A DNA stretch of 64,000 bases from Ophelia neglecta (GCA_965285935.1 OZ260666.1:64728001-64792000), one strand, 5' to 3'; shown: positions 1-64,000, counted from the first letter of the stretch. The notes: generated from the sequence alone by a model not told the origin. A program made the numbers and translations.

Positions 1-944
1 ATATATATAGGAATGGGGCAAGTAGTACCTAGCGTGGACCGATGTCATGTAGGATCCATCCCCACAAACTTTACATCCTAATCATTTTGCTAATTTCAGT
101 ATTTAAATTTTGAAAGTTTTTCATACGGGAGCCTTCTAATGTGGAATTTGGTGTACATGTAACAACATGTGGTGACACCAATATTAGTTATCCGCTAGTC
201 GGGGATGTTGTTATTATATAAGATCTCTTTATGTACTGACGTAAACGCCCAATTTGGAAGGGATTGTGTTTTGGGGCTGTGAGCTAACGGATCAGCCTAG
301 CAGACTTATAACATAACACGTCTAATTAGTGTGATAGCTAAATGGCGGTTATGAAGGTGCAATGTAATAATTTGGGTGTATGGAGGAGAGGTAATGCTAC
401 AAATTTGCGGCTAGTGCTGTCATTGCTTTGCGCCTTATCATTCGGCTTTCTGTGGATTTCTGACTTGTAGACGAAGCTATATCACCAATATGTAACGCAT
501 ATGACGAATATCATGGAAGGCATGTCAAACAGGAAAATATGATAAAGCAAACAGTACCATTTTCCTTTTGTCAATTTTCTTGGCTTGCCCTTAAAGAATT
601 TTTTGTTACTCCAATAGTCATTTTTACCAGAAACATAGGAAAGTTGCATATCTAAATTCAAACGAATATTAGTACGATGGTTGCACAATTTTCTTTGGTA
701 TGTCATGTACTTTGCATTGCAGTCGCATCGCTCTCGGTGTAACTGAGAACAACGGAATGATGTTTGATGTTGTTTTGTAAATGGGATAGAACCAGTGTAC
801 ATGACCAATTGTGATGAGCTCAACTAGACACTGATAGCACCCTATACCGAAGTATGATAAATTTCCAATAAGTCCCTGAAGACATTAAAAAAAGAGTAAT
901 TAGAATGATACTTGCGTTGATTTTGGTGAATTGAACAAACTCAC

Positions 945-1026
945 CGATGACTCCTCTGAGGTTGAGCAGTGGTCCTAGGAGGCAGAGCAGACAGGAGAAG
1001 AGATGTGCAGTCGAGGTGGATCCCAT
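945..1026 (-). CDS. First (signal-peptide) exon of a neighbouring secreted or membrane-protein gene that continues beyond the left edge
   Basis: ATG at 1026; MGSTSTAHLFSCLLCLLGPLLNLRGVI then consensus donor G|gtgagt, phase 1; hydrophobic core. Confidence 0.6.
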
Positions 1027-1139
1027 GCCTTGTAACTTGGGGCTGATAGCTCCGGCGTAATTAACCCAGCTCTGTCTGCCGGAACCGGCTCAGAAACCTC
1101 TCCACAACAGATAGTGAGGGTCATAAGCGTCTTTAAACC

Positions 1140-1350
1140 CGTCACTCATTCAGCCATGTGAAAAGATGAGTATGTGATGAGGCCCTTGGCTACCGATTGC
1201 CCGATTGGCACCCTTTTAACCAGATATAACTCAGATGATTATAACGCAGCAAAATAGAGGAATATGGCCAGTTGCGAGGCGCGCCATTCTAAGCATCTTT
1301 GCGGCGGGGGCGTGATAGGTAGCCTGTAGAATAAAACCAGCTGCGAGCGT
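1140..1350 (-). promoter_or_regulatory. Putative promoter of the neighbouring gene
   Basis: CCAAT on the minus strand (attgg 1204-1208), GC box gggggcgtg 1306-1314, CpG-rich patch just upstream of the exon. Confidence 0.4.
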
Positions 1351-1727
1351 GGGCAAGTTGACATCTCAATTGTATCCTCAAAGGGGATAAAGATAATTAC
1401 CTGGTGATTAAACTAGGCGGTAAATACATGTTAGAAGGGATGGTCAGAAGCCGTGTCTTATTTATCTGGAATGTCTAGCATGTATATAAGAAAAGTTACT
1501 TTAATTATAGAGAGGGTCACTAAATGGCGGCAGACAGTCTGGTAATGTATCAAAAGTTTATCAACATCTATGAAACAACGCCAATCAGGTATATGCACGA
1601 CAGTCCCATTTTTAAACATGTTCACCCCCCACCCCGATTTAAAATGGCCGCCCCCACAATAAAAACTTCTCTTAAGGAAAAGCTTACTTGGATGAACACA
1701 TGGGCATTTCCATCAGAAAGGGTACAC

Positions 1728-2930
1728 ATATTACTTGCAAAATTTGGACTGAGTGAGGTGATGTATTGTGTACAATTATACCAGTTGTTTTGTGTGCTTT
1801 GTAGATTTACACAATATCGCCACTAATTTTAGGGAAATATGTGACTTATCCACATCGCCACATATTTACCAAACTAGAGTCGAATCAGAATTTTTCTCCT
1901 TTAAGGCCTAGCTAGCCAAACGTAGTATACTAACAGAAGCGGTATTTAACTCTCCTTTATATGAAGTATAAAGTCTTCATTTTAAAGCTTGTGTAGTCCT
2001 ACACTATTTGTTGTTTTTTTCACCGTCGGGTAGTCAGCGACGCATCACTTAATGTTGGGAAGCAACATTGAGGAGGTTTGCTCGGGTTCGAGATCGGTTA
2101 CGACGGTTTGGAGGGTATTTTAGTTTTTCTTAGTTGCTATTTAATATTTGTTGTGGACGCTTTTCAGATATAATGTTCTTCTCCGCTGTACACCCCCAAA
2201 AGCTTTTATATCATCGGACCAACAGCCCTTTACTTAACTTACATCTCTGGTGGTGACTGAGCATTTAATGAAATTAATTATCAATTGATAACAGCCATAT
2301 CATTAAAATATAAAAAAGAAGACCAAGTAATAATCCCTGCGAGACCCCACCGGTTATGATTTATAACGATACAACATCATATTCGACAATGTGGGAATGC
2401 TTATGCAGCTCCAGAAGGCAAACCTTTAGTCTAGCTTGAGCCATAATATGACACGATTGACTGTGCCAAGCGAAATACCGACTAGCGACATGGAAGTAGC
2501 TGAGACATTAACTAGCATTACCGTGTTTGTGAGAACATTCTATATGGACGTAACAAAATTCGGATTGGATAAAAATTGAAAACTGAATTGAAAAGCTTAA
2601 TGTCCAATATAGTTTACAATATATAAAACTTGTGTTATATGTAAATTTGTGTATTATTTGCAATAGTATCAAGTGTATCCCGACAATTTGGTATTTGATG
2701 GTGGACAGTCTACACAGAAATGTCTTCTCATAGGTCATTGGATGATAATAGGTCAAATTTTCTTTGACTGCGGCGTGTCTAGACCAATTAAACTTCAGAA
2801 GTTTAACAAAAAGGGTGGCAAATTTTCTTTTCTTGTACTGAAAATTGTTCTTGACAAAAAAAAGTACTTCTGGAGGGATAAATTGTACACAATACATCAA
2901 CTCACTCAGTCCAAATTTTGCCAGTAACAT
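1728..2930. repeat. About 50-bp inverted repeat pair (1728-1777 and 2881-2930)
   Basis: atattacttgcaaaatttggactgagtgaggtgatgtattgtgtacaatt matches the reverse complement of 2881-2930 with 3 mismatches. Confidence 0.85.
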
Positions 2931-4761
2931 TTGAACCTCCAGACAGCATTTCATAGTCTGTGAAAAACGTTTATTTACATACAGATATGAATATGAGGCG
3001 TTAACCAAACCAGTCCGATCTCCCCGTAATGCTGACCAATGATTTAGCTGAATAGGTATTGATATTAGAAAGTTGATAATTCAAAAATCCAAAAATGTGA
3101 TTTTTTTTAAATCCGCCTCACGCGTTAGAGAAAATTGCACATCTTGTTATGCAAATCTTATAGTACAAAGTTAATAGCATTTAATGATGCTTAACTATAT
3201 CAAGATAGGAGACTGGATAGCCATGAATAAAGAATAACAGTTTATAACATTTAAATTTGCCAATCTAGAAAAAGCGGGAGTGAACCCGTGTACCTACAGA
3301 ACAATAGTTTATAACATTTTGAGGTGCTGATCTAGTAATATTATAATTTCCTTCTCGTTTTCTCATTGTATACCGTAATGATAACTTAAATTAAGCAATC
3401 AATTAGATAAAATGAAAAAAGTAAAAGTAGTGAAAAGAGATGCGAATATTGTTATGAGAGCAATTCAAGCATACCTAATTTACAAACAATACTTATGAAT
3501 TTTATCAAATGAAATAAGATATAGAACAGAATATGTAATAATTACCCGGGTCTTCAGATGTAGCTATCAGGTTGTTAGTGCTGGATAAAAATAAAATTAT
3601 ACCCAACATTGAAATAATAATTATTATTATAATTGTAGCAGAAAATAATCAGAATATAATATAATCAATTAATCCCGTAATAGCAATGGTAGAACATAAT
3701 AACACGGTTTTGTGTTTTGCTTTGTGCCATGACACTACGGATGATTATTGGAACCAATTTCAATTCACTATTGATCTACATTTCGCAATTGGCACGAATT
3801 TGGTAAAATGAACACAGCGCTACAATGCTGATTATAGTGGGTATGGTATTACCAATTTTTCTTTGATAGAGAGTATAATATTACAATTGCTCTTTTAGAA
3901 TTACAATAACCTGAGATACCAAACACGAGTTACAAAAGACGTGCATATTGCTAAATGAAATAAGTTCCATAAGCGGAATTCTCCCATTCTAAACATAGTT
4001 GTGGGTACTGAAATGAGTGCGTGGACGATCTGCAGAAAGCCGTGTAAACCGATACATCAAGCAATGTGATATATTTAAGCAAAGTTGACTTTGATTAAGC
4101 CCACAAGGATCTTCAAAGGCACGATCCTGTCACACCTTAATACTGTGTAAAATAAGCAATTTTTCCCGTCTTTACGATGATTTTGGACTGGCGGTTTTTC
4201 TAAAATATTCTTTAATATCTATTAAATCTATGAATCCGCGATTTCAAAAAGAATATTTCCGCACCGAAGTGACATTAAGTCAGCAGAGTTATATTATAAA
4301 AAATGTGGATTTATTATAAAAAATGTGGATTTGCCCGTTACAAAAACGAAAAAATATAACTAGTTTCTCCGACAAACTGAACTGGATTTTGTGCGTTATT
4401 GCCGCCCTAATGGTTGGGAGACACATTATATAAATAGTCGTTGTAATACTTTTTATATGAGACGTTTTGGGCTTGGTGTTAACGGCGAAAGCGAAAGCTC
4501 TTATAGTTATGTATTCAGTTCTATCAGACCTACCTACAACTGCTCCCTGTCGCGTGATCATTTAAATCGATCCCCAAGCCACTTCTACCACTGAAATGCA
4601 ACTCCTTCCTTCGATCGCCCCTCGTTCCATACCGTGCCCTACCACCTTCTACCGCTTTCTTTTCCGCCCTACTACAGGGGATAAACCTGCATTTATATGT
4701 CACTTCAGTTGGCTAGTTGTCTTTCATACAGTTGAAGGTAAATATAAAATCCCTTGCCCAC

Positions 4762-5375
4762 TTCAGTTTGACTGAGGCAATTTTATTTGGGGGTAACTTC
4801 TGTTTTACTTAGGGGCAAGTTCAGTTCGACTTTGGGGCAACCTCAGTTTGACTTGGGTGTAGATTCAGTTTGACGTGGGGGTAACTTAAGTTTGACTTGG
4901 GGATAAGTTCAGTTTGACTTAGGGTAAGTTCAGTTTGACTAGGGGGTAGGTTAAGTTTGACTTTGGGGTATCCTCAGTTTGACATAGAGGTAAGTTCAGT
5001 TTAACTTGGGGGTAAGTTCAATTTCACTTGGGGGTAAGTTAAGTTTGACTAGGGAGTAAGTTCAGTTTGACTTGGGGGTAAGTTAAGTTTGACTTAGGAG
5101 TAAGTTAAGTTTGACTTGGGTGGTAAGTTCAGTTTGACTTGGGTGTAGGTTCAGTTTGAATTGGGGTAAGTTTAGTTTGACTGGGGGTAAGTCCAGTTTA
5201 ACTTGGGGGTAAGTTCAATTTGACTTTAGGGTAAGCTCAGTTTGACTTGGGGTAAGTTCAGTTTGACTTGGGGTAAGTTCAGTTTGAATTGGGGGTAAGT
5301 TCAGTTTAACTTGGGGGGAAGTTCAGTTTGACTTGGGGGCAACCTCAAATTGACTTTGAACAAGTTCAATTCGGT
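4762..5375. repeat. About 21-bp minisatellite (GGGGTAAGTTCAGTTTGACTT), roughly 29 copies
   Basis: Read directly; degenerate edges. Confidence 0.95.
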
Positions 5376-5465
5376 TTGGCTTAATAACTATTCATGACCA
5401 TTCATCTCTGGGCGGAGCATAGAGGAACAATGGGATTGGTTCTCCTATACTGGCAGTGGGGGATA

Positions 5466-5662
5466 CAGTGGCGGGGGGGGGGGGGGGGGGCAAGTGGGAC
5501 TGCCCCCTTTTGCCAAAAAGTGGGCCTGGTCCAGGGCCTTTTCATGAACCCACGCAAGGTGCTTTCAGAGGGTTGGTAACGGGACAAACCAGACATTGCC
5601 TTGTCAGCCTTGGAAAACTTTGCCCCCCCCCCCCCCTTCCTGATATCCTGGATCCGCCACTG
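5466..5662. mobile_element. G-run/C-run MITE-like element
   Basis: Termini CAGTGGCGG ... CCGCCACTG with internal poly-G and poly-C. Confidence 0.55.
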
Positions 5663-5805
5663 AGAATTTTTAAAATGGAAGAAAAGAACAATTTGACATA
5701 TTACAACCTCTAAATACGCAACGTAATCTGATCATACTGAAATATTTGCCATTGTACAAATTTAATATATAACTCAGAAAGGTCAGATAATATGCCACGA
5801 TCAGG

Positions 5806-5811
5806 TTTATT
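5806..5811 (-). terminator. Candidate polyadenylation signal for GABBR2
   Basis: AATAAA on the minus strand about 2.1 kb after the stop (another at 5862-5867); no transcript support. Confidence 0.25.
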
Positions 5812-7015
5812 GACAGCTAGTTTCTAGTTCTTCATACTACTTGAGAGGGAGAGAGAGGTCATTTATTATCGGAGGGGGGAGGGGGGTAACTCCTTACCCA
5901 GGTATCGGTGTAAACTTTACTATCACCCTTTCCCCCTATCGGAGACTGCCCTAATTCTATTGAAATAATGAACCATTGTTAAGGACATGGTCGATAAATA
6001 TAATGTCTGGGAGAACAGACAGAAATTATTGCACGACGTTAGACGACGACATTAGAGTGCATATCTAACTGTTACTTATTCAAGAATACCACATACCGTA
6101 GGACCAAACCATTATTCAATTCAAATACATTTTAGGACTGTATAGTTCAAGAAGTATATTGTCGCAAATTTCATTTATCTTAAACGCTTCAAAATCCTTT
6201 TAATATGACTAAATACATGTTCTTTGCCCTCGAATATTGAAAAGAACCAACGGCCTGCGATTCAAAACAAATATCTATACTGCGTGTTGCCTTCATAGGA
6301 TAATAAATAAAACATGCGATTTCTTATAGGAATCCAAAGTCTCCGCAGCCCAAAGGACTGTTTGCGGTCACGTTCTAACTTGTGCAGTTTGTGCTGACGG
6401 TTTTCATCTAGTTTAACTTAATTGTTAAGTTGCGGTTAATTTATGGTTTATCAATATATTACAGGGGCAATTTGACGCTATTTACATCTCATAGGAAGAT
6501 ATAGAACAATCCCCTTTTCTCGTTCACAATCGCAGGTCATGTCATTGAAGAATATGTTATCGTATACACCCACTAAGATGTGTGAACCCAGCTTTCATCG
6601 TGTTACGGGTACCCCACCATCTCTATATATATTTGGTGTGGTTATTCGGCGGTGGCATCGCTCACAGGTCAGAATACCCACCTTTCATGTATCAAAATCC
6701 ACAATGTTGTTGCTTAAAAGGTACCAAAATAAATTTAATGTATGCGGTCAGTTATTCAAGTTTCAGGACAAACAAGCGCTATCTGTCCATGATAAACTGG
6801 CAGTGATGGTAGAAAACTGTTCAGGCAGTAAGACCGGTCGAGTTCTCAAAACCACCGGCTAAATGTTATATTTAGTGTTTGCTTGCCCATGACATGGATC
6901 AACGGTACTAGATAGGCTTATTAAATAAGATAGTACCTGGAAAGTACCTCGAGCAAGTCGTGGAAATTATCTTTGTGTTTTGGTCGACACTACAAAGAGC
7001 AGGCCGCGGACGTGA

Positions 7016-7444
7016 CAGAGGCGTAGGAAGAAAAATCAAAGTGAGGTGGCCAACTTTACATCAGAGGCATAAAAAGTGGGGGGGGGGGGGGGGGCGGGCA
7101 AAGCATATGATGGGGGGCATGCCCCCTCCCCCCGCTTCTTACGCCACTGTACATTAATCTTTGCACGCCAACAAACATTGAATAAATTCAATTGAATTCT
7201 TGGCTGTGTAATGGGTTTGTAAATAACCTGCCCTAAGGTAACTATATGATTATGGTCAAGCCAACTAACGACAGACGCTTCTGACCACTGCTGCATTACA
7301 CCATTTTGAGAGGGCAAAAGTGAGTATATCATGAGGGTATATCATGAGGGTATATCATTAACAACTGGGGGGGCCAAAACATATTATGTGGGGGGGGGGG
7401 CATGCCTCCCCCCCACCCCCCACCCCCCGCTTCCTACGCCACTG
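7016..7444. mobile_element. Nested or tandem G-run MITE-like elements
   Basis: Left end CAGAGGCGTAGGAAG; right ends CTTCTTACGCCACTG (ending 7149) and CTTCCTACGCCACTG (ending 7444). Confidence 0.55.
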
Positions 7445-7910
7445 CGTGAATTTCGTGTTTTGGTTATGCAAATAATGAAACTTGAGTTAACATATTGAAA
7501 CCAAAAAGTAAACTGTGTTATCGATATTTTATCCAAAATCACTAGATCTATGTCATACATACGACAGTCAACGCACTCAAGCATGTGACGATGAACATTT
7601 TAGCATACATTTAGCTGGTGGTTATTACATAGGAACAAACACTGTACACCTGTTATAAATTAAGGTTTAAAGCCAAGCAGTCCCTATTCTGGTATATAAT
7701 TGACTAGAAGGCACACACATGGTATTTTGCAAATTTGTCACTTGATTCAGTCAACATCGTATAAAAATCAATCCATGTAATGACAGGATAAATAGGAGCA
7801 CCAAATCATATAATATAATAATAAACCAGACGATTCGTAGATTCAAGTGTAAAATGTTCATCAGTTGGTTACGAAAAACTACCAATAGCTTATAGCAATA
7901 TATTGTGCTT

Positions 7911-8353
7911 TTAAATGTACTCGACGATATCCACTTTGACAGGTTCAGCCGACGAAACCTCCGCCAGAGTCGCTCCTTCACTTCCATCCGGAAAATTTAG
8001 AGCGGTCACCGGAAGAAGACGCTCTCGGTCTTCACTGCGAGGCCCCTTCAATCGAATGGCTATGTTCTTGGCTCGGCGATCTCGGGGTGAGTCGTGTCGT
8101 CTGCCCGATTGGCTGATTCGAGCAGCGCTCGGTTTGAAATCAATCAATCGCTCCACGCTCTCTGATTGTTCCGGGTCACTAACTGCCCCACATATACATT
8201 GCTGATCTTTTTCAATATTTAAGATGCTTTCTTCTCCTGCGGCTATCGTCTCCGAATTAGCACGACGGGCAGGACCTGATTTGGACCTGTGTTCCAGGGG
8301 CACACTAATATACATGGCGTTTGTTGAGATGTCCCCTTCATTTGCGCTCATTA
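7911..8353 (-). CDS. GABBR2: GABBR2 terminal coding exon 21
   Basis: ttctag| phase-1 entry; VMSANEGD...[11 protein letters not shown]; GC-rich open frame in AT-rich flanks. Confidence 0.75.
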
Positions 8354-11300
8354 CTAGAACAAAATAAATTTGACAGTGATTAATGAACATGAATTTGTCG
8401 AGCGCCATTTCAATAATAGCATATATTGAAAAAAAACTAATTAATATGTTTCTAGTTAAACGATTTATTGTTAGAAAAAAAGAGTTAGTTGTCAGTAAGA
8501 ATGAGGTATCTTAGAAATAGCTAAGCAAAGTAGTAGTTAAATTAAATGTTAAAAGCGTGCTTACCAATAGTAGAGAAAGTAGTACCAGTAGTTGAGTAGT
8601 AAAAAAGGCAAACTGTTCACTAGTGACTAAATGCATGAAGCACATTCAGAATGTTAGTGGAGGGAAAGTGTTAGTACGGCAACATACCCAACTAGAAACA
8701 CTAAGATAGTAATGACGCAGTCGGGTCAGCAGTGTCGTCATCATGCTCTGAAATGTTTGGTTGGTTAGTAGGCGATGACGTCAGATATATGAAATGGCTT
8801 GATTTGCTAAACGACCTTGGCTACTTTATTTCCATCGTAGAATTTGAAATTTGATTAATCAGAGTGCAGCGTTTGTTAACCACAGGATGCTAAACGAGTC
8901 AAATTAAACTCATTGAATTTGCAGCTTATGGAAATGGTGTGAATTGGGGTAACAATCAGGCTTAATATGAGGTTATTGAAATTTGGAAGGGAAGGTGAGT
9001 CAACATTCAGAAAGAAAGCAGTGCGACACGAAAGCCGGTGTCAACTTTACATGTAATGTGCACGTGTAGCAGGGTGTATGCCGAAATACATCATGTGGGC
9101 CTTGTTGCCGCAATTTGGCGTGAACAATGATGGGAATCGGGAAGAAGGATGGCTAGGTGATGGGTGTATTAGTATGGCGAGGTAATAGGAACCTACCGAT
9201 CATTGCTGGGTGAATACAAGGGATTCCTCACATCCTGGCATGCTTTCATCGTAGGGGCCTAACAAACATGCAGATCATTCAACATGCTGTCTAGGAGACA
9301 TTAAGTATCATTACATGGGTAAACTTACAATTTACAAGTATATCCGATAGGTAACCAACTTAGGTTTCTTGACTATAATCAGTATACACAGTTAAGTGTT
9401 CTCATGCACGTTTTCTTTATTGGATTGACTTTTATCTACCAAAATTACCTTTGGTAAGAATATCACTTTAACATATCCATTATTAACTAGATTTAGTTAT
9501 GACATTGACTTCTAACGAGGTAGATTATAACAACTCATGCTGAATATGGATTTTAATTGATCTTCATGCACATTATATTCATAAGCGAAAAAAGTATGTC
9601 TTGTTATGGTTTTTATATACATAGATGTACTGTTAGTAAGTATGTTGTTAATGCTAGTTTTAGTATCTCTCATACAACAATTACAAAGCCATTACATTGC
9701 ATACGAGCACAGCGCTTTCATGATTATAAGTTAGATCGGGAGTCCAACCTGGTAAGCTTCTGATACTGGGCGAGTTAGATCTGGAGCGGTCATGCTCGGA
9801 GTCAGACAGTATGGCCGTCTCCCTCAGAGAGAAGATATCGTTAAGGAACTTGAGGCCTTGGTAGGAAGGCGTTCTAGAGGCAGACGACGAGAACCTGAGA
9901 AGGACAGACGGCAAAGGGGCTTTTAAAGCTAACAGACATGCACACCAGTCAGGGGCGTGTGTAAGAATTAGGGGTTAGGATCCCAGGGGCGGATCTAGGA
10001 ATTTTGGAGGAATCGTAAAGCGGGGGGCGGGGTGGTCACAGTAGTTTTATACATAGATGGGCTTGTTCAGAGTGATAAAAAATATTGGTAGGGGGGGGGG
10101 GGGGGGCAGGCCCACTGCCCCCCCCCCTGTATCCTCCCCTGAGTGTAGTGGACGAAAGGCAGCCCACGGGCAGAGTGAGAAGGGACACATGTCCCTCCCA
10201 GCCGACTTCCATCATACTGCCCACTGTCTGTGTGTGTGGCGCTGCTAACGGAAATGACATCAAAACATCACAAGTCTATAACACTCTCAAGCACCCTTCA
10301 GCTGCCAATCAAACACTGCAAACGCATATCGATTTAGTATCAAGATTCGTTTGAGGTGATATCAAATGCGTTTTCTTAGATTTTATTGGATATAAAATCC
10401 GTGTGTTGTTTCTAAGAAAACTGTCAACTGCATGTAAGGATTGACAAATGATAAGAACAAGTTTTTAATCTTCGATTGAGTTAATGAGCGGCATGCGATT
10501 AAGCCTAGTTCTGCTCGACTCTCCATCGTGTTGTATATTGAGCAAGCACAAATTTGAGAATAATATGGGTGTGGCTTTTTCATTACAGTGCAACCACTAC
10601 TGAATGGAATGTGGTTTCTCTAAACGTCTATGAAACAATGCTAAATATGTTTATTTAGAAAGCGCGATCTCTGAATAACAGTCGTGGTGTGTCAATATGT
10701 TAACATTGCTATCATGACAGGAAAAAAAAGACAAACGACGACATTGAAGGCTGAATGCAGCGTTTTCGAGAAAGCTTTTCCGAATAAAGGCATTCATTTT
10801 AAAAATTAATTTAGGGTCTTTTTAATATTAATGAGTTCAATGCATTGCTTACCAATACATTTTGAGTAACCCTTATTCATTTTTGCCTTTATCATTAGTT
10901 GTATTTTGTGCGCTCTTTTCCTTGATTGCCTTCACATATCAGGTATATTTTTGGATATTATATCGGTACTTCTACTGTATGTATTGTATACATTGACACC
11001 ATATCGGGTACCTCCTGTTCCGATTTTGACAGAAGAGGTCGTCGTAGGTCGGAGGCTCTACGTCATTCCTCATGTTGTCTGTCACCAATGGAGACTCCGC
11101 GTCTGTCATATCCTCCTCCCCCTGAGTGTCGTCACTGGTCACTTGGCGGGAACGACGCTCATAATGTGGTGGAATTTTGCTGAATAAAAACCGAAAAACT
11201 AAGTTCATAATGTGGCAGGATATTGCTGAATGTTTGCCAAGAGCTAAATTGACTTTTCTAACACATTTTTCTGATGCAAATTACTCATTGATCAAATACA

Positions 11301-14300
11301 ACCTCGACTACAGTACTAAAAATATTAAGAATCGTGACGGGGCTGGTGGTATATTTGCGTATAGAAATACGACGGTAGTATGCATGCGATTCATAAGCCT
11401 ACGCCTGTCCCTGCCAGTGGGTATTACCGTAGAGACGAGAGTTCTATATCCTCCTTGAGTGTAGCTTGAGATTCCACGTTTGTGACAGTTGTCGAGGCTG
11501 GCCACAGGTTGGTGCCACTGGACGTGGAAATAAACGACATGTCATCGTCGGAAGAGCACGGTAAACCTGTACAAAGAATACACGAGACATCAAAAAGTAA
11601 AACCCCGGTAAACCTGGACAAAGGATACACGAGACATTTAAACGAAAAGCACGGTAACCCCACACGCCAGACAAACGTGCAGATAACATGATCCTCATCG
11701 GATTAGATCTCTTCAAAAATGTCATTAAAATATCTGATAGCCTAAACTCGTCTTAGTAAGTTTGATTTAATAAACCCACAGTTTAATTTGTGTCTGCTCA
11801 GGAATTATGAGCGGATTAAAATAGCAAGAGATTCCAAATTGTAAACTTCTCTAGTCGTGTTTAGGTGACATAAAATTAATCATTATGAGGTATTTAATAA
11901 ACAAAGGTTATTCGATGATATTAAAAGGCCAGTTTTGGTTTATATCTTTGTACATATTTTAGACATGTGAACCAAATTAAGCTTTTGTGTCGCAATTAGT
12001 ATTCGTACGTACACCGACCCTGAGCAACGAAAAGCGTAGAGTTCCCGGGCATGTCACTCCGAGCCGCAGACAGATATGTTTGCGCTGAGTTCCCAGGCAT
12101 GTCACTCCGAGCCGCAGACAGATATGTTTGCGCTGAGTCACGGACATGTCACTCCGAGCCACAGACAGATATGTTTGCGCTGAGTCACGGACATGTCACT
12201 CCGAGCCGCAGACAGATATGTTTGCGCTGAGTCACGGACATGTCACTCCGAGCCGCAGACAGATATGTTTGCGCTGAGTCACGGACATGTCACGCCGAGC
12301 CGCAGACAGATATGTTTGCGCTGAGTCACGGACATGTCACTCCGAGCCGCACACAGATATGTTTGCGCTGAGTCACGGACATGTCACTCCGAGCCGAAGA
12401 CAGATATGTTTGCGCTGAGTCACGGATATGTCACTCCGAGCCGCAGACAGATATGTTTGTGCTGAGGCTGACTGCGGCTTGAGCACAGCTTGCTCGTCGT
12501 TTGACCCGCATACATGCTTAGGCAGAGCGCACATCTGTAGTCACCTCTCTGTTAGGTCTTACCAACTCTTCTTACACATCTGTAGTCACCTCTCCGTTAG
12601 GTCTTACCAAGCTCTTCTTAGAGTGTCAACTTACCTAGCTGCGCTTCAGTTCTGGCCGGGCAGAGGAAGTTATTGTCCGTTATGGTCACCTGCCGTCTGC
12701 CCGGTGACCTCTTGACCGCGACCGGAATCAGTCCCTCCTGGCCGAGCTGTATGTACAGGTCTCTTATCTCGCGCTTCTTCTGTTCTCAAAATAAAAGATA
12801 TTGAAAAGATACTCAACCGACAGCTAACTTAATGTTAGTGAGCTGGTGACAACATTAAACACATTTATGACTGCATTAACAGAAATCTACTAATGAAGTC
12901 AATTTTATTTTAATAGATGGGAAAGCCTACAATTTGATAACGCTAATAGTTTTACTGTTTCCCAGCAAGATAAGGAAAGATAAGCCCTATTCTCTGACGG
13001 ACAACGAGCTGGTGGGAGGTCACTGACCTCCTCCAGTATCTGCCTGTAGCGAAAGTTCTCGTCCGACAGCTGACGTATCTTCTGCTGGAGGTCGTTTCCG
13101 CTGTCCTCGCGTTTGGACGACTTTCTCAATGTAGCCCGGATCCTTTTGTCACTTCCCACCGGGTCTCGGCGAAGCTCGACCAGCTGTATCGAGCAACCAC
13201 ATTCCATGTTTAATAGGAATATTACTAAATGCGTATATTACGAGTCTACGAGCTCCATGGCGACTAATTGTATATATCTATATACGTTTATATGATAAAG
13301 CAATGGAACCTTGAATTATTTGAGCACAACACAAAGCTTTAAAAAGTTAATTTGTATTTCAAGCAATCTTTCGCCAGGGTGTCATCACCAAGGCATGATG
13401 CATCATTTAAATTTGATTATATCATTTTACCTTTGGCATAAAGACGAGTACTAGTGTGATGGTGGTGGAGAATATGATAAAGAGGGAGATGATGAGATAG
13501 GAGGCGTCTGGACTGTCCTTCATGATGAAGGACACGGGCACCCCAGAGACACACATTATTACAATGTTGTACACCGACATGCCTGAAACAAAACAAGCAC
13601 TAGTTATCAAACTCATACAAATGTTATTACTGAATATAGGCCTATATTAATTTTGGTGTTTATATCGCACCGATAGTCGAAACTGTAATGTCACGAAAAC
13701 TGTTTTTTTATGTGAATGCAAATTTATCTAACGACGTCTGACTATGCAGGTGGATCACTGGAGATATTCTATTGCAGACATTGTGCATGGTCCCCTTCTT
13801 GGTAGGCTTGCTTCGGTGAATTTTTATGATTGGATAATGTCTGTTGTCCTTATTGGAGCCCACTAATATTGCCCACAGACTGCCAGCGCTCATAGCGGAC
13901 CCGCTCGGAACTAACCTGGTTCCTATCGTATCCGCCAGAGGCGCCCTACCGTTATTACAACCAATCAATTAAATCCACCGCATTATGTCCGGATAAGTAT
14001 TGCCTATTGTCTGGAACTCGCGAAAACAAGCAACTTGACAGCGTATTTTGATCATTTATTGTAATAATTCTCGATGATATGCCTAGAAGTACACTGAGTT
14101 GCCTATGGGAGAATGTCAATAGTTGGAAGAAATTTTCCCCTTTAAAAACTATACGCCTCGGCGGAGCAATATCACGTAATGCAAGGGCCAAACGCATAAC
14201 TAGGTCACCGAAATCCCGCCGATGACGAATATAATTATGCTTAGTGCTTCCCTAGCGAAAGCAAAAACTTGATATAAATAAATGAAGAGGTAGTCGTATA

Positions 14301-17300
14301 ATTTTGAGTGTGAAAAGATAGTTCTTTATTTATTTTTCTATAGACTTGTGCAATTTAACTTCTTGTTGGTGGCATTACACTGGCGCACAATGACTTACAT
14401 GGAAATTGAGTAGCATGGCTGAGGTTAATCATACCCATTCCGGCACATGCCAACTATCAATAACAACCGCTAATGTGATAGCCCTAACTAACTCATAATG
14501 AAAATGGCACCCGGACACAGGTGGGCTATTCCATAGAACCCAATCCACTGTCAGGGGTATGAATATTTAACAGGGTCACGCTCGTTAGGGCCGTATAAGA
14601 GCGGATATGAGTTCTGTAATTTCCGACAATAATCAAAGATAAGAGCCACAAATGATAAAAGGTGCCCAGCAAGAACTCTCGTTTTGGGGTCTTGATTACA
14701 GCCCCCTAGCTGTCTTTACTGTAATACGCTCCATGTTGTTTTCATATTGATGACTTAATTGGAAAGAGAGATGGAAAGCACTTCCGGCGCTGTTTGACTG
14801 ATTTGCTTAGAAGCAAAAACAGACCATATCTGTTAACATAGTGCTACAAAAAGAAATTTAGTTTTCACACCATGCGGTCGTTACTCACCAATGTATTTGG
14901 AATCGTTGAGGGCGGGAATTGTCACATGACGAGTTTCCCAGGCAAGAAAACAACCAGCCATCTAGAATGAAACAAGTATTTTAAGTATGCAAAAAACAAA
15001 AACATGATGCTCAAATGATAATTGAATTCAAAATGAATTGTTTCTAGGGGTCGATATGACATTTCAAAACAATACGAGTATTTATCCCACTGTCGGATGT
15101 AGCGGTTTAGAAATATGGGGTCTAGTGACATTAAGGGGTTCGGAATGGGTGCTTCCAATCATTCTCAGCCCCCTCCCCCCTCCCTCCGTGAGGATGCACC
15201 CATCGATCCCTGTAGAGTGCCTTGTATAGAGTAAGTAGTATAATTAAGCGTGTGCCTGACCCCGGCGTCTCTGCTTTGTACATCCGCTAGCGATCAAATC
15301 AAATGTTTAGCTGAACCGTACCAGCAGACATCCTTTATAGGCGTACACGGTGATCATGTAATACATCATATCTCTGCTGACACAGAACTCAAGAACTTTA
15401 ATCACCTCTACGTCATCGCCGGAGGGATCCGCCTGAAAATAACCAACGCATAATTGACGGGGGAAAGCAAAAAATATACCATTTAGCAAATGCGATTAAG
15501 TTTCGGTGAACACGGGCAATTAACTTTTGATTGATCGTTCTGTCTCAAATAGAGGTACGAGGTGTTAGATATATTTGTATAGAGCTACGGGAGCCCCGGC
15601 AAGACGGAAACGCTTAGAACAAAGACAACTGGGATGAAATGACTTATAGGCTTATACCCACACGGGAAATCACAAGCAATGAAGAAAATGGGTGCCAGGT
15701 AAACATGAAGAGCAGGTGGACAAGATTAAGAATACCTTACTTAACAACAGGCGCTCCCCTATTCCCAACCACGTACACATTCCGGACTTCCAAACGATAT
15801 AATTACATGTCAGTATTGGTAAAAAGGGTTCTAATTTTACACAACATAATGATTAATGTTGGTGCCATTCTACAGTTACAAAAACCGACAAGGATAATAA
15901 GAAATCGGGAATCTAGTGAAAGGCGGGCCGAAACCACAATCTGTATAACTTCCGGGATAGGTGAAGATTTATGAAGACAACTTTATACCACTGATCGGCA
16001 GGAAATACGCGAGCTGCCATTATAAGCATCAGTCGGAGAGCTCTCCAGGGCGTGCTGTTGACATTATCGATAAGCCATTTATAGCAGCGATAAGCGGTCT
16101 TCTCCAAGTCTGGCAATAGAGGATCCGCGCTTACAAATGGTCGGCGCGGTATAATCGTATCAGGGTGATATATGACGGGGAAATCTCAAGACGTTCTGGG
16201 ATGTTTCATGTTCTCAATGCACGGAATACAGTGATTGATTCAAGATAGCAAGGTTTCTAATCGCGCCTTTGCAGTGTATAATTTCGCATGAATCCATCTT
16301 CTTATCGCTGAGATACCCTGTGTTTGACTCTAATCGATCATCCTTATAGAATTACACATGGCGAGCACGTCACGATGGACCTAAGCCGGGGCGAGAACAT
16401 ACGAGAAGCGAATCTCATTTGCTTTCTGGCCACGGGATCAAGCGGGGCACAGCAGCTGTATCAGGCAATTGAAAAACTGTCTTAACGTATGACGGAACTG
16501 GTAGGCAGGTGCTGAAACCCTTTCTAGCAACTGACAAATTATTTGTCAAACGCCATGTTTGATTAGGGCCAATAATATTCGGGTGGATGTTCTTATATTT
16601 ATTAAAATCCCGTATCAAACAATTTGATCTACTTTATTCCGGAACGCAGGAAATTGATGGTCGGAAGTTGATGCTTACCTCCGGCGGTAATTCTTTTGTG
16701 TCACGAACCATGGGATCCAGGACGGACCACGTGACCAATACGATGATGTCTACTGCCAAGAGGACCAGCACTATCATGAACAGCTGGTAATCTTTTATTA
16801 CCTGCAATGGAGACAGATAGCTTCTACCGCATTTAATAACTATCAGATTGGGTCGCGCAGGCTTCAAGAGACCGCGACATGTACACCCAAATGCAATAAC
16901 TATTTCAAATAATGCAATTGGTTTGAAATAATTTTGGTATAAACAGCTAGTGATGGGCTTAATATGGAGTTTGCAAATGGTAGTTGTGTGAGGCTTCTTT
17001 AATTATCAGAATAAATGTCGGATTAAGATCTCTTGTCTACCTTCCTGTTAAGTTTGATATTGGTAAATATGGCATGTACTCTCCACGTTTTGCTAAACAT
17101 TGCCCCAAACGACAGTGTAAAACCAATACAAAGTACCCAGGTGCGGAGCTGAAAATAAGACCGAGAATCAAAATATACACAAATCAAACATGCATCTAAA
17201 ACAATCCCCAATATCTATTATCAGTGTCTGATCCTTGATTAACTAACACAACAGACAAAGGAATTTTATATTCCGCTCAAGCTACATGTTGGCCGGAAAG

Positions 17301-20300
17301 TTACAGAAGTTTTGGTGTTTGTTGAAAACTGACGGAAAACGGCTGTTAGAAGTTTTTCTGACCATACGTTTGACTTAGAATTTCAGACCATCCGTTTGAC
17401 TTAGAATTTGTATGTTGTTTTCATTAATCAGAGAAACTTTCGATTCTTATTTTACAAGCATTTTTATGAAGTCATTTGTTTTTAGATGCACAATTGTTAA
17501 ATATCCTGATTATGGTGTAGGTTCCCGCCTGCTGTCCGATGGTTCGGAGTTCTAGCAAGTTCTAGATTCTCCTTTATGTTGAGCTCTTACCGCACACATA
17601 TATGGAAAACGAGAAGCGGAGACCATGCTGCCATCTGTGCCGAGTAGCAGCACACTGCCGTATGTAAACAAGCACCCCACAATGATGATGTTATTCATGT
17701 TGGGACTCGACATCTTGATGTATCTGTATTGAAGTAAATTAGATTGAGATTATTTCAAGTTCTGTTCACATTTAAAACAGGTGTGCAGGCAGATTGATGA
17801 CAGCCATAAGCCTCAATCGAAATGACCTTGTTCCTATACAGCACGGGGGGGGGGGGGGGGGGGTCGTCATGACCGTACCAAAAAAACGCCGGAAGTGTAT
17901 TTAGCCTCAAACACTGACCCGCGTTTCGGGGTCCCTTTTTAAGCATTTGGAACAATAGTAGGTTTTTAAGCTCAAGGTCGGAGTTGAGGGTCCCTTTTCC
18001 ATGTTAATTGCGGCTTTGCTGACCGGGAAGCCGACCTTGTTTTTACCCAATCGGGATAGAAGCAGAGTGATAGTTTACAATAACTGCGGCACCCTTTTCC
18101 CGGTCGAGATACGTCTTATGCATGTACGTGGCGACGTCTAGCGATCAAAATCAGTCAGTGTTAGGAGTAATTCTCCTGCTGGTCTGTTATAAGGGAAATA
18201 TTTTCCGATATATGTCACTGTTTAGGGTATATATATTTCCCCACTTCAAGGTCAGTGTTTAGGGTAAGATTTTGAAAGTAATGTACACACATGACTACAT
18301 AGCAGATAGAATACCCCGCCCCAAGCCCCGGGGGGAGGGCTAAAGAAGATGTAGGCAATATAAGCGCCAAGTTCTTATAAGGCTTCAACTGCAGTGAACA
18401 TAGACGAGAGGATTTATTTGACATGTTCAACCTCATCGGATAATCCCAGAAGACACGTGACATATTAGTTATATAAAATATATATATTATCAAAAAGGGT
18501 GTCGACTGACCTGTGTTTTCTGTATTTGATGTTGAGTGCGAGGAAGCTGAGAGTCATGACAATACCCAGTCCGGCGAAGGTACACATCACGGCGTATATA
18601 GTGGTGTTAACCCGGTGTATGTGCTTGGACTGCAGTGTCCGATCACGAGGTGGTCCCTTGCCTGAAAACACAGAACACATATATAAAAAACGTGATTGGA
18701 ACACAATAACTATACAAAGTATGTATGCTGTAAAGGGCCCATTCAATAAGGCATTGACAAAGGTGAGCTGACGGTGTTGTGGACATCTGTGCATGCTTAT
18801 TATGAATCTTAACTCATCTGTAAGCGTTTAGGTCTAATATATGCTTGTTCGATTAACGATTTTGGCGTATTTCTTACCCCCAAATAAGGGTTTGAAAGAA
18901 TCAAAGCTGTGCAGCTTTATACACAAATAGGTGGTGCCGCTTTCTTTTATTAAAACTACCGATAAGACCTTCCCCAAAATAACTCTAGCATAAGTTATTG
19001 TCTTCATGTAAAACCAATTTCATTCTTTGGGGAATGTACTCGATATGTTACAAAACCCTTTGTTTTGACTGGTTCATTATGGCGTTGCTACCCACCCCGC
19101 CAGAGGATTGATACTCCGTATGTCAGGTTCAGAGAGTTGGTATGAGCGTCATATGCCCCAATGTCAACCATTTTGGAGTTCTGGAATTGTTTTACGACTA
19201 GGCAACCAACACGATCTCCGTTGTTAAACACGATTTTACCCTAGGAAAGAAGAAATGGGAAGTTTTTTATTTGGAAATCCGTTTTTGTCAAAGACACCAC
19301 TAATCATTTGTGTTTGACTTCTACTGAAGGCAACCACGGGGTAAACGTTGACTAGACTTTATTGGAATAGACATTACTCACTGTGACTCCCATGAAGTTA
19401 GTCTCATTAAGTGCCGCAGGGAGGCGCTCTCCTCGGAAGTCATTCAGGTCAAATCGTCCGCCATTTTGTCTGATTATGGTATCAATAGCCTTGGCGATGA
19501 CCCAGATACCGTCGTACGCGTAGCCATGAAACTTGTTGTAGTAGTTTCCACTGCGCCGCTCGTATAGTTTCCGGTACTCGACAGAAGTCTTAGAACATTA
19601 AAAACACAGTATTATAACCCAGTGGCTTTCTTGCCGTTTACAAGAAAAATGGCATTTATTTAGAGCAGTTTATATTAATGAGTTGGCCTTATAATGAAAA
19701 CCTTTATAGGGAAACCTTTCTAAACGAATCCATAATCCAACACATATAATAAAAGGACATTTCTCGTGGGGCATGCATGGCCAGTAATTTGACATTTACT
19801 GGCTCAAACAAACTATTGTTTTCTACAGAATTTGGGAAACAAACTTGTTGCTTCAAGTGATTATGACCCCTCCCAAGTTTATCTATTGGTTCGTTCCTAT
19901 GTACGTATATATCCGCATGAAATATTGCCAAAAACAAGTTATCCTTTTAATTGATATCAATAGTTTGGTCCAGTTAATTCAGGATTTACTCGGTATTATT
20001 TCCCAATTAATCAGCATATCTTAACTAATTGCTCCTTTATTTTTTGAGTTGAGAAATAATCGACACATGGGGTCAACATTAGAGACAATACATTGTATAA
20101 ACCCACAATTCCGGCGATGGTGGTGCCTCCTGTGAGGCTGAGCGGCATGACATCTGACCCTATGTAGCCGTCCAGCGCCTTGCCGAGCTCGCTCGCTGAG
20201 CAGGTTATAGTCGTGTCGTTCTCTCGCCACCAGTCCTCCGGGTAGTCTCCCGGCACTATCCACACGTACTTGGGACCAAACATCTGCTGCTCGTACGCCT

Positions 20301-23300
20301 AGAAAAAATACCAGCCAGGTTAAAACAGGTACCCGCAGCAAAAATCGAAACTAATCAATTTTCAGGGGCTCATGTCGGATGAATCTTTTCAGACGACCGC
20401 CCTGCTTTCTTATTTTTCACCTACTCCATTATCCTTACCGGCATGTGTCAGTATTCAAAACTAGGTGGGGCAAAAAACAGCTCATTATCCTTCTTCAATT
20501 AGAAGCCGAGACAGCCAGAAAAGGCTTTCCATCATCGATTGACAACAGAAAGCCTTTATGGCCGACATATCTGTCTGCGAAGGTCACGGACAATTCAGCG
20601 CAGCCTCAGGGAGGCCTGAATCAAGAGGGCTTAACTTCATGGGGATAACACTGCCACGGCTGGAACCCCCTTTTTAAAGTGGTTCAAGTATGGGTTTAAG
20701 CTTTTTGCAGGAGAGATCTGCCCTGCTGCGCCCAATTCATATGTAGAGATTTACCAAACCATTACGGGGTTATGTATAGTGCTTCTTACACAGCACAAGT
20801 CGGCGACATGCTAGCTCTCTTAGGCCGATGTAGTGTCTAGAGATATCAGTTCCTCACGATCACTTTATCTTACATGGTAAATGATTCAGCCATAAAAGTC
20901 AAAGAGTTCCCCGTTAACTTGTATCGCACGTTTTTTAGGGGGAAAAATTATTAGCAACCTTTGATTTCTCGTTTGACTCTCGTGGAACTAAGATTAATAA
21001 TGATTAAATATTGTCATTGTTAAACATTCGGCTGACGAGTTTTCTTTAAATAAAAAAAAACATTTTTAGTAATTATATTTGTAACTTTGAAAGCATAAAT
21101 TAAGGGCGTTTATTGTCAACTACCTGGCAAGAGCGTTTAATGTCGCTCTCGACACTTTATTGCCCGCCTAGTTGTTTAAATATTGAATGTTCCCATTTCG
21201 CCCTGTTTCATTGCTGAATGGCTGCTCTCAGCGACAAAAAATAGCCACATTTGAAAGGCTATGCTGCTCATCATTCTACGCTACACCGTGCCGACAAACC
21301 TGAGGCCAAATCAAGTTAATCTAATCTCCGTGTACGGAGCGAGTTAAGAGCGCCCGAGGTTAAACAGAACGCCCAAGCAGCGGTGTCAACTTTATCTCTC
21401 TGTTGTATCACCACGCTAACGTGATCAACTCGTCTTTTCGAATATATCCCGCAACATTTAACTTGATAACAATTCCCCTTGGGGAACAATAACTCTTAGA
21501 CCATGGTCGACAATAGGATTATCCTTCTAAAGCGAAGCTTGGAGCATGAGCTTTGGCAGTTGAAGAAAAATATAGCGGTTTAAAAAGATGTGAACTCCCA
21601 CAGCCCCTGCCCAGAGGGTACATCTTCGTCTGAGAACTACACTCACTGAGAACCATGCTTGCACAATAGAACATTGGTGATTAATCATTAATTCTGGCAA
21701 TTATGGGCAAGGTTTCATGTTAATGTTATTTAAAACATGGCAAAAGCAGCCAAACAAGCTGACTTATTTCAAAACGTATCCAAAAATCGATAAAAATGTC
21801 CAAAAATATATAATGACATAATGACTCCACGGCTGTTATGTAAGCACCTTGTCTTAACATATAACTGAAAGGAATGTGAGACTTACCGAACAGAAAACCT
21901 TGCGTGCCATCTCGTGATCAAAGTTACCTATGATGATTCGTATATCCTTTTGCTAAAAGAGAAATACAATGTATATATAAAATCAGACATTTTTATTGTA
22001 AAACAGGTCTTGCTTTTTTTTCCTAAAAATATCACGGAATATGCCACAGTGTTCTCTGCTAACCTCATTCCAGTAAAATTCACTGACCAGTCATTTTGAA
22101 ATGTAGTGGAATGACACAGAAATCGAAAAAAATTGCCTGTTTTCTGATTGCAAACTGCCCTCACCTTCAGGATATCTATCGCAACTATACAGATTTCCCA
22201 GTATATTAATTTAACACACATGTACTGAAGTCCCTGGAGACAGATCGGGACCCCATACATTGACAGGCATAATTTCCGTTTACCCCGCACAGGATTTATT
22301 ACAAACATATCCTCGTTGATGTTTTCCCTTATTTGACGTATTGAGACTGCTATGTATTTCCTCGGAGGCCCGTTTTGAATGGCTTCTGGTAATTTGCCGC
22401 ACTCAGATGAGGCATGATGAGCAGATGTAAAGAGAACCCCACAAAGTACCAACAGGGGTGCCATATTTCTTGATTGCTAGATTATTATCTGTGTCCATGC
22501 TAAGGACGGATTTTTGTGCTGACAGTTGACTTTCATTACCCCATGCAGTGTACAAATTGTGATCGAGAGTACATTTCTAGTCGTTAAAGCTTACTTCGTT
22601 AGTCCCGCTATGGAAGTTATATGTTACCTTAGTATTATGGCAATGTATATAAACGTACGGTTTGAGTTCACGTCATCGGAGCTGTGTATGTGGCGATAAA
22701 GCCTATAGTTTCATTAATAGCCAGTAGGCTAGCAGGGTCACTAAGTGCACTTGGAGTCGGAGTAAAGGGCATCTTTTATAAACCTTTGACCTCATGCAGT
22801 CTGTGATTTTCTTGTTGCCTTACTTAGCCAATAGATCGGTCAATATATCTTGCGGCACTCTGTGGCACTATCGGGCGGGAGACAGCTATGATACCCATAG
22901 GGCACTTACCGATTTTGAAAAGACCAGCAACGTCTGTTAATCTCGGGTTAAATCTGCCATATTGTGCCCCGACTGGTGATGAGTGTGTATAGAAGGTAAT
23001 ATAATACTACTTGTATGGATGGCTCGGGTTTTCATAACTTTACAGGCCTCTCCACTAACTAGGATACTGTTATTGTCGACTTTCGTGCAAGTTTAGTGTA
23101 CTTGTTTGAAATATGTCAGCCTTCTACTATACTCAAATGCAAGTGAATGTACTGTTTTGTCAGCATGGACGACTTAAGTCGTTGTTTCATATTGATTGAG
23201 GAAAGTAAAAAAGATCCATATACTAGTCAGTGAGTTCTAACCCCCTGAATATAACACCTTACAATAACAGTTTAACAGTTTTATGCCGTTATAATGACCA

Positions 23301-26300
23301 GCGTCTCCCCCCCCCCCCATTTCCCCCGAACTACTGTCTTATTACTAAAGATATAATGTCTCCGTATATTAATGATCAATGATAATACTGAAAACCGCGC
23401 TTATCACATTATTCCTCGGTGTTTTAGTTGCCTGCGCAGTTTGAACAATAAAAGTGTTTCTCTATCTTAACCCTCATGCAGCCTAATTTTATTTGAATAA
23501 TGACGACATAAAACAGTTCACAAAGGTACCATCAAAAGCTGGAAGTTTGAGAAATTCGAGATTATAGTAGACACGTTGTTGCATTTGTACATCATAAAAA
23601 CAAAGCGCGTAGTGATTCTGCGCAAACGGTCCGGAAGTTCAGTTACTAGATGTACATGTAAGGTGGCCGATATCAATTCTGTTCGCATGGGTTTTGTCGA
23701 GTACTCGCTTGACAAACTTACCCTATGTTAGTTTTATCTGTGACTTTATATTCCTTAAAACCTATGGATTTATAACCTTTTCCGGAGACATTCTCTAGAC
23801 AATACGATGCTTTCAATTAGTTCACCAGGAGAATAATGCCCTCTGCAAATTGAATAACATCCGTTGGTTACAGTTGGTCTGATTTAACGGCGATAAGCAC
23901 GCAGCCAGTAGCAAATAAAAACAAATTGATGGTTCGGGTGGGATTAAACCGTGTGTTTGCATTTGAGTGGAAGACATTGCTCGTCTAACCACAGTTGATG
24001 TTGGTAATGTGACCTTTGGCGCCGCAGTTAGCGCAGTTCGCCTCGGCTGATAGTCGTAACAGTTGTCCTGACACTCGTAAATCATACCACCCCCTCCCGA
24101 AACTGTAAAAATCATCGTTGTTGTTGGACGATATTGCGACCATTTTTCCATAGTATAATCAAAACAGCATACAGCTTTTTTATTAAAGGAAAAGTAGCTT
24201 TATTTATTCCCGGATATTGACAATATTACCCAATACTTAATAAAAGAGACTTGGTTTAGGAGGAGATCTGTACTGGGAGCCAGGGTCCCCCCATATTTTC
24301 AACTTGCACGTGAAGGGATTACAAGGGATTACAAACCACTTACATGACATAGACAAGGGGACTGGCGGTGAGCAGACAGCTGTGGCGAACCAGTCAGGTT
24401 AAATGGCGATAAAGATGTCACTGGCGCTTGTTTCCGGTGATTTATACGGCAGTGGTGACCGTATAAACTCTTATTACAACACCGTTGTAACAATATTCTG
24501 AAGGGCTTTTTCATGATGATAAATCGAAAAGTTATCACGGGACACCGCCAAGCTGATTATACGGTATCACGGGTCAGATAACCGCTGCTTATCCCGTTCG
24601 ATATTGCCACTCCATGGTTGAATGCTAAAACAAAGGCTTTCAAACTAACAATTAAACCGAAGGATTCCAGCGAACTCTTTTCTTGGTAATTCTTGGCCTT
24701 TTGAAGGGTCATTGGCGAGGACCTCAGGCCTTAATGCCCGTACATTATTTCTGATTGGCACTTACAGCCAGAGTAAAATCCACGAGTATTGGTGAAATGC
24801 GTAATGGCCTGCCTCTTAGATGGCTTAATAAATCAAGTTTATTGATAATAAGTGACAAAGTATTCTTCTTTGACTAGCTTTAAACCGACAATGCCAATCC
24901 AAGCAGAAAATGAGACCGTGAAAAGCGAAACTTTAGAAATGTGATTGCTTATATTACATTCTTATAGGTTTGTGATCATCGGGAGTGAGAAATTTATTGC
25001 AATTTAGTCCGATATTGTGAGGGGAATAGCCATCACGTAGGAGAGCCCATGGCCATAAAGCCAGTACACAGGCGAGGATAAGCACACCGGAAACAGTGTG
25101 GTGCCAATGACCAGGGCCGGAAGTAGTGCCGTCCGTAACAGGCTAATAGAACGCTGGTTTTATTCTTAATGTACTGCTCAATTGCCCAATATATCTTCTA
25201 TAAACTTTTATCACAGATGACCGAGGGTATGTACATAATACCACTCTGCCTTTTTCACATCTGCCCGTGTAGTGCCATATTTTCCTGAACCCGCAGGGCG
25301 AGGGGAGATATTGCCGTCCCAGGGCATATCGGGGGTAGATAAGAAAAGGCAGTGTAATTTAATATGTATCTCACGCCCGTAATGATTATGAGGAAGCATA
25401 TTTATCCCATGATCGGGCGCATGTTGTCTCGTTTAAACAGTCATATTCCTATCTATTAGCCTTGGTCTCTCACAGCACGTATCCGGCCATTCTATTAGAC
25501 ATATCTACAAATAGCGAAATAATGGAACTCTCTCGTGACCATTTTTGTGTGTATGTAAGCTGCCCATTTGGCAGACTCGTATTTCGTTTTACGCCTTGTG
25601 TTTTCACTCTTCTTTTGTCAATGTGGACCTACTGATTTTCCTTATCTGTGAAAAACTAGTCACGAAATTAATCATTTTATCTGGAAGGTAAACTTCAGGA
25701 CTAACCGCCGAACTCACCACCACGATGCGGTTATGACGACACCGAGTGTGCGTCTTCAAAATAAGCGTTATTAACAGTAACATATTTTCGTAAAATAGAC
25801 GAAAATCTCTCTGCCATAGGACGAATATGGGCATCTACGGTGTCAAATCCATATCCACCTTATAAGCAGATTTGGATTTGACATCAGAGACATTGTTTAC
25901 AACTTATATTCTAAGAGTATTAAGCTATAAAAATGCATATCTGCCCTCAAATCACCAATTCATATCTTCACGGGATTGTGATAGTGTCCAGAAATAATGT
26001 GAATCAGTTTGCTGGAGCCACATTATTCGCATCAAGAAATTATATGCTCGACGTAAACGTACATTACTCGATTCAGAAGTTAAATATCTGCCGGGTATCA
26101 GCTCCCGTGTTTTAGGCTTTCCGCAGTAGGCCTACTTTATAGAAAATATGCTTGCTATGCCTCCGAAAGGGTATTTTGTATTTTACAACTCTATCTTATT
26201 GAGTGTTATATAATGGCTGATGAACAACTTTCCAGCTGTTTCCTTGGTCAAAAAACTGTTCGCCTTAAAAGAAACGACCGACAGGCCATGCTCTTGCTGA

Positions 26301-29300
26301 TTGGTAAGCAATCTGTCAGGGTGTACGATACGCTTTCATGCATTAATAATAATATCCTGGCTAAGGTTCCCATTTTAAGACGAAATGGACGTTAAGAGTG
26401 GCGATTAGGGCGGTCTCGGGTATGACTGATCTATTGTACAATTATTGATTAACCATAAAAAAATTCAAAATAGAACCAAATGTGCTTATGTGTCACAGTT
26501 TTGACCTTGAGGTTGGTAAGAGCCGGTTTAGGATCAGAAGAGAAGCTCTCTGTTTCTCGATGGATCTTTTCCTTGTCTAAGAGCTCGGTCAACTTGCTGT
26601 GAGCCTGAAACAAAGTAAATATATCGTGGTTAAATTCTCATACGCTTTTACCGTGCAAAGCTATTCGTTTATAGATGGAATGTGTAGTCTTAGAAATCAG
26701 TGAGTGTAAATTAGAGTCAGTGTTTAATACACCCTGCTATGACGTACATAAGCGTATCTGGATGACCCACGTGAGGCATCTTGAAATAGCGTCCCCACGC
26801 GCTTCCACTTGAACATGCGCAGCAGTTGTATCCGGGCTGGATTGTAATCCGAGTCACTCGGCACCGTTCGGAAGAAGTTGGGGTAGGCTCTACGGTCTGA
26901 TAAGATTGGATTTGTATCTGCATAGGACAGCTGGTGCGAAAAAAGACGAGTACACAGTCAGTATCGCCAACTGGCAAATATATAAAAAACAGATGGAAAT
27001 TTGCCGCCCTTTTGATTGTACCGTGAAACTACACTTTAAAGTGGGAGGCGAAAATTATCAAAGCATGTCTATAGAATCCTTTTATGATTGGTGATAAATG
27101 CATATTATGAAGACGATCTTGGATATTCCGACCGACACCCTGTTTAGAGTCGACTTATGACCACCCCTTGATGCCGCGCGAAATCGTTCGTGGTTTATAG
27201 TACGCCAGAATATATATTTTTGCTATTCCAATGTTATGTTTAATACTTCGACATAACCTCCCAGATCACCATTAAACACCAGAACACCAGGCTTTAAGAA
27301 AAACTATAATATATAGCTGTGAAGCAATATTGACAATCTTACCTGCCATATGTTCCACCATATTGCGCTCTCGGCGATAGGTGTGGTCACGTGACTACAG
27401 GCGTCCCCGAAGAGCATGACCTTCGGTGGGTCTTCGTGCATCATGTCAAAAAACAACTTGGTGCCCACTGCCATATCACACTGAAAAAAAATCATCCTTA
27501 GGGAAATTCGGTAGTGGCATTAAATTAGGTGAAGTTTAACTTAATTTTATAAACGCAGTTTCTTTGTTATTTTAGATTGTCTGACTCCAAGACAATCATT
27601 TTGTTATTGAGATGGAGCAATTTGTTTTCATCAGTGTAACAGCAATGCGACTAGGTTATTTTCCTATTTGAGGAAATTAAGAATTATATCCGTCTGCCAG
27701 TGAATATGAGTGAGACACAATTACGACAAACTGAAAAAAGTGTATTGTGAGGGTGAGAGATGAAGTGTATGTTCTGAAAGTGAGAAATTGCGTGTTCTCA
27801 GAGTGAGAGATGAAGTGTAAATTCTGAAAGTGAGAGATGGAGGGTTCTTAGAGTGGAGAGAAGTCGTTCTGAGAGTAAGAGATGAAGGGTATATTCTGAA
27901 AGTGAGAGATGAAGGGTTCTGAAAGTGAGAGATGAACCGTTTTTAGTATTCGTGTTTGTCCTCGAAAATTAATGCACCTCAAGGTTAATATCTTTTTGTA
28001 ACCAATACCAGCTTCAAACTTCGACTGCAGGCACCATCAGGCGCACAATGTGATTTGTTTTTTAATAAGCATTTCTTAATGTGCTCAAGGCATCCACTGC
28101 TATGAAAGTATGCGCCTCAGTCACGTGTTTTAGTTATTTCAGCTCTTACCAATCGACGGAAGTAGCAAAGTCGGAGGATTAATTTTAGCGATAGATGGTG
28201 TTTTCATTGCTTGGTTCCACCACTGAAATCAGGTCAATCAAATACAAAATCGGCCAATTCCAAAGTGGAATTGGTAAATCCACGGAGTATCGAACATGTG
28301 CCGATAGTTTAGTTTTCTTAAATAGACATTATGAAATGGTTACACTTATCAGTTATTCATGATACTTTCTTACTGCCTCTCAGTGCCAATATGAAATTTG
28401 TTTGGCATCCCTAAATAAATCGCAAGTCTTCGTTGAACTTAGAGAATGTTTCCGCGGACAATGCCAAGAAGTCCTCCCGACCTCGAGTCAGACTTTGAGG
28501 ATGAGAAGAAGGAAAAATCCGATGGGGGGAGAGGGGGGGGGGGGCATTCCAAATGTCGGAAGTGGGGTTCTACCAGCGCATCATTTATATTTTAGTTGTA
28601 CCACTCCTTTCAAATTTCTTGACCGATTCCGTCATCAGGGAACCTGATAAAACTAAATAACCACGTCGACATAAATATGTCATGAACATTCAATGTACAT
28701 TAACTGGATAATATGTTCATAAAAAGGGACAAGGGAGTGCGGAGAAACGATCTTGGAAACTATAGGAACATTCCTTAAATATTTAGGCTTCGGCTTGCAT
28801 TGGCAAGTGCATGTGTTTTCGCCGGTGCCGTTTCTGATGCTCTGTAGGAGCTGCCATGGCGTGTCGGTCGTGAATCACGACAACAACCCTATAAGTCAGT
28901 TACTCCATGAAAAATGCCGCAATCAACTTTGATATACGCCAGGCTTCAGAAAAACGTTGGCAGAGTGACAATTTTCCCTGAAAAATGACTGCTCCCTGCG
29001 GTATTACTCTAAAACATGGCTCTTCCCCGCGGAATTAATCCGACAGTTTAGCCTTTATATCACTGAGCGATAAAACAGGCTTAGGATGGCTCGTCTGTAG
29101 TCCTCAGCAGACTTTCGTCTTTGAGCCCATTGTGTTCTTTTTGCGAGGTATATCGTTTGTGTATACGTATCAACCGTGTTTTCAATGCATGTTCTAACGG
29201 CGGGAACACCATTTTGCCCGATGGATATGTAGTCTGTAGATTATCAACGTTAAATTTGCTTGAATGTAGTATTACAAGTTTTAATTTGTTATTGGACATT

Positions 29301-32300
29301 TGACCATTCTATCAGCACAAGCTGGAACCACTAAACTAGTTTGGTTGTTCCAGGCACAAGTCACGATCAAAAGACCTACATATACTAAATCACACTAATT
29401 TTCGGGCAAAATGGGTACGAACAACACCTCGTGATCAGTCCGGGAGGGGGGGGGGCTCAAACGAGCTTATTTATATAGTCCAGTACTGTCCGCCAGAAAT
29501 GCCTTAGTTCTGCAGAGTCAATATTGTTTTTCGTTACAATATATTACTGAAGTAGAAGTGAGTGCGTTGCGTGGAGATTGAATCTACTGCCTCAGCACAC
29601 GAACCTGGGAATTATTAATTGCAAATTGTATTGACAGACAATGATATTGCCTATAATATAATTCCAATTATCTCCCTATCGGTGTTTGCTTGGCCGGAAG
29701 CTTACTGTCTTTGGGATTGTCATTTGGTGCATTCAAATAAAATGGTGATTGTGTTTACCCATATTGATGCGATCGTGCTAACAAAATGGCTATTTGCCTC
29801 AGCATTCCAGGCCTAACCAGTCACTGAAATTCGATGTAATCAATAATTTTCGTCCCATTATAGCGGATCACGGGCTAAACAATGATGTGTAAATCTCATC
29901 CATTAAACTACAATAGCCTAACACCCAAGTCCTTTGAAATTAATGCACCGAATTAGTTATTGGTTTGGAGAACTCTGTTTTATTATTCCCGAACCATTCA
30001 CGCACACAATCCCCATTTTCACCATCCCCCCCCCCCCTCATAACCACCCGAAAAAAACCCACCGTGCTCCTTTGGGCATTTCTAATACTGTCTTTATGTC
30101 CTGCAGTACGAGACGAAAGGTGGAATCAATTCACCTCACTTTCTAATCATAGTGTTAAGTCAGGAGCACCCGCTGGTTGAGAGATATTGAAATTGACAAT
30201 AGTGTTTAAAATAATAAAGGTACAAGTAAAAAGCCTTGAGGTTCTGGTGGGGTCATCAGTCTAGTGAGCATAGGCCTACTGTACTTCGTTCTTCTCGTCC
30301 GTCAACGGCCTCCCCAGTGACACACCGCTGTCACCATGATCTATTCTATCGGCCTCGGGAGAACGATGCCATTATTTCAAATTTGCTAATCCCAGTGTGA
30401 CAATAAATCATTGACATTCATCCCGTGTAGAGTGTTATCATGTTTGGCGTGACCTTGCCTTGGTGCTGCAACAAAATATGACAATGCTTCATTTGTTAGT
30501 GTACAAGCTAATGGTACTCTGGTGTAATTGGCATTGAGAGCGACTCGTTTGGGACACAATAGACGGGGAATCTGCACCTCGTATTCAGGTTAGACCCACA
30601 GCCTGGAACATTGTCTGATCTGTTCTAGAGTCAACGAGGTCAGACTCTTTTTAGCAGTTGCCATACTCAGCATTTGCTCATATCGTGTTGGGCCAAACAT
30701 ATATTGTGTCCTGACGCCTTATTGGTCGCAAAGATCACGTGAGTTAAAAATGACACCCGGCGTCGCAAATTTATTGTCATTTCTCACCGCAACACTGCAG
30801 GGTCATTTGCTTCCAAATTCACGAGAAACTTTCTGCAAATATGACAATTATTCTATAGGGAAAAAGGCAAAGTTGTCAATAAGCTTCTCCACTCGGCATC
30901 GCCAAATTAATTGCCATTTTTCGCAGAAACAATTGTCATATGCTAAAAATGCAATCCTCAACAATAATTGTCATTGGTTTCTAAAAACCATTATTGACTG
31001 ATCGTCGTTCTTTACCATTCTACAAGCAACAACATATTGTTTTTGGCTTACACAGTTTATAACCCATCCAACAGCCGGTTGAAAGTCCTAACAGTATAAT
31101 AGCCCCCCCCCCCCCCCCTGACTGACATCGAAAATTGTTTTGCTGGCAATGCTTTCGCCACAGCTGTCGTTTTCGCAGTTTTAGCTAAGCCATCGTCTAT
31201 TTCTGCAACTACTTCTTACCACTTACTACCTCTTGAATATGGTTAATCGGCTTCGCAATCTCTAAACAATTAGGTTTTTGTATCAAGGTCTGTCCCATAA
31301 GATACAATGCCACTGCTTTACATGAAAACACAACAAAGAAATAAACTCGTGATGCAATGTTCCTTGAAATGTTTTCAAGAATACATAGCACATTTGCATT
31401 GCAACGACATGGGAGCTTGGGGAATACGGTAAAAAGTGAACTTCTGAAATGTCCATAGCTTAGCCGTTTATTAACTGATTACCACTAATTGTTTTCGCGG
31501 GCCGTTTGAAATATTAATAAAGTCGTTTATGACTAATTTATGCGAAATTGCGGTGCGATTGAAGCCTGTCTGCATAGTCTGTATTAAAACCTTCGTTACT
31601 GTGTATCACCACATTGAACATGTACATCCTTGATCTCACAGCCATTTGTTCATTTGAAATGTTTCTGCCCCTCATTTGCATGGAGTGTCACAAGTTAATA
31701 CTTATCTAGTTATCTTTACTAAGCTTCGCTGAAGTTTGGCACTGAACAGCTAGTTATAATATTATACTATAACAGGACTAACAGCTCAAAGCGATGCAAT
31801 TATATCAATACAAATTCCACTGAGACAAATTATGATTTTAGTACAACGTGTTCATATTATTTGCGCCAAGCTATCAATGAACATAGTTGAATTGGTAATG
31901 AAAGAACACAATCGTCAAACGCAGATAAAGTCCTCGTTCGGCAGGAAAATGACCGTCATACCTCAGACTGTCGCGGCGTCCTTAACGTTAAATACTACTT
32001 ATGCATAAAACCACCAGTTCATCGCCCGGAGACCTGACCCTGGCAGTTTATAGCAATCATCGCGGTTTCTCATGTAATCAACCATTGGTAATGTTCCTGC
32101 TACACGCCCAAGTCCCAAACATATAGTCGAATTCATTGAAGAAATTGCCTGTCGGCCAGCCTATTCCTATCGGATGGCCTAATCTAGTTGGTTCCTGCTG
32201 TAGTTTCCCAATGTGACATTTTACTAGGCCTATGTCGTAAAACTGTAAAGTTAGGCACTAAAGACAAATCTACCAGACCTTTACCAACGGTAAAAGGACG

Positions 32301-35300
32301 TTTAGCCGTTTCTTTATCATGGTCATTGAAAAGATTTTGGGACGTAAGTGGAAGATTAAAAAAGAACAATAAGGCCCCATATACATTATAGGTTAATCTA
32401 AACTACAATAAAGCCCCATATACATTTATTTATAGGTTAATCTGCGTCATTCTGGGACATTCGGTAATAATGTGTTAACACATTTGCAGTGCTGTGTACA
32501 CTTTTCCAATTAAACACCAACCTGCAAAATGACCACCTCTTATAGTCTGGATCATCCTGCTATCAATGGCTGTCCGCCAGAGCACCCACCCACCATCCAA
32601 TGGAGGAGTAGAGACAGTAAACAAGAGTATGAACAATGAGCGGGAATACAGGATGTATGGGTGGGAGGGGGGGTGGGGGGGGGGGGGTGGTGGTCCTATA
32701 CGTATTCCTGTTTTAAAGTGATAGGTAAAACATTTAATGCATCATACAATTGTGAGGAATATTATGGATGTATTTGTATGCTGACTGGTTGCTCCAATAC
32801 AGGGTGACTGTTAATAAGTGCCGATATGATTGATTTTCCAATAACCAGTATTTAACCCTATAAAGGCAATGACCATGTTTTAAAAACCCATCCGAACCCT
32901 ATAGTAGTATGACACAATATCAATACCTGGTTGGTATTGTTGGCCTTTGAGATAGAGAAATTACTCCTTTAATTGACATCCGATTTGTCTTTCTTTCCGT
33001 AACTTGTTTTCTCTGAAGGTAATGTGATAGATGATTAATATCTTTTTCCTTTACATACATTTGTGGTGTGATAGTAGACAAACATAAGGTACTCCATGGT
33101 AAACAGCCAACTTCTGTCCGCTGTTGACTGTTGGCAATGCTAATACAATGGCAATGCTAATACAATGGCAATGCTAATACAATGGCAACATAACGATATC
33201 GAACAAAAGCTATTTAACATCGCTATGACACCCCGATAAAACATGTAGAGTGACAGGAAGCTATATTACATATGTCTTAGCTATTAGACAAAGTGTCCTT
33301 TTAAAGGTATTATTTCCCACTCTCGTCTTCCCTGCGGACAACAGAAACACAAGTAAAGTCCAGGGCCATCGAATGGTATCTGAGACAATGTACAAACGAC
33401 TACAGCTTAAATATACCCAGCTGCACCCCGTATCATAAGAGTCACCACCAATGAAACCACTGTTTATGTCAGTTTTACAAAATTTAGAATATTTCCCAAA
33501 TAGTAACATGAGATACAAGTATGAGAAGCACGTATTCTTGCTCAATGGGCGGTGCGGAATCGAATCCACCGCTTGTTCCGGAGTATTCAGCGGCGAAAGT
33601 CAACAGACATCAATTCTTCTGTTTTCGATAGAAACAAAGACATAAATGGAGACTTGATTCCGAATTTCAATTCAAGTCAGCCCTCATTCGGCAACAAATC
33701 TCCCTGTCAGACTATACATTCCAGCCAGCCCTTTCTGGCTCCTGCCCGTAAGTATTTGTGTGGAAAGTGCCGGAAGTAATGTAAGCTATATAGACTTGCC
33801 AGTCACACACACTTCCAATTCCTTGGTCAATCAATGCCAATTTGAAAGGCATAGTTATGCAGCAGAAAAAATCGCGTGCAAATGAAAGTGACTTATTTAT
33901 TCTTACAAGACACATTGCGTAAACAATATTAATCACAGTGACCACAAGATAGCCTGCATCCATTTGCCGTTATTAAACGCTTGGGTAAGGATGGAAAATA
34001 CTAATTTTTTTTTCATGAAACTACTTAAAGCACGCTTTAAGATTGCGATTGGAATTCAGTACAAAATGAGACCGACTCCCATTCAGAATGTTATATGTCA
34101 GCTGGATATACATGTAAAAGGTAAAAGGATATTCAGTCGACGGGAAAGATTCCTTAAGAGTTCCAACAGGAAGTTAAACAGAATATGTGTTGATACGCTT
34201 ACGTTGAGCATTTTGTCGAAGTTCCCTACATGCCAGTACCCGATAACCCTGGATAATAGTAAGAGTAGCATACCCCTATGACTTTAACCCTGAAAAGAGT
34301 TATCACCTGTAGTTGCCAAATGTAGCCGGACTCAACACGTCTATAAAACAAAAGTGGCGAACAAGGACACATTGCTTTTATGAAGTGGCATCAAGACACA
34401 TGCAATCATGCATTTTCAACATAAATGCATAAGCCGGAATATAACACATGGAAAGTTATGTTTTCCTAACTGGACACTAAACGAATTTCGTCATGATAAA
34501 AAAGTGTATTTGTGCCATTCTCTCCAGGCAGACAGGTTGTGCTGTTCAGGCCGCTGACAATAAAAAGAAGGCCCTACATAACAATGTAGGTCATCCACCA
34601 AACACTGAGAACATCCCAGTGTACAACGGGGCAGATCACACACACAATGCGGCAGCAGAGTAGATATATGTGTACAACAAGCACCACCAGAATCTACGGA
34701 AGCATGGAAGGGACATTGGTGTGTCAAAAAAAAATTCCCATTATTTCGTTCACTCGAAATAATATTTCGTTCCCTCGAAATAATATTTCGTTCCCTCGAA
34801 ATAATTATTTCGTTCCCTCGAAATAACATTTCGTTCCCTCGAAATAATTTTTCGTTCCCTCGAAATAACATTTCGTTCCCTCGAAATAATTATTTCGTTC
34901 CCTCGAAATAACAACCACGAACAAACCATAACCATAGTTATGTTATTACTGGGGCGAGGGCGGTTAAGGTGTCAGGGAATGTCCCTTCCATGCTTCCGTA
35001 AGAATCTACACATGTAATGCATTAGATTTACCTTTGTCAGTGCAACACTGAACTGAAGGTGTGCAATCATGGATAGTAATTCAATAAGTTTGCAGGGCAG
35101 AGTGCCATCGACCGGGACACCATGATCGCACACTGTCATATATTTGCTCCAAAATTTCACTTCACCAGTGACCACTATACAGAAAATGGCGCTTGTCGTA
35201 AAACTTGTGAGTGTAATTTACTTTTGATTCATTGTAGTTAATTGATCTCGGTGAAGAATGAAATTAGTACAGTGTCATTAACATCCATTTCTTATGCATA

Positions 35301-38300
35301 ACTCATGTAAGGCCCATTCAGCTTTATGCAACTTGTACAGTTGTGTTGCGTAGACGAACAGAACTGTCCAACCCAGAAAAAAGAGATACATCTGACCTAA
35401 CTGGTATTTTGTTTACCTTCCTGGTTCCAGTAACACAAATAATAATTGTTTTGCCAACAATGTTTATGCATTGCCTTTTGATTTGAGTCCATGAAAAAGC
35501 TATGGCATTAATAGATGGCAGACATAATGGGCTAATTATAATAAGCTCAAATGTCTTTTTTTCATTTCAATTTGCGAGTGATCTGGCCGTCAAAACTCCT
35601 TGGCTGTTGCATTATCTTTGTTTAATAAACAGATGTCCCTGCGGTGGTCAGCCTCGTTGTGGGTCAATAACTGTTGCCAGTTATCTTCCATCAAATTTCA
35701 TTTCCAACTTAGGCTTGGAGGTCGGGTTACTTGGCTACGGGTGTGGTGTGGAACCGGAGATAAATAAATACCACACATATGATGTTATGAAACTATAACA
35801 GTAGTTACAATGCTTATAGTAATTGGAATTATTCAGTTAACAACACATTCCACGCACTTGGACCGTTTACTTTTCCGTTCCTTATTAATTCAACCCCACA
35901 AACCCCTACCGCTTTCTTCGGTTTGCCATAACCCAGTCGGCGACAATACCGAAATGAGGCATATTGTGTACTCTCTAGTGTCAGTGATAGGATCCATACA
36001 ATCGAGTAAAGCCACTCCCAGAACTGTACAGGGACTTACGAACAAATGAGTACAGTAAACAAGAAATGTTTGTTAGTCAACAATGCCTGGTAGTTGTAGG
36101 CAAACAATTAACTGCCCTGGCCGTGTCTGCCTAGACCATGTCACTTATCGAGTGGGCCATATTGTTGTACATGCAATCGATCGGTCTAGATATTGTAAGG
36201 TCGTCAATAACACGACGGAAAGCAAATATTATCGGAAGAAGGGCTACATACTATGTGAAGAGCAGCATCAGCGGTCTTTCGTAAGGCCTTAAGCTTTATT
36301 ATTGGAATAATATTTAATCAAAGAGGAATAAATAAAAAACTGGAATAATACAACTGAAGCGAAGGATAATAGGGACATTGAAAGCAGTGACAGTGGGTGT
36401 GATGGTAGGACAGTGACACTGGCTATTGAGACGATAATGACACGGTTTGAGTTCAGTTGATTGCTACTACCTGCAAAAATTGATTGCAGGTTCAAATAAC
36501 TTTTTAAAAGATGCTCAAATATTTATACTAGAATCCAAACATATTCTTTGAAAAATAATGCATAAAAATGAGTTTGCCTACAAATTAAGATTGAGATATA
36601 TCTAAAGCGTAACATCAAATCAATATAATGATGCTACATGAAATACAAAGATATATGCACGTTTAGGATTATTGTATTATTGGCATTAGCCAAATGGGCC
36701 AACGTCATTTTAAAACGTATTCATAAAGGTGAAGAAAGTTCATTAGTTCAATTATGTACATATAGTTTTAAATCTAGACAACTTATCTTGTTTGTCGATT
36801 AGTGATCCAATCCCGTCTTAACCTTAGATCTGCGTATGCACTATCACCCTCAAACCCTGCCATATATGTAATTAATAACTGTTTTTGTGAGCCATTGAAG
36901 GTTATTTAGGTTAGTGTGTGGCCGAGGTTAGTGTGAGTTAAAAGCCAATGCTCCCATCACTGCCACCCTAACATCAATGTCGTCTGCAGTACTGTAGACT
37001 ACTTCTATGACATAAATGGTTCAGACACGTGTTGTTTTACGCATATACTCTATAATATCTCACCGAGTACAATAATCAGTTATACTGTCTGGTAAGTGGA
37101 AATTCAAGCCACCTTAAGGCAGCTAATCACAGTCACTGGAAACGGGCAATACAGGTATTGTGGTAAATCGAATAAGCAGTGGCAAATCATCAAGCTGTTT
37201 CTTGTCGCAAGATATATTCAGTTAAGCCAGACCTAAAATCTATACAATTGGGGTGTCACGGAAAGTGAAACAATCAATTCTATTTTTAAATGAGAGAAAC
37301 AACGAATATCCTCGAAAGTCATCGTGATACTTATCTTGTAGATGGACCCCGATGAAAACGTACGGAATACATTTGATTGACGTATGCCCCACCATCAAAC
37401 GCTCGAAGTTTAATGGCGCTAGAAAAATTCTTTTATTCTTTCTCATTCAGTTTTGTTTGCAAAAGGGAAGGATACCAGTGTCCAAATCAATGACTTTGTC
37501 ATATTTAACGTGAAGATACTTCTCACTTCTTAGAGCATTAAAATGCCCATACTTAAAATGGCAGTGTCAAAACCATTGTTCAATCATATTATATTGTTAT
37601 AATAGCCAGCCTACATTAATGTGGAACATATCAAATTCCTGGTTCAGCAAACACTAATAAGAAGCTATCTTCTTAGATTTTTCTAATCTGTGTTTTGTAA
37701 AAGATGAATTGTCTTCTCTGCTAGTGTAACATATATTGGAATTGGGCGGATGTTGCCTTTACCGTAGTTATTTCCTCTAAACCCTCTGTTTTTTTACTTT
37801 GAACGGTAATATTGCATGTAGGCGACTGTCTCAATATTGTTAATTCTAAGGTATCCTAGAATAGGGTATAAATAATAGGTATGCTGAGGAACTATTTAGG
37901 GCCACATGATATCTGCAAGTAAAAATCAGACATATGCGAAAGTCTCTTCACGGATGTCACCTCATTAAGGAGAATATTTAGCCGACTGTCGGAAATGAAA
38001 AATGATAGGAATCACGCATGTGTTCATTGCAACGCATCATCTTCAGGTTGCGTTGTGTTATGGCTGGGCCTTATGGCCCGGAATCAAAGTGACTTATGTG
38101 TTTTTTTTATTAAAGGAAGTGATTGTTGTAATAAATTGACTGGAATTCACATTCGTCAATAAATGACATTCGTCCAATATCACATGTAGTATCAGGAGTA
38201 TATTTCACACGACTACTACAAAGAGTTCATAAGAATTCAGTTAATCATACAGTGCAGGTTTCAGGCTTCTGAGAACACGTTCTGATTACAGTTCTGAATA

Positions 38301-41300
38301 GCAATGTTGGTGTCTAAATGAAATACATGTAAGAGCTATACGCCCTATGCTTGGTATTTATTACAATAAGATGTTATTTTGAAAATACCTTCTTTTTTTA
38401 AGTACAGAAACACTTTATACACAGGCTTTTCAGTATTTAGTTATCAACATAAACTCAAAGAAAAATGATACATAAGAGGGTATAAGATATTAAATATGTG
38501 TAGATCACGGTTTTGAACTCGTATATCGTGAAGTCAGTCGCGTATTGCCCGGTGTGTTATGCTTCAAGGTCAGTTAGAACATCCAAATGATACTTCTATT
38601 GTAATGCCTTTAATGACGAGCATACGAAAAGAAGTTTCACTGGCAGCTTGGATACTGAACGAAAGGTGCAAGAACATGATAGAAAGCGGTCACATAATAA
38701 CCTTTAATAATGCCCACACAATATCTGGCTTGTTTGTAGTGAGAACACTACCACAGTGTCAGGTACAACGATACAGTGACTGCTACATATACGCGAAGGC
38801 GACTTTTTTTGCGGCTTGCAATTTTTGATAACCTGCCTGAAACGCTCTGAATTCGTGTCAGGTAGAAATGGTGATTGGCCTCTAAGCCAGGTGGGGCCCT
38901 TCGTAGGCAGAGAAAAAAGTTTACCAACAAAACCCCTGTAGTAAAAAATATTTTTGAGATGACCATTTTAAGGATTACACTAACTTAACACCACCGAGTA
39001 CCGCGTAAGTGACAAAATGAAAACCGTGCAGATGAAGTTTTGTTCAATATTAACAGCGATGAGCAAGGCAGCCTTCGGGATTGAATACCTATATTATATT
39101 AAACTCCTTAACTTATTACCGGCACTTTACCAAGCTTGTGGCTTGACCTAGAGCACTCATTGGTGACACCGGCTGAGGCGACCCGCCGGACCACCAACTT
39201 GAAGACACATACTATCGACAAACTGGATTGTCTCTCACCTGAGTATCGTTCCAAATGATTTCCAGTCGGTGTTTTTTAAGTATCATCGGGTTCTGGTTGA
39301 CGTGGTGTCGGGCTAGTTCCACAGCGGGTAGCACCCCCGGGCCAATCACCTCCTGAACAATATTATCACGGAGGGTCAGGGAAAACAATCCCGCGAGGTA
39401 CAGCGTGTTTCCTCCGACCTTCAAGAAGGACGCGTATAGAGGAACCAGCCACCGAGTGTACATGGTCGGAAAACATAAGAAGAACCTGACAAAAAGCAGA
39501 AGGAAGTCGAGTCTATCTGAGTAAAGACTGAGAAACTGGGCACGTCGGGCGCTAAATTTGCCGGCGATTCATTGCAGCACGAGTGAGTTGGTTTCGTCAA
39601 TACGACTAATAGTGGCTATCCGGCCGCACGGCTGCGCTCCGCATTGATCCGGTGGCAGTCGGCTCTTGGAAGCAGACAGGCGAACGAGCGAACTGAGGCT
39701 GTCGGCACCAGTACTGGCGACCGCGCCTTCCGCCGTCGATATTCAGTCCCTCTAACACTTCTCATACTAATAATGCGACCTGTACAAACCAAAATCCACC
39801 CGTATTCGTCGATATATTATAAAATAAACTACCCTAGTTGAAGCAACCATCATATCCTCCTCACCTCAAATGTTACATTGATGCACCATTAATGCCAAAA
39901 TAGCACACCTTGACATTTTACTGATTCTTTCTACTTCAAAGGAATATTAAATTTGTTTTAAAAAATCTGTCTGTTTAACAAATTTCGATAGCCCCCGATT
40001 ATATTGAACGTAATCGCGAACATTTTTCTCCGCAGTTAAAACAAATTTAATACCCTCCTACTGTCTGTTATTCTTCATATTAAATCTTAAAGCACTTTTA
40101 CACATTCGCGCCACATTGTCCACCAAGGGTCTGAGGTACAAATGTCGATAGAATCCGACTAAAAAAAAACTTAATAGGAAAATGACAGACGTTTTCAGCG
40201 CTCAATGAAATAAAATAAGATAAGCAAGATCTACAATATCATGGTGTGTTACTATTATCATGGACTTTATTATTGATGTCAGACGATTGTGGCGGCTTCT
40301 GTCCAATCTGTTCATACATACAGCCTTTATTGCTTGATGTTGAATACAGGCGCCGAGGCGTCGCCCTCATAACCAGTACAAGGAGAACCCGAAAACCGAG
40401 CATGACAAACATTAGGCCTTTATATAATAGGCATCATTATGTATGGAGTTTTTTGTCGAAGCATAAGAAAAGTAATCTCTTCGTGATCTTATCTAAAAAT
40501 GGAGCAATGTTTCCGTGTTCTGTCTTTTGAATTAACGATCAACATTTGAATTGGAGACATATGCTTTGTCGAATGTAGTTTATTCAGCCGTTTTTCCAAT
40601 GATGCAAATGAATTTTTCGACGAAACTATACAATATCCTAGATAAGGTTATCACGAGGTCATCTCGGTCCTCGTGGCCCATCGCAGAAGGAGACACTGCT
40701 TTGTTGTGTTCGTTTTTGTTTGTCTTGAAGGACTGTTAGTTATTCCTAGGACCAGTTTCCTCAACCAGACGGCATGTTTCCCCGCTTTTCTATAGAGGCA
40801 GCTGTCTCCTTAGGGTCCATTTCACAAATAGATTTGAGATTCTCCGCCTATTTAATCTAGTCTGTGGGGAACCCGTCCTGTGCCTCTAAGGAAGCCCAAA
40901 AAGTATTCAAGTATTTATCGCGTTGAATGTGTGCAAAAACACCCTCGATCGACTGTTTTTGTTAGCTAGTTCGTTGGATGATAGAAGAGGGCCAAGCTGG
41001 AAACAGATCGCATACAATCCTACGGTCGCCTGCTATGTCTCGCCCACTTGAGTTCTTTATAACAGCAGAAACTCGTCACATGTAGAACTGCAAAAAAAAA
41101 ACACACACAAAAAACTGTTTGGAGGAAGAAACCAGAAATCAAATTGCACGTGACGTCACTTCCTCTGAGGCTACGCAATGGGGCTACCTCATTAAACAGC
41201 CGCTTATCAAGGTATTGGCTGTAGGTCTAATAATCATTTCCCCATAAACAAACAGAAGTCCGTCACAAAATATGAAAAAGTATGCTTCGATGAGAGAAAT

Positions 41301-44300
41301 CAGAAATCAATATGCATGGTCCTAATGTTTTTTTTGTAGTTTTAGCAGTAAGAACCACTATCAGAGTAGTATACCACAGTGGTATATTGTCTGCACGTGA
41401 GCCAGATGATCAGCTGGTCATGAGTTCATATCCCGATGTTCGGGTTGGGCTTTTTATAAACTACATTTCCATGTACATTTGTATCCTTCTTCCTGCGTAT
41501 TTTTTAGTTGTTGAACGCAAAGCAGCACTCCATCGTGGTATTCTTTGATCCAATGAGTGCCTCTGGACCGACTGTTGAATGGCCAATATATATATATATA
41601 TATAGCTTTAGCTAACTTAAAGGCTTTGTAGTGTACGAGAAAACGAATCTATTACTAATGGTTGGGCCTACTGCAACACCATATGAGATGAGATGCGAAA
41701 TACTGCCATTGTTCCTTGGGGGAAAAAAAGAGAAAAGTTGAGGTGTGAAAGCTTTGAAATGTGACCCTGTGTGCAATGCCTGTCAGAGAAGATGAAGTCA
41801 TCTGCCAATTTATTTCAAGTTTCTGCCTCCAAAATGTTTGTTTTTGTTTTATTGCCTTTCTCTGTGTGACGCGTTTCTCTTGAAGCTTAATTGTTAACGA
41901 ACGGCTCCCTGGCTGGCAGCCGTGATCCCAAGCCAATTACTTAACTCCTTGTGTCGCTCATCTCCTTTAATCGATCGCTGATTGACAGCCATTGATATAT
42001 TTCGTCGTAAAACAGTAGGCCTAAACTTGTCCTCCATTGACAAGAGCACTTTGTTCTTATATACTCAAACAATTACTCTCCTGTTATCGGCGAATGCAAC
42101 CGGACACCAACTGACTGGCTTTCCGATGTTTGCTGTCCCCGACCGAGGTACCATTCAATATAATTTTGTCGTATTGAGATGAGGGTGGGTTGAAAAGGGG
42201 CTTTTAAGAAATAAACTAATTGAGGCTTATCCGAATGCTGCTTAGTCTCCTATAATAGTGGTTTTGTTTATACGCATGCGCTCATTCTAAAGTCATCTTT
42301 CGACATGATACCATTTTGTAAAAAATTGTTCATCAAATGAACTAGGGCACATACGATTTGACATTCATTCAGGAAAACTTATTATTCAGTTGCTTGAAGG
42401 GAGTTTCTTATTATTGAGCACTAGGCGGATGTCACAAGCAAAGATATCAATGAGCTTGGACCATACGAAGAGATTCAAGATCTTCGATATCACCAATATC
42501 GTATTTCAAAGAAAACACACACCATTCTAACTCACCCCGAACTTTAAGTCGGTTATAAACCAGAATAATCTTCGTGTTAAACGATATGGTGTCTATCGCA
42601 CTCTCGGTAGGAAACGTACCTAATTTATGTATACTGCCTCTATGCTGGCAATTGTGCATTCTGTTTACGCATATTATATATTCCGTGGCATATATAAAAA
42701 ATAAATGAGCAGTTGTTTACCACTCCATACGGGCATGTCGATATTAATTTGTGCTGTGTTTTATCCGAAAGAAATCTCTATTCATCATTTTCAATTAAAT
42801 TTGCCTAGAAGATTGTTTCATATATAGTAATCATGTTCCAGATTTGTCTTTGCTGTCACCCCGCAAGGCATCCCGCAAGCCAACATACACCTGTTTCCGC
42901 CCAACAATAGACAACAATATAATTAGAGCAGGCAACACGTTTTTTTTGGTAAAAGATATCAAGGAAAAGAGAGTCTGCTGGGAGTCTGTCTCTCTTTGAG
43001 AAATCGAACAGTGCCACCACTTCAATTTATTATTTATAAAACCAGAATGGTTCTGTCCGTAGTTGACATTGTCTTGTTATTAGGTCATACACTACCGACG
43101 AGTTTCTCGATGTGAAGAAGAAAATGGCAGATCCTGACGATGCCGATGAATGAATCCTATTTTTATCCCCATTGGGATGCACGTGCACCTCTTGACTTTC
43201 TATGGGCATGAAAACAGTCTCCATTACATTGTTTGCGTCAGCACATATGTATCATAGATCGTTTAAAGCTTATTCTTTTATTGTAGGGGCCTTTTTCATT
43301 GTTGAAGGGAACCCAGGGGCCGTATAAACATTTTAAGGCTTTTCTTGTTGCGAAGAGGTTTGTACTGTCACGTTGATATAAAACTAAACCGTCGCTAGTA
43401 ATTATATTTGTGCTTTACTATATTCTTTGAGATACAGCGAAGAATCTGTTGGTCAACGCTGTTGCGTTAACGACTTTCTTATATTTACTGGGTTGAACAT
43501 TACCGCGGTCCTTAGGGTTTAGGAGTAATCAACCTAGGCTAATGTAGCTGCTGCGTCCCCGAATCCCCTGATAATTGCGGCCTGTGGATTGGGAATTACC
43601 TGTCCAGCCACATGCAGGTCATTTTCATAAATACACACGCACAAGTTTCTGCATACATACATACATACATACACGCACACACACACAAACACCTTCACAC
43701 TCGCACACACATATAACCATAAATCATAATCTTGGTTGATTCAGTTAGGTCACGTTGTCCATCTCGTTATCCAACACTTAACACTCATAGCAAAAGGCAA
43801 AACTTTTCATCGCGCTTTTTACTTTTGTATTATAATTGGAAATTTTGAACCGATATTTTCGTTAGAGTGATACATGTATTTCATAAGTAAAAGTGGTTTG
43901 TTGCCAGGTCACTACACTATATGGTAAAAAAAGAATGCTTTGAATCCTTAATTTAAAAGAGATAAATTATATAATTTAGTATGGTCCATCGCAACTCATA
44001 ATGGCCTTCTTTATAGACGTTTCACCACCTGTGCAATTCATCGAATATATTAAATTGACACTGTAGGTGATCGATGTCTTTGTAATATAGATATACCTAA
44101 TATGATAATCATTCTTTTCAGATTGAAATAAGTACACCAGTCTGGTTCGTGGAATAAAATCATCACGAAATTTGTCGGTGAAACCTATATACTGAGGGAA
44201 ACTAGGAAACTAGGAGCTAACTGTGTAAGTACTTAATTTGTTTTTAACCCTAACAACAATTATCCCTTTTTCCAATGTATAAGTAGTATGTGTGCCGATA

Positions 44301-47300
44301 TCATAAACTTATGTTCAACTTAGGTGAGTTGAAACCGGCTACCTCATCTATAGAAGATTTCGGTCAAACCGACTACCGGTCTGTTTCCACCTGGGATTTC
44401 TCTACCATATTAACTACACTTCTGCGAGATAATTTGAAGTTGCGTCCGAAAGAGCTCATAAAACACATTTCTTAAAACAGGATACCGTTTGATAAATATA
44501 TGCAATAGAATATCTTAATTTATGTCGAGGTTACCACATATGGAGTGCACACCAGTTTGTTCCTCATCGATAAACTTTTTTGTCCAAGTGGGTAGTGTGA
44601 AGTTTCGCCAAACCATTGGTATTCCAATGGAGACAAACTGAGCTCCTTAGGGTGCAGTTGTGCATATATACACTCATGATTTTATTACTAGTTTGTTGAG
44701 GGGTGATTATTAGTGCATAGCCGGGATTTCTTCTTCTCCATTTAAATGTATAGATGATTCTGTTCTATTTAATAACCAATAATTCAGGAAATATCTTATT
44801 GACATTTATCCTCCATTTTTAGAACTTAACGACACTACCGACAGCCCCGATTGTTCATATTTGGATATTTTCTCCTTTAAAACCAAATAACCTCGCAGTC
44901 GATTTTTAAATAAACCTCCCCTTTTCCGATAGCAATATTCCTGTTTCCGCAGCATAGGAGCGTATTTTTCGAGACTTGTGGTCTTCGACAGAGCTTGTGT
45001 TTTTCAGTCTGATTGTAGCGGAGCCTTAGTGTCAAATTTGCTGACCTCGGGTTACGAAACTGCAGATTGAAACGGGCATTTTTCAATAATTTTGAACATT
45101 CCACCAATTCATAATATAATATCTCTAGCATTGCGTTCTTAAAGAATCCGATTACGGATTTTATCAGGCTCGGAGAGAGTCACAATACGGTCGATGACAC
45201 GATGACACTTCATCAGACTGCTTGCTATTGTTTTAACACCTACGCAGTCAAAGACTACAGTGCCTTTAGTGATCAGTTCCACTCATCCTAGTTCTAGGGG
45301 CCATGTATATCTGCTCCATACTGAGCAAAATATCCTATGTTCCCGATGCACATGTTCAGTCACAGCAAACGCGTCACTGGTTCTATTTGCACAAGTAAAA
45401 TGTAACTATCGAGGAGATTTAATGCTATTTTCCTGTTCAGTTTTCAGGAACCTTTGCCACTCCTCTTTGGTGTACTGTTTACTGGCGCACTTTTGTCTAG
45501 TATCTAAACAGTATAAGAGGGCTGACACCTCCATAGCCTCTCTTGGAGCCTATATTATGTCGGTCGTACGTTGACCACTGGCCTGTTTGTTTCGGATCTC
45601 AATCGGAACATGGAAACCTGATGACAACTTCTTATTGCAAGTGATATTAAGTGTTTGTTTCTGGTTGTTTTATTTTGTCACATGTTTATTTGTCGTTTGG
45701 GAGCTGGAAATTGGTATACAGTGAAATCTTGCCTTAAAGACCACCTCTATATTCAGACCATCAGTCCATTGAGACCACACATCTAAAGACCGTACTGTAC
45801 ACTTTAAATGTAAAAAAAAACCTGTCTAAACAGACCACCTCCATATTCAGACCAATACTTTGCAATCCCTTGGGTGGTCTCAATTTACAGGTTTTACTAT
45901 ATTGATGTGTGTGGTGCTGCGGCTGCTGTCTCCTTATGTTTTCTGTTTGAGTATTTTAGGTCAATATCAATTCCAGTTTTCATTTGTCATTGTTTTGCAA
46001 AGAAACTCAGGTTCTAATTTGGTATGTCTCAGTTCGACTTGCATTGTGGTTTTTGTTCATCGTTAAACCTATTCATATTCTCTGTCGTGAACTTATTGCT
46101 ATTTTTCAGTCATTTTAAACGATGTACGTCTTGTTCTTGGAAGAAATGGAGCTTACAAAAAGCATTAATTTACATGGAATATGTCGAATGGTTTGATTAT
46201 TTCACCTGGCAACGAATAACGTTGAAATGCTTTAAACAGTATATGGTCTAGTTCACGTAGGATTAAGTATAAATATCTGTAAATCAATATCAATTGTAAC
46301 TATTTCAGCAGGAAAGATAAACATGTCCTTTACCTTGTATAGCATCATTGCTCGATTACAAGTAATGAAACTTGATCAACTCTTGAGTTGATAACACTGA
46401 AAATATCGATTCTCCTAGAGATTCGGCGCTGATACTCAGTTGAACTCGCTCAATTGTTCTTACATTCGATTGAATCGAAAGTGTAATTTGTATTCGGACG
46501 GACTATTGGCAATAATGCTTCTTCAACAATTCGTTGACTGTTTAATTGTTTTTATACAAAAAAAACTGGCTAATGTTCCCAATATAATATGGAAGACTTG
46601 TTTCAAATCGTTGACACACGTCCTTTCTTACTATGCATACTTCATTCCCACGTGTGAGTATGTTGTTGTTTTTTGTAAGAACATTGTCGGGTTCCGTGGG
46701 TGTTTCTGCCTAGACAAGATAAGCCACCATGCCCTGTAGTATTATTATGGGTATCAGGTATCGACATGTTTGCGTTTTATTGAGATGTATTAAGGGAATT
46801 TGATATCCAGTGTGCAAAATATTGCCTGCATAATTCCAAGCGAAACGAATATTTATGGGGAAAAATATCCTGCCAAAAAATATCCCGGCGATGCAATATT
46901 CATGCGAAAGATAAGCCCAAACAAAGATACATGCCCATAAATGAAAATAGATTAGTAGGGTAAACATTACCAATGTTATGATAAACCCTCAGCCTAGTCA
47001 ACAATGTCCCAGTATTGTTTGTCGACTAAACAACGTTTGGGAGTTATCGTGCTTAAAATGGAGCGCAAATCGAAAAAATGAAGCGCCCCGTATGCATTGA
47101 TTAGACATATGTGCCGTGTTGTGAAACTGCGTCAACTTTGATATGAATAATACGCACCTAATAATATTATTGATCATTGACAGTCAATAGAAAGAGGTGA
47201 ATTTTATGGAATAAAGCTCACGAGTTCCTGCTAAAATGACGTCCATTAAACGAGGAACTGGAAAACTTGTAACGAGTAAACATTTTTAATACTAAATGTA

Positions 47301-50300
47301 CATTACAATAGTGTGATTGCTGTATCAATAGATCAAATAAGCAATAGTCTATTGCCTATTTACCTATGGTTCTTGAAAGAAAAAGAGCTTTTTTGCATGG
47401 TATACACTATATTTCTGTTGCACTGTAGATGAGGCAGCAAACCATCTCCTTTTTGCCAATATAATGTATAACGCCTTTCGTACTTTGTTTTAATGGACTT
47501 ACAATATAAATTGCCACAGAGTAATTAGGTTTTGGAGATAACGTTCAAGTGGGACTCGCGGGCGCCATACCAATTTGATGATCATTCAAATGAGGTTAGC
47601 AGACCTCTGGGGATAGCCTGCAGAAACGACTTCACAGAAAAGTTGTAACGTGACTACAACACTAAAACCAACTAACAAAGACCACGAAACTGATCCTCTG
47701 TCCTTCGAGGAGGGATGAAGGTCACCAAGGTATTATGAGCTTACAACGGGACGTTTATTCGTGGCTTTCCTTTAAGTGCCATCATAATCAGTTTGTTATA
47801 CAATAGCTTTAAATGCCGCTTTGAACTCTATTCTTTTTCTTGGTCTCTGACCAATAGAAAGTTAAGATCCGGAGACGCTTCGCATTAGGTGATTTTATTA
47901 AGGCCAAAGCAGCATGAAAATAAGACGGCATTTGTGAAAGGGATTTTGAAGATATCTTGAGACGCATTTAATGCCCTCTCATCCGTATTGTACAACCTTT
48001 GGTCTAACTCTAAAAATGATTATCACAATATATAAGCCACATTGTCAATCATTTTGTGCAGCTGAGAATTAATTTATGGTCATAGTGAAATATGCCTGCA
48101 TCTTATTATTTGAAAACAGGACGAGGCGAGTTTTTGAGTATACATGATATTGTAGTATACAAAGGGGTTCCCAACGTAACAAACTGGGACCATAAACCAT
48201 ACGCAAATCCGGGAGGTAGCATTTCAAATAAACACTAACCAAAGGTGTTTTACTATCCTATCGTTATGAATGATCCCCAATACAATGCCTACCTGGGTAA
48301 TTTTGTTCGTTATTAGTTATAGGTGAAATAAGGTGTATAATAAATGGTTGCTTTTGGAAGTAGCAACCTTGGTTATTAGTCTTTTCCACAATGGTTTTAT
48401 ACTAACTTCCCCTCCTCCAATTAAGAATTAAAGGCCCAGTGACAATGTTAAATGATATGAGGCCAATTCAACAAGTTAATAGTGTCAGAAATCAAAGGGA
48501 GGCAACGACTTCAGGTATATGTTTGATGTTTATTTATATTCGCTGGAAGGACAGTGGAATAACAATGGGCGATGGAGGGCGATGAAAGGCGGTGGAGGGC
48601 AGTGAAATGGGGTTAAGGGCGATGGAATACGTTGGAAGGCGGTGGAGCACAATAGAAAGCGGTTGAGGGCAATTGAAGACGGTAGCGGGCGATCGAAGGC
48701 GGTGAAGCGCGATGGAAGGCGATTGAAGGCGAAGGAAGACGGTGGTGGGCGACGGAAGGCCGTGGTGGGCGATGGAAGGCGGTGGATGGCTATGGAATGG
48801 AGCGGAGGGCGATGGAAGGCGGTGGGGCACGATGCAAGGCGATGGAGGGCGATGGAAGGCGGTGGGACACGATGAAAGGCGATGGAAGGCGATAGCATGC
48901 GATGGTGGGTGAAGGAAAGCGGCGGAGCAAGATCCAATGCGGAGCATGGCGATGTAAGGATGTGGAAGGCTTTGGAAGGCGTTGGAGAGCAATGGATTAA
49001 AATGCTGGTAATTGGAATTGAGAGGTGTAGAATGGGGCAGTGCCTGTGATAGCCTACTGATTATTTTAAAGAGATTAACCAGGCATTCAAAGGTTAACCA
49101 TTAATGCCAGGGTGAAAAGAACATTTGACAAAAAGATGTATAGCCTCATACCGCAAAACCTGAACTGTAAATAGCAATATAGCACTCATAATACGTCAGT
49201 CATTAAAGATCACTTAGACACATTGATCAACAAATGTTTGTGTTCATTACATATATACCATCATACAATAAGGACAGGTGGCTAAGAAACCCAAGAATGA
49301 AAGATAATCAGGGATAATTGGGAATATCTGCTTCTCACGGAATAAGTGCCGTTATGTAAACTTTTGCTTTGATAGTCATTTCTGTTACTTGGAATGAGAA
49401 CATATGTTATTTCCTGTGTGTCTTGTTTCATGTCACGTTTCATGCAAAAGCATGCAATTTGTTTATATTACGTTTGGTCAACTCAAAAGGTAGGTAAATC
49501 AAAATCAGATGATTGACGGGATTAATAATCCTGTTTATGTCTTTAAGTTAGGAATTATCAGAACTAGCTGATATTAGCAAACTGTGTAAGGAAGTGCCTC
49601 CAGGCTAAGGACAACCCGCGTAAAGGTTAATGAACACATCATATGCATGATCAGTTTCTGATAACATAAGCAACTCAGCATCAACATCGAAAGCTTCATT
49701 ACAGATGTCATTACAGCATGGGAGGTGTGGCAACACAGATAAGAGAGTTGTTGATTAAATCCGGAAGTCGCCAAGTCCTTTTGATAATTGGGCTTATTTC
49801 CTGGTTTTATGGATGATTACGTTCGGAGTGCCCTGGCCGTCCTAAGAGTTCGCAGTCAGTGCAGCCGAGTCCAAGAGTATGTCTCAAGGCAGACAATTTC
49901 GGTGGACCAGTCCCCTCAAGTGTCTTCTATCCGTCTATTGATCGGACGAAATCAATATAATGAAGTCTTTACCAAGCCAGCAAAGTACGCTTTGATCAAG
50001 AGTCAACTAATTAGAATATGCCACAACTGAAAGCAGCATCCATGGTAAGTGCTCGGCATTTTTGGCAAAAACTATGTGGTGAAATTAAGGTGACGAGTGA
50101 CAAAAGACTAAGTAGGTCAGTGCTGCCTGTCATTGGACGTGCAATAATATTGAGAATTGTTGTAATTTTCTCCGCTTTTGCGACGTTCACACATGTGATA
50201 AACCAGTGTGCAGGATCCATTTTACATTGGCCAAATAGGAACAGAAGAATTGCTACAGAGTAGATAAAATGCGCGAAAAACTATATTAAAGAGACAACGA

Positions 50301-53300
50301 ATTATTATTGAGATCAAGATTACCGATAAGTTAGCCTTTTTGGAAACCGGCACCATTAATATGATTCCTTTTCACACCAAAGTATTTATCATCACAAATG
50401 TCGACATTAGAAAAATCGATGAAATAGGAAACATTTTCATAGACTCTGTTATTATGTATTTTATCCTAGGAGATTTAAAATACTGCTGGTCCTGAAAGTT
50501 CGATCCTCATACTTCCAACCTACCCCATAAGATGTTAGAACCCAACCCCAACCTTACAGTCGGGCGTGCTGGTTCACTCCTATACCCCACCTTTTTAATT
50601 AAAAATGTTTGTTTTCAAAATATATTGCCATCATGTAGGATAGGTGTAACCGTGGTGATTTCCTGCCTTTTATTATCTTCAGCCGTAACGGTAATAATTC
50701 GCAAGCAATTGAGTTCTATGGTTTTCATGCTATATTGATAATCCCAGCACACACATGGGGGAAGGGGGGGGGGCATGCGTTTCTAAGCGCCTTGTTATAT
50801 AAGATACTTAGCCGTATTGACGTGCCTTACTTCAAGTATAGCAACTTTATGCGATGATAAATGATCGTTTTTAATTTTCTTTACGATGTGCGCACATTAT
50901 TCCCGGCATATGCGCTTATAAACCTTCTCGTTCTGCTTAACACAATATGCTTACAAAAAAAACATCAATTCTTAAGACTCATGAAAATGAAAGGCAAAGA
51001 GGAAATTTTTGGAAAATACTCCATCATCAGTGTAGCAATCAATGCCTAAAATATGTGTCAAGAGCCTGTGTGTACAATTGGCTTTATTTCCAGATACTAT
51101 TAATCGCAAAGTTGCTGGGGTTTTAAACATACTGACCTTCCACAAACTGCTAGGCGAAATCAATTCAAGTTTTGTTATAATTATCGCCTTTTCTGTTTCT
51201 TTGATAAAAAACACAATCATAGTTATCGCTTTGTCCCCTGAGTATCCACACCCGTTTCTTTAGCTTTTTTTAGCTGAATTTGACTGAGGGCAACTATTCT
51301 CATGGTCTATAAAACGATAAACTCTGGCGTTACTTGGAACTAATATGGTTCAATTACGGAATCACTTCCACATCTATTATATAAAGCGAGGAGCGCGTTA
51401 AGTGAATAATCATCCCTGTGATTATCAGGCCCTACAACAGCAAAGGCCCATTTGTCAGAAGAACACTAACAATTAGTATCATATTGGCTCTGTCGTTACA
51501 GTCGAGAGGAAAAAAGTTAAACCTACTTGTCAACCAGGTAGGGAATTGCCCTACTTTGGTAGTAATTCCACCCTAAGTGTACCTTGGGTCGTGTTCGATT
51601 TACATCTCAAGACAACGCGATTAGGATTCATGGCGCATGCTCTGGAGTGTGTTTAAAAAGTCAAGGTAGAAAAAAAAACTGTCTTTGTTCATATCATGGG
51701 TTCATACGCTGCAAGCCGATGCAACTCTAATAGCCCCCCCCCCCCCCCTCAGAAACAGGCGAACGCGCTCTTGACCTACTTACAGCGACACGTATTGTCA
51801 ATGTAGCCGTTTTATTTGTTTCGATTTGGAACTCGGGTTGGCTAGAGTTGTAAATCGAACACGACCAGTTACATCGCGAAAGAAAGAACAATGGCCACAT
51901 ACACGTACCCAAGTGCTTACAGGTCGAAACGTGATCATTCAATTGAACATCAGTATGCTAGGATTGGGTTCTTTAAATGAAGTTGCTAGATACTTTTATA
52001 TGTACTCGGTGTTTACTCACGAATATAAAGCGTGCAGTGATTAGGTCCATTATTAATTAAATTGTACAGGACGCGTAAATAATTTGATGACCCCATTTGC
52101 AATCTGGTGTTTATAACACGTGACCCTGATTTCAACGCTGGCCTCCTTTTATCTATTTGTTATTGATGGTGGTAAAGAGAATAACATTTAGATTACCTAA
52201 ACAAAGAAGATAGTCGGAATACATTGCTCAGGGATACACTTTATAATAGGAAAGCGTGCGTATTTTTTAAGTTATAATTAGAGTCAGCACTCGATATTTG
52301 TATTTACAGGCAATGCTGAAGCTAAGACAATATTTAGAAACAGAAACGCTACAAAAGAAGATAAATATGAACATATACGCAATGTACGCCATGTATTTAT
52401 ATAAAGTAGTGTCTGTCTGGCATGATGGAAACAGCACAGGCCATAATGTTTAAAACAAGACTTGCTCAACTAGACTCGTCACTTCTGGCCCAAGCATTTT
52501 ATTTTTACCATATGGGTGAGAGGAAACATCGATACCGAGAGTGGGATTCTATTTCTGCGGTAACGTGGAAGGTGAAGATAACCTTTTAAAAGTGGAGAAA
52601 AGAATCATTTCGAGAAGCTTTGTTCAGTGTGGTTCTGTATAATATTTTATTCAATTTTCCATTTTATGCTCTTTTCCTAAGCCCACTGCTGAATTGTAAT
52701 GACCTTTTAAAAAAGAGATATTAGGTGACATTTGCTCATTATTAAATGGTAATGCTTCTTTAAGACTAATCTTTGGAACGTATCAGGTTTTCATGCAATT
52801 GATAACTTGTGAACTGAAACTTCAATTTGAACACCGCGACGGTATAGCGACGTACCTTAAAGCACCTTGGAAAAAATTGGTAGTAACCTGTTATAGCTAA
52901 AGGTTAAAAGTTTTGCCGGGCAATGTTTCGAGACTGAATTAGTGAACATAATGATACACTTTTTTTATTATAAGGATCTTGGGTTGAACATTCAAAGCCA
53001 TTCCAACAGAAAGAAGAGCATATCGGACATAACACGGTACTATGGAAACATCAATCGTGTCTGGAATAATTTTGGGTTGCTTTAGCAGATGTATTTATTC
53101 AATCGAAACGAAGGCAAAAAAACCTGCTCATTCATGGACAGTCAAACTAATCTATTATCAAAAGGCATTATAGACTCAAATTCGCTACAAATGTAACGGA
53201 TCTAGCTCGGCTCGTGACGCGTATTGGCAAATTAACATGATGGCTTCAGTGGTCTCGTTGCAACAAGTAATTGAACGATATAAATTGTACCATCAATGCA

Positions 53301-56267
53301 AAATGCTTTATATATGGCTATCAGCCAAGCTGATACCGTTCTTATACTATTGAAGAATTTTCACCTTCTAGAAACCATACGTCATTAATAGTAGCTTAAT
53401 ATGCACAATATTGCCGATGATATTTTCTGGAATAATCATAGAGATATATCAGATATTTTTCTCACAAACACTTATTGGAATTGATTAATTTGTCATTGTT
53501 AAATACTCTTCAACGGCGACTAAATCACGATATGCTGTGTAGTTGCCCTAACGCATCAGAAAATGTACTTAATTTACTGTTTGGTCTTTTCCCTGCCTAA
53601 TACGGTGCACAGGGAAAACCTGATTACATGATGGCTCACAAGGATTACACGAATTTTAAGAATACTTAAAAAATATTCTTACTATGGCATTAATTATAGA
53701 CCCCTCGTTCATCTACACATAGGCCAAAAATATCAGTAATTTATAAACTCTTTTTATGGGCTTAGGAAGATGATTATGCGGTAACAGCAAACCTCGTAAT
53801 TTATATGTTTGTTTGTTGCATATGAATCCAAACTCGACTTCAAAGAAAACAAATACGTGTCGTTGAAAACTGTTGTCTGCATACATAATCTTACGGCTGT
53901 AATGGAATTACACTTCTTGCCGTAGGCTTTGTAGATTTTGGGTAGATCGGTAGTTTTATGGAGAGGTGTCTTCAGTGGTAATACCTTTGTGGACGTGGGC
54001 AGCCGGAGAGCCGGGGAGTAGGCCTCCGAGGAGTGCTTAATCTGCCAAGCTCTCACGATTTATTTCCTCCCCTGAGATTGGTCCCTGACCGACCGCATTC
54101 CACTTCATTCACAATTATCATACGACTTCCTTTGCTCAGGTAATTAGTCAGGCAACAGATACGGTTTATTGGGTTTTGTCTTAACTCACGGTTATATTTA
54201 GATGTTTGAACGAGGAATTCACTATGTATGCACATTCATTTGGTAATCCCGAAGTTGAAGAATTATTAGGTGGTAGTCATTTCTTAGGGTCTTAGTGAAA
54301 AATGAGAATGAATGCATTGTACATGGTGCACATGACAATTTGTTGCAATTTGATTCGAAAGCTTATTCAAATAACATTTGGTACTGAAAACCTCCCCTTT
54401 TCTTTATTCAGGATCGTAGAATACTCCGTGTACATTGTGTCGGCTCTATCACCCTTAGATGGCAATTGCCATACCCAAATGATATACGTATGTGACAAGT
54501 GATAGTTGTTGACTATCATCAGAGGTGTAATGTTCATGAGCCATGGTTTTATACAACAATCGATACCGACAAGCCTAGTTGGAACTAGCCTTAAATGGTT
54601 TCCAAGCGTTATTGTTGCGGACGTCGCTTGTAAAGAGGGTTTCAATATCTCTTGCAGTTCTGATGCAGAAAGTTTTGTAATAACGATGATACGGTGTATT
54701 ATTTTATATTCGTTGTTATTGTGTACTGAAACTCCCGTTATATAATTCAATTTTTCACAGGATGTTCTTTTCATTTCATTGTTAATATTTAAGAAAAATG
54801 CAGGGATTTCTGATACAATTTCACAATATCAGGCTCCATTTCTCACGTGTTCTGTGAAGTGATGTGTAATTGTGTCATACAACCTAAAATGCATTGTTAT
54901 TTGTTTAATCTGTATGTTATTCCATGTTAATATAGAGAACAAGTTGCATTGATCCGTCAAAATACATTGTGCATAAATAACAATGATATCTTTTTTGTGT
55001 GTGAATTTGAAATTGAGCTTTGACCGATACATAAGAAACAGTAGGGTTAACATTTAGTGTCTGTGTAGTCGAACTATGTCATGCGTTGGCTAAACGACGA
55101 ATGCATCTAACGGGGTCTATAATGTTTAAATCATTATTTTTAAAACTTCATATAACCAAACGGGAAATCGCATGTGAATGAACTGACTACTGGCCAGAAA
55201 ACTTTTTATTGAGAACTTAGTGTCCCTCATTGTATTTTATAGTTGATATATTGATTATTTGATGAGAAGCGACGTATGAGCATATTGACAAATACTGTGG
55301 TGATAATCCACAATGCCCTCATTACGTCCTGGTCAATCACCCAGTATTCTGAGCACTTGGCTATCGATAATTCATAGCGCACCTTCATATAACAGTATGC
55401 CATTTGATAATGTGTAAATCTGCCAGGTATTGTAAGTTTGTTTTCTCGCTATGCTCACACCATTTCATGTAAAAAAGGGAAGGAATGAACATTACAATAT
55501 TTGGTGAAAACATAAATAGGAAGGTTAATGATGTTTTCCTAGAATGGGTTTATGTTTAGATCTGGAATCAGGATTTGGCACATACTAGGAAGATTTCTAT
55601 CATTTAGATAGCGCGAACGTATAATTTGGGCATCTCGAATTCGGATTTGCTTGACTGGACTGACATGGAAACCTTTATGTTGTCAAAGAGGAAAATAATT
55701 ATACAAAAAATAAGAAAAATGAGGAGCCAGTGTTTTGTGAAATGAAAGCAAACGCTGACCGCTGTTTTTTTTCTGAATGATATGTATTAATTATGAGAAC
55801 ATATATATATGTACGTACCATTACTTCTTCTGATTTACTTGTGCCATCTGGCCATTTACAAGTCCATGATCAATTAATAATCAGTAATGTGTATGGCTAT
55901 ATAATCTTGTATGATTAATAATTGTTTGTCATACAAGTATGAGCCAACAACTGAAACTTCTATGATGGTCACAATAATCAACGCTATATAATGTCTGTAG
56001 ATTTAACTACGTAGCTACGGAGTTGTGTCTGCTCACCTGAGTATCGTTCCAAATGATTTCTATTTGGTGCTCTTGCAATATCCCAGGGTTCTGGTTGACA
56101 TGATGGCGGGCAAGCTCCATAGCGTGGAGTACCCCCGGGCCTACCATCTCTGGGACCTTGTGTCCCCGCTGGGTCATAGGGATCAACCCCGCCAAGTAAA
56201 GGGGGTCTCCTCGTGTACCAATCCATGACAAACACAAAAATGCTAGCCACCAATTTGCCATTTCCAT
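7911..56267 (-). CDS. GABBR2: GABA-B receptor subunit 2-like class C GPCR, whole spliced model (exon 1a or 1b plus exons 2-21; about 1102 or 1100 aa)
   Basis: Phase-consistent GT-AG exons carry GABA-B motifs ([65 protein letters not shown]). No sushi domains and no GABA-B1-type GGW-x-GG loop, which favours subunit 2. Exon lengths sum to 3309 nt with exon 1a. Confidence 0.9.
9197..9258 (-). other. Candidate 62-nt cassette exon giving an alternative truncated C-terminus (or a poison exon)
   Basis: gtttgttag| ... |gtaggt; after phase-1 exon 20 it reads [19 protein letters not shown]. Confidence 0.35.
9749..9894 (-). CDS. GABBR2: GABBR2 exon 20 (C-tail; alternative upstream acceptor at 9928)
   Basis: ccttctcag|[48 protein letters not shown]|gttgga; 146 nt, phase 2-1. 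Confidence 0.65.
9984..10141. mobile_element. G-run MITE-like element in intron 19
   Basis: CAGGGGCGGATCTAG ... CTGTATCCTCCCCTG (12/15 inverted match) with G and C runs. Confidence 0.5.
11012..11179 (-). CDS. GABBR2: GABBR2 exon 19 (C-tail, symmetric, two PPxY motifs)
   Basis: ttcag|[12 protein letters not shown]...[18 protein letters not shown]|gtaccc (weak donor); 168 nt, phase 2-2. Confidence 0.65.
11428..11566 (-). CDS. GABBR2: GABBR2 exon 18 (C-tail)
   Basis: tacag|[17 protein letters not shown]...EDIELSSL-R|gtaata; 139 nt, phase 1-2; read-through meets TAA at once. Confidence 0.72.
11556..11661. repeat. About 47-bp tandem duplication spanning the exon 18 acceptor
   Basis: cggtaaacctgKacaaagRatacacgagacat x2 plus a partial third copy. 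Confidence 0.85.
12039..12466. repeat. 47-48-bp tandem repeat, 9 copies, in intron 17
   Basis: Unit TGAGTCACGGACATGTCACTCCGAGCCGCAGACAGATATGTTTGCGC; near-identical copies, no spacers. Confidence 0.97.
12530..12620. repeat. 45-46-bp direct duplication
   Basis: cacatctgtagtcacctctcYgttaggtcttaccaa(g)ctcttctta x2. Confidence 0.9.
12635..12779 (-). CDS. GABBR2: GABBR2 exon 17 (end of coiled coil)
   Basis: aacag|[13 protein letters not shown]...ARTEAQL-G|gtaagt; 145 nt, phase 0-1. Confidence 0.82.
13028..13183 (-). CDS. GABBR2: GABBR2 exon 16 (helix 8, start of coiled coil)
   Basis: tacag|[10 protein letters not shown]...[21 protein letters not shown]|gtcagt; 156 nt, phase 0-0. Confidence 0.9.
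13431..13582 (-). CDS. GABBR2: GABBR2 exon 15 (TM6-TM7)
   Basis: tttcag|[10 protein letters not shown]...[12 protein letters not shown]|gtaaaa; 152 nt, phase 1-0. Confidence 0.93.
14889..14961 (-). CDS. GABBR2: GABBR2 exon 14 (ICL3)
   Basis: ttctag|[25 protein letters not shown]|gtgagt; 73 nt, phase 0-1. Confidence 0.94.
15322..15432 (-). CDS. GABBR2: GABBR2 exon 13 (ECL2 and TM5)
   Basis: tttcag|[37 protein letters not shown]|gtacgg; 111 nt, phase 0-0. Confidence 0.93.
16679..16801 (-). CDS. GABBR2: GABBR2 exon 12 (TM4)
   Basis: ttgcag|[11 protein letters not shown]...[18 protein letters not shown]|gtaagc; 123 nt, phase 0-0. Confidence 0.94.
17041..17148 (-). CDS. GABBR2: GABBR2 exon 11 (TM3)
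   Basis: tttcag|[36 protein letters not shown]|gtagac; 108 nt, phase 0-0. Confidence 0.94.
17591..17723 (-). CDS. GABBR2: GABBR2 exon 10 (TM2)
   Basis: tacag|[31 protein letters not shown]...YMCA|gtaaga; 133 nt, phase 2-0. Confidence 0.93.
18511..18661 (-). CDS. GABBR2: GABBR2 exon 9 (stalk and TM1)
   Basis: tttcag|KGPPRDRT...[12 protein letters not shown]|gtcagt; 151 nt, phase 1-2. Confidence 0.93.
19096..19240 (-). CDS. GABBR2: GABBR2 exon 8
   Basis: cctag|[20 protein letters not shown]...SILWR-G|gtgggt; 145 nt, phase 0-1. Confidence 0.9.
19382..19588 (-). CDS. GABBR2: GABBR2 exon 7
   Basis: ctaag|TSVEYRKLY...[16 protein letters not shown]...[10 protein letters not shown]|gtgagt; 207 nt, phase 0-0. 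Confidence 0.92.
20107..20298 (-). CDS. GABBR2: GABBR2 exon 6
   Basis: ttctag|[24 protein letters not shown]...GTTIAGI|gtgggt; 192 nt, phase 0-0. Confidence 0.92.
21887..21952 (-). CDS. GABBR2: GABBR2 exon 5
   Basis: ttttag|[22 protein letters not shown]|gtaagt; 66 nt, phase 0-0. Confidence 0.92.
26506..26604 (-). CDS. GABBR2: GABBR2 exon 4
   Basis: tttcag|[33 protein letters not shown]|gtcaaa (weak donor); 99 nt, phase 0-0. Confidence 0.8.
26748..26930 (-). CDS. GABBR2: GABBR2 exon 3
   Basis: ccag|[61 protein letters not shown]|gtacgt; 183 nt, phase 0-0. Confidence 0.92.
27343..27480 (-). CDS. GABBR2: GABBR2 exon 2
   Basis: ttttcag|[14 protein letters not shown]...[11 protein letters not shown]|gtaaga; 138 nt, phase 0-0. 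Confidence 0.93.
27746..27935. repeat. Degenerate purine-rich minisatellite (TTCTGAAAGTGAGAGATGAAG core)
   Basis: About 7 copies, variable period. Confidence 0.85.
33133..33188. repeat. 17-bp tandem repeat x3 (GGCAATGCTAATACAAT)
   Basis: Read directly. Confidence 0.9.
34741..34912. repeat. 20-21-bp minisatellite (AATAATATTTCGTTCCCTCGA), about 8 copies
   Basis: Read directly. Confidence 0.95.
39239..39463 (-). CDS. GABBR2: GABBR2 alternative first coding exon 1b
   Basis: ACCATG start; [27 protein letters not shown]...[27 protein letters not shown]; donor CAG|gtgaga; 225 nt, phase 0. Confidence 0.85.
39490..39760 (-). promoter_or_regulatory. CpG-rich leader/promoter of exon 1b
   Basis: Sharp local GC/CpG enrichment directly upstream of the 1b ATG. 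Confidence 0.5.
42450..42580 (-). mobile_element. Possible LINE (CR1/L2-like) ORF2 C-terminal relic
   Basis: [16 protein letters not shown]...[14 protein letters not shown] loosely resembles the LYKSLVRPxLEY...DIxxLExVQR motif. Confidence 0.3.
43630..43712. repeat. (CATA)n/(CA)n compound microsatellite
   Basis: Read directly. Confidence 0.85.
44350..44875 (+). mobile_element. Decayed Penelope-like retroelement reverse-transcriptase fragment
   Basis: Ordered RT motifs with stops and frameshifts: [12 protein letters not shown]...LKLRPKELI; [28 protein letters not shown]; FKCIDD (degenerate YIDD)...IYPPFLEL; [13 protein letters not shown]. Confidence 0.75.
45719..45899. mobile_element. Tc1/mariner-type MITE
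   Basis: TA|CAGTGAAATCTTG ... CAGGTTTTACTA|TA imperfect TIRs with TA flanks; internal repeated GACCAC and inverted GGTGGTC. Confidence 0.6.
48565..48990. repeat. Purine-rich 21-bp (10+11) minisatellite GCGATGGAAGGCGGTGGAGGG, about 20 copies
   Basis: Read directly; accounts for the overlapping low-complexity ORFs. Confidence 0.9.
56037..56267 (-). CDS. GABBR2: GABBR2 alternative first coding exon 1a (signal peptide plus start of Venus flytrap)
   Basis: [31 protein letters not shown]...[27 protein letters not shown]; donor CAG|gtgagc; 231 nt, phase 0. Confidence 0.85.
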
Positions 56268-56269
56268 CA

Positions 56270-56570
56270 GAATGTTAGAAAGTGAAAGGTTTTTCGACTA
56301 AAGTCTGATGTGGTGGGTTGGCTGCAGGGCACAACTTATCAATGCCAGATTACACATACTGCCCGTAGTCAAATCTGCCCGACAATAGCACGATTATTTG
56401 CCAAGACAAATACTCAGCCACCGGCTGATCAGATCCGCACTTATCCAATGAATCCTAGCCCGTAGGGTTTGGACATAGCCACCCGAGTGGTGCAATGGCA
56501 GGGCGTCTTGTATTGGATGCGTCGCGTGCGCTCTCTTAGTAGCTGCAGCAAGCACCAATGGATTACCCTT
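56270..56570 (-). promoter_or_regulatory. Leader/promoter of exon 1a
   Basis: GC/CpG-enriched patch with CCAAT motifs; short motifs collinear with the 1b leader. Confidence 0.45.
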
Positions 56571-59500
56571 TCTAGTGAGACTATTACAATCAAATCGTAA
56601 TCTGTCACCTTACACTAAAGTTACAAGTGGCTCATTAGTCTGCGAGAGTGCTATTTCTATTTCATTAAGATGCAGTGTCAGTTGTAAATAACACCCAGCT
56701 GAAATAGGCTGTGTGGCGGCGAGACAGTTCAAAAACAAAATACAAAGTTCACAAAGGCGATGGCACATTATTGCCCACAGACGAGAGTGACGTTTACACA
56801 AGTGGTTATTGGAATAATAAACTAATAAAACACCGTGGTATTGAAATAATACACAAACACTAATATACTGCTATTGAAATAGCACAACAACAATTACTTA
56901 GTGTCATTACAATAAACAAACGAATGTGTTTTGGAATAATACACAAGAATCTGTGTGAAAGTTTTTTTGCAGGGGACGGTTGTAGTGGGATAAATCTCTT
57001 TTGTAGCTGAAGTTTCTGAATAATATATTGCCAAGGCCTACACATATAGGTTGTTGAAAATAACCAAGCGGCAATATTAGGTTTCGTTAATGTATATCAT
57101 TTTGGGCGGCATAAAGCATACTTCAGAATATTTAAGTATATACAGAGTCAAATAAATAGTGATTTCATAAAAGAAGGTAAACGTTGAAAAAGAATTGAAC
57201 GTTGCATTCAAAGCTGCGATTATTATCAAAAGTCGTCAACATACAACGGGGACATGCTTATAGTTCCAATAAAGTATGGCTATTCTGGAAGATATGTAAG
57301 AATATTTTTGTCATTAAGTTCAATTTTATTCAATTAATTGACTACCACTAACCTTCGAAGCAGTGCTTAAATTTAAAACTCAAATAAAAATCTGCCTAGT
57401 GGTAAAAAGAAACAAGCCAAACTTTCTAGGCCAAGTTATTACTGTGACGATATCAAACACCTTCAGAGAAAAGATCATTGTAAAGTTAATTACTGCTAAC
57501 TTCTAGGAACATTGTCCGTTCTCGCTTTGAAGTGCTAGAGTGGAGTGGGTCATGTACGAAACAGTGTGCTAACATAGTTCTTCAATTTCCGTTGCTTCAA
57601 ATTGGGAACAAACCGGTACACTGCCAATAATACCCTTCCCATTTCACTATTATGGCTGCTGAAGGAAAAGAAACCAACATTACTGTCATTAGAAAAAGAG
57701 TGATTATCTTTGGCCACTTAGCGGTATTGAATGTGCATTCATCCCGTGCTAAGTGAAGGGTCCAAGCAATTTACATTGAACTTGGTATGTGACTGCCATA
57801 ATAATGTTCTGTAACAGTCCTAAAATGGGAAGTTAAATCTCCCTCATTTACGCCAGGATTAGGCAAGGATTCTATTTACGTATTCAGCCAATGCAATCTT
57901 CTTTGATTCTCTTGCCAAACTGTATCTTCCAATACTTAAAATAATTTACGGTCGTCGCTATTCTTAGTTGTTTACTGATTGGTTTTTTTCTTTCGAAGTG
58001 TGCAATAATGTGCAATTCCTATTTATATTTATAAAAGAATTCACATTATACAGGCGCCAGATTTAAACAATTACTGGTGTTACCTTAATTGAAGTGGCAA
58101 GCTAAGGAAGAATACAACTCGCAAACATCTTCTTAGGGAGAGACTTCTCGAACCTGAGATGAACTTGAAAACAGTTTTTAGAAGTGTTTCGATCAACGAT
58201 CCTAATTGCCAGGGGAATATGTCTCAGATCTTACCCGATCATTCTTAGCGCTTATTTTCTGAAACTGATATTTGCTCGATAAAACTAAATGCTCATATAT
58301 CTGGCAGTCATTATTTAGGATCAACTGAGTCCGATAAATATCCGACTTAGTTCATTTGCCAGGCTGCTTTATTTGCAGCTTAATACAAGTGGAAATGCAT
58401 GTCACCTGGTAACTATAAGACACGCTCCGCTATATACCTTCCTTAATAAATAGTTGCTGTTACAACCGAAAATTGTGTCCCAAAGGTATAGACATAAAAC
58501 ACTCCTGATTAAATGAATAATGTTTTAGACTCCTAGACGACATCGGAGTTTATTTAGGAGAGTTTTTAACAAAAGAATAGGCTATCACTTGTGATTTACC
58601 AAACAACGGACTTGGCGACAAGCTAACAAGCTAGGCAAACTAATGGCCTTTACATTGTGAGGTAAAACTATAAAACGTCTTTCACGTAAGCGAAATTGTA
58701 GCTACGGCCATGTCAAGGGCTTGCCAACAGGATGCAGCCCAACATGAAATGAATATGAGAGTATCGTTTTACCTACATCCTACGAATTACAATTGCATTT
58801 GAAGTATAATGCACACATCCGCAAAAAACGGACGGTTTTAAGACATCGAATTTCCTGAAAATGTCTCTAATGGGCCTTGTTTGCATTACTCAAGAAAGAA
58901 GACTCCTGTTGCAACATTAATGGCACTCCAAATGATAAAAGGTTTGCTTCCAGCATCTCTGGGCCCTGGCCCTTCGTACCAGGCTTGTTGTTCAGTGTTT
59001 GTCCGGGAACTATATGTCCACTCACAAAACAGTCATAATACGTTATGACAGTGGTTAGGTAAAGGGACTCACTCAATCAAGGAAACTTCCGACTAGCAGA
59101 TCAAGATACACGTTTATTTACAAGGAGTATATAGTATAATCAACTATGTATATTTTCGTTCGACCAGTTATATTTGTATGCTTAGACCTTTTATACTTGG
59201 TATGTGTAACTGTATGTTGTGTGAGTTTCTTTGTACCAATATCTATTCTCTACATGAGCCTCTTCCGGACTTAGGTCCGCCTAACGTCTAGTAAATGTGT
59301 TCTAAAGCGGTAGGATTTAGATTGCTTTTACATTTTGATGGCCATAATATAAACCCTTTGCTCTCATGTATACTTAAAAGCCTAGTTCTAGTCAATACGA
59401 AACCAAATGCTCAATTGGTCAGAGTAACGAAATTAATTGTAGCTAAAAAATCCTCCCTGAAAGAAGCTTGTTGGTCTTTAATAGTTCGACTATTATGATT

Positions 59501-62500
59501 GGCGCCATTTTGACCCAGAATGGGTCCAACCCGAGGCCGTCCATTTATGGGGCAAAACGACTAGTAATACTTAAATACTAAAAACATTCGACCTTAATTG
59601 TCATGTGTTATAACACGGATCGTCTTCAGCAATAATTTTCAGTCTCGTTCTCGGAGGAGGCATGCATGACAGAAGCATCGGCAGTGCATAACAGAAATTT
59701 TATTATCTTTGCATTTTTATTACTATGATTATATAGGCCTACCTAACCGTTCTGTTTAGATTAGAAACTATTTGTTGATTCATATAATTGTATGAATTAT
59801 GTTATGGTCTATTTATCTTGCCGGAAACAGAAGTCTAGAACTCGAGTAATGCCATTTAAATGGAATTTGTTTCCATTCGAGTGTGATGGTAACCACCTAA
59901 GTAACAAGTGCGACACACCAAAATACATTTTAAGAAATACCCAGATAAGGCACAAATGGCATTTCAGATCAACATCTGGTGTAATTGTTTTTTAATCTTG
60001 CTGAGTTCCTTATTTATAATAAATAATCGAATACTGTGAACATTTCGTTTTATATTATATCAACATTTAGATGTAAAGTTCAAGTAGCAAACATGATATA
60101 TTGAACCCCTTATGATATAATCTGTCTTAGAATGGACCTATCACTCAATAGTCCCATAGTACAATAATTTACTTGGTAGGGACTGGATGGATGCTAAGGG
60201 CATTACCAGAAAGAGAATGAAAGATGGAGGTAGTAGAATAATAACCGGAACACAGTATCATTAACAGATGGAACAAGACTTTAATAGCCTATATGAAACG
60301 TACTTGCTCGCCCTATATTAGAATAAAGTTCAACTGCAATAACGAGCATCACTATCTCGTAAAGCATTCATAAAGCTATTTATTCACAAGGCAGGCTTTT
60401 GACTCTTATATATCTCTTTCACTCTGTACAATCTAGATCATTTCGCCACTGGGGTGGTAATAGCTTAAGAATTATTTTCATTATTAAGCAAGACTGCCAC
60501 CAAGGGATCTTTTTCTCTCTTCTTTTTAGGTGTATATTTTCCCCTTTGCCTAGAAATACTATATTAAGTACAGCAAGCAACAGTATACTCCCCTGGTTAT
60601 TGTTATCGACAATTCTTTAAAATGGCACATGGAATTATGGTTTAACATCTCTGAACGCTTGGTTGTGAAATGATATCATATATGTATAGAGAGAAATGAA
60701 CTTTTCCCTTACCATTTTATTTCGAAATATGTGTATATATATGCACGAGGTCTTGTATGACTTTGGTAGCTTCTTTTATGCTCATAGAAGCTGAAATATG
60801 AGCTTCTCTTGTTTAAACTGAGAATATCTCGTATCTTAAACAACAGCAGTTATGATTATAAAAAGGCAGTTTAGCCCGATGTTTTCAATTATTAAACGAA
60901 TGCCGATGGAAAAAGGATGTTTTTTATTTGCTTAAATTATTTTCTTGATATCATAGAAATGGTTTGAGTGCAGGAATTTAGGTATTTCCCTAGCATACAC
61001 TAATGACTGTTGTCCACATCGTAAATAATAACAGTTATAAAAGTATAAATTAGGATTTCGAAATCATATAGAAACTAAATGCCGATTATTTTTGCCGATT
61101 CTTGCACTTGAACATGGAAAAACACTTATGAGGTAAGAGCTATGTCAAGCCCACTTTCACACATGTCTCTTCATGACTTCTAGCGCCTTTCGCATATATA
61201 TACAAAATAAGGTCCTATGAAGGTTTGGCGGTAAGAGCTCTTATCAGCGAGATATTGAAGGGTACTAGTTAGATCGATATCATCGATCGTAGTTATTGGC
61301 ATCCATTTGATTCAACGAGTGCTACTTCCTGGAGTTTTCACCATATTGGTGAGTAACTGACCAGCGAATGAAATACCTCGCTCTGGAGCTGTCGTATTAT
61401 GGAAACTGTCAATATCTATAATAAACAACTAGTGCAAACAGTAAACCTTGTTCATCTTTCCAATTTGGGCATTGGAGTCCCAATGAGGACCTCAGAGAGG
61501 AGCCTATTAACCTTAAGGTACTTACATCTGGAATTACCACAATCAGCCATCTGCTCTGTGGTTGAAACGCTACCGCCATGGTATTGTGAAGTACATAGAA
61601 TAGTGCTATTGGTTATTCTTTGAACACAACGGCCAACGACAGATAGTTCTAAGGGTTTCCCATACTGCAAGAAGTATTACTAATTTATCTATCCAAACCT
61701 ATATCCAAGTCTTATGTTAGTAAATATACATTATTTGGATGGACTGCATAGTTTCCAAAACACACGTTTTGCATGACTGAAGAATTAAACAGCTATTTGT
61801 TCTTGCTCGAATGTCAGTAAAGTAAAATTTACAAACTGTTATAAACCAAAATTATTGATATAAAAAACCCTACAAAATCGAAAACATTGATTCCGCGAGT
61901 CATGTAGGATGTTTGAAATGTTCCATTCGTAATTTATTTCCTAAAAGAAATGGTCAAAGTAGAATCATTCTTTTGAGGAAACAGCTAATTGACATTTCAC
62001 ATAATTTGCCTTTCAATTCTTTATTTTACATTTTATAAGCCCAAGCCTAAGTTTGGGCTTATAACATTAAGCGAAAATTAAGATATTTTTTATTTGATAG
62101 GTACTAATAAGGCAGATACAACGGTTTAATATGGTGAATCTTAAATAGACAATATGGTATTAAGTAATCTTTCTTGGCTGAGGGTTGTATAGACAAATAT
62201 TGTTGTTTTCTTATATTTGTACTTGTGTTGCCTTTAATGTCGTCATATAATCCCTTGGCGTTGAAATACCAAATTATGCAATCACACTTTGGTGAGCAAA
62301 ACGCTAAGAACGTTCGCAGTGGCATAATTAATTCCCGTCTCCAATCCAGTCCCATTACCAGTGCTTAATTTGTTTAGCGTTTGGTAAAAGTGTGCACTGT
62401 CGGATGTACAATTGTTCATTATGGTTTTACCATGCTGAAAAAATGATTGACTGTGTGCCAATTAACTAAAAGATTCAGTCTAGGTCTGTAATGAGTAAGC

Positions 62501-64000
62501 TTCAGGAGACTAAAATATAAAAGTTAATCTTCTAGTGGGTCAGGTAAAAAGCCTGGTCAGAACAGGTACTGCACATGCCATACTGCAATTGTGAGAGCAG
62601 ACGCTGTGGAGGTTGGTACAAAATAAGCACGTACACGTCTCATTTAGCGCTCACAATTTGCTCACACTTGTGATCATAAAGATAGTATACCTGACAGCAG
62701 AGACGGAAGAGTGGACTGAACAGTCGCATGATAGAAGTGGCCAAAATAAAAATCACGCTCAGACATTGTCCTCCGAAGTTAGGATGAAACCTGTTATTAA
62801 AATGAGCAGATTTGAACTTCATTGCGGGTCTGTACTATTTTGTGGCAAGCAGTATAAGAAGGGTACCAGGGCAGATATCTGGTAGATGAAACCAAATAGT
62901 TATGTCAAGATCGACCAAGAGGCCGTCTCTGTGGCCCAGTATGGTCCACAGATGTTTAAGAAAAGATTCTTTTCCTTCTATTGTTTCAAGCATGCATTGA
63001 ACTAACAATTATATACAAGAATGGGCATGGTTTCTGAAGCGCTATAAATTTACCACATCAAATAAAGTAGGAAATAATTATCCTGTGTTTTTTCTTGACA
63101 AAAGTTACCATGATATATTTTTTCTTCGTTGTAAGTGCATATTGTACGACAACCTGCAAATGGAAAAACCAAAAAGTAGCAAATACTTAATAATTAGTGT
63201 CTGTTTTATTTCTTTTCGATCTAAAAAAATGGATATTTAAAACGTATTGCTTTTGGACACAGTGTTTATTTTCCATTTGTATAATAAAAACGCCTTTGCC
63301 AAATCTTTAGCTGGAAAGAGCTATTAATATGCCAATGATTGTTATGGTTGTCACTTCATTGCCATTTATGTTTTAAACGAACAGAATCAACAACGATAAC
63401 AATAGCTCAAATTAATACTGAATCTATTAAGATAAAGTTTCAACTAAGTAAATAAAGGGGTCTGCTTGCGAATAACTGCAGATTAGTTTGGCAAATACAA
63501 CTAATGAAATTACATATAAAAAACATGTTCACTTGTGTGCGTGTAAATAAGGTATTTAAACAGTCCATTACAGGCCGGATATTCACTCTTAATAAACGCA
63601 GTGAATGTGTCAGATATATGAAGCACCCGTTAGAAATATTTAGCCCTTCATTATTCATCGGGGCAAAATAAAGGTTTCACATGCAAAGAGGGGAAATTAA
63701 AGGAGGGCATGTTTGACGGCATAAATCAATAGCATGTGAATGGATTTGTACGTGTCTGCCTAACTTTGGAAGGTGACCTACTCTTTTAAAAAAATACCAT
63801 TACAGGAAAGGCATGCCAAAGAGAAAAAAGTAAATTATTCTCGTTTGTCTATAGCCACTGTTGGGAGGGATAAGAAATATGCTGATTATTCTTAAGCACC
63901 AACACTGTGATGTTTGACCAAATATCTTACAAGCCCAGCTATTTAAGATAAAGCTAGTAACCATCTTTATTTCAGTGGACATTTCGAAAGGATTAAACTG

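What the first reader, a model, noticed from the sequence alone, without database searches (positions are those of the whole stretch)
39239..56267. Tandemly duplicated alternative first exons give one GABA-B2 gene two interchangeable N-termini
Seen: two intact paralogous exons 16.6 kb apart, each with its own ATG, N-terminal hydrophobic segment and start of the Venus flytrap domain. They align without gaps at 44/75 aa identity (38/55 from LYLAGL onward). Both end WNDTQ|GTGAG in phase 0, matching the single exon 2 at 27480. I found no second copy of exons 2-21 between them. In the conserved block [11 protein letters not shown], 6 of 11 codons differ only synonymously, which suggests purifying selection on both copies. 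Known: N-terminal isoform diversity of GABA-B receptors is classically on subunit 1 (1a/1b, with or without sushi domains, via alternative promoters). Inference: a small variable-first-exon/constant-body system on subunit 2, analogous to clustered protocadherins or UGT1A, selected by promoter choice. I do not know of this being described for GABA-B2.
Basis: partly seen in the sequence, partly recalled or inferred. Interest (0 to 1): 0.88.

Follow-up and report, generated by a model that had tools for sequence, protein, structure and literature searches.

The report
Six alternative first exons, GABA-B2 gene
An invertebrate GABA-B receptor subunit 2 gene has six intact, selectively maintained copies of its first coding exon upstream of one shared gene body, so it probably makes up to six receptors that differ only at the outer tip, but no RNA data exist to show this.

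Summary
Both exons lie at the stated coordinates on the minus strand. They share 44/75 residues, both end WNDTQ|GT in phase 0, and they are followed by one exon 2 at 27480.

The array is larger than reported. The genome holds six intact exon-1 copies over about 130 kb upstream of a single exon 2 and a single gene body, and four of them lie outside the window. They fall into two types: I (1a, 1b, 1c, 1d) and II (1e, 1f).

- **Selection:** all six keep the ATG, an N-terminal hydrophobic stretch (weak in 1b, 1c and 1d) and the GT donor. Synonymous divergence is near saturation (dS 0.7-1.2) and dN/dS is 0.16-0.36.
- **Second species:** a type II exon lies 19 kb upstream of a type I exon on the same strand, and these are the only alignable sequences.
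- **Promoter hint:** 1a and 1c/1d share 351 nt of conserved upstream sequence, while their introns do not align.
- **Identity:** the body matches GB2 better than GB1.

The best reading is a multiple-variable-first-exon gene of the UGT1A/protocadherin layout. No RNA run exists for this organism, so usage, promoters and splicing to exon 2 are inferred. Earlier notes of this scan report similar arrays elsewhere in this genome. I found no description of this for GABA-B2 in the papers searched.

The parts
56037..56267 (-). Variable first exon 1a (type I). 77 codons from the ATG, with a hydrophobic signal-like core (LAFLCLSWI) and the start of the Venus flytrap lobe 1. Ends WNDTQ|GTGAGC in phase 0.
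   Evidence: No acceptor-like site within 120 nt upstream, and an in-frame stop 11 codons before the ATG.
56268..56618 (-). Conserved non-coding block upstream of exon 1a, a candidate promoter/5'UTR. It is shared with exons 1c/1d, which lie outside the window.
   Evidence: blastn aligns -351..+236 of 1a with 1c/1d at 71% over 596 nt, and nothing next to the donor aligns; one 64% block about 0.6-0.9 kb into the intron does. Over the 253 nt upstream, 180/242 positions (74%) are identical, against 46-51% for forced alignments with 1b.
39239..39463 (-). Variable first exon 1b (type I), the copy nearest to exon 2. 75 codons, from the ATG to WNDTQ|GTGAGA in phase 0. Its hydrophobic core is weaker than that of 1a.
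   Evidence: An acceptor-like CTTCTGCTTTTTGTCAG lies 22 nt before the ATG. Splicing an upstream coding exon into it would shift the frame.
27342..27480 (-). Constant exon 2 ([31 protein letters not shown]...), with the strong acceptor TTTTTTTTCAG|TGT. It is the only copy on this chromosome.
   Evidence: The own-genome search finds one copy on contig C9; the next-best hits lie on other chromosomes at 41% identity or less.
12908..26957 (-). Constant body of the gene: the rest of the Venus flytrap domain and the seven-helix domain, each exon present once.
   Evidence: tblastn with tick and wasp GB2. HMM of 42 GB2 proteins against six-frame pieces. PDB searches rank GB2 above GB1.
48567..48996 (.). 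20-bp G-rich minisatellite in the interval between 1b and 1a. It is not part of the exon system and is listed only as a landmark.

Best explanation
This is one GABA-B receptor subunit 2 (GB2) gene with an array of six alternative coding first exons. In order along the minus strand they are 1f, 1e, 1d, 1c, 1a, 1b, followed by exon 2 and the single constant body. Each variable exon carries its own start codon, its own N-terminal hydrophobic (signal-like) segment, the first strand, loop and helix A of Venus flytrap lobe 1, and a phase-0 GT donor. Inferred mechanism: transcription starts at one exon's own promoter, and that exon's donor is joined to the acceptor of exon 2, skipping any exon-1 copies in between. 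This is the UGT1A and clustered-protocadherin pattern. The products would be GB2 isoforms that are identical from the Cys at the start of exon 2 onward. They would differ in the signal peptide and the first 55-85 mature residues, and probably in where and when they are expressed. Shown here: the anatomy, the single body, purifying selection, and conservation of the two-type layout in a second species. Inferred: promoter choice, splicing to exon 2, and any functional difference between isoforms.
For: (1) Six intact copies and one body. The own-genome protein and profile searches find exon 1 at six places on C9 (window 39.2k and 56.0k; beyond the window at G000:C9:64822585-64822809, 64823692-64823916, 64859895-64860155 and 64885368-64885679) and exon 2 once. 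tblastn and an unfiltered HMM of GB2 over window positions 1-184000 find each body exon once, exon 1 six times, and nothing else above noise. (2) All six have an ATG, an upstream in-frame stop and a GT donor after DTQ in phase 0. (3) Selection: dS is 0.7-1.2 with dN/dS 0.16-0.36 among paralogs, and Fisher p for pN<pS is 4e-4 to 2e-6. A neutral simulation without indels keeps the ORF, ATG and GT in only 0.5-2% of copies at that divergence. (4) On ENA contig ERZ25069296:ctg22095 of a second species, a type II exon (P0273) lies 19 kb upstream of a type I exon (P0002) on the same strand, with no body exon between them. These are the only sequences alignable between the two loci. pN is 0.17-0.31 while pS is saturated. 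(5) The tree separates type II (1e, 1f, P0273, P0276) from all other GB2 first exons with 100/100 support, so the two types predate the split of the two lineages. (6) 351 nt upstream of 1a and 1c/1d are conserved (74% identity), more than synonymous sites (about 47% identical), and nothing next to the donor aligns. (7) No acceptor-like site lies before 1a, 1e or 1f. The acceptor-like sites before 1b and 1c/1d would all shift the frame, so two copies cannot be read in tandem. (8) Both exon types align to the same N-terminal segment of solved GB2 chains.
Against: There is no transcript evidence of any kind: no RNA run for this organism is indexed. TSSs, exon 1 to exon 2 junctions and relative usage are therefore unknown. 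No sequence element is shared by all upstream regions, so separate promoters are not demonstrated for 1b, 1e and 1f. By Kyte-Doolittle hydropathy the cores of 1b and 1c/1d are weak. 1c and 1d are a 99.9% identical tandem duplicate, so they count as one functional type and may be polymorphic. Genes made of small exons inside the 130-kb array cannot be excluded; only long ORFs were checked.
Confidence: 0.75

Rival explanations
1. Only one first exon, for example the proximal 1b, is used. The other copies are untranscribed relics of partial tandem duplications of the gene's 5' end.
For: No RNA evidence exists. 1c/1d show that small duplications of this exon do arise. A crinoid GB2-like gene model also carries a very recent exon-1 duplicate.
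Against: Relics at dS of about 1 should have lost the ORF, ATG or donor: 0.5-2% survive per copy in simulation, before indels are counted. All six are intact, with dN/dS 0.16-0.36. Both types are retained in the same order in a second species whose surrounding sequence is unalignable. The upstream non-coding block of 1a and 1c/1d is conserved.
Confidence: 0.08
2. The copies are mutually exclusive internal exons, Dscam-like or preceded by non-coding leader exons, all transcribed from one or a few far-upstream promoters. The choice would then be made by splicing, not by promoter.
For: 1b and 1c/1d have acceptor-like polypyrimidine-AG sites 4-64 nt before their ATGs. No promoter element common to all copies was found.
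Against: 1a, 1e and 1f have no acceptor-like site within 120 nt of the ATG. Every copy carries its own start codon and N-terminal hydrophobic (signal-like) segment, which is the first-exon pattern. The 351-nt conserved block directly upstream of 1a and 1c/1d fits a duplicated promoter/5'UTR. The protein outcome would be the same as in the best explanation.
Confidence: 0.12
3. The distal copies belong to one or more separate GB2 paralogs whose remaining exons lie elsewhere, or the array is an assembly artefact.
For: 1c/1d are near-identical. The Logan DNA contigs bridge their junction by only 28-30 nt, below the tool's 31-nt criterion.
Against: No second exon 2 or body exon exists on this chromosome. 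The copies other than 1c/1d differ by 25-30% in DNA, so they cannot be haplotype or assembly duplicates. The same type II to type I order appears in an independent assembly of another species.
Confidence: 0.04

Closest known systems
Multiple-variable-first-exon clusters (UGT1A, clustered protocadherins alpha/gamma, GCNT2), as reviewed in PMC1885805
   Same: A tandem array of paralogous coding first exons lies in one orientation upstream of a single set of constant exons. Each variable exon has its own start codon and signal sequence and a 5' donor. Paralogs are under purifying selection with lineage-specific expansion, and there is a duplicated upstream block (1a and 1c/1d).
   Different: The variable exon here is small (75-104 codons). 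It replaces part of a domain (first strand, loop and helix A of the flytrap) rather than a whole substrate-binding or ectodomain unit. There are only six copies. No promoter element common to all copies was found. Two or three copies have acceptor-like sequences. Usage is untested.
GABBR1a/GABBR1b alternative promoters of vertebrate GABA-B subunit 1 (my own knowledge)
   Same: N-terminal isoform diversity of a GABA-B receptor subunit, generated at the 5' end of the gene.
   Different: In GB1 the alternative start adds or omits two sushi domains, and the two starts are not paralogous. Here the exons are homologous, interchangeable versions of the same flytrap segment, the subunit is GB2, and there are six.
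Dscam1-type clusters of mutually exclusive internal exons (PMC1397879)
   Same: Tandem paralogous exons of which only one can be present in a productive mRNA.
   Different: Dscam exons are internal, each with an acceptor and a donor, and are chosen by splicing. Here each copy begins the reading frame, and at least three lack an acceptor-like site.
Solved GB2 subunits: Drosophila 9jqx_B and human 4f11, 7c7q_B, 6uo8_B (PMC12499500)
   Same: The constant body and both exon-1 types align best to GB2. The exon 1/2 boundary falls right after the DT(Q/E) motif that precedes a Cys in these proteins.
   Different: No N-terminal exon array is described for these proteins in the papers searched.

Membership tests
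GABA-B receptor subunit 2 (class C GPCR) | Venus flytrap (ANF_receptor) domain followed by a 7tm_3 domain, collinear with known GB2 | tested here: met
   tblastn with tick (P0133) and wasp (P0150) GB2 covers residues about 64-807 in order along window 56k/39k to 13k. The HMM of 42 GB2 proteins hits each exon once in order.
GABA-B receptor subunit 2 (class C GPCR) | Closer to GB2 than to GB1 | tested here: met
   The exon-1 profile and three body exons each score GB2 chains above GB1 chains in the PDB. Examples are 52.5 against 34.9 bits, 65.9 against 41.4 bits, and 51 against 40 bits.
GABA-B receptor subunit 2 (class C GPCR) | Heterodimerises with GB1 through the C-terminal coiled coil and couples to G protein | not tested
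   The C-terminal exons were not analysed. Function needs an experiment.
Multiple-variable-first-exon gene (UGT1A / clustered protocadherin layout) | Tandem paralogous first exons, same orientation, upstream of one set of constant exons | tested here: met
   Six copies on the minus strand of C9 over about 130 kb, with one exon 2 and one body.
Multiple-variable-first-exon gene (UGT1A / clustered protocadherin layout) | Each variable exon has its own start codon and 5' splice donor, in a phase matching the first constant exon | tested here: met
   All six have an ATG with an upstream in-frame stop and a GT donor after DTQ in phase 0. Exon 2 begins in phase 0.
Multiple-variable-first-exon gene (UGT1A / clustered protocadherin layout) | Variable exons lack a 3' splice acceptor | tested here: inconclusive
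   1a, 1e and 1f have none within 120 nt of the ATG. 1b and 1c/1d have acceptor-like sites, all of which would shift the frame. This is a sequence heuristic only.
Multiple-variable-first-exon gene (UGT1A / clustered protocadherin layout) | Each variable exon has its own promoter | tested here: inconclusive
   A 351-nt conserved upstream block is shared by 1a and 1c/1d. No element is common to all copies beyond the shuffled expectation at k = 10-11. No TSS data exist.
Multiple-variable-first-exon gene (UGT1A / clustered protocadherin layout) | Each variable exon is seen spliced to the first constant exon in mRNA | not testable with these tools
   The look-up of sequencing runs lists no RNA run holding this locus. 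Protein searches returned only genomic read-through ORFs.
Dscam-type mutually exclusive internal exon cluster | Every alternative exon is internal, with both an acceptor and a donor, downstream of a common exon | tested here: not met
   Each copy opens the reading frame with its own ATG and N-terminal hydrophobic (signal-like) segment. 1a, 1e and 1f lack acceptor-like sites.

The most novel reading that the evidence does not exclude
The six first exons may be more than promoter carriers and may make functionally different GB2 subunits. The variable exon encodes the strand-loop-helix A unit of lobe 1. In GB1, the loop just before helix A supplies the pocket tryptophan (W65/W182, PMC12499500). 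By my reading of the numbering in the alignment, the homologous loop of GB2 is the most variable part of these exons. Type II exons also add a charged N-terminal extension. Different neurons could therefore build GABA-B receptors whose 'silent' GB2 flytrap has a different cleft or different extracellular partners. That would be a small cell-type code on a class C GPCR, kept since before the split of at least two invertebrate lineages.
Probability: 0.25. Interest if true: 0.78.

Novelty: new member of a known kind. Interest (0 to 1): 0.62.

Why it matters
N-terminal diversity of GABA-B receptors is known for subunit 1, not for subunit 2. The GB2 flytrap is treated as a ligand-free, invariant partner. 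A conserved array of interchangeable first exons on GB2 would show that some invertebrates diversify exactly this part. It would offer natural variants for asking what the GB2 flytrap's first strand, loop and helix A contribute. It also adds a class C GPCR to the short list of genes with a UGT1A/protocadherin-like variable-first-exon layout. Together with earlier notes of this scan, it suggests that such arrays are common in this genome. The claim is directly testable with one RNA-seq or long-read cDNA data set.

Tried and rejected
- **RNA evidence:** The look-up of sequencing runs on the exon 2-8 region returned only three DNA-like runs of one sample, so no junction or TSS test was possible.
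- **Read laying:** I used the single call on the 1c/1d duplicate instead. Contigs reach only 28-30 nt across the unit junction, which is weak support that the duplicate is real.
- **Annotated isoforms in relatives:** a full-length search with tick GB2 listed only arthropods. Isoforms at more than 90% identity would be collapsed into one cluster anyway.
- **Short-protein searches:** profile searches with all six exons and with type II alone found only genomic read-through ORFs and no spliced DTQ-CD junction. Type II appeared in only two other assemblies.
- **Protein atlas:** a search with exon 1f gave only unnamed clusters.
- **Shared promoter element:** no 10- or 11-mer with one mismatch is shared by the five upstream regions beyond shuffles. 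The 9-mer excess came mostly from 1a/1c homology (the first attempt timed out).
- **Intervening genes:** only long ORFs were checked. One THAP-domain ORF was found and nothing else.
- **Rejected readings:** a separate paralog with its own body and haplotype or assembly duplication for all copies except 1c/1d.
All searches were done exon by exon, by reference.

Full report
**1. The observation**

The gene lies on the minus strand.
- Exon 1a is window 56267-56037 and encodes 77 residues ([28 protein letters not shown]...WNDTQ).
- Exon 1b is 39463-39239 and encodes 75 residues ([26 protein letters not shown]...WNDTQ).
- Both end CAG|GTGAG in phase 0.
- They align without internal gaps at 44/75 identical residues.
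- In [11 protein letters not shown], six of eleven codons differ only synonymously (read).
- Exon 2 begins at 27480 behind TTTTTTTTCAG.
- At the DNA level the similarity stops at the exon borders.

**2. What else is there**

A search of the window's own genome with exon 1a found two more copies about 39 kb further upstream and a weaker one about 100 kb upstream. Fetching 120 kb beyond the window and running tblastn with full-length GB2 proteins found a sixth. A profile of all six finds exactly these six places in the 762-Mb genome; all other hits are weak and lie on other chromosomes.

| Exon | Place | Codons | Type |
|---|---|---|---|
| 1b | window 39463-39239 | 75 | I |
| 1a | window 56267-56037 | 77 | I |
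| 1c | G000:C9:64822585-64822809 | 75 | I |
| 1d | G000:C9:64823692-64823916 | 75 | I |
| 1e | G000:C9:64859895-64860155 | 87 | II |
| 1f | G000:C9:64885368-64885679 | 104 | II |

All six lie on the minus strand. Each has an ATG preceded by an in-frame stop, an N-terminal hydrophobic stretch, and a GT donor directly after DTQ in phase 0.
- Type I exons read ...LYLAGL...[16 protein letters not shown]...WNDTQ.
- Type II exons read ...VRVAAPLALTD.RG.TPASEGVL.AIKLA..H.NK.K.IL....FS.LIKDTQ.

Exon 2 exists once on this chromosome. I built an HMM from 42 GB2 proteins and ran it without filters against every six-frame piece of window positions 1-184000. It hits each body exon once (27.5k to 12.9k) and exon 1 six times. 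Everything else is at noise level, E > 5. So there are six first exons and one body.

**3. Is the gene GB2?**

The exon-1 profile and three body exons each score solved GB2 chains above GB1 chains: Drosophila 9jqx_B and human 4f11, 7c7q_B and 6uo8_B. Type II exons alone also hit the same N-terminal segment of Drosophila GB2, with E = 8e-5. The body is collinear with tick and wasp GB2.

**4. Are the copies kept by selection?**

- Nei-Gojobori estimates give dS 0.82-1.14 and dN/dS 0.26-0.36 among 1a, 1b and 1c over the full exons. Over the last 55 codons they give dS 0.70-1.05 and dN/dS 0.19-0.27. For 1e/1f, dS is 1.23 with dN/dS 0.25 (0.81 and 0.16 over the last 55 codons).
- pN < pS holds with Fisher p from 4e-4 to 2e-6.
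- In a neutral simulation at 0.4-0.55 substitutions per site, ignoring indels, only 0.5-2% of copies keep an open frame plus the ATG and GT.
- Flanking intron sequence next to the donors is unalignable, but 351 nt upstream of 1a and of 1c/1d still align. Identity there is 74% over the 253 nt nearest the ATG, against about 47% at synonymous sites and 46-51% for forced alignments with 1b.

The last point is the pattern expected if a promoter/5'UTR was duplicated with the exon and is still under constraint.

**5. A second species**

The closest database relatives are unnamed ORFs from ENA assemblies. Two of them, P0002 (type I) and P0273 (type II), lie on the same 51-kb contig, ERZ25069296:ctg22095.
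- In the merged 34.9 kb of that contig, the type II exon lies 19 kb upstream of the type I exon on the same strand. No body exon lies between them or in the 10 kb after.
- These two exons are the only sequences that align between that contig and the 184 kb studied here.
- pN is 0.17-0.31 while pS is saturated.
- Both have clear signal peptides.
- In a tree of first exons, type II (1e, 1f, P0273, P0276) is split from all other GB2 first exons with 100/100 support. The window genome's type I copies form a clade (91/92) sister to P0001+P0002.

So the two-type layout predates the split of these lineages. The type I copies multiplied later in this lineage, or were homogenised.

**6. 1c and 1d**

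These are a tandem duplicate of a 1107-bp unit at 99.9% identity. Logan DNA contigs of the only available runs reach 28-30 nt across the unit junction. That is just under the tool's criterion, so the duplicate is probably real and possibly heterozygous, but it is not proven. It counts as one functional type.

**7. First exons or cassette exons?**

1a, 1e and 1f have no polypyrimidine-AG site within 120 nt of the ATG. 1b and 1c/1d do, at 4-64 nt, and every such site would put the exon out of frame with an upstream phase-0 donor. Two copies therefore cannot be read in tandem, and the copies are mutually exclusive at the protein level. These sites could instead serve non-coding leader exons. I found no sequence element common to all upstream regions.

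**8. Mechanism**

The best-supported reading is a multiple-variable-first-exon gene, the layout reviewed for UGT1, GCNT2 and the protocadherins in PMC1885805. One promoter fires, and its exon's donor is joined to exon 2.

The variable part covers the signal peptide and GB2 residues equivalent to about 55-106 of human GB2, which is the first strand, loop and helix A of lobe 1. In GB1 the pocket tryptophan W65/W182 (PMC12499500) sits a few residues before the helix-A motif. By my inference from the chain numbering, the homologous loop of GB2 is encoded by the variable exon, and it is the most variable stretch among the copies. Whether the isoforms differ in function or only in regulation is unknown.

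**9. What is missing**

No RNA run of this organism is indexed. All database ORFs are genomic read-throughs (DTQ followed by V from the GT) rather than spliced products. Expression, TSSs and junctions are therefore inferred.

**10. Known or new?**

Full-text searches for GABA-B2 or GABBR2 with alternative first exons or promoters found nothing relevant.

Earlier notes of this scan describe similar first-exon arrays in other genes of this genome and call the genome probably annelid. I did not test that. If it holds, this gene also conflicts with a preprint stating that GABBR2 was not detected in Spiralia (10.64898/2026.09.08.749565).

**Verdict**

- It is a new member of a known kind of gene organisation.
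- Interest is 0.62.

Noticed in passing
L019:545-2760 (G000:C9:64822545-64824760), outside the window: Exons 1c and 1d sit in a perfect tandem duplication of a 1107-bp unit at 99.9% identity, with one amino-acid difference (G/R). Logan DNA contigs bridge the unit junction by only 28-30 nt.
   Followed up: partly
L044:10001-12095 (Anneissia japonica VUNX01047817.1): The RefSeq model XP_033114460.1 (GB2-like, crinoid) reads two 97%-identical copies of its first exon, 1.7 kb apart, in frame. This is either a very recent exon-1 duplication or an assembly artefact, since the locus holds 3804 N. It shows that exon-1 duplication recurs in this family.
   Followed up: partly
L024:2787-3224 minus strand (between exons 1e and 1f): A 146-codon open frame with a THAP domain (Pfam E = 5e-7). 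It is probably transposon-derived and is the only recognisable non-GABA-B coding sequence found in the array.
   Followed up: partly
window 48567-48996: A 20-bp G-rich minisatellite of about 18 copies lies between exons 1b and 1a. It causes the local GC-skew peak and the long proline-rich ORFs on the minus strand.
   Followed up: no
window 39234-39262 and 56032-56060: The last 24 exonic nt and the first 5 intronic nt of 1a and 1b are identical (GAAATCATTTGGAACGATACTCAG|GTGAG), although dS is about 1 elsewhere. This could be a splicing-related nucleotide constraint or a short gene-conversion tract.
   Followed up: no
whole gene, window 12908-56267: A 2026 preprint (10.64898/2026.09.08.749565) reports GABBR2 as not detected in Spiralia. 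If this genome is an annelid, as earlier notes say (untested here), this GB2-type gene and the ENA relatives argue against that absence.
   Followed up: no
G000:C7:19481394-19506359, C12:65031703-65206442, C2:42019334-42063131: Other GABA-B-family loci of this genome show one exon-1-like and one exon-2-like hit each. The exon-1 array is therefore specific to the C9 gene.
   Followed up: no
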